Positions 1 to 63,777 are shown, counted from the whole stretch's first letter. The stretch: 63,777 bases of DNA, filler included, from 4 parts of 4 records of this genome joined end to end with filler, not necessarily neighbours in it, one strand, 5' to 3'. Notes: generated from the sequence alone by a model not told the origin. Numbers and translations: made by a program.

Positions 1-30
1 CCAGTTCAGATTTTGCCAGTTCAGATTTTG
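1..30. repeat. 15-bp tandem direct repeat (CCAGTTCAGATTTTG x2) upstream of chvI
   Basis: Exact duplication of 1-15 at 16-30; it may continue beyond the window edge. Confidence 0.85.
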
Positions 31-48
31 TGGGAGTGGGAGACCAAA

Positions 49-747
49 ATGGCAGACCGTATTGCACTTGTTGATGATGATCAAAATATCCTGACATCTG
101 TGTCCTTGACGCTCGAATCTGAGGGGTTTGATGTCGATTGTTACCATGATGGTGAGGCGGCTTTGGTCGGGCTTGCCCGCAGGCCAGCCAATCTCGGTGT
201 CTTTGACATCAAGATGCCCCGCATGGACGGCATGGAGCTCTTGCAAAAAGTGCGAGGCCAGTCGCAAATGCCGGTGATTTTCCTGACCAGCAAAGATGAT
301 GAGCTTGACGAGGCACTTGGGCTTGGCATGGGGGCAGATGATTACATCACCAAGCCATTTTCCCAGCGTTTGCTGCTTGCACGTATCCGTGCCGTGTTGC
401 GGCGTGCCAGTGATGGGGTAATGAAAACATCTGGTCCAAATATCATCCGTCTTGGTGAATTACTGATGGATCCAGACCGGCATTTATGTAGCTGGCGCGG
501 TACTGAAGTTAAATTAACCGTCACCGAATTTCTGATTTTGCAGGCGTTGGCGTCGCGCCCGGGCATGGTGAAAAACCGTGACCAGCTTATGGACGCTGCC
601 TATGGCGAGAGTATTTTTCTGGATGACCGCACGATCGACAGCCATATCAAACGGCTGCGCCGCAAATTACGCGCCCATGATTCCGACTTTGACCAGATCG
701 AAACGCTTTATGGAATTGGCTATAAATATAAAACATCTTCATCATAA
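49..747 (+). CDS. chvI: OmpR-family response regulator ChvI
   Basis: [31 protein letters not shown] and [13 protein letters not shown] motifs; adjacent to a ChvG-type kinase. ATG at 49 follows GGGAG, so the TTG at 13 is unlikely. Confidence 0.93.
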
Positions 748-780
748 GGGTCGCGCCATGCTGATGAAGGCGGCATAATG

Positions 781-818
781 GCCTGATGATATTTATGGTG
801 CCTAATGATATTTATGTT
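781..818. repeat. 19-bp imperfect tandem repeat between chvI and chvG
   Basis: GCCTGATGATATTTATGGT (781-799) vs GCCTAATGATATTTATGTT (800-818), 17/19 identical. Confidence 0.8.
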
Positions 819-908
819 GATGGTGGGTTATAGTCAGGGAGCGGAATTATAGACACTTCGCGATGGCGTCGATTACTGGGCTGGATTCGTGGCAAGGGTG
901 GATGGCTT

Positions 909-2486
909 GTGACGCCATTCCGCATGAGCCGCCTTACCGCGCGCATCATGGCGATTATGCTGTTTCCGCTGGCGATTTTTCTTGTTGGCCTATTGTCGCT
1001 TGATCAATATCGAACAACTTTAATCCAGTCAGAATTTGTTGCGCTTGAGCGTCAGGGCTTTACCTTGGCGCGCTCGCTTGCGCTTGCCGAGGCTGAACGT
1101 GACCGGCGCGTTGCCCGCCGCCAGCTATCGCCAGAAACCATGACGCATCTTATCCCGCTTGTCGGGCTTGGCAGCTCGCTACGCGCGCGGGTGTTTCAGC
1201 CAAATGGATCGCTTCTTGCCGATACGGCGCGGCAAAGTGGCTTTCAGCCAAATGTTGATATTCGGCGGCATCGTAACAAAGGCTGGCGGCGGAAGATCCG
1301 CAATAATCTAAATGATATGGTGGCGACAGCATCTGGCTGGTTCAGCCCCTTTGATGAATTGCCAACATATGTAGAACGCCGCCGCCAGCGTGCCAGCCAA
1401 TATGCCGAAGTCATTGCCGCCTTGTCGGGCGAGCCACGCCGTGCCTTGCGGATTGATCGTGATGGTAATTTGATGTTGTCGGTGGCGGTGCCGGTACAAG
1501 ATGTGCGCCTTGTTCGCGGCGCCTTGATGGTTTCGATTGGTGGCGGCAAAATCGAACAGGAACTGGCCAATGTGAATATCGTATTCCTGCAGCTATTTGT
1601 CGGGGTTTTATTTGTAACGCTTGGGCTTAGCCTTTATCTGGCGCGGTCAATCACAACGCCAATTTCGCGTCTGGCAGCCGCCGCCGATAAATTGCGGCAA
1701 AGCGCTGATATGTCGAGCCGCTTGCAGCGATTGCCACATCGCAATGATGAAATTGGTCAATTATCGGATTCATTGATTGATCTAACCGATGAATTGCAAA
1801 AACGGATTCAGGCGACGGCGGCCTTTGCCGCCGATGTGGCGCATGAAATCAAAAATCCGCTTTCATCCTTGCGAAGCGCCACCGAAACCTTTAGCCGCGC
1901 CAAAACAGCGGCGCAAAAAAAACAATTGCTGAATGTCATCTTGCAGGATGTGCAGCGGCTTGATCGATTGATTACCGATATTTCACAAGCAAGCCGTGTC
2001 GACACCGAAATTATCGGCCAAGATCGTGATCCGGTTGATTTGGCCAGTTTGATTGATAATTTTATCCAGATGCGATCGCAAACCCATAGCCAATATCAAT
2101 TGCGATTTGAGTACCCGCCACTGCCAGTGATGGTGCGGATGAATGAAAGCCGCATGGTGCAGGTGATTGATAATGTGCTGAGCAATGCCATTTCCTTTAG
2201 CCCGAAAGGCGGCATGGTACAGTTTATTCTGACCGCTGATGCAACCCGCAAAAATGCGGTTCTGGAAATTCTTGATGATGGGCCGGGAATCCCTGATGCC
2301 AAGTTGGAAACGGTGTTTGACCGGTTTTATACCGAACGGCCTAGCGGCGAGGGGTTTGGCGAACATTCAGGGCTTGGCCTGTCAATTGCGCGGCAGATTG
2401 TCGATGCGCATAACGGACAATTAACAGCAGAAAACCGGCCTGAAGGCGGGGCGTGTTTCCAGCTTGTTTTGCCATTGGGAAGCTGA
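909..2486 (+). CDS. chvG: Sensor histidine kinase ChvG/ExoS (start may lie upstream at 846-849)
   Basis: Two TM segments, HAMP domain, H-box FAADVAHEIKNPLSS, HATPase NAISFSP / DDGPG / FYTERP / HSGLGLSI. Confidence 0.92.
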   Translation: MTPFRMSRLTARIMAIMLFPLAIFLVGLLSLDQYRTTLIQSEFVALERQGFTLARSLALAEAERDRRVARRQLSPETMTHLIPLVGLGSSLRARVFQPNGSLLADTARQSGFQPNVDIRRHRNKGWRRKIRNNLNDMVATASGWFSPFDELPTYVERRRQRASQYAEVIAALSGEPRRALRIDRDGNLMLSVAVPVQDVRLVRGALMVSIGGGKIEQELANVNIVFLQLFVGVLFVTLGLSLYLARSITTPISRLAAAADKLRQSADMSSRLQRLPHRNDEIGQLSDSLIDLTDELQKRIQATAAFAADVAHEIKNPLSSLRSATETFSRAKTAAQKKQLLNVILQDVQRLDRLITDISQASRVDTEIIGQDRDPVDLASLIDNFIQMRSQTHSQYQLRFEYPPLPVMVRMNESRMVQVIDNVLSNAISFSPKGGMVQFILTADATRKNAVLEILDDGPGIPDAKLETVFDRFYTERPSGEGFGEHSGLGLSIARQIVDAHNGQLTAENRPEGGACFQLVLPLGS

Positions 2487-2520
2487 GGCTGTTTTTTCTT
2501 TTCTGCTGTTGTAGACTGTT

Positions 2521-3405
2521 GTGATGTTGAACCCAATTTCGTCAATAAAGCTTGTTTTTGTGACTGGTGTGTCTGGTGCTGGTCATTCAACGGCACTGAA
2601 AATTCTGGAAGATTACGGATTTACCGCGGTTGATAATCTGCCTTTGGCGTTGGTTGATCCACTAATCGCGCTTGAGGTTGAAACGGGCGGCCGGTCAATT
2701 GCCATTGGGCTTGATGTGCGTACCAGCGGTTTTGGGGCTGATGCAGTGGCGCGGCTTGTGAAAAATCTGGCAAAGCGCCTTGGTGATGATTTCAAGATGG
2801 TTTTTATCAGTGCTGGCCATGCCGATTTGATGCGCCGCTATAATGCGACAAGACGCCAGCACCCGCTTGGCCATGATTATGATCTTGACGCTGCGGTGTG
2901 CACTGATATGGCGCGCATGGCCGATGTCGAAGCTTTGGCCGATATTGTGATTGATAGCAGTGGTCTGTCGCCAGCTGATTTGCGTGGTGCGTTGCTTGGC
3001 ACTTTGGGGCTTGATAAGGCGCCGCCAATGCCGGTGCATATCGTGTCATTTTCCTACCGGCATGGCCTTCCCGAAACCGCCGATCAGGTTTTTGATATGC
3101 GCTTTGCCAAAAACCCGCATTGGGATGATGGTTTGCGTGATCAAACCGGCCTTGATTCCAAAGTGGCGGAATTTCTGGCCAAAGATGAGATGGCAATCGC
3201 GGTTCTTGATCAGGTCAAATCGATGTTGGCGTTAATGTTAAGCCGGATGAACAGCGATGGTCGGGCGCATTTAACACTGGCCTTTGGCTGTACGGGTGGC
3301 AAGCATCGTTCGGTATGGGCCGCAGCGCAGATCGCTAGCTGGATTGAGGCTGAGGGTCACCCCGTACGCCTCGAACATCGTGAATTGGCCAAGGCATCGA
3401 CCTGA
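2521..3405 (+). CDS. rapZ: RNase adapter RapZ (YvcJ family P-loop protein)
   Basis: VTGVSGAGHS, VDNLP, DVR, TRRQHPL, SFSY...DMRF.NP and GCTGGKHRSV motifs. Confidence 0.92.
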   Translation: MMLNPISSIKLVFVTGVSGAGHSTALKILEDYGFTAVDNLPLALVDPLIALEVETGGRSIAIGLDVRTSGFGADAVARLVKNLAKRLGDDFKMVFISAGHADLMRRYNATRRQHPLGHDYDLDAAVCTDMARMADVEALADIVIDSSGLSPADLRGALLGTLGLDKAPPMPVHIVSFSYRHGLPETADQVFDMRFAKNPHWDDGLRDQTGLDSKVAEFLAKDEMAIAVLDQVKSMLALMLSRMNSDGRAHLTLAFGCTGGKHRSVWAAAQIASWIEAEGHPVRLEHRELAKAST

Positions 3406-3531
3406 CCAAACATCACTCTCATCGCAATCTAAATGTGTTTTTTGACGCGATCATATCTATCGCTTTAAAAGAGCGTGTTAATTTGCTATGACAGGGTGAG
3501 ATTTTTACTGACATATAAATGGGATTGAACT

Positions 3532-4926
3532 ATGGCGCAGGATTATGTGATTGCCGATATTGGACTTGCTGACTGGGGTCGCAAGGAACTATCGATTGCC
3601 GAGACCGAAATGCCCGGCCTGATGGCGCTTCGTGACGAGTTTGGTGCGGACAAGCCGCTGGCTGGCGCGCGCATTTCTGGCTGTCTTCATATGACGGTTC
3701 AAACTGCGGTTTTGATTCAAACGCTTGTTGCGCTTGGTGCCGATGTGCGTTGGTCGAGCTGCAATATCTTTTCAACACAAGATCATGCCGCTGCGGCAAT
3801 TGCCCAATCAGGCGTTCCGGTCTTTGCCATCAAAGGCGAGACATTGGCCGAATATTGGGAATATGTTGATCGTACTTTTGATTGGCCGAATGAACAGACT
3901 GCCAATCTCATTCTTGATGATGGTGGTGATGCCACCATGTATATTCTTCTTGGTGCGCGTGCCGAAGCTGGCGAAGATGTGCTGACAACGCCAGAAACCG
4001 AAGAAGAAGAATATCTAAAAGCGCAATTGCATCGCCGTCTTGCCAGCAGCCCGGGCTGGTTCACCCGCCAGCGTGATGCGCTCAAAGGGGTTTCCGAAGA
4101 AACCACCACTGGCGTTTTGCGGCTTTACCAGCTTGCTGAAATGGGCGGATTGCCTTTCCCAGCGATCAATGTAAATGATTCGGTTACCAAATCGAAATTT
4201 GACAATCTTTATGGCTGTCGCGAGTCATTGGTTGATGGCATTCGCCGCGCCACTGATGTGATGTTTGCTGGCAAGGTTGCGGTTGTTGCTGGCTATGGTG
4301 ATGTTGGCAAAGGCTCGGCAGCGTCGCTTCGGCAAGGTGGTGCGCGGGTCATGGTAACCGAGGTCGATCCGATCTGTGCGTTGCAGGCCGCGATGGAAGG
4401 CTATGAAGTTGTCACAATGGAACAGGCAGCGCCGAAGGCTGATATCTTTGTGACCGCAACCGGTAATCGTCATGTCATCACCATCGACCATATGCGTGAA
4501 ATGAAAGACCGTGCGATCGTCTGTAACATTGGTCATTTTGATAATGAAATCGATGTTGCTTCGCTGAATAATTACACTTGGTCCGAAGTAAAGCCGCAGG
4601 TTGATGAAATTGAATTTCCAAATGGCAAGCGGATGATCCTTCTTGCCAAGGGACGGTTGGTCAATCTTGGATGTGGAACAGGACACCCGTCTTTTGTCAT
4701 GTCGGCGTCATTTACCAATCAAGTTCTGGCGCAGATCGAGCTTTGGTCGCGTGGTGATCAATATGAAAACAAGGTTTATACCTTGCCGCGTCATCTTGAT
4801 GAAAAAGTGGCAGCACTCCATCTTGCCAAGGTTGGCGCAAGCTTAAGCACGCTTCGTCCTGATCAGGCCGATTATATCGGCGTTGAACAGCAAGGACCGT
4901 TCAAGAGCGAACAATATCGCTATTAA
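3532..4926 (+). CDS. ahcY: Adenosylhomocysteinase
   Basis: [42 protein letters not shown] and GRLVNLGC motifs. Confidence 0.98.
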
Positions 4927-4932
4927 TCACCA

Positions 4933-5430
4933 ATGCCCGTTCTGCAATTAGAATTACCCGATCTGTCAGCAACTGATACCCTTGGTTCGTTGCTGGCTGA
5001 CGGGCTGGCGGCTGGTGATGTGATTTCATTAAGCGGGCCTCTTGGTGCAGGCAAATCAGCATTGGCGCGGGCGATTATTCAGGCGGCAAATCCGGCTGAA
5101 ACCGATGTGCCAAGCCCCACCTTTACGCTTGTTCAAACCTATGAGCTTGGGGATGGAACGCCGCTTTGGCATCTCGATCTTTACCGGATTGAAAGCCCTG
5201 AAGACGCAATGCAGCTTGGGCTGGATGATGCGTTTATCGATGCGGTTTGTTTGATCGAATGGCCGGACCGACTAAAAAAGCTGCTGCCAAAGACCAATCT
5301 TTCAATCCATCTATACATGGCCGATGGTGATGATGGCGGCGAGTCATCTTCCAGTATCCGGTTTGCCGATATTACCGCGCCGCCGCATTGGGCCGCCCGA
5401 ATGGCGGCCATTATCGCCAAAACGGGCTAG
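4933..5430 (+). CDS. tsaE: tRNA t6A biosynthesis ATPase TsaE
   Basis: LSGPLGAGKS, VPSPTFTLVQTY, HLDLYR and LIEWP motifs. Confidence 0.96.
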   Translation: MPVLQLELPDLSATDTLGSLLADGLAAGDVISLSGPLGAGKSALARAIIQAANPAETDVPSPTFTLVQTYELGDGTPLWHLDLYRIESPEDAMQLGLDDAFIDAVCLIEWPDRLKKLLPKTNLSIHLYMADGDDGGESSSSIRFADITAPPHWAARMAAIIAKTG

Positions 5431-5537
5431 GTTTTGCGCCTCTTCGCAAGGGCTTGCCAACATCAATTCTAGGCTAGGTTACCCGCTTTTGGTAATCGGG
5501 TCTCGCCTTTCGATGTCGTTGCTTTTATAGTTGGCAC

Positions 5538-8500
5538 ATGACAAGCCCTTCCGTTTACAGCATTGATGCCGGCATGCCGTTTGCCCGTGAATTGGCCGTG
5601 GGTATTGCAAAGCTGGCTGACAGCCCCGAAAGGCTGGCGCGCGGTCTAGTTCTATTGCCATCACGCCGTGCTGCTCGCGCTCTTCAAGCCGCTTTTCTGG
5701 ATGGTGCTGAAGGTGTGCCAATGCTGTTGCCGCGCATGTTGCCTGTTGGCGATTTTGGTAATGATGATGATGGCCGGTTAAGCCCGTTTCTAGGCGATGA
5801 TGCTGGCAGTGACCTGCCGCCGCCAATCTCAAAGATAAGACGGCAAATCTGCCTTGCCAAATTGCTTCGCCATTTTCTGCTTGGCGGTCAATATCCAACC
5901 CAGCCACAGGCGATGCGCCTTGCCGACTCGCTTGGGCAATTGCTCGATCAGCTTTATAATGCTGATGCCACTGCTGAGCAGCTTCGTGATTTATTGCCTG
6001 ATCAATTTTCGGCGCATTGGCAGGATATTCTGACCCTTCTTGGCATTTTGATTGAGCGCTGGCCGGATATTCTGGCACAAGAAGGGCTTATTGACGTGGT
6101 TGACCGGCGCAACCGGCTGTTATGCCGCCGTGCCAAACAATGGCGCGACCAGCCACCGGATCAATTGATCGTGATTGCCGGATCGACCGGATCAATCGCG
6201 GCGACGCGTGAATTGATTGGCGTGGTGGCGAACCTTCCCGATGGTCATATTGTTTTACCCGGGCTTGATCGTCATGCTGGTGATCAATGGTCGGCGATCT
6301 GCGAGGATAACGGCCATCCCCAGCATCAGCTTGCCCAGCTTTTGGCCTATCTTGAGATCACGCCTGATGCAGTGCAAAACTGGACAGGGTCAGCCGAACA
6401 GGTACCGCCCGAATTGCCAGCAAGACGCGATTTGATGCGCGAGGTCTTTCGCCCTGCTGCAATCAGCGACGGCTGGCAAAGGCTTGGTGATGCCAGCCCG
6501 ATGATCAACCGAACCGCGCTTGCTGGTTTGAAGGTCATAACGGCGCGGGATCGGCGCGAAGAGGCCAATCTGATTGCCCTATCGCTTCGCGAGGTGTTGG
6601 AAAAACCCGACCAAACCGCAGCAATGATTACCCCAGATCGCCAGCTTGCTGAATTGGTTATTGCCGATTTGCGCCGATGGGATATCGATATCGAAGATTC
6701 GGCAGGCAAACGCTTATCGCTTTGCCCGCCTGGCCGGTTTCTATCGTTTCTTTGTGATGCGGTCGACGCCAATTTTGCGCCGCTTCGTTTGCTGTCATTG
6801 TTAAAACATCCCTATTGTGCAGGCGGAATGAACCCGATTCAATTTCGTCATTTTGTCGATCAAATCGAATTGACAGTATTGCGGGGCCCGCGTCCGGGTG
6901 ATGGTTTGCCCGCGATTGCCGCAGCGCTTGATGATGCTGAGCTCCGTCATTTTTTTGAAACGCATGTCATTGCCAATTTAGCCGCGCTTATTGATTGTTG
7001 GCAGGCACCTAACCCGACTTTGGCAAGCCTGTCAGACGGAATTGCTGCAGCTGCCGAACGGCTATGTGCTAACGTGATGGACAGCAATGGTGCGGACGCA
7101 GATCGCGGTGCAGGCGCAATCGAATTATGGAAAAATGCTGACGGCATGGCGGCAAGCGACCTGTTTCGCAGCCTTGCCGCTGATGGCCGCGATAGCGCAA
7201 TTGATGCTGGCGATATGCCGCAGATTTTGCGCCAGCTTCTTGAAGATATAAATGTTCACCCCTTTGGCACGCCGCATCCACGGCTTGCCATTCTTGGTGC
7301 GGTTGAGGCGCGGATGCATCTGGCACGCGCGGTTGACGCGCACCGGTTAATTCTTGCTGGCTTTAATGAGGGTAATTGGCCGCCGCGTCCAGATATCGAC
7401 CCTTGGATGAATAGCGCGATGCGGGCAGCGGTTGGATTGCCGCCGAAAAACTGGCGAAGCGGGTTAAGCGCGCATGACGTCTATATGGCGATTTGCAGCA
7501 AAGACATCATTGTCACCCGCGCCGATAAAGAGGCGGGAACCCCAACGACAAAAAGCCGTTGGTTACAGCGCATGGAAGTTGTGGTGAATGCGCTTGGTCT
7601 GAATGACAATATTGATGATGGCGCGATTGAAAAAGCTTGGCTTGCGAAATTTGAACCAAAGACAATTCCCCAACCGGCGGTTCGGCCGTCACCTTGTCCG
7701 CCATTGGCAAGCCGCCCCCGCCAGTTTTCGGCAACCGAAATTGATATCTGGATTACCGATCCCTATGCCATCTATGCCAAGAAAATTCTGCGGCTAAAAC
7801 CGCTTGATGATATTGACCGCAGTGCTGATGCGGCGCTTCGCGGTATTTTGTTTCATGATGCGCTTGCTGATTTCAGCAAGGCAAATGCCACGGGCCAATT
7901 GGGCGAAGACGCATTGCAACAATTGCTGGATTTCGGCAAAACCCATTTTGCCAGCCAGATTGGCCAGCCCTCAATCCGCTATTTCTGGTGGACAAGATTT
8001 GAGGCGATGGCCGCATGGTTTATCGAAAATGAACATCGCCGCCGTGATGATTTACAATCAATTCATGCTGAAATTAGCGGGGCGATTTTTTTGCAGGCGG
8101 CGCAAGGACCGGTAAAGCTGACCGCGCGGGCGGATCGGCTGGAATATGACAAAGACGGGAAATGGACGATTGTCGATTACAAAACCGGCACGGTGCCAAG
8201 CGGAAGCTTGGTCAAAAAAGGCGTTCGCAACCAATTGGCGGTTGAAGGGCTGATTGCCTTTGACGGCGGGTTTGAATCACTGCCGGCGGGCGAGATAAGA
8301 TCATTGGAATATTGGCAGTTAAGTGGCAAAAAATCGGCACCGGGTGAAATTAAAACGCCGTTTGCCGATTTGTTTGACGCCGATGAAGTCAGGGATCGCC
8401 TTGAAAGGCTGGCCAATTATTTTGATCAGGCCAATACCCCCTATGCAAGCGAGCTAGACCTGATCAATGTTCCGCCATTCAAGCCCTATCAGCATCTAAG

Positions 8501-8543
8501 CCGAAGCCGTGAATGGCTTTATGGAGATAATGCCGATGAATGA
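5538..8543 (+). CDS. addB: Double-strand break repair protein AddB (alphaproteobacterial type)
   Basis: LLPSRRAAR, IAGSTGSI and LKHP motifs; C-terminal RecB-family nuclease ADRLE...VDYKTG; directly upstream of addA. Confidence 0.93.
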   Translation: MTSPSVYSIDAGMPFARELAVGIAKLADSPERLARGLVLLPSRRAARALQAAFLDGAEGVPMLLPRMLPVGDFGNDDDGRLSPFLGDDAGSDLPPPISKIRRQICLAKLLRHFLLGGQYPTQPQAMRLADSLGQLLDQLYNADATAEQLRDLLPDQFSAHWQDILTLLGILIERWPDILAQEGLIDVVDRRNRLLCRRAKQWRDQPPDQLIVIAGSTGSIAATRELIGVVANLPDGHIVLPGLDRHAGDQWSAICEDNGHPQHQLAQLLAYLEITPDAVQNWTGSAEQVPPELPARRDLMREVFRPAAISDGWQRLGDASPMINRTALAGLKVITARDRREEANLIALSLREVLEKPDQTAAMITPDRQLAELVIADLRRWDIDIEDSAGKRLSLCPPGRFLSFLCDAVDANFAPLRLLSLLKHPYCAGGMNPIQFRHFVDQIELTVLRGPRPGDGLPAIAAALDDAELRHFFETHVIANLAALIDCWQAPNPTLASLSDGIAAAAERLCANVMDSNGADADRGAGAIELWKNADGMAASDLFRSLAADGRDSAIDAGDMPQILRQLLEDINVHPFGTPHPRLAILGAVEARMHLARAVDAHRLILAGFNEGNWPPRPDIDPWMNSAMRAAVGLPPKNWRSGLSAHDVYMAICSKDIIVTRADKEAGTPTTKSRWLQRMEVVVNALGLNDNIDDGAIEKAWLAKFEPKTIPQPAVRPSPCPPLASRPRQFSATEIDIWITDPYAIYAKKILRLKPLDDIDRSADAALRGILFHDALADFSKANATGQLGEDALQQLLDFGKTHFASQIGQPSIRYFWWTRFEAMAAWFIENEHRRRDDLQSIHAEISGAIFLQAAQGPVKLTARADRLEYDKDGKWTIVDYKTGTVPSGSLVKKGVRNQLAVEGLIAFDGGFESLPAGEIRSLEYWQLSGKKSAPGEIKTPFADLFDADEVRDRLERLANYFDQANTPYASELDLINVPPFKPYQHLSRSREWLYGDNADE

Positions 8544-11500
8544 GATGATCGCCCGCGCCAGTGCAGCTCAGGCCAAAGCTTCTGATCCAGCGGCTTCGGT
8601 ATTCGTGTCGGCAAATGCGGGAACGGGTAAAACCAAATTGCTAACCGATCGCGTGCTTCGCTTGCTGTTATCCGGTGCGCCAGCCGATGGTATTTTATGC
8701 GTAACCTATACGCGTGCGGCGGCGGCTGAAATGCGTAACCGCATTTTCAAACGTCTTGCCAATTGGGCGACGATTCCGGCAAAGGCGCTTGGCGAAGATC
8801 TGGAAAATATGGGCATTGTCATGCCAAGTCAGGATATGCGTCGTCGGGCACGAAGCCTATTTGCCGAAATTTTGGATAATGATGATGGGCCGCGTGTCGA
8901 GACTGTGCATTCTTTTTGCCAGTCAATTTTGCGGCGCTTTCCAATTGAGGCGGGTGTTGCCCCGCATGTGCAGCTTGCTGATGATGATGAACAAAGCCGG
9001 TTAAAGGCGATGGCACGCACCAATATTCTATATCATCCAAGTCCGGAACTTGCCGCATCGGTGTTACTGATTGCCGAAGCCGTCAGCGAGGGACGTGCCG
9101 ATGAAATTGTTAATGATTTTGTCAATCGGGCAGAGGGGCTTGAGTCGCCTGACTGCCTAGCGCGGATCGAGTCGCATTTCCGTGATGATCTTGGCGTTGT
9201 TTCTGCTGATCAAGAACGCGATGTGCTGCTGGCACGGCTGGATTTGATTCAGGACGAAAAGTTGCGGTCAGTATCGGCGGCCTTGCAGGCATCTGGTTCC
9301 AAAACCCAGAGTGATCGTGGCGCGAAAATGGATGTCTGGTTGGCGCAAACAGGCGATGGCAGGATCGCGAAATTGTCATTTCTTGTCGATGCGCTATTTA
9401 GTGCTGGCAAGGCCCGCAAACAATTATCAAATGCCGATCTTCGCGAGACAGTGCCGCAAATTGACGCGATTCAAAAACAGGTCATTGAAATCATTAAACC
9501 GTTATTATTAAGTCAGGCAGCACAGATATGCCGTGATCGAACCATGGCGCTTTACCGGTTTGGTATGGCCTTTAATCAGGAATATAGCCGTCTGAAAACT
9601 CAACGCGGTTTGCTTGATTATAATGATCTGATTATCCGCACCAATAATCTACTGGCGGCAAGCGAGGCGGCACAATGGGTGGCATGGAAATTAGACAATG
9701 GTATCCAGCATCTTCTGATTGATGAGGCGCAGGATACCAGCCCGGCACAGTGGAAATTGCTGCGGCGGCTGGTTGATGAATTTTTTGATGGCGACGGGGC
9801 AAGCCCCTATATCGCATCGGGGGCAACAAGCTTGCCGCGAACGATGTTTGCCGTTGGGGATTTCAAACAATCGATCTATTCCTTTCAGGGTGCAAACCCG
9901 TTGGTTATGAATCAGAATCGAAACGAGCTGTCCAGCCGCGCCAAAGCCATTCAAGCCGATTTCCGCGATGTGCCTTTGTCGGTGTCGTTCCGGTCGGCAA
10001 GCCCGATTCTGGATCTGGTCAATAAAACCATTCCCGCCCTTGGCGGGATTGATGATTTCACCATTCATGAAATGGCGCGAAGTGGAGCAGGCGGCTTTGT
10101 TGAATTATGGCCGGTGGTGAAAGGCAATGATGATTTTGGTGCTGAAATCATCGCTGCCACCCAATTGGCGCGGCGTGTCAAAAGCTGGATTGGCAATCGG
10201 TGTTTGCCATCGGGAAATTTTGTTGGAGCGGGTGACATTCTGATTCTGCTTCGCAAACGCGGCCGGTTTTTCGAATTGTTATTATCGGCATTGCAGATTG
10301 CCAATGTTCAGGTAGCTGGCGCTGACCGGATGCAGCTTGCTGAACAAATTGAAATTCAGGATCTTTTGGCGCTTGGTGATGTAATGCATCTTGCCGATGA
10401 TGATCTGCAGCTTGCCGCCGTTTTGAAATCGCCTTTATTCGGGATGAGCGAAGACCAGCTTTATGAGCTTGCCTATGACCGTGGCAAGGCCAGCTTGATG
10501 TCGCGGCTGATGGCGCATCGCGGCGCTGATGGTGATTTGGGCAAGATGGCCGATCAATTGGCACGCTGGCAAAGCCGCGCTGAATATGAGTCGGTTTTCG
10601 GTTTCTTCAGCTTTGTTCTTGTCGATGGTGGCCGCCAGAAATTCCGCGACCGGCTTGGCCGTGCGGTTGATGAATCGCTCGATCACTTCTTGAATCTGGC
10701 GCAGAATTTTGCCCTTGGCGGCGGCGTGTCCTTGCTTGAGTTCCTAACAAGCATCCGCAGCAGTGGCGGCGAGGTAAAACGTGATATGGATGCATCGGGT
10801 ACGGATGAGGTGCGGATCATGACAATCCATGGCGCAAAGGGGCTTGAGGCGCCGATTGTGATTTTGCCTGATATGCTGGCCAGCTGCGGAAAATCCGAAC
10901 CGGTTTTGCCGGCGGCTGATGGGTCGGTTCATTACTGGTTGCCGCCATCTGATTCGGCGCGCCCTGTCTTTGTCGAACAGGCGCGTGAGGCGGCGGCCAC
11001 GCTTCGCACCGAAGAAAGCAACCGTTTGCTATATGTTGCGATGACGCGCGCGCGTGATGGTTTGGTGATTGGCGGCTGGGAAAAACCGCATGGCGTCCGC
11101 CGCCTAGAGGGAAGTGACTATGCATTGTTAAGCGGGGTCATCAAAGCAACCGAAACCGCCACCGAACATGATGATGGCACGGTTTCAATCACCGCTATCC
11201 AGCCCGCCACAATTGATAAAGATCAAGATAAAGAACCAAAATTGCCACCAAAAACACCGGTTGATGATATGGCTGATTGGTTAGATCGTCCTGCCCCGAT
11301 AGATGATAAATCAGGTCGCCCCATCCGGCCATCGCAGCCTGGTCTTGACCATGACCCACAATCACTTGCCGTCGGCGCTGCAAAACAGAATAGGCAATAC
11401 CGTCACATTGGTCTTGCCTATGGCAAGCTTGCACACCGGTTGCTTGAACAGCTTCCCGCCATTGATCCGTCATTACGGCGTGATCGTGCTGTACAGATTG

Positions 11501-11919
11501 CTGGCCAAAGCCGTGATGTGCCTGACGAAATGGCAGTAGGCCTTATCAACAAGCTGTTGACGCTGATTGATTTGCCTGAATTTGCCCCGCTTTTTGGCAA
11601 GGATGCGTTGGTTGAGGTTCCGATTAATGGGCGCTTGAATGGCATTGGCATCGCTGGCCAGATTGACCGGCTGTTTGTCGATGACAAGCGCATTATTCTG
11701 GCCGATTTCAAAACGGGTCGGCCGCGCGAAGATACAATACCGCGAAACTATCTTCATCAAATGGCGCTTTATGATGGCCTTCTTCAGAAAATCTATCCTG
11801 GGCGAGACATTGATTGTTGGCTTGTTTGGGTTGATACGCTTGATTATCAGCCGATTGATCGTGATGCCAGAGAGCAGGCATTGGCTGATATTTTTGCCGC
11901 TTATGACCCTTTGCGCTAG
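8536..11919 (+). CDS. addA: Double-strand break repair helicase/nuclease AddA
   Basis: SANAGTGKT, DEAQDT, VGDFKQSIY, MTIHGAKGLE, LLYVAMTRA and GQIDRL...DFKTG motifs; ATG 8536 follows GGAG and overlaps the addB stop. Confidence 0.96.
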   Translation: MNEMIARASAAQAKASDPAASVFVSANAGTGKTKLLTDRVLRLLLSGAPADGILCVTYTRAAAAEMRNRIFKRLANWATIPAKALGEDLENMGIVMPSQDMRRRARSLFAEILDNDDGPRVETVHSFCQSILRRFPIEAGVAPHVQLADDDEQSRLKAMARTNILYHPSPELAASVLLIAEAVSEGRADEIVNDFVNRAEGLESPDCLARIESHFRDDLGVVSADQERDVLLARLDLIQDEKLRSVSAALQASGSKTQSDRGAKMDVWLAQTGDGRIAKLSFLVDALFSAGKARKQLSNADLRETVPQIDAIQKQVIEIIKPLLLSQAAQICRDRTMALYRFGMAFNQEYSRLKTQRGLLDYNDLIIRTNNLLAASEAAQWVAWKLDNGIQHLLIDEAQDTSPAQWKLLRRLVDEFFDGDGASPYIASGATSLPRTMFAVGDFKQSIYSFQGANPLVMNQNRNELSSRAKAIQADFRDVPLSVSFRSASPILDLVNKTIPALGGIDDFTIHEMARSGAGGFVELWPVVKGNDDFGAEIIAATQLARRVKSWIGNRCLPSGNFVGAGDILILLRKRGRFFELLLSALQIANVQVAGADRMQLAEQIEIQDLLALGDVMHLADDDLQLAAVLKSPLFGMSEDQLYELAYDRGKASLMSRLMAHRGADGDLGKMADQLARWQSRAEYESVFGFFSFVLVDGGRQKFRDRLGRAVDESLDHFLNLAQNFALGGGVSLLEFLTSIRSSGGEVKRDMDASGTDEVRIMTIHGAKGLEAPIVILPDMLASCGKSEPVLPAADGSVHYWLPPSDSARPVFVEQAREAAATLRTEESNRLLYVAMTRARDGLVIGGWEKPHGVRRLEGSDYALLSGVIKATETATEHDDGTVSITAIQPATIDKDQDKEPKLPPKTPVDDMADWLDRPAPIDDKSGRPIRPSQPGLDHDPQSLAVGAAKQNRQYRHIGLAYGKLAHRLLEQLPAIDPSLRRDRAVQIAGQSRDVPDEMAVGLINKLLTLIDLPEFAPLFGKDALVEVPINGRLNGIGIAGQIDRLFVDDKRIILADFKTGRPREDTIPRNYLHQMALYDGLLQKIYPGRDIDCWLVWVDTLDYQPIDRDAREQALADIFAAYDPLR

Positions 11920-11949
11920 TCAATTAGATAAATATTCGTGACGCCAAGC

Positions 11950-11978
11950 TTGACGCGGCAGCAGCCAAACCATAAATT
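11950..11978 (+). promoter_or_regulatory. Candidate sigma70/RpoH-type promoter for trxA
   Basis: TTGACG-N17-TAAATT, 59 nt upstream of the trxA ATG. Confidence 0.55.
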
Positions 11979-12037
11979 TAAAACCGCGAAGGCAGCGGCA
12001 CATACGCCGCAGATTTTTACGATGAAATGGAATCATA

Positions 12038-12358
12038 ATGGCAACGTCAAAAACCACGGATAGCGATTTTACCGCAGATGTTCTGCAATCAGACAAACCT
12101 GTATTGGTTGATTTCTGGGCTGAATGGTGTGGCCCCTGCAAAGCGATTGGCCCTGCGCTTGAAGAAATCGCTGGTGAAAAGCTAGACAGCCTGTCAATCG
12201 TCAAGCTGAATATCGACGAAAACCCACTAACGCCGCAGAAATATAATGTTCGCGGTATTCCAACATTGCTGATTTTCAAAAACGGCGAAGTTGTCGCTGA
12301 AAAGATGGGTGCCTTGCCAAAATCACAGCTGGAAAGCTGGATTGATCAATCGGTCTAA
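12038..12358 (+). CDS. trxA: Thioredoxin
   Basis: [11 protein letters not shown] active site; 106 aa. Confidence 0.98.
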
Positions 12359-12393
12359 CGCCAATTTTCATAAAGATAATGTGAAACGCTGTC

Positions 12394-13734
12394 CTAGTCA
12401 GGCAGCGTTTTATTTTGCACAAGAACATGACCGGCAAGATAAAGTGAGCCGCAAATAATCACCGGATAGGCGGGGTCTAGCTGGTCAAATGCCGCTATGA
12501 TGCTTGTTGCGGCGACGGCGTCCAGACCGTGTGCCAAGGCGGCAGCGGTCATTTCGCCAGCGCTTAGGCTGGCCGGTTGGTCAGGGATGGCAAGACAGCG
12601 AACTGATCCGGCAAGGGCGGCAAGTGGTGCCAGAAATTCAGCCGGATCACGCGTGTTTAGCGCGCCGCAAATAATATTCCATTTACCGCCATCGATTTGA
12701 CCAAGCGTCTTGGCCAAAGCTCGTGCCCCATGGGCATTATGCGCGCCGTCAAGCCAGATTGGGCGATGCGGCCATAATTCTGCCAACAGGCCGTCATTTA
12801 ATGGCTGCACCCGCCCGGGCCAGACAGCCGATTGAATGCTGCTGGCAAACGCGTTTTCCGTCTGGCTTTGGCCGCATGATGGCAATCGGTTTTTTGCCAC
12901 AAGATCAAAAAGGCAAGCCGCCGCCAGCCCTGCATTTTCCAGCTGATGCGCGCCGCGTAGCCCAGGTGCCGGAAGCAGGAAATCGTTGCCCGCACAGGAC
13001 AGGTGAATGCCGCCATCATCGGTTTCCGCCAGATGGAAATCACGGCCGGCGACCTGCAGTGACGCGCCGATATTTTCAGCATGCGCAATCAGAACATGCA
13101 TGGCCTCGGCCTGTTGATCGGCGCTGTAACAGGCTGTTTGCGCCCGCATGATTCCCGCCTTTTGACTGGCAATCTGGCCGATGTTAGTGCCAAGAAAATG
13201 TTCGTGATCTTGGGCAATCGGGGTGATGATTGTGGCAAGCGGGGTTTTCAATACATTGGTCGAATCAAGCGCGCCACCAAGGCCAGTTTCCAAAAGCAAT
13301 AAATCGGCTGGCACCCGCGAGAATGCCAGCATCGCGGCCGCCGTGGTGACTTCGAAAAAGGTCACGGCCATGTCGCCATTGGCGGTTTCGACATCTTCAA
13401 GCAAATCGGCAAGCCCGCCATCGTCAATTAGCCTGCCGGCAAGCCGGATACGTTCATTAAACCGGCATAGATGCGGCGAGCTATAGACATGAACCTTAAG
13501 GCCGGCTTCTTCAGCCATCGCTCTTAGAAAAGCAATTGTCGAGCCTTTGCCATTCGTCCCAGCGACATGGATTGTTGGCGGCAAATGATGATGCGGATTG
13601 CCAAGCTTTTCCAGAAGGGCAAAGCTGCGATCAAGCCCAAGATCAATTAATTTTGGATGTAGCCGCGCCAGCCGTTCAAGCGCCGCTGCGGCACGGTCAG
13701 CTGCGGCCATTGCCGCCGGTGATGACGATGGCAT
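12394..13734 (-). CDS. folC: Folylpolyglutamate synthase/dihydrofolate synthase
   Basis: HVAGTNGKGS, YSSPHL, ETGLGG.LD.TN, LDGAHN and CGSLYLAG motifs. Confidence 0.96.
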   Translation of the reverse strand: MPSSSPAAMAAADRAAAALERLARLHPKLIDLGLDRSFALLEKLGNPHHHLPPTIHVAGTNGKGSTIAFLRAMAEEAGLKVHVYSSPHLCRFNERIRLAGRLIDDGGLADLLEDVETANGDMAVTFFEVTTAAAMLAFSRVPADLLLLETGLGGALDSTNVLKTPLATIITPIAQDHEHFLGTNIGQIASQKAGIMRAQTACYSADQQAEAMHVLIAHAENIGASLQVAGRDFHLAETDDGGIHLSCAGNDFLLPAPGLRGAHQLENAGLAAACLFDLVAKNRLPSCGQSQTENAFASSIQSAVWPGRVQPLNDGLLAELWPHRPIWLDGAHNAHGARALAKTLGQIDGGKWNIICGALNTRDPAEFLAPLAALAGSVRCLAIPDQPASLSAGEMTAAALAHGLDAVAATSIIAAFDQLDPAYPVIICGSLYLAGHVLVQNKTLPD

Positions 13735-14603
13735 TAGGCGCGCTTTCTGCTGTCTTTCGATCCCATCATGAAATCCAGAAGCCGGCCAATATATTCAGGC
13801 TGTTCGGCGCGCGGCACAACGGCATCGACCATACCATGATCCATTAGATATTCGGCTGTCTGGAAATCTTCAGGCAGTTTTTCACGAACCGTTTCTTCGA
13901 TCACACGGCGACCGGCAAAGCCAATGATGGCACCAGGTTCGGCAATTTGAATATCGCCAAGCATGGCAAATGATGCGGTAACGCCGCCGGTCGTTGGATG
14001 CGCCAATAAAACAAAATAGGGAAGGCCAGCATCACGAACCTGCTCAACAGCGGCGATGGTGCGTGGTAATTGCATAAGTGATAAAACGCCTTCTTGCATG
14101 CGTGCGCCGCCAGTTGATGGCACGGTGATCAGCGCGCCGTTGCGGGCAACCGCTTCCTTTGCAGCGCGAACAATGCCATTGCCGACCATGCGTCCCATTG
14201 ACCCGCCCATAAAGCGGAAATCAAATGCGGCGATCACGCAAGGATATCCGTTGATTTGCCCTGCTGCAACGGCAATCGCGTCATTCAGGCCGGTTTTGTT
14301 GCGCGTTTCGCGAAGCCGGTCAGTATATTTCTTGCTATCGCGGAATTTCAAAGGATCGTCTTCAATAGGCGAAAGCGAGATCACATCATATTTGCCATCG
14401 TCAAATAACATGGCAAAACGGTGTTCGGGCGGAAGTGGGGCATGATGACCGCATGTGGCGCAGCAGTTAAATGCCTGTTCATATTCACGATGAAAAATCA
14501 TCTGGCTACAGGCGCTGCATTTGATCCACAGATTATCCGGCACATCATCGGACTGAACCCATGCCTTGATTTTGGGAAGGACAGAATTTGTAATCCAATT
14601 CAT
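13734..14603 (-). CDS. accD: Acetyl-CoA carboxylase carboxyltransferase beta subunit
   Basis: True start MNWITN at 14603; CxxC...CxxC zinc finger, FMGGSMG, GGARMQEG and PTTGGVTASFA motifs. Confidence 0.97.
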   Translation of the reverse strand: MNWITNSVLPKIKAWVQSDDVPDNLWIKCSACSQMIFHREYEQAFNCCATCGHHAPLPPEHRFAMLFDDGKYDVISLSPIEDDPLKFRDSKKYTDRLRETRNKTGLNDAIAVAAGQINGYPCVIAAFDFRFMGGSMGRMVGNGIVRAAKEAVARNGALITVPSTGGARMQEGVLSLMQLPRTIAAVEQVRDAGLPYFVLLAHPTTGGVTASFAMLGDIQIAEPGAIIGFAGRRVIEETVREKLPEDFQTAEYLMDHGMVDAVVPRAEQPEYIGRLLDFMMGSKDSRKRA

Positions 14604-14613
14604 TGCAATCTCC

Positions 14614-15447
14614 CTATGCGCGTATGGCGGCACTAAGCTCGCCGACAAATGCGGCAACTTTACGGACAATCGCCGCACGGTTTTCAGCCACATCTGGGCT
14701 GGATGGGTTTGCCACGCCATCAGCAATGATATCAACAACGGCAGAGCCGACAACCGCACCGTCACTCAAACGTGCTGATTCGGCTGCCTGTTCGGGGGTG
14801 CGGATGCCAAATCCGGTTACAATCGGAAGATCGGTTTGTTTGCGGATGCGCTGATAGGCATCGGAAATGCTGGTCGCCGCAGCGCTTGCCATGCCGGTAA
14901 TGCCAGTAACCGACACATAATAAACAAATCCGCTGGCCTGTGCCAAGATGGCTGGCAAACGCTGATCATGGCTTGTCGGGGTGATCAACCGAACGACATT
15001 CAAACCAGCATCGCGTGCCGGAATGCAAAGTTCTGAATCTTCTTCTGGTGGCAAATCAACGATGATCAATCCGTCAACACCAGCCGCCACTGAATCGGCA
15101 ATGAACCGGTCATTACCATAGATATAGATCGGGTTGTAATAGCCCATCAGGACAAGCGGCATATCAGGGTGCCGTTGGCGAAAATTACGCGCAATTTCAA
15201 GCGTTGCGGTTAAGGACATACCGCCCTTTAACGCCCGAAGTGATGCTGCCTGAATGGCGGGGCCATCGGCCATTGGGTCGGAAAAAGGCATGCCAAGCTC
15301 GATAAAATCAACACCAGCGTCAACCAACCCGTCAAGCAAGGCTTCGGTGGTGGCGGCGTCTGGGTCGCCAGCGGTAATAAAAACGCCCAAGCTGCCGCGA
15401 TTTTCGGCTTTGGCCTTTGCAAATGCGGTGTCGATGCGACCTGCCAT
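14614..15447 (-). CDS. trpA: Tryptophan synthase alpha chain
   Basis: ITAGDP, ELGMPFSDPMADGPAIQ, YYVSVTGITG and GFGI motifs. Confidence 0.98.
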   Translation of the reverse strand: MAGRIDTAFAKAKAENRGSLGVFITAGDPDAATTEALLDGLVDAGVDFIELGMPFSDPMADGPAIQAASLRALKGGMSLTATLEIARNFRQRHPDMPLVLMGYYNPIYIYGNDRFIADSVAAGVDGLIIVDLPPEEDSELCIPARDAGLNVVRLITPTSHDQRLPAILAQASGFVYYVSVTGITGMASAAATSISDAYQRIRKQTDLPIVTGFGIRTPEQAAESARLSDGAVVGSAVVDIIADGVANPSSPDVAENRAAIVRKVAAFVGELSAAIRA

Positions 15448-15481
15448 AATTATCTCTTTTCCAATCTAAATGGGCTTTGGT

Positions 15482-16705
15482 TTACATCCGGCCAAGTTTT
15501 TCAAGAACCGGAAGAACCGCGCCCAAATCCTTGTCGCCGCGGCCACACATGTTCAAAATGACAATATCATCAGAATCCATATCGCCAATGACGGTGCTAA
15601 GATAGGCCAGCGCATGTGATGGTTCGAGCGCCGGAATGATGCCTTCAAGACGCGCACAAAGCTGAAAGGCGACAAGCGCTTCTTCATCGGTGGCACTAAC
15701 ATAATTGACGCGGCCAATATCATGAAGCCATGAATGTTCAGGGCCGATTCCCGGATAATCCAGACCAGCCGAAATCGAATGGGCATCGGTGATTTGCCCA
15801 TCATCATTTTGCAGAAGATAGGTTCGGTTGCCATGCAGGATACCCGGTGTTCCGCCGGTTAGTGACGCAGCATGAAGGCCGCTGCCAAGCCCTTTGCCTG
15901 CAGCTTCGACACCATAGATGGCCACATCCGTATCATCAAGAAACGGATAGAAAAGTCCAATCGCATTTGACCCGCCACCAATACAGGCAACAAGCGCATT
16001 TGGCAGCCGGCCTTCGGCTTCGAGAATTTGTTCGCGCGCCTCGGTGCCGATCACCGATTGGAAATCACGCACCATTTGTGGATAGGGGTGCGGGCCTGCG
16101 GCGGTGCCGATAATGTAAAAATGCGTTTCGGCATTGGTCACCCAATAGCGAAGCGCTTCATTCATTGCGTCTTTAAGTGTGCCGGTGCCTGAGGTAACAG
16201 GGTGGATTTTGGCACCGAGAAGACGCATCCGGTCGACATTCGGCTTTTGCCGTTCGACATCTTCAGCGCCCATAAAGACTTCACATTCCATATTGAAAAG
16301 CGCACAGGCTGTTGCTGTGGCAACGCCATGCTGGCCTGCGCCGGTTTCGGCAATGATTTTGGTTTTGCCCATCCGTTTGGCAAGAAGTGCCTGACCCAAA
16401 ACATTGTTGATCTTGTGCGCGCCAGTATGGTTCAGCTCATCACGTTTTAGATATAGCTTCGCACCACCAAAATGCGCGGTCATGCGTTCGGCAAAATAGA
16501 GTGGGCTTGGGCGACCGATATAATGCTTTTGGTAATAGTACATTTCCCGCTGAAATGATTTATCGGCGCTGGCTTCTTTATACGCCTTTTCGACATTCAA
16601 AATCAGCGGCATCAGCGTTTCAGCGACAAAGCGGCCGCCATGAATGCCAAAGCGGCCAGCCTCATCGGGCTGGTTGCGAAATGTGTTAACGTTCGTTTTG
16701 CTCAT
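15482..16705 (-). CDS. trpB: Tryptophan synthase beta chain
   Basis: [11 protein letters not shown] (PLP lysine), [15 protein letters not shown] and SAGLDYPG motifs. Confidence 0.98.
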
Positions 16706-16759
16706 CAAAAGCTCTCATCCTGTAAAGTCGGCGATATCGACGCGGCCCCCAGCATTGTT

Positions 16760-17410
16760 CTAGCCTAATTGGGCCGCCCGAATAAAGGCATGAATCTGTT
16801 CTGCGTCCTTTTTTCCGGGGTATGATTCAACACCCGATGACACATCCACCGTCTTTGCTGCGCTAATCTTGATCGCACTTGCCACATTATGGCGGTCAAG
16901 CCCGCCTGCCAGCATCCATGGTAACTGCCCGCGGTAATTGGCAAGGATTGTCCAATCAAACTGATGGCCGGTACCGCCTGGCTGCGATCCGGCTTTGACT
17001 TTGGCGTCAAACAGCAACCAATCGGCAAGATTATCCCATTTGGCGCATTGATCAAGATCGGCCGCGGTTTCAACGGCAATCGCCTTGATCACCGGCAAAC
17101 CGGTGCGGGCTTTGATATCGGCAACATCCTGACAGGTTTCTTTGCCATGAAGCTGCAGCATATCTGGCCGCGCCGCTTCGATGATGGGCATAAGCTTTTC
17201 GCCAACGATATCAACGCTAAGCAAAACGCGTTCAGGCGCATCAGAACCAATAGAATCGGCGCAATCTGCCAATGCTGCTAGGCCGGCCAGATCAAGATGA
17301 CGTGATGATCCGGGGTAATAGACCATGCCTGTCCAGCGCGCACCGGCATCGCGGCAGATGATATAATCATTTGCCGTTGATATGCCGCAGATTTTAACCT
17401 CGGGCGCCAT
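16760..17410 (-). CDS. trpF: Phosphoribosylanthranilate isomerase
   Basis: VKICGI, QLHGKE, GGTGHQFDW, LAGGL and VDVSSGVE motifs. Confidence 0.96.
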   Translation of the reverse strand: MAPEVKICGISTANDYIICRDAGARWTGMVYYPGSSRHLDLAGLAALADCADSIGSDAPERVLLSVDIVGEKLMPIIEAARPDMLQLHGKETCQDVADIKARTGLPVIKAIAVETAADLDQCAKWDNLADWLLFDAKVKAGSQPGGTGHQFDWTILANYRGQLPWMLAGGLDRHNVASAIKISAAKTVDVSSGVESYPGKKDAEQIHAFIRAAQLG

Positions 17411-17471
17411 TGATAATCCTTTTGCTTGATAGTTTTTCTTTTCGGGGTCGAAACCGGAAACGGGCGATTGC

Positions 17472-17855
17472 TTAACTTAGCCGGCGATCGGCGGTCAATT
17501 GGTTTGATACGGCTGATTCACCCTGCTGGTCATAATCCTGCTGGCCGTATTCATGCTGGGCGGCTGATTCGGCTGTCATTTTACCGGTTTTTGCCTGCAA
17601 TTTATTGAAACGCCCTTCAAGACGCCACAGCTTTGCCCGAATCGCCAGCCACTGCCCCCATAGCAATATAGCACTCAGCAATCCACCAATGATAAAGCTG
17701 GATAGAATCAACAGCCAAACTGGCGACGTTAGCGTGCTGTCAAATGGCCAAAGATAAATCGTAATAAGGGTTTTATTCGATGTGGCAAACACAATTGCAA
17801 ACATGACCAAGAACAAGGTGATGCTCAGCCATAAAAGGCGGCCTAATGTTCGCAT
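17472..17855 (-). CDS. LapA-domain (DUF1049) small membrane protein
   Basis: Two hydrophobic helices with FA.SN...LWPF; typical position downstream of ihfB. Confidence 0.75.
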   Translation of the reverse strand: MRTLGRLLWLSITLFLVMFAIVFATSNKTLITIYLWPFDSTLTSPVWLLILSSFIIGGLLSAILLWGQWLAIRAKLWRLEGRFNKLQAKTGKMTAESAAQHEYGQQDYDQQGESAVSNQLTADRRLS

Positions 17856-17867
17856 AATTCGATCCGT

Positions 17868-18146
17868 CTAGCGGTTTAACCGCTCACGCATACCCTTGCC
17901 CATTTTGAAAAAAGGCACTTTCTTTTCAGATACTTCTACACTTGTTCCAGTTCTTGGATTGCGTCCGAGGCGGGCTTTGCGCTCGCGCACTGAAAAAGCA
18001 CCAAACCCGCGAAGCTCAACCCTGTCACCACGTTCAAGTGCACCGCCGATTTCATCAAGGATTGTTCCAACCAGCCGCTCAATATCACGGTGGTAAAGTG
18101 TTGGATTCTTAGCCGCTAATTTTGCGATAAGTTCTGACCTTGTCAC
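17868..18146 (-). CDS. ihfB: Integration host factor beta
   Basis: [24 protein letters not shown] and FFKMGK.MRERLN motifs. Confidence 0.96.
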
Positions 18147-18187
18147 AGAGTTTGCTCCCTTAATTCTTACGTTCTTAATATGAAATT

Positions 18188-18216
18188 AGGATGCCTGTTT
18201 GCAAATGGCGGGTCAA
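18188..18216 (-). promoter_or_regulatory. Candidate sigma70 promoter for ihfB
   Basis: Minus strand TTGACC-N17-CATCCT, about 40 nt upstream of the GTG start and downstream of the rpsA terminator. Confidence 0.5.
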
Positions 18217-18281
18217 CTTAGAATTGATTTCTAACGTTAATAAGAATGATAAAATTCATTAACATAGCCAAGCCCAGCCAT

Positions 18282-18314
18282 AAAAAAAGCCAGCCGATGG
18301 ATGCACCGGCTGGC
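18282..18314 (-). terminator. Intrinsic terminator of rpsA
   Basis: GCCAGCCG/CGGCTGGC stem followed by T7 on the minus strand. Confidence 0.85.
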
Positions 18315-18347
18315 GTGAAGATAGGCAGATTGGCGATTGTGCCAGTC

Positions 18348-20063
18348 TTACTTTTCGTCGCTTGTGTCTTTCTTGGCAAGAGCCGCACCAAGGATATCAC
18401 CAAGGCTGGCACCGCTGTCTGATGAGCCAAATTCGGCCATGGCCTGCTTTTCTTCGGCAGATTCGCGTGCCTTGATCGACAGTGACAATTTGCGGGTTTT
18501 CTTGTCAACACTGGTGACGATGGCGTCAACTTTTTCACCAACGGCAAACCGGTCAGCGCGCTGTTCAGCACGATCACGGCTAAGATCAGTCCGGCGGATA
18601 AAGCCAGTCATGTTCTCACCGATGGTGACGTCGATGCCGTTGTCTGTTACCGCGCTAACGGTACAGGTTACGACTTCGCCTTTGCGATAGGCATCAGCCT
18701 GACCAGCAAATGGATCGTCAGTTAGCTGTTTGATGCCAAGTGAGATACGCTCTTTGTTGACGTCGATATCAAGGACTTTCGCCTTAACCATATCGCCTTT
18801 GGCAAAGCCTTCAAGGGCTTCTTCGCCAGCGTTGTCCCAGCTGATATCTGACAGGTGAACAAGACCGTCAATATCGTCATTCAGGCCAACAAACAGACCA
18901 AATTCGGTGATGTTCCGGATTTCGCCTTCGATCTCGGTGCCAACTGGATAGGTGGCGCTAAGGTCTTCCCAAGGATTGGTTGTGCATTGCTTGAGGCCAA
19001 GTGAAATACGGCGCTTTGACAGATCAACGTCAAGAACCATAACTTCGACTTGCTGGCTGGTCGAAACGATTTTGCCAGGATGAACATTCTTCTTTGTCCA
19101 ACTCATCTCAGATACATGGACAAGACCTTCGACACCGGCTTCCAGCTCAACAAATGCGCCGTAATCGGTGATATTGGTAACGCGGCCTTCCATTTTCGCC
19201 CCAATTGGGAATTTGCCTTCGACATTTTCCCATGGATCCGACAGAAGCTGCTTCATGCCAAGGGAGATACGCTGGGTTTCAGAATTAAAGCGAATGACCT
19301 GAACTTCGACAGTTTCACCAATTTGCAGGGCTTCAGATGGATGGCTGATGCGCTGCCATGCAATATCGGTCACATGCAACAGGCCGTCAACACCGCCAAG
19401 ATCGACAAAGGCGCCGTAATCGGTGATGTTCTTGACCACACCCTGAAGAACCTGACCTTCTTGCAGATTAGAGACAAGCTCTGATCTTGCTTCGGCGCGA
19501 GACTCTTCCAGAACGGCGCGGCGTGAAACAACAATATTGCCACGACGACGGTCGATTTTCAGAATTTGGAATGGCTGTGGTGTTCCCATCAATGGGCCAA
19601 GATCGCGAACAGGGCGAATATCGACCTGACTTCCCGGCAAAAAGGCTGTTGCCCCTGACAGATCGACAGTGAAACCGCCTTTGACCTTGCCAAAGATAAC
19701 GCCGGTAACGCGCTCTTGCTTTTCAAATGATGCTTCGAGAACACCCCATGCTTCTTCGCGGCGGGCTTTGTCGCGGCTTAATACGGCCTGACCATTACGG
19801 TCTTCCATACGTTCGACATAAACCTCAACCTCATCGCCGATTGAAACATCGGCTTGTTGTCCGGGGGTGGCAAGTTCCTTCAGCGGAACGCGGCCTTCAG
19901 ATTTCAGGCCGACATCAATGATGACAGCGTCACCCTCGATGCCGATAACAAAGCCGCGGACAACACTGCCCTCAACATTCGTGCCTTCACCAAAGCTTTC
20001 AGCTAAAAGATCGGCAAAGTTTTCAGTGGCAGCGTCGGCTGCCAAATTCGTTGTAGATGTCAA
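18348..20063 (-). CDS. rpsA: 30S ribosomal protein S1
   Basis: Repeated S1 domains (NITDYGAFV, GLLHVTDI, GLVHVSEM); TTG start after GGAG. Confidence 0.98.
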   Translation of the reverse strand: MTSTTNLAADAATENFADLLAESFGEGTNVEGSVVRGFVIGIEGDAVIIDVGLKSEGRVPLKELATPGQQADVSIGDEVEVYVERMEDRNGQAVLSRDKARREEAWGVLEASFEKQERVTGVIFGKVKGGFTVDLSGATAFLPGSQVDIRPVRDLGPLMGTPQPFQILKIDRRRGNIVVSRRAVLEESRAEARSELVSNLQEGQVLQGVVKNITDYGAFVDLGGVDGLLHVTDIAWQRISHPSEALQIGETVEVQVIRFNSETQRISLGMKQLLSDPWENVEGKFPIGAKMEGRVTNITDYGAFVELEAGVEGLVHVSEMSWTKKNVHPGKIVSTSQQVEVMVLDVDLSKRRISLGLKQCTTNPWEDLSATYPVGTEIEGEIRNITEFGLFVGLNDDIDGLVHLSDISWDNAGEEALEGFAKGDMVKAKVLDIDVNKERISLGIKQLTDDPFAGQADAYRKGEVVTCTVSAVTDNGIDVTIGENMTGFIRRTDLSRDRAEQRADRFAVGEKVDAIVTSVDKKTRKLSLSIKARESAEEKQAMAEFGSSDSGASLGDILGAALAKKDTSDEK

Positions 20064-20308
20064 AAAAATCTCCGTTTTGTCGCTATTTCGGTTGGGGGTG
20101 AAAAACCGCCCGAATCAGGATCGAAATATCTGTGCCTCAGCCGGCATGAGGGCCGCATTGAACGAACGATAACCAGAATATATTTGCCCTATTTTGGTAA
20201 TATAGCTTGGCTCCAAGCGGGTTTTTTGGCGACCAGTTTGTTTCGCCGGCAGTCAGTTAATCAAAAATATGAACCGGAAATGTTCGTATGGTCTCCGGTT
20301 CGGGCTCA

Positions 20309-20953
20309 TTATTCTGATGGGTCAACACGAGCAATATGTGACAGGGCTAGAGCCAGAACCGCCGCCGCATCCGTGTTGGATGTGTCGATGGTAATTGCGT
20401 CATCTGCGGCCTTTAATGGAGCCACCGATCTAGTCCGGTCACGATCATCACGCGCCTTCATATCCGCCAGAACGTCGCGGAATATAGCCGATTGTCCTGC
20501 CTGAAGCAACTCTTTGGTGCGGCGCTCGGCGCGAATATCAAGATCGGCATCAATGAAGAATTTTATATCGGCGTCCGGAAGCACGATCGTGCCAATGTCA
20601 CGACCATCAAGAACCGCTCCTTTGCCCGATGGTGGTGCCGTGGCAAAGGATCGCTGAAGCGCCAGCAATTCAGCCCGAACGGGGCTAATGGCGGCCACGA
20701 TTGACGCAAGGGCGGCAACGTTATCGGTGCGTATTTCAGCCGTTTGCGTTAGCGAAAGATCAAGTTCTGACGCAGAATTAACAGCCTGTTTTTCATCAAT
20801 ATTATTGCTATTTACGCCAGCTTTTAACAGGCTAAGGGCAACCGCACGATACAGCGCCCCCGTATCCAGATAATCATAGCCGAATTCCGCTGCCACCCGT
20901 TTGGCAAGCGTGCCTTTGCCGCTGGCTGCCGACCCATCAATGGCGATAATCAC
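20309..20953 (-). CDS. cmk: Cytidylate kinase
   Basis: IAIDGSAASGKGT, LDTGALYRA, DGRDIGT and RDDRDRTR motifs. Confidence 0.97.
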   Translation of the reverse strand: MIIAIDGSAASGKGTLAKRVAAEFGYDYLDTGALYRAVALSLLKAGVNSNNIDEKQAVNSASELDLSLTQTAEIRTDNVAALASIVAAISPVRAELLALQRSFATAPPSGKGAVLDGRDIGTIVLPDADIKFFIDADLDIRAERRTKELLQAGQSAIFRDVLADMKARDDRDRTRSVAPLKAADDAITIDTSNTDAAAVLALALSHIARVDPSE

Positions 20954-22293
20954 GTTGCGGTTCCGTCAATGATGCTGGCACCAAGCTGGTTCATGCCGCT
21001 GGCAAATCCGGGAAAGCTTGTTTCGATGGTGGCACAGCCGGTTACAGTGATTGGTTGTTCGGCAACAAGGCCAAGCGTCAGAAATGACATGGCGATTCGG
21101 TGATCATGCTGCGCTGAAAGGGTTGCCCCGCCAGTTATGGTGCTGGTGGAAACGCGCATCGAATCATCATCATAATCAACGGTGACACCGCATGCGGCAA
21201 GGCCATCAGCCATCACCTTGATACGGTCGGTTTCCTTGACGCGCAACTCGGCAACGCCAAGCATCTCGGTTGTGCCGCTAGCGGTTGCTGCGGCGACTGA
21301 TAGAATTGGAAATTCATCAATCATCGAGGCCGCACGTTCGGCCGGAACGGTGATGCCTTTCAACTGACTATGCCGGATACGCAAATCAGCAACGGCTTCG
21401 CCGCCTTCAATCCGATCATTGCTTTTGACAATATCGCCGCCCATTTCGATAAGGGTTGTCAAAAGACCGGTTCGAAGCGGGTTCATGCCAATGCCAACAA
21501 GCGTGATATCGCTTTGCGGGGTAATCAGCGCCGCAACAATGGCAAACGCGGCAGAAGATGGATCGCTTGGCACGATGATATCGGCGGCGCGAAGGGTTGC
21601 TTCACCTGCAAGCGTAACATGATGCGCCCCATCGGCGTCGATATGCTGCTGAACCGATGCGCCAAAATGTCGAAGCATTGATTCGCTGTGATCGCGTGAT
21701 GCGTGCGGTTCGATGATATTTGTGGTGCCACGCGCGTTCAACCCGGCAAGCAAGATCGCTGATTTGATTTGTGCCGAAGCCACTTTTGAGCGATGGCTTA
21801 ACGCCATTGGATTTGCCGCTCCCTTGATGGTGACGGGCAGCAAGCCACCATCACGGCAGGTAACATCAGCACCCATTTCGGCAAGCGGATCGGTAATCCG
21901 CGCCATTGGCCGCACGCTTAGCGAGGCATCGCCACAGAATGTTGCCGTGATGTTCTGACCGGCAACAACCCCCATCAATAGGCGCACACCAGTTCCCGAA
22001 TTGCCAAGATCAAGCGGTGTCACAGGTGATATCATGCCATGCAAGCCAACGCCGGTAATATGCCAAACCCGGTCGGCGTCACGCTGGATGCTGGCTCCAA
22101 GCGCCACAAGTGCGTCTTTGGTTGACATAACATCAGCGCCCTCAAGAAGGCCGCGAACTTTGGTTGTGCCAATCGAAAGACTGCCGAAAATCAGTGAACG
22201 ATGCGAAATTGATTTATCACCCGGAATGGGCATGACACCCACAAGCGGACCGGCTTTTCGCGAAACAAGTTGATCATGCGGATGAGGTGACAT
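20950..22293 (-). CDS. aroA: EPSP synthase (class II)
   Basis: PGDKSISHR, LGNSGT, ASAQIKSA, RDHSE, ELRVKETDR and DHRIAMSF motifs. Confidence 0.98.
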   Translation of the reverse strand: MSPHPHDQLVSRKAGPLVGVMPIPGDKSISHRSLIFGSLSIGTTKVRGLLEGADVMSTKDALVALGASIQRDADRVWHITGVGLHGMISPVTPLDLGNSGTGVRLLMGVVAGQNITATFCGDASLSVRPMARITDPLAEMGADVTCRDGGLLPVTIKGAANPMALSHRSKVASAQIKSAILLAGLNARGTTNIIEPHASRDHSESMLRHFGASVQQHIDADGAHHVTLAGEATLRAADIIVPSDPSSAAFAIVAALITPQSDITLVGIGMNPLRTGLLTTLIEMGGDIVKSNDRIEGGEAVADLRIRHSQLKGITVPAERAASMIDEFPILSVAAATASGTTEMLGVAELRVKETDRIKVMADGLAACGVTVDYDDDSMRVSTSTITGGATLSAQHDHRIAMSFLTLGLVAEQPITVTGCATIETSFPGFASGMNQLGASIIDGTAT

Positions 22294-22547
22294 CAAAAGG
22301 CCTTTTACTATTTGCTGACGGGCGGTTTTGCCCGGTTAATTTCGGTAACGGCAGCTTGTAACATTTTTCTTGTGTGCTAGGCAATTAGCGCCATGAAAAT
22401 GCCAAATCCTTTTGATCGCAAGCCAGCGTGAAAATAAAAGTTGGAAACCGGAAGAAAATTATTTTGACAGCTTGCAAAATTTGTTTCAAATCCCCTAAAG
22501 ATGAATGGTCCTTATTTTTGACGGTTAAGTACAGGGGATTTAAAAGA

Positions 22548-22934
22548 ATGGCAAAGGTTGAGCTTGGCTTGAAGCGTACCTGTCTATCATGTGATATGCG
22601 CTTTTATGATTTTAAACGCAGTCCCATTATTTGTCCGGGCTGCGGCACAGAATTTGATCCGGAAAATCTGTTTAAAGGCCGTAAAAGCCGGGCTGAACCG
22701 AAAAGCGCGGCGAAGGCAGATGTTTCTGATGATGCTGATGATCTGGATGAAACAGATTTTGACGATGAAGACATTGATGTTGCTGTCACTAAAGACGATG
22801 TTGATGACGATGATATAGATTTTGACGAAGATGATGTTGATGTTGATGATACGGACGGTCCGGGCATCATCCAGGACGATATCACCGACGGTGATGAATT
22901 ATTGCCCAACCTAGATAATAAGGATGATCAATAA
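22548..22934 (+). CDS. TIGR02300/FYDLN-acid family protein
   Basis: MAKVELGLKRTCLSC..RFYDF....ICPGCG plus an Asp-rich tail; divergent from aroA as in many alphaproteobacteria; start at 22548. Confidence 0.9.
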   Translation: MAKVELGLKRTCLSCDMRFYDFKRSPIICPGCGTEFDPENLFKGRKSRAEPKSAAKADVSDDADDLDETDFDDEDIDVAVTKDDVDDDDIDFDEDDVDVDDTDGPGIIQDDITDGDELLPNLDNKDDQ

Positions 22935-22969
22935 GCATCTTGTCTGCTTGTTGTTGGCAAATCTGATTA

Positions 22970-23006
22970 GTTTGGCGGCGGTGGCATAAAAAACCCGCCG
23001 CCAGAC
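22970..23006. terminator. GC-rich hairpin after the TIGR02300 gene
   Basis: GTTTGGCGGCGG ... CCGCCGCCAGAC stem; no clear U-tract on the plus strand. Confidence 0.45.
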
Positions 23007-23141
23007 AAAAATTTGCTTGCACAGGGTGTCGCCCCTGCGATACACATCCCTCGCAGTGTTTCGGCATTGCACGAATTGGAACCGAATTGGCGTTATGGCG
23101 TTGCCCCGAAATGGGCTTTGCAGGGCTGGACACGGTAACAA

Positions 23142-23178
23142 GGGGCTATAGCTCAGCTGGGAGAGCGCTACAATGGCA
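23142..23178 (+). tRNA. tRNA-Ala(GGC), 5' half, truncated by the contig end
   Basis: GGGGCTATAGCTCAGCTGGGAGAGCG-CTACA-ATGGCA: Ala acceptor/D-arm, anticodon GGC. Confidence 0.9.
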
Positions 23179-23278
23179 NNNNNNNNNNNNNNNNNNNNNN
23201 NNNNNNNNNNNNNNNNNNNNNNTTAATTAATTAANNNNNNNNNNNNNNNNNNNNNNNNNNNNNNNNNNNNNNNNNNNN
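23179..23278. other. Artificial contig spacer
   Basis: N44 + TTAATTAATTAA (stops in all six frames) + N44. Confidence 0.99.
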
Positions 23279-23301
23279 TATCGAGAGCGAATCGCGGGAT
23301 C

Positions 23302-23329
23302 TTGACCGCCATCCGATTCGGCATACGTT
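23302..23329 (+). promoter_or_regulatory. Candidate sigma70 promoter for trpG/pabA (near-leaderless)
   Basis: TTGACC-N16-TACGTT, ending 9 nt before the ATG at 23339. Confidence 0.5.
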
Positions 23330-23338
23330 CGCGCTATC

Positions 23339-23902
23339 ATGCTTTTGGTCATCGATAACTACGATTCATTCACCTACAACCTCGTCCAATATTTCGGCGA
23401 GCTGGGGGCTGAAATGAAGATTTTTCGGAACGATAAAATCACCATTAATGAAATCCGTGATCTGGCTCCCGAGCGCATTTGCGTTTCTCCCGGCCCGAAA
23501 ACGCCAAGCGAAGCAGGGATCAGCTGCGACGTGATTCGCGAATTTGGTGAGACGACCCCTATTCTTGGCGTGTGCCTTGGGCATCAGAGCATCGGACAGG
23601 TCTACGGCGGGGATGTCATTCGTGCTGACCGCCTCATGCACGGAAAGACGTCACCAATCCACCATGATAACAAAGGCGTTTTTGCCGGGCTGGATAATCC
23701 GTTTGAAGCCACCCGCTATCATTCTTTGATCGTGAAACGCGAGACGCTTCCCGATTGCCTCGAAATCGTGGCCGAAACTGCTGAAAAAGAAATCATGGGC
23801 TTGCGGCATCGCGAATTTCCGATTCACGGCCTGCAGTTTCATCCGGAATCGATTCTGACGGGCTCGGGAAAACAACTGCTTCAGAATTTCCTGGAACTGT
23901 AA
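23339..23902 (+). CDS. Aminodeoxychorismate/anthranilate synthase component II (glutamine amidotransferase, TrpG/PabA)
   Basis: [27 protein letters not shown] and QFHPESI motifs. Confidence 0.95.
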
Positions 23903-23925
23903 TTAGGCGCCGACAATATTTAGAA

Positions 23926-24246
23926 ATGAGCACATCACACCTCACCACATCTCCAGCAAACGACCCGTGCGAATTTTCCGCAGCAGATCTCGATGGCAAA
24001 AAACTGCACTGGAAATTGCAATCACTGTTCGATGTTTCAGAAGCACCGGACAGCATGATGTTTGCCGATGATGCGGGCGATGGGAAAGTGAGCGTGGCGT
24101 TGCGGGATTCGGTCGAAAGCGAACATCGTGACTCCGACGGAAAGCCAGTGATGATTGATGTGCTGGGTATTTGGCTCACCCCCGAAAGCCTTGGACTGTT
24201 GAAAAGATGCACCACCAGCGAGGCTGATTTCGAAGCGATTGCTTAA
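23926..24246 (+). CDS. Hypothetical acidic protein (106 aa)
   Basis: ATG ORF filling the gap between trpG and a bidirectional terminator; no motif recognised. Confidence 0.6.
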   Translation: MSTSHLTTSPANDPCEFSAADLDGKKLHWKLQSLFDVSEAPDSMMFADDAGDGKVSVALRDSVESEHRDSDGKPVMIDVLGIWLTPESLGLLKRCTTSEADFEAIA

Positions 24247-24257
24247 TTTTTGACAAC

Positions 24258-24293
24258 AAAAAACCCGCATCGGCAGAACCGAAGCGGGTTTTT
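24258..24293. terminator. Bidirectional intrinsic terminator
   Basis: A6-CCCGC...GCGGG-T5 between convergent genes. Confidence 0.85.
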
Positions 24294-24321
24294 GAAAGAG
24301 TAACTTTAGATTCTACGAGGT

Positions 24322-24768
24322 TCAGCCTTGTGGAATTTGCAGCGTCTGGCCGAGTCCGATCGTTGTTCCAGAGATCCCATTGGCGCTTTGAATCGCCGTA
24401 ACCGAAGTTCCATAGCGACGGCTCAGGCCGTAAAGTGTGTCACCCTTTTGAACGGTGTGCGATGTGCCGCCACCAGAGTAGCTGTTTGCCGCATACGTAT
24501 CGTTGTATGCAGGTGCGGCTGAAGCAGCAGGTGCTGGCGGCGTGTAGCTGTTATCCGTGTAAGTAGGGTAATTGCTTGCCGGAGCCGCTGGCGCAGCGGG
24601 TGCCGCCGGAGTTGCTGCGTCCGTCCCGTAAGTCGAGCTTTGCGGCCCGTAGTAGGGATTGTCCTGGTAAGGATTGTTGTTTGCTACTTTGTCTTTACCG
24701 CAAGAAACGGCGAGCAAACCAGCAGCAGCTGGGAGAATGAGTCGAAGAGTGGAGGTCGTGAGTTTCAT
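24322..24768 (-). CDS. LysM-domain lipoprotein
   Basis: Lipobox LLAVS-C, Pro/Ala/Tyr-rich linker, C-terminal LysM HTVQKGDTLYGLSRRYG...GQTLQIP. Confidence 0.9.
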   Translation of the reverse strand: MKLTTSTLRLILPAAAGLLAVSCGKDKVANNNPYQDNPYYGPQSSTYGTDAATPAAPAAPAAPASNYPTYTDNSYTPPAPAASAAPAYNDTYAANSYSGGGTSHTVQKGDTLYGLSRRYGTSVTAIQSANGISGTTIGLGQTLQIPQG

Positions 24769-24980
24769 AGCCTTGGATAGTTAATCTTGAAATACCTTTA
24801 AGGCTTCTTAACTAAATTGCAATAAGTTTTTAAAACTTTTCAGAATTTCTCTGCTTTTTTGACATTTCAGGTCGATTTACGTTCAAATTTTTTAGGGTTT
24901 TGCTTTCGCCAAACTTTGCCTTGCTTCGATCTAACCTGCGTATAAGGCTGGACGAAACACCGAATCACTTTCTTAGAACA

Positions 24981-26519
24981 ATGAGTATTACTCGTGCCCT
25001 TATCTCCGTTTCCGACAAGACAGGCCTTGAGGCGTTAGCCAAAGGTCTTCACAAGCACAACGTCGAAATCCTTTCGACTGGCGGCACCGCTAAATTCATC
25101 GCCGAGATGAATATTCCGGTGATTGAAGTGTCTGATTTCACTGGATTCCCTGAGCTTTTTGAAGGCCGGGTGAAGACGCTGCATCCAAAGGTTCATGGAG
25201 GACTTTTGTATCGTCGCGATGTTGAAGAGCATGTTCAGCAAGCAAAAGACAACGATGTTCAACCTATCGATTTGGTGGTCGTAAACCTTTACCCTTTTGA
25301 AGAAACCGTTGCTAAAGAAGGAGTCACTAGCGAGGAAGCCATCGAAAAAATTGACATCGGAGGCCCTTCAATGCTTCGTTCAGCGGCAAAAAATCACGGA
25401 GCAGTGACCGTGGTAGCTGATCCAAAGGACTACGAAATCGTTCTCGCTGAAATGGACGAACACAAAGGCGATACCACACTTAAAACCCGTGAACGTCTCG
25501 CTATCAAAGTTTTCCAACGCACGTCCGAATATGATCGGGCAATTGCTTCGTATTTGAATGAAGAGCAAGAAACTGAGGCAAGCTACTCAATTAGCCTCCC
25601 ACTCGCTCAGGAACTCCGCTACGGCGAGAATCCACACCAAAACGCGGCGCTTTACGGAAATTTTGGTGACTACTTCAAGCAGCTTCAGGGCAAAGGCCTT
25701 AGCTACACAAACGTCATTGATATCGGCGGCGCGGCTGAGTTGGTTCTCGAATTCCGCCGTCCAGCGGTCGCTATTTTGAAACACACCAACCCATGTGGCG
25801 TTGGCGTGGATGACGATAGCCTTCGCGGAGCTTGGGACAAAGCTTTCGAAACCGACAAACAAGCTCCCTTTGGTGGGGTCATCGTTTGCAACCGCCCGCT
25901 GGATATTGGTTTGGCACGCGTGATTTCCGGGATTTTCACCGACGTGATTATTGCGCCTGACTTCGATACCGACGCTCGCGCCTTGCTTCAGAAGAAGAAA
26001 AACCTTCGTCTCATTCAAATGAACGAGGCCTTCCGCGACACCTTGGACGATCCAATCATTGCCTCAGCCCCCGGTGGCTTGCTGGTCATGGATCACGACA
26101 AAGAAGCGCTCGGACTCGACAATATCGAAAAACGTGTCGTTACCAGCCGACCGCCGACCGCGGATGAAATCGAAGCCATGCGTTTCGGTTGGCGCGTCGT
26201 GAAGCACGTGAAGTCCAACGCCATCGTTTTTGCAGGAAAAGACCGCACACTCGGAATCGGAGCTGGCCAAATGTCCCGCGTCGACTCCTGTCGCCTCGCT
26301 GTTTGGAAAGCCGAGCAAGCAGGACTCAGCCTGAAAGGCAGTGTTGTTGCCAGTGACGCCCTTTTCCCCTTCGCCGACGGATTGGTTTCCGCTATCGAAG
26401 CCGGTGCAACCGCAGCCATTCAGCCGGGCGGATCCATTCGCGACGAAGAAGTCATCAAAGCCGCGAATGAGCATGATGCAGCGATGGTCTTTACTGGGCA
26501 CCGTCATTTCCTGCATTGA
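24981..26519 (+). CDS. purH: Bifunctional AICAR transformylase/IMP cyclohydrolase
   Basis: RALISVSDK, GRVKTLHP, IDIGGP, LRYGENPHQ, KHTNPCG, GAGQMSRVD and SDALFPF motifs; start at 24981. Confidence 0.98.
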   Translation: MSITRALISVSDKTGLEALAKGLHKHNVEILSTGGTAKFIAEMNIPVIEVSDFTGFPELFEGRVKTLHPKVHGGLLYRRDVEEHVQQAKDNDVQPIDLVVVNLYPFEETVAKEGVTSEEAIEKIDIGGPSMLRSAAKNHGAVTVVADPKDYEIVLAEMDEHKGDTTLKTRERLAIKVFQRTSEYDRAIASYLNEEQETEASYSISLPLAQELRYGENPHQNAALYGNFGDYFKQLQGKGLSYTNVIDIGGAAELVLEFRRPAVAILKHTNPCGVGVDDDSLRGAWDKAFETDKQAPFGGVIVCNRPLDIGLARVISGIFTDVIIAPDFDTDARALLQKKKNLRLIQMNEAFRDTLDDPIIASAPGGLLVMDHDKEALGLDNIEKRVVTSRPPTADEIEAMRFGWRVVKHVKSNAIVFAGKDRTLGIGAGQMSRVDSCRLAVWKAEQAGLSLKGSVVASDALFPFADGLVSAIEAGATAAIQPGGSIRDEEVIKAANEHDAAMVFTGHRHFLH

Positions 26520-26774
26520 TAGCTTTATCCGCGGTTCTTTTAGTAGATCCCGATCTGCACGGGGAGAGATCCTCCACGATTTCCGCCCGATCATTGGCGA
26601 GCGCCTCATCAATCAAGCATTTACCGCTTAAGCCGGAATTTGTTATTTTCGGCCGCTAGGACGGAAACTTTTTGAGGTCTTTTCCAGCGCGCATCAGACA
26701 CATCCTTTGCCACTCTTTTCAGTTGCCAAAAGAGGCACCCCCGCCATCTTTGCCAGCGTATTCTTTGCCATTAA

Positions 26775-27875
26775 ATGAGCGACTTAACCACACCACACGC
26801 ACGACTTCACATTCCGGGTCCGGTTGAAATTTCAGCCGAGACTTATGCTGCCATGGCCACGCCGATGATCGGCCATCGCTCCAAAGATTTCGTTAATCTG
26901 TACGACGATATCCACCCGCGGCTTCAGGAATTGTTCGGCACCACAACTCAGCCAGTATTTCTCTCCACATCATCCGCTTGGGGGGTGATGGAAGGGGCGC
27001 TTCGCAATCTCGCGGGCCACAAAAAAGTGCTCTGCTGCTGTTCCGGCGCGTTTTCTGATAAGTGGGTCGACGTGGCTCGTCGCTGCGGCCTCGATGCTGA
27101 AGCGCTTCAATACGATTGGGGAACTCCAGTGAATCCGGCTGACGTGAAGGAAAAACTCGATACTGGTGAATTCGACGTCGTAACATTCATTCACAATGAA
27201 ACTTCAACCGGCGTGATGAATCCCCTCGCTGAAGTTGCCGAAGTTGTCCGCAGCTATGGCGACGACATCATGCTCGTTACCGACACCGTTTCCAGTTTCT
27301 CCGTCGTGCCGATGAAATTCGACGAACTTGGAGTCGACGTCATGCTTTTGGGAACTCAGAAAGCGCTCGCGCTTCCTCCTGGCCTCGCGTTGTTCAGCGT
27401 TTCAGAGCGGGCTTTTGCTCGTGCCGAGACGGTTGAAGGTCGCGGTTACTATTTCGATTTCCTTGAATTCAAAAAGAATCAGGAGAAGTCCATGACGCCG
27501 AGCACCCCTTGTATCCACACGATTTACGGTCTTCACCACCAGCTGGATAATATTTTCGCTGAAGGACTCGAAGCTCGCTTTGCCCGTCACGAAAAACTGA
27601 ATGGAATGGTGCACGCCTGGATCGATTCTAAGGGATTAGATTACCTCGCCCCAGAAGGTTTCCGCTCGAAATCACTGACCTGTATTTCGAACAACAAGGA
27701 AATCGACGTCGCCAAGCTGCAGGGAATCATGCGCGACGAGCACTCCATCGCTCTCGACGGCGGCTACGGAAAAGTGAAAGGCAAAACCTTCCGCATTTCC
27801 AACATGGGCGACGAAAACGAGACCACAATCAACACGCTGTTGGCTGCCCTCGACGACTCGCTTGAGAAGCTCTGA
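26775..27875 (+). CDS. Class V aminotransferase (alanine/serine-glyoxylate type)
   Basis: HIPGPV, HRS, HNETSTGV, DTVSS, GTQKALALPPGL (PLP lysine) and FRISNMG motifs. Confidence 0.9.
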   Translation: MSDLTTPHARLHIPGPVEISAETYAAMATPMIGHRSKDFVNLYDDIHPRLQELFGTTTQPVFLSTSSAWGVMEGALRNLAGHKKVLCCCSGAFSDKWVDVARRCGLDAEALQYDWGTPVNPADVKEKLDTGEFDVVTFIHNETSTGVMNPLAEVAEVVRSYGDDIMLVTDTVSSFSVVPMKFDELGVDVMLLGTQKALALPPGLALFSVSERAFARAETVEGRGYYFDFLEFKKNQEKSMTPSTPCIHTIYGLHHQLDNIFAEGLEARFARHEKLNGMVHAWIDSKGLDYLAPEGFRSKSLTCISNNKEIDVAKLQGIMRDEHSIALDGGYGKVKGKTFRISNMGDENETTINTLLAALDDSLEKL

Positions 27876-27974
27876 TTTAATAACTCAGCTGGTTGATCAA
27901 ACACTTGGCTGAAAGTTGCTTTTGGCACGATTACGCCGACGACGAATTTGTCCAAAACTGGCATTCTAAAGCCT

Positions 27975-29798
27975 ATGATTCGGATTTCCCTCGTCCTCGC
28001 TTGTTCGTTCGCACTCAACTCTTTCGCCGATGACTGGCCGCAATGGCGTGGCCCAAATCGTGACGCTAAATCAGCCGAAACCGGCTTGCTAAAAGAGTGG
28101 CCGGAAGCTGGCCCCAAAGTCATTTGGCGAATCGAAAACGTTGGCGTCGGCTACTCATCCGTTTCTGTTTCTGACGGGAAAATCTACACGATGGGTGATC
28201 TTGAAGGCGTTGAACACATCATCGCGCTCGACGAAAAAACAGGGAAGCAACTCTGGGCCGTTCAACCTGCGCCTGTGGCCGACAAACTAAATGCGAAAGT
28301 AGACGAACAATTCGCGAAGTTTGATCAAGACAGCGACGGATCACTTTCGGAAAAAGAAGCCCTTGAAGGACTCGGCGAGCAATTTCTGAAAAGCGATTCA
28401 ACAAACGAATCCGCCGACGCCGCAGCGGTTGCAAAAACCCGAGCCCAAAATTTTATCGCTACATTCAATAAGAACGACGACGCAAAGCTTGGCCCCGACG
28501 AAATCCCCCGCCAACTCGGTCGCGAAGCGGCTCGGATCGACGCCGCTTCCGGTGGACGCAAGGAAATCAATTCGATCGCAGAGGCCCGCGCTGCGGCAAC
28601 CATCAAAGCGCTCGACGAAGATGCCGATAATCAGGTGTCGAAAAAAGAAACCCGCAATGGAATCGTAAGCGGCTACTTCTCGAAAGCAGACACTCCGATC
28701 GATGGAGGCAAAAAAGGCGATGAACAACTAACTGCCGAAGAGCTTCAAACTTACTTTTCGAAAGCTGAAAAAGGAAAAGACGGCGATATCACCGCTGAGG
28801 AGCTGACCCAATTTTTCGAGCGAAACCATCCGGGACAAGACGGAATCCTAACGAAGGCTGATTTGAAACGATCGATCGGCGGATATCGAAATGGTCAAGG
28901 CGACGGACCACGGGGAACCCCCACCGTTTCCGGCGACACGATTTTCACAGAAGGAGGAAATGGCGATGTAACGGCACTTGCAAGCGCCACCGGGTCAACT
29001 CTCTGGCACGTAAACCTTGTAGAGAACTTCGGTGGCAAGCGCCCTGGCTGGGGCTATTCAGAATCGCCACTTCTACTGAATGGCTCACTGATCGTAACTC
29101 CAGGAGGACCAAACGGAACTGTATTGGCTCTGAATTCAAGCAACGGAACCTCCAACTGGCAAAGCAGCGGACTCACCCAAACCGCTCACTACGCTTCACC
29201 AATCATCACCGAAATCGCCGGTAGAAAACAGATCGTTCAATTCGGGCGTGAAAGCATGTTTGGCGTCGCGGCTGACGGCGGCGACCTTCTCTGGCAATAT
29301 TCCGATGCGGCCAACGGCACCGCCAATTGCGCCACTGCGATTGTCGACGGCGATTTGGTTCTGGCATCAAGTGCTTACGGAACGGGCGGCGGCGTCGCAA
29401 AAATCTCTGCAAAGGGTGATGCTCAAAACGCAGAACCAGTTTGGTTCGAAAAATCTTTCGCCAACCATCACGGCGGACTCGTCAAAGTCGGCGACCACGT
29501 CTACGGCTTTGGCGGCAACAGCTTGTTCTGCGTGGATTTCAAAACGGGAGAAATCGCCTGGCAGGAAAAAAGCGTCGGCAAAGGCTCGCTGATTTATGCG
29601 GACGGGCTCCTCTATTGTCAGGGCGAACGTCACCAAATTGCCCTGGTCGAGGCCAATCCTGAAAAATATGTCGAAAAGGGAATTTTCAAAATTGAAGAAC
29701 AAGGTCGCCCGAGCTGGGCTCATCCAGTCATCGCAAATGGCGTCCTTTACATTCGCGATCAGCACACGCTGACTGCTTACGACGTTTCAGCGAGATAA
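27975..29798 (+). CDS. Secreted PQQ-like/BamB-type beta-propeller protein with an inserted EF-hand region
   Basis: Signal peptide, DWPQWRGPNRD (PVC propeller family), YSESP, YASP, G+++W blade repeats, WAHPVIANG.LYIRD. Confidence 0.85.
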   Translation: MIRISLVLACSFALNSFADDWPQWRGPNRDAKSAETGLLKEWPEAGPKVIWRIENVGVGYSSVSVSDGKIYTMGDLEGVEHIIALDEKTGKQLWAVQPAPVADKLNAKVDEQFAKFDQDSDGSLSEKEALEGLGEQFLKSDSTNESADAAAVAKTRAQNFIATFNKNDDAKLGPDEIPRQLGREAARIDAASGGRKEINSIAEARAAATIKALDEDADNQVSKKETRNGIVSGYFSKADTPIDGGKKGDEQLTAEELQTYFSKAEKGKDGDITAEELTQFFERNHPGQDGILTKADLKRSIGGYRNGQGDGPRGTPTVSGDTIFTEGGNGDVTALASATGSTLWHVNLVENFGGKRPGWGYSESPLLLNGSLIVTPGGPNGTVLALNSSNGTSNWQSSGLTQTAHYASPIITEIAGRKQIVQFGRESMFGVAADGGDLLWQYSDAANGTANCATAIVDGDLVLASSAYGTGGGVAKISAKGDAQNAEPVWFEKSFANHHGGLVKVGDHVYGFGGNSLFCVDFKTGEIAWQEKSVGKGSLIYADGLLYCQGERHQIALVEANPEKYVEKGIFKIEEQGRPSWAHPVIANGVLYIRDQHTLTAYDVSAR

Positions 29799-29811
29799 GT
29801 TCTCACAAGTC

Positions 29812-29896
29812 AACAGGGTATGCTCATCGTTCATACCCTATTGATTCGAAATGCTTCCACGATCAAACAGAGTTGATTCGTTGAACATACCCTGTT
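29812..29896. repeat. Two copies of a 31-nt REP-like palindrome (29812-29842, 29866-29896)
   Basis: AACAGGGTATG...CATACCCTATT and AACAGAGTTG...CATACCCTGTT; related copies at 33474 and 39850. Confidence 0.75.
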
Positions 29897-29906
29897 GATT
29901 CGTAGC

Positions 29907-30572
29907 GTGCCTATAATCTCGGTCATCATTCCCACGTGGAACGAAGCGGCAACGATTTGCGAAACCATCGCGACGTTAAATCGGGAGGACTGTGAACTTG
30001 AGGTAATTGTGGTCGATGGCGGCAGCCCGGATGACACCTGCGAACGCGCACGAACTGCCGGAGCCGATGAAGTCTTTGTTTTGGAAACGGGGGGGCGTCC
30101 TTTTCAAATGAATGAGGGTGCCGCACGAGCATCTCAAGAATCTGAGTGGCTGCTTTTCCTTCATGCCGACACCGTGTTGCCGGGATCGGGATTGTCTCAG
30201 ATTGCGAACCAACCTGCATCTGTGGTCGGCGGTGCCTTTCAGCGGCGCTTTGATTCATCTTCGTGGCTTCTCGGACTCACTGCGTGGATTTCGGATTTTC
30301 GATCGTGCCGTGGAATCTTCCTGGGGGATCAGGCCATCTTCGTGAGGCGCGAAGTTTTTGAAAAACTCGAAGGTTACGACACCACGTTTACGATGTGTGA
30401 AGATATCGATTTCACAAAACGGATGCGAGAATTGGGCGACACCGCAATGATTCTTGGGCCAGCAATTAGTTCAGCGCGACGCTTCGATAAACTGGGAGTC
30501 TTTGTCCGAAGCGTGCTCGACTTTTGGATCACGTTCCGCTTCTTGGCGAATCAGCAAAAATTTCGTCGCTGA
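29907..30572 (+). CDS. GT2 glycosyltransferase, TIGR04283-like
   Basis: ISVIIPTWNE, VVDGGSPD, GR..QMN.GA, LLFLHADT, GDQAIFV, EDI and SSARRF motifs. Confidence 0.85.
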   Translation: MPIISVIIPTWNEAATICETIATLNREDCELEVIVVDGGSPDDTCERARTAGADEVFVLETGGRPFQMNEGAARASQESEWLLFLHADTVLPGSGLSQIANQPASVVGGAFQRRFDSSSWLLGLTAWISDFRSCRGIFLGDQAIFVRREVFEKLEGYDTTFTMCEDIDFTKRMRELGDTAMILGPAISSARRFDKLGVFVRSVLDFWITFRFLANQQKFRR

Positions 30573-30576
30573 TCGC

Positions 30577-33396
30577 TTAGCGATTTTCGACGACAAACAT
30601 CGAACCACGCATCGCCCTCCAGTGGCCAGGATAGGTGCAAATGTAAGGGTATTCGCCCGACTCCTCGGGAGCAAAGAATCGCAGTACATGCGACCGCGCA
30701 CTTCCAATTGTCAGCTGCGGCGTTGCGTGAAGAACGCCCGGATCATCTGGAATGTAATTTTTCTGCAGTCCATCGGGTTTTCCCGCCATGATGTCTGCAG
30801 CCAGTCCCACCCGATCCAACGCACCGAGATCAACAATCGCGAGGTTGTGATACAGGTTGTCAGGATTGTAGAAACTCAGCTCAACAGCGGAGCCTGGTGG
30901 CACCGTAAACTGATCGGGATCAAACCTGAGGTTGGCAGTCGCAGAGATCCTAATTTTTGTCAGATTTAGGTGTTCTGAATTTTCCGGCCACGCCGCTTTC
31001 GGAATCCGCTTCAACGCATCCAGAGCGGCAAACGCGAGCGTTATATTGCTCTCTTTGTTTTCAGTCGCGATTTTTGCAAACGTCGCTGCAGATGTTTTAT
31101 CATGCGCCGAAAACAACGGAAGGGCTTTGATCGCGTTCATTCTGGCTGCGCCGGTTCCATTGACATTTTCAGTAACGAGAGGAAGCCAGGACTCATCGAT
31201 TTTTCCGCGTCCAGCCTGCGGCATCGCAGCAATCCACTGTGCGGGAGGTATTCCGGGTTCAGGTGCCGTCTTTTGACGGAGAAGAACCGCAAGCGCAGCA
31301 TTACGGACGTTTGATGTCTTGGTTTTTGAAGCCAGCTGTTTCAGTGGATCTGCCTTTTTAACCAGTGAGGCAGCATCCCAACTAAGGAGGAGGTTTTCAA
31401 TTTTACCCTCGCTAATTTCGCGCCCGGGAGCATCGCTTCCAAGCATGTAGAACAACTGATCTATTGATTCACGACCTTCCGGCTTTCCTAAAACACGAAG
31501 GGCCGATCGTTTTTCATCCACGGCAATCGACGGACGGGCCAAAATCTCTCCTGCGTTTTCAGGAGTCGGGCCACGGGTTAACAATTCTTCATCGGAGAGA
31601 TTTGGAAGCAAAAAGGCACCTACGCTCGGTGGGACTGCAGCTACATTTTCACTGAGGTAGCCGAGCGTTTCCCGGGCTGCGAGTTCGAATCCGTGATCCA
31701 TTTCGAGGTCGAGCGCCTTTGCCGCTATCGCAATAACAGCCCCGGAATTCGGATGAAACCCCGCAGCGATCATTGCTTCAAGGCGAACGCGTTGATTGGA
31801 ATCTGTGATGGCCGCTTCAAGCATCGGCAATGTTTGAGCTTCAGGAAGATCGCTTTGCCAATGGCGCAATATCCGGACCGCCGCAGTTCTCGCATCATGA
31901 TCTCTTGAAGCCAGGAGTCTTCCCAAACGTTTCGGCTGGGGATCGTTGAAGTTTTGGTAAAGCCAAAGAACCTCAGTCAACGCATGGTCGTTGCCCTTGT
32001 GTTTCACTTGCCATACATCAGCCGCCTCAAGCACCGCTTTTTGTTCACGCTGCTGGAGTTCACGACGTGCGTGATATCCCCAGCGTTCGTTCGGAGAAAG
32101 AAGTAATTCTAAAAGAGCTTCGTTTTCGGCAGTACGAATTTCGGGCTGCCACGGAGTGGGCCGATCTTTCGCGGTGACTCGCCAGACGCGACCGTGAGTT
32201 TGAATCCGACGGGGATCACGAAAACTATAGGTCGTGTGCCCCACGATCGGATTGTAATAATCCAGAATGTAGAGGGCTCCATCGGGCCCGATTTGTTGGG
32301 CGACGGGTCGAAATGTGATATCGCTGCAGCTCAGCAATTCGCCGCTTCCCTCACCTTCGCCTTCTTTCAAATAGGGTTGCTCGGTAGAATATCCGCTGCC
32401 TTCCTGATTCATTTTATACCACCGAACGCCGTGCCAACCCTTCATCTGATTGTTGGTATACCAGCCACGAACTTCTTCAGGCCAATGTTCGTGAGCTAAG
32501 ATCTCATTTCCGCAAGAAGGGCGTCGCCCATTGGGAGTGAATGAAAACCCACCACGCTTTTTTGTGTAATTCGCATACTTGTCCTGTTTCGGATAATCGA
32601 ACCGGCTGGACATGTGAGTCAGGTAATAATCCATCGCCGGCGAAGCATCTGCCAAAAGCGGCTCACCCCATTTGCCGAAAATGATTCCCCATGGATTTGA
32701 GAAACCGAAGCTGGAGTGCACTTCGAGTCGATGATCGCGAGGATCCAATCGAAAAATCGTTCCTTCAAATGCACGCAGCGGACCATGAGGAGTTTCGACC
32801 TGAGTGTTTAAAAACAGGCCCTGCCCAAAATGCAGCCGACCATCGGGTGCCCACTGAAACGCTGAAATGTAGTGATGATTGTCTTCGGTTCCGAATCCGT
32901 GCATCATTATTTCAACCTCATCAGCTTTGAGATCGCCGTCGGTATCCGTAAGCTTTAACAAATTTGGCTCGCTGGCGACATAAACAGTTTTTCCACCGTC
33001 AGCTACAGTCAGGCCCATCGGAAGATACAATTCATCGTAAAACACGGTCGATTTATCGGCCACACCATCGTGATCGGTGTCCTCGAGAACCACAATGGAA
33101 TCGCGCGGCTTTTCGTCCGGCTTTGCATGGGGCTGGCTCGCAACACACGACACCCACAACCGGCCCTGCGAATCGAAAGTCATTCCCGCAGGGCTTTCGA
33201 TCTCCGTTTCAACTTCTGATGCCCATAGGTTGATCTGATATCCCTCCGCCATCGAAAAAGTTTTCAACGCCTCTTCCGGTGTCAGCATTTTCGGGGCTTC
33301 GCCTCCGATCAAATCGGTGGCGTTTACCGGGGAGGTTGCCACCGCTGCGACTATGAAAAAAATGGCGAGAACAAATGTTTGGATACTTCGCATCAT
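30577..33396 (-). CDS. PVC-type membrane-bound dehydrogenase-like propeller + HEAT repeats + C-terminal azurin/auracyanin-like cupredoxin
   Basis: LTPEEAL.TF..AEGY.I.LWASE, LEDTDHDG.AD, FRPV..GPDGALYILD, GRVWRVT and RVRLEA motifs; HN...YPYICTYPGHWRAM type-1 Cu ligands. Confidence 0.85.
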   Translation of the reverse strand: MMRSIQTFVLAIFFIVAAVATSPVNATDLIGGEAPKMLTPEEALKTFSMAEGYQINLWASEVETEIESPAGMTFDSQGRLWVSCVASQPHAKPDEKPRDSIVVLEDTDHDGVADKSTVFYDELYLPMGLTVADGGKTVYVASEPNLLKLTDTDGDLKADEVEIMMHGFGTEDNHHYISAFQWAPDGRLHFGQGLFLNTQVETPHGPLRAFEGTIFRLDPRDHRLEVHSSFGFSNPWGIIFGKWGEPLLADASPAMDYYLTHMSSRFDYPKQDKYANYTKKRGGFSFTPNGRRPSCGNEILAHEHWPEEVRGWYTNNQMKGWHGVRWYKMNQEGSGYSTEQPYLKEGEGEGSGELLSCSDITFRPVAQQIGPDGALYILDYYNPIVGHTTYSFRDPRRIQTHGRVWRVTAKDRPTPWQPEIRTAENEALLELLLSPNERWGYHARRELQQREQKAVLEAADVWQVKHKGNDHALTEVLWLYQNFNDPQPKRLGRLLASRDHDARTAAVRILRHWQSDLPEAQTLPMLEAAITDSNQRVRLEAMIAAGFHPNSGAVIAIAAKALDLEMDHGFELAARETLGYLSENVAAVPPSVGAFLLPNLSDEELLTRGPTPENAGEILARPSIAVDEKRSALRVLGKPEGRESIDQLFYMLGSDAPGREISEGKIENLLLSWDAASLVKKADPLKQLASKTKTSNVRNAALAVLLRQKTAPEPGIPPAQWIAAMPQAGRGKIDESWLPLVTENVNGTGAARMNAIKALPLFSAHDKTSAATFAKIATENKESNITLAFAALDALKRIPKAAWPENSEHLNLTKIRISATANLRFDPDQFTVPPGSAVELSFYNPDNLYHNLAIVDLGALDRVGLAADIMAGKPDGLQKNYIPDDPGVLHATPQLTIGSARSHVLRFFAPEESGEYPYICTYPGHWRAMRGSMFVVENR

Positions 33397-33465
33397 ACTA
33401 TAAAATTTTGCCAGAATAGGCAGTCACACGCAATAACCTGTTCAAGCGCCTGAGCTAATTATCCC

Positions 33466-33512
33466 AACGATCGAACAGGGTCTGTTCGTCGAACCAACCC
33501 TGTTCGATCGTT
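33466..33512. repeat. REP-like palindrome (31-nt core 33474-33504) in a perfect 15-bp stem
   Basis: AACGATCGAACAGGG / CCCTGTTCGATCGTT; core 26/31 identical to the reverse complement of 29866-29896. Confidence 0.75.
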
Positions 33513-34425
33513 ATTTCGGCGCCCCTGCTGCTTGCTGAATCTCTTTGTCGAGAGCATCGATTTGTTTGTCGAGCTGTTCCATTTCCGGCGGGTAGGTCAC
33601 GATGCCAAACGGTTTGTTTCGACGACCAAAAACATATTCGCCGTTCACTGGTCTCCATCGCAGCTGAAACTGACGGTTTTTTTCAATAATGAGTGTCCGG
33701 ATATTTTCTGATGTCGCTGATTTTGGAGCGGGCCAATTCATCTCTGCGGCCATGATATCAGCAACGATTTTGTATCCTGGATCGGTAAAATGAACTCCAT
33801 TGATCGTCAGTGGATCGCTGTAATTCTCAGCCATCAACGTTCGAGTCGGATGGAACAAATCAATGAAAGGCATTTCCTGCTCCTCAGCCAACCGGCGAAT
33901 CGCGTCGGTGTATTTTTCGAGAACGAGATTTCTTTTGGAGGGGTCGGGCCACGGCGCCTTCAATTTCTCATGGGCGGCGGGAGAAACTAAAACAATCCGT
34001 GAGGTTTGAGGAGTAATCCGCTCGATCAACGCGTGGTAATCAGAAATGAATTTTTCAATTCCCGCATCCCCTTGAAAGGCTTCATTCGATCCAAAGAAGA
34101 GAAAAATGACATCCGCTTTTTTATCAGTCAGATGCTCTTCAAGCATCCCAAAATTTAGAGGCCGAGGCATTAGATCGACCTTATCAGCACTCCAGCCCAT
34201 GTTCCGAAAACTCAGCCCGAGATCGGGATACGCGGATTGAATACGCTTTTCGAGGTATCCAGAATACTGAGCCCGAGATGCAAGAGTTCCACCAACAAGA
34301 ACGACCCGATCACCTTTGTTAAACGTGATTTTTTGATCTGCCGCTGACGCAAGATTGAAAAACAGAAATACTGCCAAACCAAAAAGACTCCAGTCGCGAA
34401 GTGGCGAGTTAGGAGTCTTTCTCAT
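33511..34425 (-). CDS. Secreted SGNH/GDSL hydrolase-fold protein
   Basis: GDRVVLVGGT, RNMGWSAD, FFGSNE and LTINGVHF blocks; signal peptide. Confidence 0.8.
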   Translation of the reverse strand: MRKTPNSPLRDWSLFGLAVFLFFNLASAADQKITFNKGDRVVLVGGTLASRAQYSGYLEKRIQSAYPDLGLSFRNMGWSADKVDLMPRPLNFGMLEEHLTDKKADVIFLFFGSNEAFQGDAGIEKFISDYHALIERITPQTSRIVLVSPAAHEKLKAPWPDPSKRNLVLEKYTDAIRRLAEEQEMPFIDLFHPTRTLMAENYSDPLTINGVHFTDPGYKIVADIMAAEMNWPAPKSATSENIRTLIIEKNRQFQLRWRPVNGEYVFGRRNKPFGIVTYPPEMEQLDKQIDALDKEIQQAAGAPK

Positions 34426-34457
34426 ATTCTAAGATGGCTTGAATTTTCTTTCTTAGA

Positions 34458-35252
34458 TCACTCAGCAGCCGGAATGGACTCAAGTGCTAGATTTGCCATC
34501 ACTTGGATGGTCCCTGCGGCAAGCGTTCCTAGAACACCTGAGGGTTTTCCATCCACAATTCGAACGACAGTGACACCGATAGGGTCACCATTCATATTGA
34601 AAACAACGATCCCCTGCCCTGTTCCTGCGGTGGTTACGTAAAACACGCGATCTTGTTTGAACACGCCTGTTATGCGGCCAACCATTACCGTCGGCATGTA
34701 GGTATAAATCGCTGATGAACGGGAAAGACCAACGACTTGATCTGCAGGCTGAGCGTCGGTAGCGAATTTAGAAAGATCAAGCATGTCAAATTTCTTATCC
34801 ACTGCGTTGGCTTTCACTTGGTCGGGAAGGATAAACGCAACATCCGCCTCCATATCCTGACGGATGACTTTTCCAGTGAGAACGGTCGAATCGCCATAAC
34901 TGATCTCAACTTCAGTGAATTCGGTTTTTGCGGTTTGGATGGTGACAACCTTGTCTTCCATCCGTGCCTGCTGATTCACAAGGCCCACACTTGCATCAAT
35001 TGCAACGTTAGAAACCATCACTAAACCATTTGCGGCAATCGTGACACCCAAAGTGCGGCGCTGCTGCTCATTCTGAGGCAACGGCTTATCAGTTGTGGTT
35101 GTGATCAACTTGCCTTTAGCGGTAACCACAACAATGGCTCCTTTGTGTTGATCAAGAATTTTACGGGCTTGGTCTTCGGTTTTTGCCTGACCGAAAGACA
35201 GCGCGGGTGTAAGCGCCAAAAGCGCAACGAATGTAGAAATTAGACGATTCAT
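34458..35252 (-). CDS. Secreted trypsin-like-fold protein, apparently non-catalytic
   Basis: Signal peptide; GVTIAANGLVM, D.EADVAFI and G..VFNMNGDPIGV resemble HtrA-type blocks. Confidence 0.55.
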   Translation of the reverse strand: MNRLISTFVALLALTPALSFGQAKTEDQARKILDQHKGAIVVVTAKGKLITTTTDKPLPQNEQQRRTLGVTIAANGLVMVSNVAIDASVGLVNQQARMEDKVVTIQTAKTEFTEVEISYGDSTVLTGKVIRQDMEADVAFILPDQVKANAVDKKFDMLDLSKFATDAQPADQVVGLSRSSAIYTYMPTVMVGRITGVFKQDRVFYVTTAGTGQGIVVFNMNGDPIGVTVVRIVDGKPSGVLGTLAAGTIQVMANLALESIPAAE

Positions 35253-35341
35253 CGAATGAGTCTGTTTTAGATAATATTTTGGTTAAAGGAGGAGGGTTTT
35301 ATAGAACGATTTGTCGAAATAACCAACGTGAAAATTGCGCC

Positions 35342-35395
35342 AAAAAAAACGCGCCCAAGTTGAAAGGGTGAGAACTCACCATCAACTGGACGCGT
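35342..35395 (-). terminator. Intrinsic terminator of the rpsD operon
   Basis: Long stem (ACGCG..AGTTGA..GGTGAG / CTCACC..TCAACT..CGCGT) followed by T8 on the minus strand. Confidence 0.8.
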
Positions 35396-35424
35396 AAATT
35401 TTTTCGATTTAAGTCGAACTGCGA

Positions 35425-36036
35425 TTAACGAGAGTAAAGCTCGACAACCAAACGCTCGTCTACCATCGGATCAAATTCTTCACGCTCAGGAACGCGATTC
35501 ACGGTGCCTGTCAACTTCTCGCGATCCAATTCCATCCAATCGCATGCAGGACGAGCCTGGGTTGAATCAGCAAGACGCATTCCAAGCTGCTGTGAACGGC
35601 TTGCCTCTGCAACTTTGACCACATCGCTCGGCTTAACTTGGTATGAAGGGATGTCGACTTTCTTGTCATTCACCAACACGTGACCGTGGTTTACAAATTG
35701 ACGTGCTCCACGACGAGTCGATCCCAAACCTAAGCGATAGCAAACGTTGTCGAGACGCATCTCAAGAATTTGAAGCAAATTCGTTCCAGTAATTCCGTCG
35801 CGACGCTGCGCCTCCTTAAAGTAAAGGCGGAACTGCTTTTCAAGAACACCGTACTGGAAGCGCAACTTCTGCTTCTCAGCGAGAGCAAGGGCATAGTCAC
35901 TCTGCTTACGACGTGCGCCACGTGCACCAACATGCCCCGGAGGGTAAGGGCGGCGTTCCAATGCTTTGGAAGGGCCAAAAAGCGGCACACCAAAACGGCG
36001 ATTAATTTTATCAATAGGGCCTCGATCTCTTGCCAT
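35425..36036 (-). CDS. rpsD: 30S ribosomal protein S4
   Basis: PPGHVG, SDY..L.EKQKLR..YG, LEMRLDN, ARQFVNHGH and VVELYSR motifs. Confidence 0.98.
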   Translation of the reverse strand: MARDRGPIDKINRRFGVPLFGPSKALERRPYPPGHVGARGARRKQSDYALALAEKQKLRFQYGVLEKQFRLYFKEAQRRDGITGTNLLQILEMRLDNVCYRLGLGSTRRGARQFVNHGHVLVNDKKVDIPSYQVKPSDVVKVAEASRSQQLGMRLADSTQARPACDWMELDREKLTGTVNRVPEREEFDPMVDERLVVELYSR

Positions 36037-36071
36037 GGTCTTAAAAGTAAAAGTTTAAATAAACGCGATGA

Positions 36072-36662
36072 TTATACGCGGCGCGCTTTCTTTGGACGAC
36101 ATCCGTTGTGTGGAACCGGCGTCACATCCTTAATTTTGGTGATTTCGATGCCCAACCCCTGAACAGCACGAACGGCTGACTCACGACCTGCACCTGGACC
36201 TTTGACACGAACTTCAGCCTGCTTCAGACCATGCCCCATTGCCTGACGGCAAGCATCTTGAGAAACCAGTTGAGCTGCATACGCGGTGCTCTTGCGAGAT
36301 CCGCGGAACCCCATCTTACCAGAACTTGACCATCCGAGAACGTTTCCATTCGCATCACTGCAAGTAACAATAGTATTATTGAAGGTGGCGTAAACATGAA
36401 CAATCCCAACGTGGATGTTCTTGCTTCCCTTGGCTTTAACAATCTTGTTTTTCTCCGCTTCCTCTCCGCCGTCAAGCTCAAGGAAAATATCCTCGGCCGT
36501 GCGGGGTTTCTCTGGCTTCTCATCAGCAGCAGGTGCCGCTTCAGCGGCCGCAGGTGCGTCAGCAGGAGCTGCGGTAGTTTCTTCAGCAGCAGGAGCTGCT
36601 GCTTCTTCAGGGGCAGCAGCCTCAGCCGCCACCTCTTCTTTGTTTTCAGGTTCGTCAGCCAT
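36072..36662 (-). CDS. rpsK: 30S ribosomal protein S11 with a long acidic N-terminal extension
   Basis: [21 protein letters not shown] and [18 protein letters not shown] motifs. Confidence 0.98.
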
Positions 36663-36682
36663 TTTCGTAAATTATAAAATTA

Positions 36683-37051
36683 TTAACGGACAACACCCAC
36701 TGTCTTCCGCTTCCCTTTACGCGTCCGCGCATTGGTTGAAGTTCGCTGGCCACGCACAGGGAGTCCCTTACGATGGCGAATGCCACGATTGCAGTTAATC
36801 GAAGTTAGACGCTTCAGGTGTCCCTGAAGTTCACGACGAAGATCACCTTCGATCATCACGTTGCTGTTTGTAACAGCGGCGGTGAGACGAGCAAGCTGAT
36901 CATCTGAAAGTTCACCGGTGCGGATATTTGGATCCAAATCAGCTTCTTCAAGGATCTTCTTGGCGGTATTTCGCCCAATTCCAAAGATGTAAGGAAGCGA
37001 CGCTTCAATACGTTTCTCATTGGGGATTTCAACTCCGAGCAATCTAGCCAT
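36683..37051 (-). CDS. rpsM: 30S ribosomal protein S13
   Basis: MARLLGVEIP, IFGIG, EGDLRR and RHRKGLPVRGQRTSTNARTRKG motifs. Confidence 0.98.
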   Translation of the reverse strand: MARLLGVEIPNEKRIEASLPYIFGIGRNTAKKILEEADLDPNIRTGELSDDQLARLTAAVTNSNVMIEGDLRRELQGHLKRLTSINCNRGIRHRKGLPVRGQRTSTNARTRKGKRKTVGVVR

Positions 37052-37084
37052 GGTCTTTAATAAATTCTAAAATTACGTGGGCAA

Positions 37085-37198
37085 TTAGCCCTGACGTTGC
37101 TTGTGGCGTGGGTTTTTACAAATCACGCGCACAATTCCTTCACGCCGGATGATCCGGCAGTCACTGCATAAACGTTTTACGGATGGTCTCACTTTCAT
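37085..37198 (-). CDS. rpmJ: 50S ribosomal protein L36 (zinc-binding form); missed by the ORF track
   Basis: Manual translation [37 protein letters not shown] (37 aa). Confidence 0.97.
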
Positions 37199-37308
37199 GG
37201 AAAAAAATCACGGTGTGATTGAGTCTAACAAATTCCGTGCAGGGTTTGAATAAACCCCAATTCAATGGCACGGGCATAGACCTCGTTATGCCCAGTGCGG
37301 ACGCGAGG
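37199..37308 (-). promoter_or_regulatory. Structured 5' leader of rpmJ-rpsM-rpsK-rpsD (candidate pseudoknot r-leader)
   Basis: GGGCAUA/UAUGCCC hairpin whose loop CGAGG is complementary to upstream CCUCG; further hairpins CCGUGC..GGGUUU/AAACCC..GCACGG and AAUCAC/GUGAUU. Confidence 0.5.
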
Positions 37309-37314
37309 ACGGGA

Positions 37315-37342
37315 TATTTATCACAAAATCAGTTGGTCGCAA
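37315..37342 (-). promoter_or_regulatory. Candidate sigma70 promoter for the rpmJ operon
   Basis: Minus strand TTGCGA-N16-TAAATA with an extended -10 TG. Confidence 0.5.
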
Positions 37343-37379
37343 GGCGCGATTCGAGGTTTATCTAAATTTTAGGGTAAAA

Positions 37380-38240
37380 TTAACAAATTTTTGCAACATC
37401 ATGGCTGAGACCCGCATTTTTCGTCATTTGCGGACGTTCAGTCATCAATCGCGGGCGTGGCGTCAGAATTTCGGCATCTCCTTCAGTCACCAAAACAGTG
37501 TGTTCAAAATGTGATGACAACGCACGGTCTTTCGTTTCTACAGTCCAGTCATCATCAAGAATTTTGATATCCGCAGTCCCTGCGTTCACCATTGGCTCGA
37601 TGGCCAAAACCATTCCGGGTTGGAGACGTGGATTCTTAAATCGCCGATGTCTCATCTCAATTGGATCCCAATAATTCGGGACTTGAGGCTCTTCGTGTAA
37701 ATTTTTCCCAACCCCATGTCCGACAAACTCTTTTACCACGGTATAATTAAACTGAGCCACATACTCTTCGACGGAACTACAAAGTTTTGACAGCAATTCC
37801 CCAGCGCGGGCATGACTAATTGCAACCGCGAGTGACTCTTCGGTAGCAAATAGGAGATCTGCAGCGTCTTCACTAATCTCGCCAACCGGTACACTGAAGG
37901 CATTGTCTCCCACCCAGCCGTCTGGAGTCACAATTCCGACATCAAGCTTCACGACATCGCCATCTTGTATCACGCGATCGCCACCGATTCCGTGAACGAT
38001 CTCTTCATTGACGGAAATACAGATATTTCCGGGGAAATTTCGATATCCAAGAAATGCACTAACGCACCCTTGTTGGGCAATGAGGTCAGCCGCAGCCAGA
38101 TCAATCTCGCGAGTGGTTTTACCAGCCACTACAAGTTTCCCAGTTGCCTGGAGGCACTCTGAAGCAATCCTTCCCGCTTCTCGCAAACCATCGGCCTCTG
38201 CTCCGATACGAATCGGAATTTTATTTTTTCGCTTCGCCAT
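37380..38240 (-). CDS. map: Methionine aminopeptidase type I
   Basis: CISVNEEIVHG, DVG...GD, GHGVG..LHEEP, AIEPM and HFEHT motifs; start at 38240. Confidence 0.97.
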   Translation of the reverse strand: MAKRKNKIPIRIGAEADGLREAGRIASECLQATGKLVVAGKTTREIDLAAADLIAQQGCVSAFLGYRNFPGNICISVNEEIVHGIGGDRVIQDGDVVKLDVGIVTPDGWVGDNAFSVPVGEISEDAADLLFATEESLAVAISHARAGELLSKLCSSVEEYVAQFNYTVVKEFVGHGVGKNLHEEPQVPNYWDPIEMRHRRFKNPRLQPGMVLAIEPMVNAGTADIKILDDDWTVETKDRALSSHFEHTVLVTEGDAEILTPRPRLMTERPQMTKNAGLSHDVAKIC

Positions 38241-38285
38241 AATGCAGCGAGTCATCGCTCCGAAAACCATCGAGCTGAAACCGAA

Positions 38286-39797
38286 TTAGCCTCCGTTGGT
38301 TTTGACCATGTAAATGACGATTCCGGTGATGATAAGAACCGCAGCAAGCAGCAACAACCAGATAATAGAACCCGAACTTGCAGCAGCGCCTTTGCCACCA
38401 CCTCGGTCAAATCGGCCGCGAATACGACCTTTTCGAAGAAATCCATCGTAGTGACGCTGAATGAGGTGAGTCTCCACCTGACGCATGATGTCCAGCAGAA
38501 CTCCGACCATAATGAGCAATCCAGTTCCACCGAAAAACTGAGCAGCCACCGGTGGGACACCCATCAAACTCGTGAGAATTCGGGGCAGCACCGCAACAAT
38601 CGTCAGGAAAATTGCTCCTGCAAAAGTCAGGCGACTCATGGTCTTATCGAGAAATTCAGCAGTTGGCTTCCCTGGGCGCACGCCAGGGATATATCCGCCA
38701 TTCTTTTTGAGATCGTCAGCAATCTGGTTTGGCTGGAACATCGTAGCCACCCAAAAATAACTGAAGAAGAAAATCATCAACGCAGTCGCCGTGTAGAAAA
38801 GCCAATGGTCACCCGATCCGAGAATTGAAGCCCACTTTTGCGCCCACGGCGCATCAGAAATCATTCCAATAATCTGAGAGGGGAAGAGCAGAATTGCCTG
38901 AGCGAAAATGATCGGCATCACACCTGCATAGTTCACCTTCAAGGGCATGTACTGGGTCTGCCCACCAAACTGCTTACGTCCTACAACCCGCTTAGCGTAA
39001 TTGATCGTGATTCGACGTTGCGCCTGAGTAATCGAGATTACTGCCGCAATCACAAAGAAAAGGAAAGCTAGCAAGATCACCAATTGCATCGGCTTTAACA
39101 GGTCATCCCCGGCGCCAGCAACAAACGTCTGGTAAACCTGATAGATTGCACCCGGCAGAGCATAGATAATGTTGACGGTGATAATCAAAGAAACACCGTT
39201 TCCGATACCTCGCTCGGTAATTTGATCACCAATCCACAAAAGTAACATTGAACCAGAAGTGACAATCACAACGGTTCGTAAAATAAATCCCAGTCCCCCA
39301 TCTGGAACAAGCACTTTAGTAGCCCCGCCTGCGATATCCCGCAAAAACGGGTTTGCCTCGGGAGTAATGAGAGATTTCGCCAACATCCATCCCTGAACAA
39401 GGCAGAGGATAATTGTGACGTAACGGGTGTACAAATTGATTTTCTGACGCCCTCCATCTTCCCTTGCCAGCTTTCCAAGCTGAGGAACAACTGCCGTCAA
39501 AAGCTGCATCATGATCGACGCACTAATGTATGGCATGATGCCAAGCGCAAAAAGCGCAGAATTTTGAAGTCCTCCACCACTAAATATGCTCATCATCGCG
39601 AGCATCGCAGCGGGTCCTCCTTTACCTTCGCCAGATTGCTCCTGAATCTGATTCATCCAGTCCGCCAAGACTGAGGCGTCCACGCCAGGAAGCGTAATCA
39701 CAGCACCCAAGCGAATGACCACAATCACCAACAAGGTGAAAATGATCCGCTGACGAAGTTCAGGAATCTTAAACGTGTTGGCAAATGCGGAAATCAT
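38286..39797 (-). CDS. secY: Preprotein translocase SecY with an extra C-terminal hydrophobic helix
   Basis: FALGIMPYISASI, ITERGIGNGVSL, AGVMPIIFA, IPGVRPG, FGGTGLLI.VGV and RHYDGF motifs. Confidence 0.98.
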   Translation of the reverse strand: MISAFANTFKIPELRQRIIFTLLVIVVIRLGAVITLPGVDASVLADWMNQIQEQSGEGKGGPAAMLAMMSIFSGGGLQNSALFALGIMPYISASIMMQLLTAVVPQLGKLAREDGGRQKINLYTRYVTIILCLVQGWMLAKSLITPEANPFLRDIAGGATKVLVPDGGLGFILRTVVIVTSGSMLLLWIGDQITERGIGNGVSLIITVNIIYALPGAIYQVYQTFVAGAGDDLLKPMQLVILLAFLFFVIAAVISITQAQRRITINYAKRVVGRKQFGGQTQYMPLKVNYAGVMPIIFAQAILLFPSQIIGMISDAPWAQKWASILGSGDHWLFYTATALMIFFFSYFWVATMFQPNQIADDLKKNGGYIPGVRPGKPTAEFLDKTMSRLTFAGAIFLTIVAVLPRILTSLMGVPPVAAQFFGGTGLLIMVGVLLDIMRQVETHLIQRHYDGFLRKGRIRGRFDRGGGKGAAASSGSIIWLLLLAAVLIITGIVIYMVKTNGG

Positions 39798-39827
39798 CGT
39801 GAAGAAGCGTTATCTAAAAAACGAACC

Positions 39828-39870
39828 AGCAGGGTTGAATCATCGATCCAACAGGGTTGATTCGTTGAAC
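39828..39870. repeat. Two partial copies of the REP-like element between rplO and secY
   Basis: 39850-39870 AACAGGGTTGATTCGTTGAAC matches 29866-29886 at 20/21; a degenerate copy lies at 39828-39848. Confidence 0.7.
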
Positions 39871-39879
39871 TCTCGGGGG

Positions 39880-40350
39880 TTACTCTGAATCGCTAGAAGC
39901 GGCTTTCGGCTCTGCAACAGAACCACCCGCTTTTTCGATTTTTTCCTTGGCTGACGCACTCACCTTATCAACAGCAACGGTCAGTTTCTTTGTAAGCTCA
40001 CCTGAACCGAGGACCTTAACAGCATCCCAGACGCCTTTGACTAAACCAAGTTCACGAAGAGAAGCTTCATTAACCTCAGCTCCATCTTCGAAACGCTCTT
40101 CCAATGTCGTTACATTGATGACCGCATAGGTAGTTTTGAACTGCTTGTTGTTGAAGCCGCGCTTTGGCAAGCGCCGGTTAAGTGGCATCTGACCACCTTC
40201 GAAACTAGGGCGAATCGAAGCGCCTGAACGTGACTTCTGTCCTTTGTGGCCTTTTCCGCAGGTTTTACCCAATCCGGAACTCTCACCACATCCGACTCGT
40301 CTTTTCCGATGCTTTGCACCGGGATTTGGTTTTAAAGTATTTAAACGCAT
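39880..40350 (-). CDS. rplO: 50S ribosomal protein L15
   Basis: GKTCGKGHKGQKSRSG, FEGGQMPL.RRLPKRGF and SASAKEKIEKAGG motifs. Confidence 0.98.
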   Translation of the reverse strand: MRLNTLKPNPGAKHRKRRVGCGESSGLGKTCGKGHKGQKSRSGASIRPSFEGGQMPLNRRLPKRGFNNKQFKTTYAVINVTTLEERFEDGAEVNEASLRELGLVKGVWDAVKVLGSGELTKKLTVAVDKVSASAKEKIEKAGGSVAEPKAASSDSE

Positions 40351-40400
40351 GACACTATCCTTTCGTCAATATTCTGGCAGATCTGTTCAATATCCGTCCG

Positions 40401-41219
40401 TTAGAGGGAAGCTTTATCGGCAATTTTCTTACCGCGAAGCTTATAAACTTCTTCTTTTGTGCGAAGACTTTCAAGTCCCGCAAGAGTTGCCTTTACAACA
40501 TTGGCGTGATTGTTCGATCCCATTGATTTCGCGAGGATATCCTTAATCCCCGCAGCTTCAACAACGGCACGAACTCCACCACCGGCGATGATTCCAGTTC
40601 CCGGAGAAGCGGGGCGCAAAAGAACGCGACCACCACCAAACTCTCCAAGCACATCGTGAGGAATCGTGTTTTCAGTGATTTTTACAGAAATCATCGACTT
40701 CTTCGCGGTCTCACTAGCTTTACGAATGCATTCAGCAACCTCTTTAGCTTTACCAAAACCATAACCAACTTTTCCGTTTTGATCACCAGTGACTACAAGA
40801 GCACTGAAGCTGAAGCGACGACCACCTTTAACCACCTTCGAACAGCGGTTGATGAATACGACTTTCTCGAAAAGTTCAGGACCGTCACTGTCGCGATCAT
40901 CACGACGACCTTGTCCACCGCCACCTTGGCGAGGAGGACCAGAGTTGCCAGCTTGTTGCTGCAATATTGCTTCAGCTCGCATAAGCTTCTCAGACTTCTC
41001 TTCACCACCTACTGCCGCAGCAACAGTTTCGTCAGGAGAAGTCTCAGCACCAGCTTCGGTGACTGCGTCTTCGCCAGTCGCTTCCTTAGGTGCAGCAACC
41101 GCTTCAGCAGCAGTTGCCTCCTCAGGGGTAGCAGCCTTCTCCTCAGGGGTAGCAGCCGCTTCGACAGCAGCATCATCTACAGTTTCCTCTGGAGTGTTAT
41201 TTTCGGTTTCTTCGCTCAT
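40401..41219 (-). CDS. rpsE: 30S ribosomal protein S5 with a long acidic N-terminal extension
   Basis: [21 protein letters not shown] and [12 protein letters not shown] motifs; about 110 aa Glu/Ala-rich N-terminus. Confidence 0.97.
41118..41157. repeat. Coding tandem repeat (period 21) in the rpsE extension
   Basis: CTCCTCAGGGGTAGCAGCC at 41118-41136 and 41139-41157, encoding AATPEE twice. Confidence 0.85.
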
Positions 41220-41248
41220 TTAAAAATTAGGTAAATTCAAGGCGTCGA

Positions 41249-41348
41249 NNNNNNNNNNNNNNNNNNNNNNNNNNNNNNNNNNNNNNNNNNNNTTAATTAA
41301 TTAANNNNNNNNNNNNNNNNNNNNNNNNNNNNNNNNNNNNNNNNNNNN
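41249..41348. other. Artificial contig spacer
   Basis: N44 + TTAATTAATTAA + N44. Confidence 0.99.
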
Positions 41349-42716
41349 GGCCGAGTTTCAACCTCTCTAGCCAAACTAACTGCGCCTATGATGATGGGGG
41401 TTTCGTCGAGCATCGTGGTGCAAACCCTAGAGATGGGGTTTATCGGACAATTGGGTACGGCTTATGTCGCCGCCATTACATTTACCTTTCCTTTGGTGAT
41501 GATCCTCACCAGTATCGCCTTGGGCATCAGTATTGGCACCTCGTCTGTTATCGCGCGAAGCGTGGGCAGCAAACAATACTCAAACACTAGCGGCAGCGAA
41601 CCTGCTGATGCGAATGATGTACCTCGTCTGGGTACCCATAGTCTTATTTTAGTCTTTGTCGCCATGGTGGTCATTGCAGCGCTCTGCTGGTTAATTATTG
41701 ACCCACTGTTTCTCGCCATGGGTGCAGAACCAGAAATGCTGCCCCTCATTCATAGCTACTTAGATATTTATCTGCCCGGCAGCGTGCTGTTCACCACGGC
41801 CATGATTTGCGGCAGTATCATGCGCGCCAACGGCAGCGCTGCCATCCCCGGCATTATAATGACGGTGGGTTCCGTGATTAATCTAATCCTTGACCCTTTT
41901 CTTATCTTCGGATGGTTTGGACTACCCGCCATGGAACTGGCTGGCGCAGCCACGGCCATGACCTTGACAAGATTTTTAACGCTCGTGGTCACCCTTTGGT
42001 ACGTGTATCACGGCTCGATGGTTTTAACTAAAGACGTGTTCAAAGGTTGGTGGACCTCCACCAAACGGATACTGCACATTGGCGTACCGGCCATTGCAAC
42101 CAACCTTATCGGTCCATTTACAGCGGCCTACATTACGTTTCTGATTGCAGACTACGGCCAAGATGCAGTGGCTGGCTTTGGTGTCGCAGGCAGACTTGAG
42201 GCATTAGCTGCCATGCTGATGTTTGCATTGTCCGGGTCAATTGGCCCCTTCGTGGGACAAAATTGGGGCGCGCGCGAGTTCAATCGCGTACGTCGCGGCG
42301 TAAACGTAAGTTACATTTTCAGTTTGAGTTGGGGCTTTATAGTCGCTGTGCCCCTTTTCTTTTTCGGTGAAGACATTGCACGGCTCATAGATGCAAAACC
42401 TGAAGTGGTTAAAGTTGCGGGTATTTATTTAGCACTGGTGCCCTGGAGTTATGGTCTGTGGGGGGTGCTTATGATGTCCAGCGCGTCCTTCAATGCATTG
42501 GGTAAACCGCTGCCCAGTACTGCGTTGTCCTTCGCAAGAATGATTGTGGTCTATGTGCCACTGGCAACTTTCCTCAACGACACAATGGGTTACGTTGGCA
42601 TTTTTGTCGCCACTCTTATTAGCAACGCACTGTTTGGTGTGGTGAGTTGGAAATGGTTCAGCGTCAGACTGGCCAATATGACAAAGATGATAAAAACTCA
42701 ATCCGTGAGCGCGTAA
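41349..42716 (+). CDS. MATE family efflux transporter (5'-truncated)
   Basis: Frame open to the contig edge (GRVSTSLAKLTAPMMMG); NLILDPFLIFG...GAA.A and FVGQNWGA motifs; about 12 TMs. Confidence 0.92.
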   Translation, partial: GRVSTSLAKLTAPMMMGVSSSIVVQTLEMGFIGQLGTAYVAAITFTFPLVMILTSIALGISIGTSSVIARSVGSKQYSNTSGSEPADANDVPRLGTHSLILVFVAMVVIAALCWLIIDPLFLAMGAEPEMLPLIHSYLDIYLPGSVLFTTAMICGSIMRANGSAAIPGIIMTVGSVINLILDPFLIFGWFGLPAMELAGAATAMTLTRFLTLVVTLWYVYHGSMVLTKDVFKGWWTSTKRILHIGVPAIATNLIGPFTAAYITFLIADYGQDAVAGFGVAGRLEALAAMLMFALSGSIGPFVGQNWGAREFNRVRRGVNVSYIFSLSWGFIVAVPLFFFGEDIARLIDAKPEVVKVAGIYLALVPWSYGLWGVLMMSSASFNALGKPLPSTALSFARMIVVYVPLATFLNDTMGYVGIFVATLISNALFGVVSWKWFSVRLANMTKMIKTQSVSA

Positions 42717-42835
42717 GGTCGACCTATGACACTGACAACCCGTCCCTCGCAAACTGAAAACGACCCTCTCAGGTCGCCTATTTTCTGCTCCGCGTTGTAT
42801 CCGCTCACAACCTCACTCAAGCCAGGATTCCTGCA

Positions 42836-43807
42836 ATGTATTTAAGACGCTTACTCACCATCTCCGTCCTGATTGTTGCAACAATCGTCGCTGTTACCTT
42901 AGCGCCAGTTGTCCTTGTCTCTGCCTTCGTTATGAGTTTTTTTCCTAAGTTCAAAACCACCCCTCAAGCCATGGCCTTTATTTATGGCTTTATCGGCTAT
43001 GAGTGGATTGGACTAAGTAAATTTGCCTGGGTCTGGGTGCGCTACCACGATATAGAAGAGCGTATGCGCAAAGACCGCGACATTCAGTTTTGGTGGGGAC
43101 GCTCGTTATTTGAAATGGGCAAACGACTGTTCAAGCTCAGAATTGAAGTCACTGGCGAAGATGCCATAGAGGGCAATTGCGCTTTGGTCTTGTGCCGCCA
43201 TACCAGCATGGCCGATACAGTTCTGCCGCTACTGTTTTTTGGTCAAGCTCGCGCAGAGGGGTTGCGCTACGTACTGAAACAAGAACTGCGCCTGCTGCCT
43301 TGTTTAGATATTGGTGGCCACAGGTTACCCAATGTTTTTGTTGATCGCTCCGGCAGCGATTCCGCCAAAGCCATTAAAGATGTGACTGAATTGATGCAGC
43401 AGGCACCGGCAGATCAGTCGGTACTGATTTACCCAGAGGGCACCCGTTTCACCCGCAACAAACATCAACAGTTAGCAGCCAAGCACCCAAACCTAAAGGA
43501 TCAGCTTGAACGGTGGCCAGATCTTCTACCCCTCAGATTAGGTGGCGTTCGCGGCATGCTGGATGCAAATCCTGGCAAAGACTTAGTGTTTCTTGCCCAT
43601 GCGGGTTTTGAGGGTTCTGCGGATATCCATGACCTACTCAGCGGTGGTTGGTTAAACCAACATGTACGCATTCACTTTTGGCGTATTCCGTTTGCGCAAT
43701 TGCCAAAAGACGACCCTACCGAATATCTATTTGCCCAGTGGGATATTATGCAAGCCAATGCGGAAAGGTTAGAGCAAGAAGTGAGACAAGGCATGGCAAC
43801 AAACTGA
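42836..43807 (+). CDS. PlsC-family (lyso)phospholipid acyltransferase
   Basis: RHTSMAD (HxxxxD), YVLKQEL, FVDR and IYPEGTR motifs. Confidence 0.88.
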   Translation: MYLRRLLTISVLIVATIVAVTLAPVVLVSAFVMSFFPKFKTTPQAMAFIYGFIGYEWIGLSKFAWVWVRYHDIEERMRKDRDIQFWWGRSLFEMGKRLFKLRIEVTGEDAIEGNCALVLCRHTSMADTVLPLLFFGQARAEGLRYVLKQELRLLPCLDIGGHRLPNVFVDRSGSDSAKAIKDVTELMQQAPADQSVLIYPEGTRFTRNKHQQLAAKHPNLKDQLERWPDLLPLRLGGVRGMLDANPGKDLVFLAHAGFEGSADIHDLLSGGWLNQHVRIHFWRIPFAQLPKDDPTEYLFAQWDIMQANAERLEQEVRQGMATN

Positions 43808-43815
43808 GACTACTT

Positions 43816-46361
43816 CTAAGAGGGTGCCTTGGCTGAGTAAGCACGCACTTTACCCAACAACTCTTTAGCCAGTTCATCTAGCCTCTCAACAGTTTTAGGT
43901 ACTGGCCTTATTTTCGCTATACAAGATTCTTGTATAGCACTGCATATATGGTGCAGTTCATCGAAGCCATAGCCGGAAAAGACACCTGACAATGTGTGGC
44001 AAGCCCTATCAACTTTGACAAAGTCATCGGCCGCCAATCCGCTATTTACCTCTTCAAGGCGCGCCTCAACCTCAATAGCAAATACTGCCAGCGCTTCTCG
44101 GAAGGCAGTCTCGCCCATCAACTCTCTGATTTCCTGCATTCGCGTTCCACCTAAGCTGACATTGGAATCCTCTTGGTCTAACCACATTGCGATGCGGCTG
44201 CTGAGTAGGTCGTAATCAATCGGCTTAGTTAAAAAGTCGTCCATCCCCGCTTCTAAACACGCACGCTCATCCTCTTTATAGGCCTTCGCCGTTAGCGCAA
44301 TAATCGGTTGCTGAAAATTTTGCTCGCGCATCCAACGGGTTGCTTCTAACCCGTCCATACCCGGCATCTGCACATCCATTAACACCAGACCAAATTGATC
44401 TTGGAGTGGTCGATCCTTCGTGATTATTTCACAGGCCGCAAGACCGCTGTCTACCACCTCAACGGTGTATCCACGTCTTTCTAAAGCGGCTTTAACGACC
44501 AATTGATTGGGCGCGCTGTCTTCCACAAGGAGTATGCGTTTGGTGGCATTAATGGGACCAGTTCGCCTGTATGCAGGCGGTGTCGCCACAACGCCCGGCA
44601 CAATTTGCAAAGGCAGTTCTAACGTAAAACAACTGCCTTCGTCCTTACGCGACACAACGCTTATATCTCCCCCATCAAGTGGGCTAGATTCTGACTGATA
44701 GACAGACCAAGTCCCGTACCCAAATATTTTCTCGTGTCTGAATCATCAGCTTGAACAAAAGCGGTGAACACATCTTCTGCCTGAGTCAGGGTCATACCGA
44801 TCCCGGTATCTCGAACGTTAATTTTATATGCAGGACAGTTCTCTGGAATCTCTGGGGCATCACCCTCAAGCGTCGAATCCGCATCAAGTTCCAGCGATCT
44901 GACCATTGAAGACTTCTCTACACTGACTTCGATCTCACCGCTTTCGGTGAACTTAATGGCATTGCTCAGCAAGTTGGAGATAATTTGCGTCACCTTATGA
45001 TCATCGCCTAACGTAAAATATTCACGAACATCTGTGTCTCGCATGCGCAGCTTAATACCTTGGGCTTTCGCCGTGGGTTTGTACAGGGCAACTAAATCTC
45101 TCGCCATGGCTGTAGGGGAAAAAGTGTTTTCATCTACACTCATTTCACCGGCCTCAATCTTGGAGTAATCGAGCACATTCTTCAGCAAACTCATCAGGCG
45201 CAGGCCAGAATTTTCCGCTGTAGTGAGTAAACTCACCTGGTGTGGGTCCTGCAAATCCGCTCTCACTAAGTTAACAATGCCTAGCAGGGCATTAAGTGGC
45301 GTGCGAATCTCATGACTCATGGTGGCCAAAAAACGGCTCTTTGCTTCGTTGGCAATTTCCGCAGACGATTGCGCTTCGCGCATTTTTTCTTTATTCGCGT
45401 ACTCTTCACGCAAGTCACGCATCTCAGCGCCAAAATATACGTCGCCGGTTAAATTGACTGAACTTACCGCTAACTCAACGGGTATCTCTTCACCCGACCT
45501 GTGCAGACCTTGGATCTCTACCCTACTGCCTACAATTTTCTCCTCACCGGTTTCAAGAAAACGTGCGAGCCCGTGGTAATGTGCTTTACGTAAGCGCTCT
45601 GGAATTAAGAATTCCGCCATTGGCTGACCAATAATATCTTTTTGCTGATAACCAAATAGCTCCTCTGTGGCTTTGTTCACATCTACCACTAAACCCTCGC
45701 CGTCTATGATCACCCGCGCACTCAAACTACCGTCCATTAGCAACTGTTTTATGGCTTGGTGGTCTTGCCGAGCCAAGATACTCACATCTGTTGATAGAGC
45801 GTTGAGGCGCACCAAAGCCATTTTCGTCTCAGTATGGCTGGTTGGTGAAAACTCTAACTCCATGGCATCAGCAGTGCCATGGTTAGCAATAAAAGACAAC
45901 GGCCTAGTGTCGAGGGACGAATCGGCAGTTGCTTTAGACCGCGAGTCAAACAGCTGATCTAGGTGCAAACGAATGTTCTCTATGTCCTCTGAATTCTTTA
46001 CAAAAGAGGCGAGGTTTAGCCCAACCAACAAACTGCCTGGCAATAAATTGTAGGCACCTTCATTGGCCAATAAAATCTTACCGACTGAATCAACCCAAAG
46101 ATAACCCGGGCCTTGACCATCTAAACCGGCATCAAACTGCAGTTGGTTGCGTTTTTGCTAAAGCAAAATATGCCTGAACTGAGCAGACGCCAATAAAAAC
46201 AAAGCAATGGCTACCAACAGGGTCGGCGCAGTAATGCTTCGATCTCCGGCTCCAAGCACCATGACTACCTGATAGAGAAGATAGGTTGCAACCACAACGT
46301 ATACGCCAGCAAAGAGCACAGAAAAAACATCCCTGCGCTGCCAAAACTTAGGTCTGAACAT
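43816..46361 (-). pseudogene. Hybrid sensor kinase (2TM-PAS-PAS-HisKA-HATPase-REC-Hpt), disrupted by an in-frame TAG (46158-46160) and a 1-nt deletion in a G-run (44669-44673)
   Basis: ORFs 46158..46409, 44661..46070 and 43816..44655 join into one 848-aa protein: FLATMSHEIRTPLN, NLLSNAIKFT, DTGIG, GTGLGL, LMG[GDISVV]SRKDEGSCF, LMDVQMP, FLTKP, ACHTLSG. ATG 46361 follows GAGG. Confidence 0.85.
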
Positions 46362-48042
46362 GATTCGCCTCGGTATCGTTCTGGCCAACTTTTGACGCGC
46401 GCTCGCCAACAGGGTGATTGGGTTCTACTTCCAGATGTTCACCATCATAGATGTCCAGAAAAGCCAGCGCCTGAGCAATTTCCAAGTACAACGCGGCAAG
46501 TTCTTTAGACCAAAAATCATCGCTAGTGGCGGACCTATCAGTAGGCTTGGAGTTGGCTAAAAATTGCAATTGGCTTTCTGACAATTTCATACTCAGATTC
46601 CTTGCTGCCAACGCAAGCTTATCAAAGCCGAAATTGTCCGCAGAGCAAACCAACATGTATAAGTTATGTTTCACGTCAGAGAAATTACTTAATTTAATGC
46701 CCTCTAACTGAAGCGAGCGATGACGTAATTCATCAGAAAACCGCTCAAGTAAATTAAACACACCGACAACGCCAATGATCTTGGCAAATTCTGCCAAACG
46801 CTCAACAGGCATATTGGCTTCTAAGTCTTTTTGGTCGTGCATACCCAACACGCGACTTAACGCTGTTAGCAGATCTTTATCCTTAATTGGTTTAGATAAG
46901 AATTCGTTAAACCCCGCCTCTAGGCAGGCTTGCTGATCAGCTGCAGAAACATACGCCGTCAGCGCAATCAGAGGCACTCTTGCGAGCAAACCGGGCAGGT
47001 TGCGAATCTCCTTCGCAGCAGTTATGCCGTCCATATTCGGCATCGCTAAGTCCATTAACACCGCCGCATATGCTTTCTGGCGCACAGCAGTAAGCGCTTC
47101 CAAACCATCTGAAGCTAGGTCTACCGTGTACCCAGCAGCGGTCAAAATCGATTTTAAAACCAAGCGATTGGAGGGTGAATCATCGACCAACAAAATGCTG
47201 CTAACGTCGGGGTCAACCAAAGACCCGGTGGTGCCGTATGCGCGGAGCGCCTCAGAGGCTGCTCGGTCAGAAACTTGGTTTAACGAGGAGGTGCTGATTG
47301 TCGGCGCGTCTACTGGTGCCTCCACGGTTGCATTGACTGGCAACTTTATAGTCCATTGAATACCCTTGCCAATTTCGCTGGTGGCACCTATGTCGCCCCC
47401 GGCAAGACGCATCAACGCTCTGGCAAGGCATAGGTTCAAATTCAAATCTAAACCATTGGACATGTTCCAATTCAGAGCTTCTCCAGACCACTCATTGAAA
47501 CTGAATAAATTGTCTAACTCTGCTTGGGCCAGGCCCAAACTAGTATCCAAAATCTGTACCCCAACCGGGCCTGCGGGGGTTTTACAGACTAGGATATCCA
47601 CACGCTCGCGGCGACTGAACATCACGGCATACTGCAATACAGCGGTGAAGCTCTGTGTAAATTTATCTTCATCAACCACAAACTCTGCTACCGAGGCTTC
47701 ATTTATGGCCTCTGTATAGCCCACGACAATTGCAACTTGGCTAGAACGGGGGTCTAGCAAAACTTTATCTACAATAGATTCTATAAGTTGCCCAAGGTCT
47801 ACCCGTTGATTACTGACGGGCATCATTTGATTTTCTATCAAATCTAGGTCACTAACGGTCTGCAACAACGAAATTAAGTGTTGTATTGATAGGTTTGCAT
47901 GCTGGACTAAAACCTGTTCGACCGTACCTTCTGTGGCATTGAGCTTGTCACCCACCAAGGACAAAGTGCCTTGTATGGTATTCAGCGTGGTACGAATGTC
48001 GGGTCCGGCCAATGACAGCAACTGCGAATGCATTGACTTCAT
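46348..48042 (-). CDS. Pseudo-histidine kinase: degenerate HisKA/HATPase + intact REC + degenerate Hpt
   Basis: LAGPDIRTTLN in place of MSHEIRTPLN; AVLQYAVMFS, DTSLG and GLDLNL in place of the N/G boxes; REC LVDDS...LMDLAMP...FLSKP; Hpt NLYMLVCSADNFGFDKL. Confidence 0.8.
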   Translation of the reverse strand: MKSMHSQLLSLAGPDIRTTLNTIQGTLSLVGDKLNATEGTVEQVLVQHANLSIQHLISLLQTVSDLDLIENQMMPVSNQRVDLGQLIESIVDKVLLDPRSSQVAIVVGYTEAINEASVAEFVVDEDKFTQSFTAVLQYAVMFSRRERVDILVCKTPAGPVGVQILDTSLGLAQAELDNLFSFNEWSGEALNWNMSNGLDLNLNLCLARALMRLAGGDIGATSEIGKGIQWTIKLPVNATVEAPVDAPTISTSSLNQVSDRAASEALRAYGTTGSLVDPDVSSILLVDDSPSNRLVLKSILTAAGYTVDLASDGLEALTAVRQKAYAAVLMDLAMPNMDGITAAKEIRNLPGLLARVPLIALTAYVSAADQQACLEAGFNEFLSKPIKDKDLLTALSRVLGMHDQKDLEANMPVERLAEFAKIIGVVGVFNLLERFSDELRHRSLQLEGIKLSNFSDVKHNLYMLVCSADNFGFDKLALAARNLSMKLSESQLQFLANSKPTDRSATSDDFWSKELAALYLEIAQALAFLDIYDGEHLEVEPNHPVGERASKVGQNDTEANHVQT

Positions 48043-48073
48043 TTTTGGGCACTCAAAACAACACGCCGGGAAA

Positions 48074-48090
48074 CGCAACCTTGGTGCCAA
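48074..48090 (-). promoter_or_regulatory. Sigma54 (-24/-12) promoter
   Basis: Minus strand TTGGCAC-CAAGG-TTGCG matches TGGCAC-N5-TTGC; 31 nt before ATG 48042; about 440 nt of upstream non-coding space. Confidence 0.75.
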
Positions 48091-48535
48091 AAAAGCGCTT
48101 TGACAGGGTTTTGAACATTACGTTTGGGCGCACGGCCAAGATGTCGAAATCGATCAGGATCGAGGGGAAGAATTTGACCTAGAGAGGCGGGCATAGACTG
48201 CCGCAGCCGTGTATATCCGGACAATTTTTCGTCATTGCCAAACAGAATAGTTGTATCTTTATTTGTGACCACTTACCGCCCACTCGCAAATGTAAATCGG
48301 GCACCCGATGGGGGCACCAACGGACAGAATAATCGCTGATCAGCAGGTTGAAGGAGCCAAACGACTGCTATGGGGTATGTTTTGATCGACAGTCGGTAGT
48401 TTTTTTACAAAAAAAAACGCCAATGCATGACGTTTTGTGAACTTTTCAGTAACAAACGAATAGTATTAGGTGCATTATTCCCGACAGACGGGCCACATTC
48501 AGAGTTATTGTTAACTATAAGTTTGTATATCTGAG

Positions 48536-49393
48536 CTATTCCACAGCTAGCCAATAGCCTCCCTGAGGGTGATGCTTCACATGCCCAGCGGTAGGAGTGG
48601 CAAAATGCGTTCCGATGATCAAAATATCTTCATCGACATAGCGCTCTAGTAAGGATTCTCGGGTTTTCTGCCCCTGCTTTTGATCGAAATCGGCAGACGA
48701 ACACCAATGGGTTTTAGTCATTTGCACTGGGTGATGAATACAATCGCCTGTGATTAAAGCCTCACTACCATTAGCGCTGATATGCACACTCACATGGCCA
48801 GGCGTATGCCCTGGCGTTGGCTGCAACTGCACCTCATCGCAGAGCTTGTGGTCCTCTTCAACCAGATCAACTAGGCCCGCTTCCACCACTGGACGCACAG
48901 AATCCGCTAACACCGGCCCATAAGTAGATTCATCTTCATTGGCATCCCAATAGGCCCATTCTTTAGCCGCAATGAGGTAGCGTGCGTTAGGAAATGTTGG
49001 CACCCATGCGCCGTCCACCAGCATGGTATTCCAGCCCACATGGTCTACATGTAGGTGGGTGCACAAAACCGTATCAATGCTTTCACGCGGATAGCCGGCA
49101 GCCGCCAGATCCTGCAAAAAGTTGGTTTGCAAATGCGACCAATTGGGAATGTTGCGCTCTTTGTCGTTACCTATGCAGGTGTCAACTAAAATCCGGCGAG
49201 TACCGGTGTCTATGACCAATGCATGGACGCTCATAATCAAATTACCCTGCTCGTCCATGAAGTGGGGTTGCATCCACTCTATGGCCTGACACGCTTCCCG
49301 TGTGGCATCGGGCAAAATAAAGCGTGAGCCGCCCGTTGTTTCCATTTCGATAATACGGGTGATTTTCACATCACCTATTTGCCATTGATTCAT
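48536..49393 (-). CDS. Metallo-beta-lactamase-fold hydrolase
   Basis: THLHVDHVGWN, PTFPNARY, TPGHTPGH, TGDCIH and GTHF motifs. Confidence 0.92.
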   Translation of the reverse strand: MNQWQIGDVKITRIIEMETTGGSRFILPDATREACQAIEWMQPHFMDEQGNLIMSVHALVIDTGTRRILVDTCIGNDKERNIPNWSHLQTNFLQDLAAAGYPRESIDTVLCTHLHVDHVGWNTMLVDGAWVPTFPNARYLIAAKEWAYWDANEDESTYGPVLADSVRPVVEAGLVDLVEEDHKLCDEVQLQPTPGHTPGHVSVHISANGSEALITGDCIHHPVQMTKTHWCSSADFDQKQGQKTRESLLERYVDEDILIIGTHFATPTAGHVKHHPQGGYWLAVE

Positions 49394-49554
49394 AACGCTC
49401 CCCTACCTATTTAAACCCGCAAATTTACAACCAATATAAGCAAAATTCATTGTCTGTAATCAGCAACTCGATATCCCAAGAGACTACTATTTTTGCTATC
49501 GTTCTTACATCAGAAAAGTCATTAGAAAAATGAAATCCTGCCTGGAGGGGCAAA

Positions 49555-51363
49555 ATGCAACTTATAAAAGACATCTCAACACTGACCCACATACCCGCTC
49601 TCTTAAAGCTCAAAAAAGGTATGAAACCTCGCCCGTTTGAGGTCATAGACAGCCCAGGGGGGCGACTTGAAGCAAACGCCCAACGCTTCAAAGATCACTC
49701 AGCGTTGATATTCGAAGGCCAGCAACTGACTTGGTCAGAACTTAATACGGTGGCAAATCGCTATGCATCAGCGATGAAGGCAGAGGGTTTGAGCCGCGGC
49801 GACAACGTCAGTGTGATGATGGAGAACCGAGTAGAGTTCCTCGCCTTACTCATGGGCTTGAACAAAATCGGCGTCACCGCAGGTCTGCTAAATACTAACT
49901 TGACCGGCAAATCGCTGATCCATTGTATTACTGTAACCCAGTCAAAGAAGTGCATTTTTGGCGAAGAGGTCATCGACTCAATGCAAGACGTGCGTACCGA
50001 GTTATCGCTAGAACCGGGTCAAGATTTCTTGTTTATCGCCGACGCAGGCACTCAACCAGCGCCTCAATGGAGTAAGGATTTAGGGCCACTGGCGGCATCT
50101 GCCGACGCAGAGGACCCAGCGGAAACCGCGGCAACAACGTTGGGCGATATAGCCTTTTACATTTACACCTCGGGCACCACCGGACTACCCAAAGCGGCTG
50201 TCATTTCCAATAGACGCTACTTGATAAGCGGCGACATGGCAGGCACAGGCGGACTCAAGTGTAAAACTCAGGACAGAATCTACCTTTGCTTACCGCTTTA
50301 CCATGCCACTGGCTTGCTGCTGGGTGTGGGCTCGGCCCTTGCCACAGGTGCCAGTATGTTTGTGCGGCGCAAGTTCTCCGCCAGCAATTTTCTCAACGAA
50401 ATTCGCCAGCACCGGTGCACGCATATGATTTATATCGGCGAGCTATGCCGCTACTTAGTCAACTCTGAGGCTAAAGCAGATGACGCAAAGACGCCTCTGC
50501 GCAGCATCATGGGCAATGGCCTACGTCCAGATATTTGGATGGAGTTTAAGGAGCGCTACGGCATTTCGCGGATTTGCGAATTTTATGGCGCATCAGAGGG
50601 CAATGTCGCCTTTGCCAACCTAATGAACAAAGACCTGACTGTAGGTATGACGTCTGCCGAAGTGAGTTTAGTTCAATATGATGTCGATAACGACGAAATC
50701 GTCCGCGACAACCAAGGCTTTTGCATTCCAGTTATGAAAGGCGAAGCCGGCTTGCTGCTCGGTAAAATCACCCCGGACACCGTTTTTGAAGGTTATACCG
50801 ACGAAGCGGCAACTGAGGGCAAGGTGTTGCGCGGCGCGCTAGAAAAAGAGGACGCTTGGTTTAATACCGGCGACCTAATGCGCACCGTAGATGTTGGTTA
50901 CGCTCTTGGCTATGACCACTACCAGTTTGTTGACCGAGTGGGCGATACGTTCCGCTGGAAAGCCGAAAACGTCTCCACTAACGAAGTGGGCGAAATCATT
51001 AACGCCTTCCCCCAAGTTAAGTTCTGCAACGTTTATGGCGTAGAAGTGCCCGGGGCAGATGGTCGCGCAGGCATGGTTTCAATCACCCTGAATGATGATG
51101 TAAGCGCACTTGATGTAGAGGCTTTTGCGCAGTTCGCACAGGACGCCTTGCCCAGTTATGCCGTACCGGTTTTTATCCGCATAGATGCTGAGATAGATGT
51201 CACCGGCACCTTCAAAATGCTCAAAGGTGAACTCAGGCAACAAGGCTTCAATATTGACAGCATTGAGGGTCCGGTTTTTGTCATGAAGAGTGGTGAAAAA
51301 GCCTATAGCGTTTTAGATAACGCCTACCTGCAAAAGATCAACAGCGCCGAAGCGGGCTACTAG
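49555..51363 (+). CDS. Long-chain acyl-CoA synthetase (FATP family)
   Basis: YIYTSGTTGLPKAA, YIGELCRYL, GNGLRP, EFYGASEG, WFNTGD and DRVGDTFRWKAENVST motifs. Confidence 0.93.
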   Translation: MQLIKDISTLTHIPALLKLKKGMKPRPFEVIDSPGGRLEANAQRFKDHSALIFEGQQLTWSELNTVANRYASAMKAEGLSRGDNVSVMMENRVEFLALLMGLNKIGVTAGLLNTNLTGKSLIHCITVTQSKKCIFGEEVIDSMQDVRTELSLEPGQDFLFIADAGTQPAPQWSKDLGPLAASADAEDPAETAATTLGDIAFYIYTSGTTGLPKAAVISNRRYLISGDMAGTGGLKCKTQDRIYLCLPLYHATGLLLGVGSALATGASMFVRRKFSASNFLNEIRQHRCTHMIYIGELCRYLVNSEAKADDAKTPLRSIMGNGLRPDIWMEFKERYGISRICEFYGASEGNVAFANLMNKDLTVGMTSAEVSLVQYDVDNDEIVRDNQGFCIPVMKGEAGLLLGKITPDTVFEGYTDEAATEGKVLRGALEKEDAWFNTGDLMRTVDVGYALGYDHYQFVDRVGDTFRWKAENVSTNEVGEIINAFPQVKFCNVYGVEVPGADGRAGMVSITLNDDVSALDVEAFAQFAQDALPSYAVPVFIRIDAEIDVTGTFKMLKGELRQQGFNIDSIEGPVFVMKSGEKAYSVLDNAYLQKINSAEAGY

Positions 51364-51472
51364 GTCGATTTACGGTAAGTTATAGGGCAAAACAAAAGCC
51401 TAAATCACGCGAGCTGAAGCGGTCATTGTCCTACAGCTCCTATTACCTATGAGAAATAATAACTGGGTGAAA

Positions 51473-52084
51473 ATGGAAAAAGCGGTACTACTGGACCTTG
51501 GCGGCGTTGTCTTAGATATAGATTTTCACCGGGTGTTTGCTTCGTGGGCAAAAGACAGCGGCGTTGATAAGTCGTTGTTCTATGATCAGTGGTCCTTGGA
51601 CGACGCCTATAAACAACATGAAGTGGGCGCGCTGTCTTTTCAGGAATACAGCGCCCATTTGTCTCGCTCTTTAGGCGTAAGTATGTCCGATGCTTGCTGG
51701 CAGAAAGGGTGGAACGCTTTATGGGTAGGCGTCTATGGGTCTGTCATTGCGCTACTGCCGCAGTTGGCCCAACAATATACGTTATGCGCTTTTAGCAATA
51801 CCAATGCTACCCATGCGGCATCATTCAAGCATCACTTTGGCACTGAGCTTAGCCACTTTGAAACGCTGTACTTATCTCAAGAGGTAGGTCAACGTAAGCC
51901 AGATACACAAGCTTTTCTGACCGTGTGTGAACGCATGGGTTACGCGCCAAAAGACGTGGTGTTTTTGGACGACTCGCAAGAAAACGTGACAGGTGCCAAA
52001 GCCGCTGGATTAGAGGCGTACCTCACACGAGGCGATGCTCAGGTGGCCAGCCAACTCAAAACACTGCTCGAACAGCGGGTCTAA
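51473..52084 (+). CDS. HAD-IA hydrolase (YihX-like)
   Basis: LLDLGGV, FSNTN, SQEVG.RKPD and FLDDS.ENV motifs. Confidence 0.88.
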   Translation: MEKAVLLDLGGVVLDIDFHRVFASWAKDSGVDKSLFYDQWSLDDAYKQHEVGALSFQEYSAHLSRSLGVSMSDACWQKGWNALWVGVYGSVIALLPQLAQQYTLCAFSNTNATHAASFKHHFGTELSHFETLYLSQEVGQRKPDTQAFLTVCERMGYAPKDVVFLDDSQENVTGAKAAGLEAYLTRGDAQVASQLKTLLEQRV

Positions 52085-52332
52085 TCAACATCTAGCTCTA
52101 CTGCCGCAATCAGCTCTAAAGCTTGCTCTCTAGACTCACCACAAAAAAAAACTTCTGCTTTAAATTGACCACAAAAACTGGGACGTTCGGGCTGACCAAA
52201 AATTGCGCAGGCAAAGTCAGCTGTGAGATGAATACACGCTATCCCCGCAGGCTTACCATTGGGCATACCGGGCAGCGGCCCAGATATAGACGGGGCAATA
52301 CAGCACGCCCCGCAACCAGACCTACACTGCAT
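52081..52332 (-). CDS. YkgJ family cysteine-cluster protein
   Basis: MQCRSGCGACCIAPSIS..PGMPNGKPAG..C.HL...CAIF...RP..C. Confidence 0.9.
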   Translation of the reverse strand: MQCRSGCGACCIAPSISGPLPGMPNGKPAGIACIHLTADFACAIFGQPERPSFCGQFKAEVFFCGESREQALELIAAVELDVD

Positions 52333-52362
52333 CTAGCGCGACCTCATAATGAGAGCTGCGAC

Positions 52363-53235
52363 CTAGACATTAAATTTATGCGCAATTGCCGCATAGTTCT
52401 CTAGCATGGGTAGCACCACATCTGGCTCGGCAGAGGGCAGCGCAAATATTATGCGGTCAAAACCCATCTCCAACAAAGACTCAACAGCCTCTGCATCAGG
52501 ACCTACACCAAAAATACTGAACTGGGGTTCACCACTGCGACCCGCTTCCTGCCACGCATCGCGAGTGCGACCAATACCCTCGGCATAATCTACCGGGCCG
52601 TTAGCGCCTTTGCGTTTGTCATTTTGATAAATGGGGAACCAACCATCACCGTATTCTGCAATACGCTTGTAGACATATTTAGACGATGCACCTAACAATA
52701 CCGGTGGACCGCCCGCCTGTACTGGTTTGGGGTAGGCCCAAATTTTATCGAAGTCGACAAATTCTCCGTGATACTCTGCCTCCTCCTCGGTCCATATTTC
52801 GCGCATCGCTAACATACGTTCGCGCAATATTTTCCACCTATGTACAAACGGCGTACCGTGATTTTCCATTTCTTCAGCATTCCAGCCAGCGCCAATACCC
52901 AGTACCACGCGACCTTTTGACAAGTAGTCTAGGCTGGCAACTTGTTTGGCCATCAAAATGGGGTCACGTTCGGTAATCAGCGATATGCCTGTTCCTAATT
53001 TCAACTTTTCGGTAACAGCAGCGGCCATAGAAAGCGCCACAAATGGATCATAGGTATGCCAGTACTCTTGGGGTAACTCATCACCACCGGGCCAAGGGGA
53101 TTGACGACTCGCTGGGATATGTGTGTGTTCCGGCAGAAACAGTGACTCAAAACCATGGGCTTCGGCCTCTTTCGCCAATACATCTGGTGCTATTGCGTAG
53201 TCTGTCGAAAACATCAGTAGGCCGAAATCGATCAT
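52363..53235 (-). CDS. LLM-class oxidoreductase, putatively F420-dependent
   Basis: AE..GFESLFLPEHTHIP, DPFVALS, LGTGI, AKQVASLD.LS.GR..LG.GAGWN.EE and PKPVQ motifs. Confidence 0.88.
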   Translation of the reverse strand: MIDFGLLMFSTDYAIAPDVLAKEAEAHGFESLFLPEHTHIPASRQSPWPGGDELPQEYWHTYDPFVALSMAAAVTEKLKLGTGISLITERDPILMAKQVASLDYLSKGRVVLGIGAGWNAEEMENHGTPFVHRWKILRERMLAMREIWTEEEAEYHGEFVDFDKIWAYPKPVQAGGPPVLLGASSKYVYKRIAEYGDGWFPIYQNDKRKGANGPVDYAEGIGRTRDAWQEAGRSGEPQFSIFGVGPDAEAVESLLEMGFDRIIFALPSAEPDVVLPMLENYAAIAHKFNV

Positions 53236-53321
53236 GATAAATCCCCTCTTTTAATTTATTTACTTTGCGTCGGGTAATGTGTCCCCTCTGCGCGGAGCAC
53301 AACCTAAGCCTGAATAAATCA

Positions 53322-53344
53322 TGACTTAAGTCACAGCTTAAGTC
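53322..53344. promoter_or_regulatory. Candidate operator: perfect 12-bp palindrome TGACTTAAGTCA plus a partial copy CTTAAGTC
   Basis: 53322-53333 and 53337-53344, about 90 nt upstream of the LLM gene start. Confidence 0.4.
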
Positions 53345-53518
53345 TTGTTTTCCAGCAATCGTAATCGCACCATCAAACCAAAACGAGCGAAGGCGGTGCT
53401 TTCAAGAACTTTTATTGGCAGGGGGCTTCGTGCCCAATATCAACAAGCGAGGCCTAGGGCACGCGTAAACGATGAGGCGATAAGCGAGGAGAGTGCGTTA
53501 GGTTCAAGGGCGAGCTAA

Positions 53519-54250
53519 CTACAGCGCGTTTTCTAACCAATCCATATGCAAATCAATTTTGGCAATATAACGCGCCGCAGCAGGGCCGGGCGTGGTGTTG
53601 AAACCCACGTTATAGGCTGACAGCGCACAGTTGAAATTGCCGGTGCAGCGATCTACCAAATGGCGCAAAACCTGGGCACCGCAGTAGACATTTTGTTCCG
53701 GATCTTTGAGATTAGTCGCACCACAGAAACTGGCCCAGTAATCTGGCCTGACTTGCGTAGGCCCTACAGCGCCCACATGAGACACAACATACTTGCGGAA
53801 TGAACTTTCAGTAAGCACAAGACTCGCAATCAGTTCTGGGCTCAGCTTTTGTCTTTCTGCCGCTTCCAATATCCAAGCGGAAAACTCATTTGCTAAACCC
53901 TGGTCAATACCAAAACCAAGACTCATACGTTGGCCAAATAAACTTACTTGAGCAGGATATGGGGTTCGGCCCTGAACCGGTTTGGCAATGACTATGGTCT
54001 TGCTGGTTATGCCATCCTGCTGGACATTTAACACATCAGATCCGGCATCAATTAATACGAGCAGGGATGTGACCAACGCCAGAGTGAACGAAGAAAATGA
54101 CAGTTTCCGATAGACCGATAGAGCGCCCCAGCGTAGTGCAAATTTGTAGCGCGCTTGCTGACTGATCGTAAATGTCAAAGCAAAAAGAACACCTGGCAAA
54201 ACCAGTAAGGTAGCTACTGAATCGACAAATTTGTCAAAAAGTTCCCGCAT
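53519..54250 (-). CDS. SLT-domain lytic transglycosylase
   Basis: LIASLVLTESSF (catalytic Glu), SHVGAVGPTQV and ALSAYN motifs; N-terminal hydrophobic segments. Confidence 0.85.
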   Translation of the reverse strand: MRELFDKFVDSVATLLVLPGVLFALTFTISQQARYKFALRWGALSVYRKLSFSSFTLALVTSLLVLIDAGSDVLNVQQDGITSKTIVIAKPVQGRTPYPAQVSLFGQRMSLGFGIDQGLANEFSAWILEAAERQKLSPELIASLVLTESSFRKYVVSHVGAVGPTQVRPDYWASFCGATNLKDPEQNVYCGAQVLRHLVDRCTGNFNCALSAYNVGFNTTPGPAAARYIAKIDLHMDWLENAL

Positions 54251-54431
54251 CTCTCGCCCCCTCCTCCCAAAATCTAGCCTGCGAGTTGTGTGCTATCCCT
54301 CTCAAGCAAGCGGCGAAGGACGCGTGACAACAACATTATCAGCGCCATCAAAGGTAACGCGCCGACCACCATATGTACACAAATAATGGAAAGAAAATTG
54401 AGCTTACTTTTCCACTAAAAATTCGCCGAGC

Positions 54432-54472
54432 AAAAAAAAGGCTCTTAGTTAAGCAACTAAAAGCCCTTTTTT
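54432..54472. terminator. Intrinsic terminator (bidirectional form) downstream of the second LLM gene
   Basis: A8-GGCT.TTAGTT-loop-AACTAA.AGCC-C-T6. Confidence 0.75.
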
Positions 54473-54547
54473 GCTGGGATTTAGGGATATTTTGGCAACA
54501 TTTCAGCTAGCGATTATCTCTAGCTTATTGTTTTTTCAGCTATAGCT

Positions 54548-55555
54548 CTAGCCAGCGCGTAGAGTTTCGATAATCGCTCTACGCTGAGCTTCATCAGAAA
54601 CTGGAAACGACGTAGATGTGCGATCAACAAAATTTCCATACCGTTCAAGCATAGCCGGTGCAATTTCATGGGGTTCACCCATAACACCAAACTTATCTAA
54701 CATGTCATCACTGATAAGCGTACCCATTTCTTTCCAACGTCCCTGCTTAGACATAGTGTTTAGCTCGCCTTGCAACTCGCCACAACCAATGGAATCTAAT
54801 ACACCTTTATAAGCCGGTGTAGAGCCATAAAACGCGATGCGTTCTTGAGTCGCCTTTTTACTTTTCGCAAACTCTTCTTCATCTCGGCCTGTGACAACGA
54901 AACAAGAATAAGACAGTTCAAACCCATCTCTAGACTTACCGGCTTTCGCCAGACCACGCTCAATAGCGGGCATAGTCACTTCGTTTATGTAAGCCATTGT
55001 GCTGAACGGGTGGATGATCATTCCGTCTGCAACTTCCCCTGCAACCTCTGTCATCTTAGGCCCTACGGCGGCTAAAACCACTTTAGGCGCGCCGAAGTCT
55101 TTGTCTTCTGGCGTGAACGCTGGGGTCATGAGTGTATGTTTATAGTATTCACCAACAAACTCTAACGGATCACCATTGTACCAATTACCCCAGATGGCAC
55201 GCATGGCCAAGACCAGTTCACGCATTTGCGCTGCCGGAGCACCCCACTGCATGCTAAAACGCTTGGTGATGTGGGGTTTGATTTGCGAACCCAAGCCAAG
55301 CGTAAAACGCCCTTTTGAATAAGCGTTCAAATCATGGCCAATATTCGCCAAGTTCATTGGGCTACGTGCAAAAGCCACCGCAATGGAGCTCGCTATTTCC
55401 AGCTTGTCGCTGTGCTCTGCTGCCAACAAAAGGGGGAAAAAGGGATCGTGGTTCATTTCCGCGGTGCGGACACCGTCGTACCCAGCGGCCTGCAATTTTT
55501 TGACGGTGGCTGGAATCTCGTTGAGGTGGTGGCCAATGCCTGCATCTACTTTCAT
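54548..55555 (-). CDS. LLM-class oxidoreductase, TIGR03617-like (putatively F420-dependent)
   Basis: AEMNHDPFFPL, IAVAFARSPM, LGLGSQIKPHITKRFS, HTLMTP.F and IAFYGSTPAY motifs; start at 55555 after GGAG. Confidence 0.9.
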   Translation of the reverse strand: MKVDAGIGHHLNEIPATVKKLQAAGYDGVRTAEMNHDPFFPLLLAAEHSDKLEIASSIAVAFARSPMNLANIGHDLNAYSKGRFTLGLGSQIKPHITKRFSMQWGAPAAQMRELVLAMRAIWGNWYNGDPLEFVGEYYKHTLMTPAFTPEDKDFGAPKVVLAAVGPKMTEVAGEVADGMIIHPFSTMAYINEVTMPAIERGLAKAGKSRDGFELSYSCFVVTGRDEEEFAKSKKATQERIAFYGSTPAYKGVLDSIGCGELQGELNTMSKQGRWKEMGTLISDDMLDKFGVMGEPHEIAPAMLERYGNFVDRTSTSFPVSDEAQRRAIIETLRAG

Positions 55556-55670
55556 ATTCTCTCTCCAATAATAAATTTCAATCAAAAGGCCAGACTACCC
55601 AGGCCACAAAACAGGACTACGCGAACAGCTTGTAATCTCGCTTATATAATTCTCTTAATGCCATTGCTGC

Positions 55671-55770
55671 NNNNNNNNNNNNNNNNNNNNNNNNNNNNNN
55701 NNNNNNNNNNNNNNTTAATTAATTAANNNNNNNNNNNNNNNNNNNNNNNNNNNNNNNNNNNNNNNNNNNN
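55671..55770. other. Artificial contig spacer
   Basis: N44 + TTAATTAATTAA + N44. Confidence 0.99.
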
Positions 55771-55851
55771 CGCGGATCTCCGCGACCCTGGGCTGTAATA
55801 TGGAATCCTATCAGGATTCTGTAACGATCAACGGTTTACCGTTGCTGATCC
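55771..55851. repeat. Cluster of short hairpins at the contig start, REP-like
   Basis: CGCGGA-TC-TCCGCG followed by ACCCTGGGCT; GAATCCT-ATC-AGGATTC; CAACGGT-TT-ACCGTTG. Confidence 0.45.
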
Positions 55852-56057
55852 TGACGCCAATGGGACGCTTCGCACCACCCTCAGCGTTCTCTTAAATTCT
55901 AACATCTCGTTTTCTTGTTGCGCCTCCATCTATGAGTGGAGCGAGCGCAAAAAATTCAGCGAAAAGCAGGCCCGTCAGACCACCCCATGAATAGCCATGG
56001 AACGGCACGCTGTGCCTGAAACCCGAATCTCACGAACGGCCATTATTCGAGAATTTT

Positions 56058-56126
56058 GCCCCTTATTCTCCTGCGAAAGGGCAAATCAACGTTGATCCGG
56101 CTCTTATTTTCCCGCGAAGGGGCAGA
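56058..56126. repeat. Two imperfect 28-nt direct repeats (period 41)
   Basis: GCCCCTTATTCTCCTGCGAAAGGGCAAA vs GGCTCTTATTTTCCCGCGAAGGGGCAGA, 22/28 identical. Confidence 0.6.
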
Positions 56127-56343
56127 ACTTTTAGCAAGTTCTTCTACATTTCGTCAGGCTGTAGAAGAAAATGCTAAATCTTCTTTGATTAACCTCGCTT
56201 CACTCGCAGGACCTTGAAGCAGCATTTCTTTTATCAAAAATAACAACGCTATCGGTTCATCGAACGCCCTCGGTTGCTTCGTTTTTTCACAAAAGATCAC
56301 TTTTCCGAAATTCGCGGTTTGCCTTCGCCAAAAAGTCTCTACA

Positions 56344-58284
56344 ATGGCAAGCGTGAGCGAAGGATATCAGGTTTTTGCCCGGAAATACCGCCCCAAGACG
56401 TTTGACGACGTTTTAGGGCAGGATCATGTCGTACAGACACTTAAGAATGCGATCGAACAGGAGCGTTTGGCCCATGCTTATTTGTTCGTCGGGCCCCGTG
56501 GAACGGGAAAAACGTCGACCGCACGGATTCTCGCGAAAGCACTGAATGGCCCGGGCGGTCCGAAAGTAGATTTTGATCCGGATGATCCGCTTTGCGAAGA
56601 AATTGCGGCTGGAAACAGCCTCGACGTGCTCGAAATCGATGGAGCGTCAAACAACGGCGTCGATCAGGTTCGTGATCTTCGTGACACGGTAAAATTTGCG
56701 CCGTCTTCGGGCAAATTCAAAATTTACTACATTGATGAGGTCCACATGCTGACGACAGCAGCGTTCAATGCGTTGCTGAAGACACTGGAGGAGCCGCCGG
56801 ATCACGTGAAATTCATCTTTGCGACAACGGAGCCGCAGAAGATTTTGCCGACAATCATTTCGCGGTGTCAGCGTTTCGATCTCCGCCGCATCCCGACGAA
56901 CATTATCGCCGATCACCTTGGTTTTATCGCCACGGAAGAAGGTGTGAAGCTTTCAGAGTCAGCAGCTTTTGCAATCGCCAAAGGAGCGGAAGGCGGTATG
57001 CGTGACGCGCAGTCGATGCTCGATCAGCTCGTTGCGTTTTGCGGTGAGGAAATCGGAGAGAAGGACGTTCTCGATATTTTTGGATTCAACTCGAACGAAG
57101 CGATCGTGGAACTCGGCGGTCTGATTCTGAATCAAGACAACGCCACTGCTTTAGAGCGCGTTCACACTCACAGCGAGTCTGGAAAAGATCTTACGAAACT
57201 GCTTTCCGATTTGATCGGTTATTTCCGTCATTTGCTCGTTCTGCGAGTCGATCCGAATTCGGAAACCAGCGATGTGCCGCCTGAGCTGCGTGAAGTTCTC
57301 GAAACGCAGAAAAACCTCGTCGACACCTCGCGATTGTTGTCATTGATCGACCTGCTGGCCGAAACCGATGCCCGGATGAAATGGGCGCCGAACAAGAAAT
57401 TGCATCTTGAGATCGCGGTCATCAAATCAATTCAAAACATCAGTGAAACCTCTTTGGATGAAGTCATTTCAATGATTTCCAGCGCGGCAGGAGTAACCGG
57501 AGTGGCTCCAGATGAGGGTAGCATCCCACGAGCACAGGCTCCGCAGAGCCCCGTGGTTTTTGCCGCTCCACCGAAATCAGTTTCCGAACCAGCAGCCGCC
57601 GTTTCAACACCGGCACCGGCTCAGGAAAAACCGGCCGCACTTGTTGACGTTGTTCCGCCAGTTGTGACGCCAAAACCTGCTCCAACTCCGGCAACACCAG
57701 CTCCGGCTCCAACACCTGCAGCTCAACCTACGCTCGCACCCGCTGCGCCCGAGGAAGAGTCCGCTCCAACAATCGTTCCTTTATCTGGACCTGTTTCGGG
57801 AATGGAACTGTGGGAAGCCGCCTGCCCTCGCCTGATTGCTGCCCGTCCGCTCATCGAAACGTGGTTGAGCGCCGCAAAGTTTTTGAGCCATGAAGGCATG
57901 GATTTTACCGTCGGATTTTCTTCGATGCAGGGATTTTACCGGGATTCAATGCTGCGCCATCAGGAATTGCTCGATTCAATCGCCACTGAGCTTGCCGGAA
58001 CGACTACCCGGGTGACTTTAGAGGTTCGGGATGATATCGCCCCGGCAGACCCGCCGGAAATCGAAGATGACGAACCGGAACCGAACGCAGTTGTTGCTGC
58101 CGCTCCTAATGCCGACAACGCAGCGACACCCCAGGCAGGAGCGCAACAAGTTCAATCGGCCGGCGCTGATCAAGCTCCCGTTGAAGATGATGCGCCGCCG
58201 GAGCCTGCAGAACCCGATTTTCACGACGATCCACTGATCAAAAAAGCGATGGAAGAATTCAAAGCGCGTGTCGTCGAAAGCTAA
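56344..58284 (+). CDS. dnaX: DNA polymerase III subunit gamma/tau (start may be GTG 56353)
   Basis: YQVFARKYRP, GPRGTGKT, EIDGASN, IDEVHML, NALLKTLEEPP, SRCQRF and GGMRDA motifs. Confidence 0.97.
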   Translation: MASVSEGYQVFARKYRPKTFDDVLGQDHVVQTLKNAIEQERLAHAYLFVGPRGTGKTSTARILAKALNGPGGPKVDFDPDDPLCEEIAAGNSLDVLEIDGASNNGVDQVRDLRDTVKFAPSSGKFKIYYIDEVHMLTTAAFNALLKTLEEPPDHVKFIFATTEPQKILPTIISRCQRFDLRRIPTNIIADHLGFIATEEGVKLSESAAFAIAKGAEGGMRDAQSMLDQLVAFCGEEIGEKDVLDIFGFNSNEAIVELGGLILNQDNATALERVHTHSESGKDLTKLLSDLIGYFRHLLVLRVDPNSETSDVPPELREVLETQKNLVDTSRLLSLIDLLAETDARMKWAPNKKLHLEIAVIKSIQNISETSLDEVISMISSAAGVTGVAPDEGSIPRAQAPQSPVVFAAPPKSVSEPAAAVSTPAPAQEKPAALVDVVPPVVTPKPAPTPATPAPAPTPAAQPTLAPAAPEEESAPTIVPLSGPVSGMELWEAACPRLIAARPLIETWLSAAKFLSHEGMDFTVGFSSMQGFYRDSMLRHQELLDSIATELAGTTTRVTLEVRDDIAPADPPEIEDDEPEPNAVVAAAPNADNAATPQAGAQQVQSAGADQAPVEDDAPPEPAEPDFHDDPLIKKAMEEFKARVVES

Positions 58285-58318
58285 CTTTTTTAAACCAACC
58301 CATTTCCCCTATCTATTT

Positions 58319-58633
58319 ATGAATATCGCAAAGATGATGAAGCAGGCCCAGCAGATGCAGAAGAAAATGGCATCAATGCAGGAAGAACTCGCAGAGCAAA
58401 TCGTGGAAAAAAGCGTGGGCGGCGGAAAAGTTGTCGTGACAGCAAACGGCGCGGGTGACGTGCTCAGCATTAAAATCGACAAAGCGGTGGTTGATCCAGA
58501 CGACATCGAAATGCTCGAAGACTTAGTGCTTCTCGGCGTTCAGCAGGCGATTGCTGAGGGCAAAGAAAAATCATCGTCAGAAATGGGCAAGCTGACCGAA
58601 GGCATGGGATTGCCACCGGGGATGGGACTCTAG
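58319..58633 (+). CDS. ybaB: YbaB/EbfC nucleoid-associated protein
   Basis: MMKQAQQMQ, GGGKV.V and DPDDIEMLEDLV motifs; downstream of dnaX. Confidence 0.95.
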   Translation: MNIAKMMKQAQQMQKKMASMQEELAEQIVEKSVGGGKVVVTANGAGDVLSIKIDKAVVDPDDIEMLEDLVLLGVQQAIAEGKEKSSSEMGKLTEGMGLPPGMGL

Positions 58634-58675
58634 GATACCTTCCGTCTACATCTCCAACGCTGAATTTTCAATCGA

Positions 58676-59428
58676 ATGATGACTAAACTTCTTCTCACTG
58701 TGCTTTCTGCGCTTTTGATTTCGAATTCAGCGCAGGCTGACGACCGGATTTATGAACTTCGGACGTACTACGCGAACGAAGGCAAACTCGATGCGCTTCA
58801 TGCGCGGTTTCGTGATCACACCGTTGGGCTTTTCGAGAAACACGGCATGACCAATGTCGGATACTGGGTGCCGCAGAACAACCAATCCAACGCTCTGGTT
58901 TATCTGATGGCCTATCCGGATAAAGCCGCTCGCGATGCTTCGTGGAAAGCGTTCATGGGTGATCCTGACTGGAAAAAAGCCTACGCGGAATCGACCAAAG
59001 TCGGCAAGCTGGTGAAAAAAGTCGACAATCAGTTTCTGAAAACAACGGATTACTCGCCTGAGCTGAAGATCGAAAAGAAAGATCCCGCTCGGCTATTTGA
59101 GCTTCGGATTTACACGACAAACGAAGATAAGCTCAAGAATTTGAATGCCCGCTTTCGCGATCACACCGTTGAGCTTTTTGAAAAGCACGGCTTGGAAAAC
59201 ATTATTTATCTGAATTTGGTTGAAGGTGAAAAAGGCGCTAAAAATCAGCTGGTCTATTTCATCGCCCACAAAGACGAGGACGCCAAAAAGACGAACTTTA
59301 AGAAGTTTAGCTCCGATCCTGATTGGAAAAAAGCCCGCGCTGATTCCGAGAAAGACGGCAAGATTCTTGTGCAGAACGGCGTTTCATCAACACTACTCGT
59401 TCCAACGGACTACTCCCCGTTGAAGTAA
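58676..59428 (+). CDS. Secreted tandem NIPSNAP-domain protein
   Basis: Signal peptide; two repeats of (Y/F)ELR.Y..NE.KL..L.ARFRDHTV.LFEKHG...F..DPDWKKA...TDYSP. Confidence 0.9.
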   Translation: MMTKLLLTVLSALLISNSAQADDRIYELRTYYANEGKLDALHARFRDHTVGLFEKHGMTNVGYWVPQNNQSNALVYLMAYPDKAARDASWKAFMGDPDWKKAYAESTKVGKLVKKVDNQFLKTTDYSPELKIEKKDPARLFELRIYTTNEDKLKNLNARFRDHTVELFEKHGLENIIYLNLVEGEKGAKNQLVYFIAHKDEDAKKTNFKKFSSDPDWKKARADSEKDGKILVQNGVSSTLLVPTDYSPLK

Positions 59429-59438
59429 GAGTTTGAGT

Positions 59439-59873
59439 TCACGAAAGAACCAACCGCATCTTTCGGTGTGGGATTCCTGCCTCGTCGAACTCGGGGCCTT
59501 CCGCGACGAACCCACACGATTCGTAGAAACCGATCGTCCAGTTCTGACCGTGAAGCGTGATTTCAGACATGCCGTCTGAGCGCGCCTGATCAATCAGAAC
59601 GCGCATCATTGCCGCGCCAACACCGTGTTTTCGCCACGACTTTAGAACCGCAACGCGACCGATTTTCAGAGTTGGCAGTAACCGCGCCGTCCCAATCGGA
59701 GTTCCTGTTTCCGAATCAATCGCGAGGACGTGTTTACTGATGGGATCGTGCTCATCACGCTCCATTTCCTCCGGGACCTGTTGTTCAATTACAAAAACTT
59801 CCGTCCGAACCGCGAGTAACTCAGGGTGAGCGTCGTTCCACTCTACGAATTTAGTTTTGAAATTAGCGGACAT
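59439..59873 (-). CDS. GNAT N-acetyltransferase (ElaA/YjcF-like)
   Basis: VR.EVFVIEQ, KIGRVAV...RKHGVG, FYESCGF and F.EAGIPH..M motifs. Confidence 0.92.
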   Translation of the reverse strand: MSANFKTKFVEWNDAHPELLAVRTEVFVIEQQVPEEMERDEHDPISKHVLAIDSETGTPIGTARLLPTLKIGRVAVLKSWRKHGVGAAMMRVLIDQARSDGMSEITLHGQNWTIGFYESCGFVAEGPEFDEAGIPHRKMRLVLS

Positions 59874-59889
59874 CATTGAATTGGAAATT

Positions 59890-61620
59890 TCATTCCTCCT
59901 CTTCTTCTTTCGATTCGACCGGAGCAGGAGATTTCATCGGCACTGACGGTTCAATCACAACATCGTCGCCCGCGGCGGGCGGCGGAATCACTTCAAGGCT
60001 TTCGCTCTGATACACCCGCAGCTGGGATAGAATTTGAGGAACGTTCCAACTTTTCTTCTGCGCATCGTGGACAATCTCTTTAGCGCCGAGAGCGGCCTCG
60101 GGCCGTACCAGCCGGATATCGCGATAGGTTTGGAGATAACCATCAAGTTCATAACTGGCCTCCAACTCATCGAAAGAGATTCCTTTTAGACTGAAATTTC
60201 TCAGATCAACAACGCCTTTGGTGATCCACGTTTTTGAATCCAGAGTCGGTCCTTCGCCCACCGCAACGATGTAAACCGTTGAATTCTTGTCGAATGACCA
60301 CGAGTTGAGAAAATCGCGAGCTTTTTCATCGACCACAAATGGCGTGAACGTCCGGGGATCCATCTTGATTTGAGATTGATAACGAAAAGCACGCTCACCG
60401 CCGTTGGTATAAAACATTACATTGGCCTGGGCAATTCCGGATTTGTGGGCCAAACGCGCGTTGCGAATATAAAATCGATTCGCCGAAGCCGAGAAATCGA
60501 ACTCAAAGCTATCAAAAACCTTGCCACCTTTGCTCACAAACCGGTCGCATCGGAATTTTCCGGTCATTTCAGCTGGAAACCAATACTCAGGACGATCGAT
60601 GCGTTGTAGCTCGTCGAGAAGTAGCGTACCTTCAGCATGAATCATAGGTGGCGAGAAGAACACAACTTCGTCCAGCTCTGAACCGGTATAAAATTGAGAC
60701 GACAACGCTTTAAAATCCGCCGTCGAATTTAATCCGAACGTGACCTGATTGGTTTCCTGCTTCCATTCGCCATTCAAAACCAGATCGCCCTTGGTATCCT
60801 GCAATCTCAGCTCTTTGAGAACCGCGCGGTCCCGCTCACCGTCGTACTCAATATTCACATCCAGCGCTTTGACTGTGTAGTTTCCCAATCGAAAATCACG
60901 AGCCGTGAATCGAGCGGTGGCCCGCATTTGATTGATGTCCAGCAAATCACTCCGAAACTTCACATCCAATCGCGGGACTTCATTGGTCAAAAACTCAACT
61001 CGCTTAAGCTCTCGAAGCAGCCCTCGAATCTGCTGTCGACGATCAGCGATCTTTTGCAGCTCAACGCGTTGCTGCTCTGCACTTTTCTTCTTTGTCGGGA
61101 CCAATCCCGACTCGTTTTCCGGCCGGAAAAGCGACCCCACCATGGAAATTTCAATGCCTTCAATCTCCGCAAAAGCACGCACGACTTCAATCTGACTCTC
61201 AGTTACCACCACGCGACCGGACAGATTGGTCATCCGCAATTTTACTTTGCTTTCAGGATTTCCCGGATCTAGCGGCAGGGAAACTTTGGCGTCCTGAATA
61301 TCCAGCGTTCGAATCGATAGCTGTTTATTATTCAACACATTGCTGAAATCGATATCGAGATAAACATCATCAACAAAGGCGATTTCCTCGTTCTTTTTAT
61401 TCGTTTGAAAAAAACGGACATCTTCCGCCACCAAACCACGCAGCGGGCCCAGGGTGAGTTTCCCCAACTCCACATAATAGCCGCGCTTGGCCACTTCCTG
61501 TTCGATTCGAAGCCGCCAGCTTTTTGAAAAGCCGTTCTTTCGAGCCCAAACCGCTCCCCAGATTCCGCTGACGAGAAGAATCACGCAAAATAAAGTAAAA
61601 ATGCGGCGGGCTAGCTTCAT
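59890..61620 (-). CDS. Single-TM, beta-rich AsmA-like protein of unknown function
   Basis: N-terminal TM anchor, LTLGPLRGLVAEDVRFF, long amphipathic beta pattern, acidic tail. Confidence 0.55.
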   Translation of the reverse strand: MKLARRIFTLFCVILLVSGIWGAVWARKNGFSKSWRLRIEQEVAKRGYYVELGKLTLGPLRGLVAEDVRFFQTNKKNEEIAFVDDVYLDIDFSNVLNNKQLSIRTLDIQDAKVSLPLDPGNPESKVKLRMTNLSGRVVVTESQIEVVRAFAEIEGIEISMVGSLFRPENESGLVPTKKKSAEQQRVELQKIADRRQQIRGLLRELKRVEFLTNEVPRLDVKFRSDLLDINQMRATARFTARDFRLGNYTVKALDVNIEYDGERDRAVLKELRLQDTKGDLVLNGEWKQETNQVTFGLNSTADFKALSSQFYTGSELDEVVFFSPPMIHAEGTLLLDELQRIDRPEYWFPAEMTGKFRCDRFVSKGGKVFDSFEFDFSASANRFYIRNARLAHKSGIAQANVMFYTNGGERAFRYQSQIKMDPRTFTPFVVDEKARDFLNSWSFDKNSTVYIVAVGEGPTLDSKTWITKGVVDLRNFSLKGISFDELEASYELDGYLQTYRDIRLVRPEAALGAKEIVHDAQKKSWNVPQILSQLRVYQSESLEVIPPPAAGDDVVIEPSVPMKSPAPVESKEEEEE

Positions 61621-61641
61621 TGCATCTTTTGAGACGACACG

Positions 61642-61677
61642 AAAAAAGGGATGAGGCAGATCGTCTGCCACATCCCT
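61642..61677 (-). terminator. Intrinsic terminator downstream of the TIM-barrel gene
   Basis: GGGATG.GGCAGA / TCTGCC.CATCCC stem followed by T6 on the minus strand. Confidence 0.75.
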
Positions 61678-61714
61678 GAAATCATCGCTTCTCAGCGGCT
61701 GGATTCAAGTCCGA

Positions 61715-62731
61715 TCACTCATGCGCATCACGCACGTCGATCATCGTTTTTAAAATCGTATTCCAAGTCTCTTCAGTTTCGAGAACGTCGTTCGGGAACA
61801 TGCACCCGTCCCAGCAAATGTGCTCGATGCCGCGATCCGCATAATCTTTCAGCCAGTAACCCGCGCACTTCACGATGTCCATTTTTCCGTTTGGATCATC
61901 TGCCTGACAATGCTTTCCAGTCTTATCGTGACTTCCGGCACCATGAACTTCACCATCGTTCTGAGCCACGTGGAAATCTATCGTCCACGGACGCAGCTTG
62001 TCGGTCATTTCTTCATACGCCGCATAAAACTCTTCATCAGTGTAACCTTCTTTCACCAGCGCATACTCAGGTGCATTGTAACCAAGCGTGTAAAGGTAGG
62101 TGTGAGCCAAATCGGCCTGAAAACCAAGCGTTTCAGGCATTCCAACTTCCTCAAGAAGATCGAGCATGTCTTTCCATGAATGCATTCCCGCCCAGCAGAT
62201 TTCACCTTCTGCCGCAAGGCGCTCGCCATGATCCGCCGCGATTTTTGCCGCTTCACGGAAGGTTTTAGCAATCTTTTTGGTGTTCCCAACAGAATCTTCT
62301 TTCCATTTTTCAACACCAAATTCTGCGGAATCAATCCGGATCACACCGCGCTTGCGGACACCGTGTTTGTTGAATACTCCGGCGATCCGGCAACCCACTT
62401 TAACAGCGTCGAGAAATTTTCCGGTCTGCTCAGCATCACCCATCGCTGAATCACCAACTGTTCCGCCCCAGACAGGTGCCACCAGTGAACCCACGTCAAA
62501 GCCGTAGCCTTGAATTGTGTCAGCAATTTTGCACAACTCGTCGTCCGTCGCATCGGGATCCGTGTGCGGATGAAATAGAAAGTAATCAATTCCGTCGTAT
62601 TTTTGGCCATTCACTTCCGCAGCAGCAGTGAGTTCAAGCATGCGCTCGAGTGAAATAGGCGGCTCCTGGCCTTCGTCAGTTCCTTTTCCGACGAGTCCGG
62701 GCCACATGGCGTTGTGAAGTTTCAAAGACAT
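61715..62731 (-). CDS. Xylose-isomerase-like TIM-barrel protein (sugar phosphate isomerase/epimerase family)
   Basis: [23 protein letters not shown] and ICWDGC metal-ligand pattern. Confidence 0.8.
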
Positions 62732-63279
62732 GATTTTTTGGTTTTAGATAGGGTAAAATTCAGAGTGGAAAAGCATACATAACGCCTCACTATGAGGCAA
62801 GACTGAAATATCCGCGAGCGTGTTTCCGAGAGTGCCTTTTCGATGTCTGACACGGACAGGCAAAAAATACTTGCAACATCCGTAGTTTTCCGCCACGGTT
62901 CTCTCGTTCGAGGGCCATTTGGCCAGTTGCTGAGAGCGTTTCCGCTCTCTTCTTCCGGAACCCTTGTTTCCGTTTTTCGAAAGAAGCCTTGAACCCACTC
63001 TGTGGAGGAAAATTGTTTTTCGAACCGGGCTATTTTTTATCGCAAAATGGCACCGTTCGGAGAACTGAATTCCGAATCTGAAACTCCTTTTCTACCTGTC
63101 TCGTTCACCAGTCCGGCAAACGCTATTTGCTCAAACTCGAATGGTTCGAAACTACCTTTTACTACTTTCTAATTTTCCAGAAACCAGCTGAACGAGCTCG
63201 TTCAGTCAATCAAAGTGCCTCTTCACATACGAAGGCCACTCCTGATCCACGTTTTATTACGATCCCCTTTTTTTATTTC

Positions 63280-63777
63280 ATGAGCGATTCTACCGAAGAA
63301 CCGAAACCCCAGTCCAGCAGCACTAAGCAGCCAGAACTGAATCTCGGTGCCTCCCCTGCCCCTCCTAAGAAAAAGACTGCCCGAAAGGCTGCCGCAAAGA
63401 AAAAGTCGGCCACCAAAAAGGCTGCACCTAAAAAGAGGACGGCAACTGTGAAAACCAAAGCAAAGGTAGAATCTGAAAAAAAAGCCCCCCCAACGGAAAA
63501 AAATGAGTCAAGTTCGGAGGAAACGCCACGCGCAAAATCCGATGCGGGTTCTTCAAGTGACTCCACAGATTCAAAAGGATCCCGTAAATCACAAGACGAC
63601 CAACCAAAAGCATCAGTAAAGGCTGAATCCAGTGCACCTGATCAGGAATCCCGCAAGCACGAGGATCCAGAAAAAGAAAACCAGGGCGGAAACGAAGGCA
63701 GGGACGACAACAATCAAAAGAACGACCAGCGTAACGATCGGAGAGACAATCAAGATCGTGGCGGAAATCAAGACGGT
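63280..63777 (+). CDS. 3'-truncated ORF with a long disordered N-terminus; probably transcription termination factor Rho
   Basis: 166 open codons to the window end: MSDSTEEPKP...KKKTARKAAAKKK...GGNEGRDDNNQKNDQRNDRRDNQDRGGNQDG. No folded domain is visible, so identity is inferred from IDR style and the C-rich leader. Confidence 0.5.
   Translation, partial: MSDSTEEPKPQSSSTKQPELNLGASPAPPKKKTARKAAAKKKSATKKAAPKKRTATVKTKAKVESEKKAPPTEKNESSSEETPRAKSDAGSSSDSTDSKGSRKSQDDQPKASVKAESSAPDQESRKHEDPEKENQGGNEGRDDNNQKNDQRNDRRDNQDRGGNQDG

Follow-up and report, generated by a model that had tools for sequence, protein, structure and literature searches.

A sensorless pseudo-hybrid histidine kinase conserved beside a heme-PAS-like hybrid kinase, and its possible role as an accessory phospho-acceptor

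Our analysis indicates that gene 1, the upstream member of a two-gene module on the minus strand of the window (the whole stretch of DNA analysed, 63,777 nucleotides including filler, made of 4 parts of 4 records of the genome of one marine bacterium joined end to end), is a hybrid histidine kinase copy that is predicted to have no catalytic activity, lacking the H-box His and the ATP-binding motifs. With somewhat less than even confidence, we propose that it accepts phosphoryl groups and docks as an accessory partner of the heme-PAS-like kinase encoded by gene 2, modulating it through a mechanism that we infer from the features below.

46348..48042, minus strand: gene 1, sensorless pseudo-hybrid histidine kinase of 564 aa with DHp-like, CA-like, receiver and Hpt-like domains
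47818..48042, minus strand: DHp-like helical hairpin, aa 1-75, with helices 4-34 and 41-70 in the AF2 model
47323..47817, minus strand: CA-like alpha/beta domain, aa 76-240, ATP-binding motifs missing, HATPase_c match below threshold
46843..47202, minus strand: receiver domain, aa 281-400, Pfam score 96.1 bits, with D287/D288, D331, T362 and K384
46423..46842, minus strand: Hpt-like domain, aa 401-540, with Tyr462 (46659-46657) at the canonical His position
43816..46361, minus strand: gene 2, membrane-anchored heme-PAS-like hybrid kinase, disrupted twice in the window and left in three ORF pieces
45387..45746, minus strand: gene 2 PAS domain of the FixL/DosP-like type, its His261 (45581-45579) aligned with the heme-ligand column

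The 564-aa frame of gene 1 is open from 48042 to 46348, as an earlier note on this DNA had stated, and its start can be placed at the ATG at 48042 because every orthologue begins with MKSM; a TTG at 48090 was considered as the start and ruled out on the same grounds. The receiver is the sole Pfam domain above its cut-off (30.2 bits), and the only other match is HATPase_c at 21.6 bits, under its cut-off of 26.4, in agreement with the earlier claim that the protein has no sensor domain. Its AF2 model (pLDDT 78.4) nevertheless displays a DHp, a CA, a receiver and a helical bundle, and the histidine-kinase DHp hairpin and CA alpha/beta fold are recovered by AF2, by Foldseek, which matched ShkA (E 4.8e-17), HK853, RetS and DivL with probability 1.00, and by the Atlas feature search, which returned histidine kinase clusters at 0.99. 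For the N-terminal module, the highest target-normalised matches are to the RetS kinase region (TM 0.78-0.82), both to RetS alone (6dk7_A, TM 0.78) and to RetS with the GacS DHp (7n0e_B, TM 0.82, rmsd 2.9); the match to DivL (4q20) has a TM of 0.67.

The H-box of gene 1 reads LAGPDIRTTLN, and Pro14 (48003-48001) pairs with the H-box His of gene 2 in both BLASTP and profile-profile alignments, which bears out the His-to-Pro replacement described earlier. Of the 19 family rows that cover this position, 18 have Pro, one has Ala and none has His. Canonical kinase homologues have His at this position and Pro at +5 in 54/54 cases; in the gene 1 family, +5 is Thr, Ser or Glu in 20/20 rows, and the usual helix-kinking Pro of the hairpin is shifted from +5 to the His position itself. 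Pfam HisKA found no match in gene 1. The DHp-like domain is the best conserved part of the protein in the gene 1 clade (mean pairwise identity 0.88, vs 0.81 for the receiver; pN 0.08-0.10). The N and G boxes are eroded, as had been reported: the N-box Asn is present in 0/21 family rows, all 21 having Tyr, His or Phe instead, the G1 box reads DTSLG in the gene 1 clade where DxGxG would be expected, and the G2 box (GxGxG) is replaced and carries a 3-residue insertion. The lid region (residues 186-195) has a pLDDT below 50 in the AF2 model.

The receiver domain has fared differently. All the residues previously listed for it are present, namely D287/D288, the phospho-acceptor D331 (codon 47052-47050), T362 and K384, and the last three are kept in 21/21 family rows, with a pN of 0.09-0.15. 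These strictly kept residues and the low pN argue that phospho-acceptance matters.

In the C-terminal Hpt-like domain, Tyr462 pairs with the gene 2 Hpt His, and the domain as a whole follows the gene 2 Hpt in every column, also in hhalign, so that the Tyr-for-His replacement noted earlier holds, and Pfam Hpt gave no match in gene 1 at E <= 0.01. The domain on its own was modelled with a pLDDT of 81.2 and a pTM of 0.74, and 8 of its 10 top Foldseek matches are Hpt proteins, albeit weak ones (E 0.09-1.4, none <= 0.001), including HptB (7c1i) at a TM of 0.79. Across 21 family rows, the canonical position is Tyr in 10, His in 7, Pro in 2, Phe in 1 and Ser in 1. On the question of whether His loss is conserved, the answer therefore differs between the two domains: the H-box His is missing from 19/19 rows, but the Hpt His is kept near-canonically in 7/21, and its loss is specific to the gene 1 clade and not family-wide. 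The seven relatives with a canonical Hpt His suggest that the ancestral protein may have relayed phosphate onward instead of absorbing it. Of the HxxKG-type Hpt motif, the gene 1 clade has likewise lost the +3 Lys/Arg and the small +4 residue. A nearly invariant His, His459 (46668-46666), lies three residues ahead of Tyr462, is conserved in 19/21 relatives and falls in a region with a pLDDT of about 90; it could still relay phosphate onward in gene 1. His459 was absent from the earlier note.

Gene 2 is organised as a membrane-anchored hybrid kinase, with two transmembrane segments, a PAS-like region, and the FixL/DosP-like PAS, HisKA, HATPase, receiver and Hpt domains. Its ATG (46361) precedes the end of the gene 1 stop codon (46350-46348), giving the 14-nt overlap already described. 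The best PDB sequence matches of its PAS domain are FixL (1d06, E 1.5e-14, and 1y28) and DosP (9bgv), and its His261 is aligned in 4/4 of the PDB alignments shown with a column that we take to be the heme-ligand column of FixL and DosP. This His is kept in 7/8 orthologues and is Tyr in that of L006. The label of heme-PAS-like given earlier is backed by these matches, and assignment to the FixL/DosP type with a ligand His is supported, heme binding being predicted. The catalytic residues of gene 2 (H-box His, ATP motifs, receiver Asp and Hpt His) are invariant in the orthologues of all eight related loci (L001-L008).

Gene 1 belongs to a small, unnamed family of 16 database members (P0001-P0014, P0121 and P0129), and the reading frame is open in all of them and in 8/8 loci. 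A gene 2-type kinase lies directly downstream of the family member in 8/8 loci, always in the same gene order, and overlaps it or starts within about 40 nt, a count that rests on two clades, with the intermediate branches P0010, P0011 and P0012/P0129 standing outside it. The pair is thus conserved, although its synteny takes in the housekeeping genes HisN and PurN, so that part of the linkage reflects relatedness. Since dS is saturated, we contrasted pN and pS per domain and give no numerical dN/dS: across the DHp-like, CA-like, receiver and Hpt-like domains, the four that are folded, pN lies at 0.08-0.21 and pS at 0.64-0.91, and pN reaches 0.34-0.39 in the linker and tail, which speaks against decay of gene 1 at the family level. 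Gene 1 is, for all that, the fastest-evolving gene of the block, with 68% identity to its counterparts in L002/L003 and 28-35% to those in L004-L008, compared with 84-93% and 50-79%, respectively, for the non-signalling neighbours, and it is therefore under weaker constraint than they are. The two genes had been called a duplicated pair. They are indeed homologous in a collinear arrangement (27% identity across 442 columns, with an hhalign probability of 100), but a (recent) duplication is not demonstrated, because gene 2 orthologues rank first among 260 hits for the full-length alignment only, and come at ranks 14-130 for the DHp-CA part and 5-76 for the receiver.

In the role that we favour, Asp331 of the gene 1 receiver would take phosphoryl groups from gene 2, either from its Hpt His or directly from its DHp His, and the dead DHp/CA and Hpt modules would act as docking surfaces, either by pairing with the gene 2 DHp in a mixed dimer or by binding receivers unproductively. 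As a net result, the output of a signal of the oxygen type or of another heme ligand would be damped, insulated or subject to feedback. A broader reading, which we regard as fairly unlikely, is that gene 1 represents a new class of built-in attenuator, an 'Asp-only' paralogue in which the DHp and Hpt His have been silenced and their folds turned into decoy docks, co-translated with a heme-PAS hybrid kinase to set the gain of oxygen/redox sensing in oligotrophic marine gammaproteobacteria; the clade keeping the Hpt His would then be an intermediate on the way from a relay branch to a pure sink or decoy.

Several other explanations have to be weighed against the favoured role. Inhibition independent of phosphorylation, as in RetS, would have the gene 1 DHp enter a mixed four-helix bundle that blocks gene 2 autophosphorylation, leaving the receiver regulatory or vestigial. 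The modelled fold, with its top normalised matches to the RetS kinase region, and the standing of the hairpin as the most conserved domain of the clade are consistent with such a function, and the tight spacing or overlap in 8 loci suggests translational coupling, which would favour co-assembly. It is rather improbable, however, given the retention of the receiver Asp, Thr and Lys in 21/21 rows at a pN as low as that of the DHp-like domain, and the different architecture of gene 1, which has no periplasmic sensor and one receiver in place of two. Alternatively, the gene 1 receiver might end the gene 2 relay, gene 1 being a terminal response regulator or scaffold whose kinase-like and Hpt-like modules bind a third partner. 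Database sources annotate members of the family as 'response regulator' or 'CheY-like', the pair has no DNA-binding regulator nearby, and the hybrid-kinase-like pseudokinase PsmA acts as a scaffold, according to the accessible part of its description (PMC12963549). The Hpt of gene 2 would normally feed a separate regulator, perhaps elsewhere in the genome, and no conserved candidate for a third partner adjoins the pair; we consider this alternative unlikely. A dedicated phosphatase, with the gene 1 DHp dephosphorylating the gene 2 receiver or its own as a self-draining sink, seems very unlikely. The D/E-x-x-T/N motif, to which the accessible text of the same source ascribes a role in HisKA phosphatase activity (PMC12963549), is kept in the clade as P-D-I-R-T, with Asp at +1 and Thr at +4, but P0010, P0013 and P0014 have His, Ser or Gly at +1 and the distant clade has Ser at +4, so the motif is not family-wide.

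The Hpt-like domain raises the further idea of a non-canonical relay, in which His459 would be a shifted phospho-acceptor passing phosphate from the receiver to a downstream regulator. Its near invariance and the Hpt fold modelled around it would fit, as would the canonical His of clade B, by which the domain was ancestrally a working Hpt; yet His459 is conserved even beside that canonical His, which suggests a structural role, and the loss of the +3 Lys/Arg and +4 small residue in the clade, together with the silence of Pfam Hpt, makes such a relay highly improbable. Finally, gene 1 might have no function and be the decaying remnant of a duplicated kinase. It is the fastest gene of the block, and in the window it has four derived changes and a broken partner, but the frame is open in 8 loci and 16 members, pN is far below pS in each folded domain, and the same Pro replaces His across lineages only about 30% identical. 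We give this reading almost no credence, and at the family level the sequences already contradict it.

Precedents for a protein such as gene 1 are known in RetS, DivL, PsmA and the pseudo-Hpt proteins. In RetS-GacS of Pseudomonas aeruginosa, a hybrid-kinase-like protein modulates a genuine hybrid kinase, as we propose for gene 1. RetS has a periplasmic sensor, two receivers and an intact H-box His, and its gene is not known to lie beside gacS; gene 1 has neither sensor nor His, its receiver is single, its tail is Hpt-like, and it overlaps the gene of its partner. Arabidopsis AHP6 is a pseudo-Hpt without the phospho-His, regarded as a competitor of true Hpt proteins for receivers. It is a free-standing plant protein, whereas in gene 1 the His-less Hpt forms the C-terminal part of a multidomain bacterial protein whose clade B relatives still have the Hpt His. 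Gene 2 resembles FixL and DosP in its heme-PAS-like domain (E ~1e-14), whose ligand column holds a His and which a HisKA kinase follows, but differs from them in being a hybrid that has two transmembrane helices, a further PAS-like region, a receiver and an Hpt, and from FixL in having no adjacent FixJ-type regulator. DivL of Caulobacter has PAS sensor domains, is not known to have a receiver or an Hpt, and senses a separate regulator, DivK~P. As far as the accessible parts of the sources describe it, DivL is like gene 1 in having its phospho-His replaced (by Tyr), and it regulates a hybrid kinase, CckA (10.1101/812529, PMC9430884); unlike DivL, gene 1 has a fused receiver, and has Pro in its DHp and Tyr in its Hpt. 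PsmA of Streptomyces venezuelae is, in the accessible part of its description, a conserved pseudokinase with a receiver, without the H-box His or ATP-binding residues, that binds DivIVA via its N-terminal part (PMC12963549). PsmA has N-terminal PAS domains and a dispensable receiver Asp, and it has no Hpt domain, D/ExxT/N motif or partner kinase gene (PMC12963549); gene 1 is sensorless, includes an Hpt-like domain, retains DxxT and is tied to its partner kinase.

The copy of the module in the window carries two lesions in gene 2.

46158..46160, minus strand: in-frame TAG stop in gene 2, past the transmembrane segment, where L001 has TTG (Leu)
44669..44673, minus strand: run of 5 G in gene 2, vs 6 in L001, giving a -1 frameshift in the G2-box region

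The stop is created by a substitution at 46159, the relatives having TTG (Leu, L001), GTG (L002) or ATG (L003), and the frameshift separates HATPase from receiver-Hpt. L001, a MAG 99.79% identical over its 14.3-kb alignment with the window, encodes an intact gene 2 of 848 aa (L001:9735-12281); the 30 differences in that alignment include the TAG and the 1-base deletion in the G run, which is the sole indel. The earlier statement that gene 2 keeps every catalytic motif is correct only piece by piece: the stop and the frameshift cut the window copy, and its kinase core is broken there and intact in L001-L008. The locus as sequenced is, with gene 2 disrupted, probably no working system. Because of the nonsense and frameshift mutations of gene 2 and four derived non-synonymous changes in gene 1, the module in the strain of the window is probably inactive or decaying, unless the lesions are assembly errors.

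Two features upstream of gene 1 bear on its transcription.

48075..48089, minus strand: exact sigma-54-type -24/-12 motif TGGCAC-N5-TTGC, 32 nt ahead of the gene 1 ATG
48414..48436, minus strand: terminator-like hairpin after the upstream MBL-fold gene, in an intergenic block conserved with L002 and L003

The pair had been described as sigma-54-linked. The motif, which has the GG/GC consensus and lies at a suitable distance from the gene, is the single exact match in the whole window and is identical in L001, but it is not conserved in the other relatives: within 300 nt upstream, no motif of at least 8/11 was found in L002 (best 7/11), L003 or L006, and the best is 8/11 in L004 (at -226) and in L008 (at -31, without the GG/GC core). 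The sigma-54 link, a prediction from the promoter motif, holds in the window's species only. No Sigma54_activat domain was detected in the window, and, as claimed earlier, no DNA-binding regulator lies nearby, nor does a sigma-54 activator, within about 10 kb; the nearest DNA-binding candidates are a YbaB (58268-58633) and an OmpR-type regulator (13-747). The terminator-like hairpin suggests that genes 1 and 2 form their own transcription unit, among neighbours that encode an acyl-CoA synthetase, an MBL-fold hydrolase, an acyltransferase and a MATE transporter.

Our analysis identifies gene 1 as a conserved and constrained pseudo-hybrid histidine kinase that has no sensor domain, keeps only the Asp station and is locked to a FixL-like hybrid kinase, gene 2. 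The features of the locus are the following:

48042 to 46348, minus strand: gene 1, ATG to TAA, an open frame of 564 aa
46361 to 43816, minus strand: gene 2, whose ATG start overlaps gene 1 by 14 nt
46160-46158, minus strand: in-frame TAG in gene 2, just past a two-helix membrane segment
44673-44669, minus strand: frameshift in gene 2, in a run of five G inside the G2-box region
48089-48075, minus strand: exact sigma-54-type motif (TGGCAC-N5-TTGC), 32 nt before gene 1
48436-48414, minus strand: terminator-like hairpin after the upstream MBL-fold gene
48536-49393, minus strand: MBL-fold protein upstream of gene 1, 92-93% identical in loci L002 and L003

Pfam recognizes the receiver domain of gene 1 (96.1 bits) and, below threshold, HATPase_c (21.6 bits vs 26.4), and matches neither HisKA nor Hpt in this protein; neither gene 1 nor gene 2 reached the cut-off of any NCBIfam model. 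BLASTP, MAFFT and hhalign agree in placing P14 of gene 1 opposite the H-box His of gene 2, and Y462 opposite its Hpt His. We aligned 21 rows of the gene 1 family with 54 canonical homologues. The H-box position is His in all 54 canonical rows, and, among the 19 family rows spanning it, Pro in 18 and Ala in one, which bears out the loss of this His claimed in the earlier note. At position +5 of the H-box, the Pro present in 54/54 canonical HisKA domains gives way to Thr, Ser or Glu in 20/20 family rows; in effect, the helix-breaking residue has shifted to the former His site. The N-box Asn is missing from all 21 rows, the G2 box is replaced, with a 3-residue insertion, and the G1 box reads DTSLG in the window's clade and is still DxGxG in several distant members. 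The receiver is intact, as had been claimed, with D331, T362 and K384 kept in 21/21 rows. The Tyr reported at the Hpt His site is correct for gene 1 itself, but does not extend to the whole family: the canonical position is Tyr in 10 rows (the window's clade), Phe in one, Ser in one, Pro in two and His in seven of the 21. These seven form a distant clade (database proteins P0013, P0014 and P0121 and genome loci L004, L005, L007 and L008) with a near-standard Hpt motif, HNLHMMRYSAEHFGF. The gene 1 orthologue of L008 (L008:1096-2490) has a short masked stretch (X) in its CA-like domain, so its G2-region residues are unreadable.

Loss of the H-box His alone is not rare, since it occurs sporadically in unrelated hybrid kinases: it is replaced by Arg or Tyr in the database homologues P0260, P0207 and P0205 (motifs ISREIRTP, MSYEIRTP and MSREIRTP), that is, in 3 of the 161 homologues covering the site. 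The other motifs of these three proteins are intact and their HisKA and HATPase_c Pfam matches are otherwise normal, and the receiver of P0260 comes closest to the gene 1 receiver (47% identity). What is unusual in gene 1 is that DHp, CA and Hpt are all silenced, with the receiver retained and the partner fixed.

Searching 5.8 billion proteins through a word index gave 14 relatives of gene 1 (P0001-P0014) of about 510-565 aa and 96-32% identity, none of which has a precomputed HisKA domain; hits from P0015 onward are ordinary hybrid kinases. Two more members, P0121 and P0129, emerged when a profile was run against 1.84 billion representatives. Of the 150 best hits in that list, whose entries are representatives at 50% identity, only four are short, single-stretch and full-length (P0002, P0010, P0121 and P0129), the others being long multi-receiver kinases; the family is therefore narrow. 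Its members are annotated at source as 'response regulator' or 'CheY-like', and a literature search on pseudokinases, phosphorelays and FixL-type hybrids gave no description of them, the Hmr paper (PMC11481889) proving irrelevant. The family is entirely uncharacterised.

The conservation of the pair, which the earlier note had proposed to check, is complete among the genome loci, with a gene 2 orthologue directly downstream of the gene 1 family member in 8/8. The 14-nt overlap described for the window is confirmed, and where the start can be placed the genes overlap by 14, 8 and 8 nt in L001, L002 and L003; they are separated by 3 nt in L008 and 40 nt in L007, and in L004, L005 and L006 the longest gene 2 ORF again overlaps gene 1. 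Along DHp, CA, receiver and Hpt the two families are collinear (hhalign probability 100, E 6e-66, 27% identity, 442 columns). Compared with 260 other homologues, the gene 2 orthologues rank 1-6, 8 and 11 in full-length alignment, but only 14-130 by DHp-CA and 5-76 by receiver. An ancient tandem duplication is a plausible candidate origin of the two genes; the ranks by part do not single out gene 2 as the nearest relative of gene 1 and so do not establish the duplicated pair proposed earlier.

Gene order is common to L002-L008 (long-chain acyl-CoA synthetase, MBL-fold hydrolase, gene 1, gene 2, acyltransferase, MATE transporter, HisN, PurN), but this synteny says little on function because it includes housekeeping genes. 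The MBL-fold protein resembles quorum-quenching lactonases (AidB, E 1e-22; YtnP, E 1e-20), far below the model cut-offs.

The catalytic motifs ascribed to gene 2 are a property of its orthologues, in which the H-box His, the N, G1, F and G2 boxes, the receiver Asp, Thr and Lys and the Hpt His are invariant (8/8); the window copy, however, is split into three ORFs by the TAG and the frameshift, its pieces matching PAS, HisKA, HATPase_c, Response_reg and Hpt in Pfam. L001, a locus from a MAG that bears the label 'K189A clade bacterium', shares 99.79% identity with window positions 55670-41349, with 29 substitutions and a single indel in 14.3 kb. That indel is the missing G in the window's gene 2, which in L001 is a single 848-aa frame, and where the window has TAG, L001 reads TTG (Leu), L002 GTG and L003 ATG. 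No other gene is disrupted in the 14.3 kb shared with L001. Because two independent disabling changes fall in one gene, we favour real pseudogenisation in the window strain, but the lesions may instead represent a homopolymer error and one miscall in the assembly. Programmed read-through or frameshifting was ruled out by the sense codons in L001-L003 and the uninterrupted frame in 8/8 loci.

In the PDB, the second PAS domain of gene 2 best matches the FixL heme domains 1d06 (E 1.5e-14), 1y28 and 1dp6, and DosP. H261 (45581-45579) is column-aligned with a His of all four printed matches, in what we take to be the heme-ligand column of FixL-type domains, and is kept in 7/8 orthologues. These matches and the conserved His lend homology support to the 'heme-PAS-like' label given to gene 2. 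The exception, L006 (L006:11577-14090), has Tyr in the PAS and keeps all the kinase, receiver and Hpt residues.

The sigma-54 link proposed for the operon stands only in part. The exact motif occurs once in the whole window, and that it lies directly before gene 1 is suggestive, since only about 0.1 exact matches would be expected by chance in 64 kb on both strands (our own arithmetic). It is identical in L001, but on the upstream sequences compared it is not conserved further: the best match is 7/11 in L002, none reaches at least 8/11 upstream of gene 1 in L003 or L006, and those of L004 (-226) and L008 (-31, without the GG/GC core) are only 8/11. No enhancer-binding protein is encoded within the window. 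The 250 nt adjoining gene 1, motif included, are not conserved with L002 and L003; the first ~200 nt past the MBL-fold gene (48330-48535) are well conserved with both, and contain the terminator-like hairpin and stretches such as GCACCTAAT...TTCGTTTGTTACTGAAAAGTT.ACA and TACCG...GTCGA. A sigma-54-like site in this conserved block was ruled out, as it is without GG in the window and wrongly spaced in L003. A TTG start for gene 1 at 48090 was likewise ruled out, since orthologues start with MKSM and the motif would lie inside the extension. Searches of the whole window gave no Rfam match at gathering score and no tRNA gene.

Synonymous sites are saturated among L001-L003 (Nei-Gojobori; pS 0.64-0.97 overall, 0.64-0.91 in gene 1), and the per-domain dN/dS proposed earlier is therefore replaced by pN vs pS. 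In gene 1, pN is 0.08-0.10 in the DHp-like domain, 0.09-0.15 in the receiver and 0.18-0.21 in both the CA-like and Hpt-like domains, against 0.34-0.39 in the linker and C-terminal tail. By mean pairwise identity within the window's clade, conservation is highest in the DHp-like hairpin (0.88; receiver 0.81; CA-like and Hpt-like 0.70). The low pN in all folded domains, together with this conservation, indicates that the 'dead' modules are maintained. Gene 1 evolves fastest in its neighbourhood, with 68% identity to L002/L003 and 28-35% to L004-L008, compared with 71-74% and 43-49% for gene 2 and 80-93% and 50-79% for the non-signalling neighbours. Relative to L001 and three close database relatives, the window's gene 1 has four derived changes (G159P, A270G, K481R and V533D) and three synonymous differences; the four, a small number, would fit relaxed constraint.

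The full-length AF2 model of gene 1 (pLDDT 78.4, pTM 0.45) begins with a helical hairpin (4-34 and 41-70) and an alpha/beta domain whose lid (186-195) is disordered; a receiver fold and a helical bundle follow. Foldseek against the PDB returned ShkA (6qrj, E 4.8e-17), HK853, ZraS, DivL (TM 0.67) and the RetS kinase region. Modelled separately, residues 401-545 (pLDDT 81.2, pTM 0.74) first match Hpt proteins (rice and maize HPt, AHP1, HptB 7c1i with TM 0.79, BarA and ArcB), with weak E-values (0.09-1.4) of the kind usual for small helical bundles; by BLASTP this piece has no match at 1e-3 among the 260 homologues. Its kinship with Hpt domains is based on the alignments with gene 2 and on these Foldseek matches.

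Taken as a whole, most of what the earlier note observed holds up, though with important corrections, and its interpretation of the dead copy as a phosphate sink, output or heterodimer regulator is partly supported. We infer that gene 1 would modulate the gene 2 kinase as a phospho-acceptor, whether as sink, competitor or feedback element, and that its decoy docking modules would contribute to this modulation. Gene 1 may instead be a RetS-type heterodimer partner acting independently of phosphorylation; the RetS kinase region gave the top target-normalised TM (6dk7 0.78, 7n0e_B 0.82). It may also be a PsmA-like scaffold or terminal regulator, a DxxT phosphatase, or a relay with a shifted His, and H459, three residues before the canonical Hpt site, is His in 19/21 family rows.

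To our knowledge, regulation of true histidine kinases by pseudokinases is known from just a few well-studied cases: RetS, DivL and now PsmA. Further analogues of gene 1 are RetS-GacS, whose structures are among the Foldseek matches, and AHP6. Published analogues include PsmA (PMC12963549) and DivL (10.1101/812529, PMC9430884). The gene 1 family differs from RetS, DivL and PsmA in being sensorless, in having only the Asp station left of a four-station relay, in its genetic lock to one partner and in that its sister clades differ in the survival of the Hpt His. This last difference offers a natural series along which to ask by what steps a branch of a relay becomes a decoy or sink, and would also hint at the way in which abundant, uncultured marine bacteria tune a FixL-like sensor. 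As the family is uncharacterised, any experimental result on it would be new; the general principle would not.

Similarity of the window to L001 breaks off at 41349, which falls in the 5' end of the gene for the MATE transporter; the ORF of this gene starts at 41388 in the window (442 aa vs 463 aa in L001). To the left, in a region that with the transporter start spans 35425-41388, the window carries a ribosomal cluster (S5, L15, SecY, Map, S13, S11, S4), where L001 and L002-L008 have HisN, PurN and a 255-264 aa protein. The break at 41349 is either a transporter-truncating rearrangement or a chimeric assembly join. At the far side of the window lies a ChvG/ChvI-like two-component pair (a Stimulus_sens_1 and Sensor_TM1 kinase at 909-2486 and an OmpR-type regulator at 13-747), after which come a RapZ-like protein, SAH hydrolase and TsaE, and an AddB/AddA-type nuclease-helicase pair (5538-11919). 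This combination of genes, within positions 1-12000, is more characteristic of Alphaproteobacteria. Together with the slightly higher G+C on this side (0.50-0.54 vs 0.45-0.52), this gene content bears on a possible chimeric origin of the contig.
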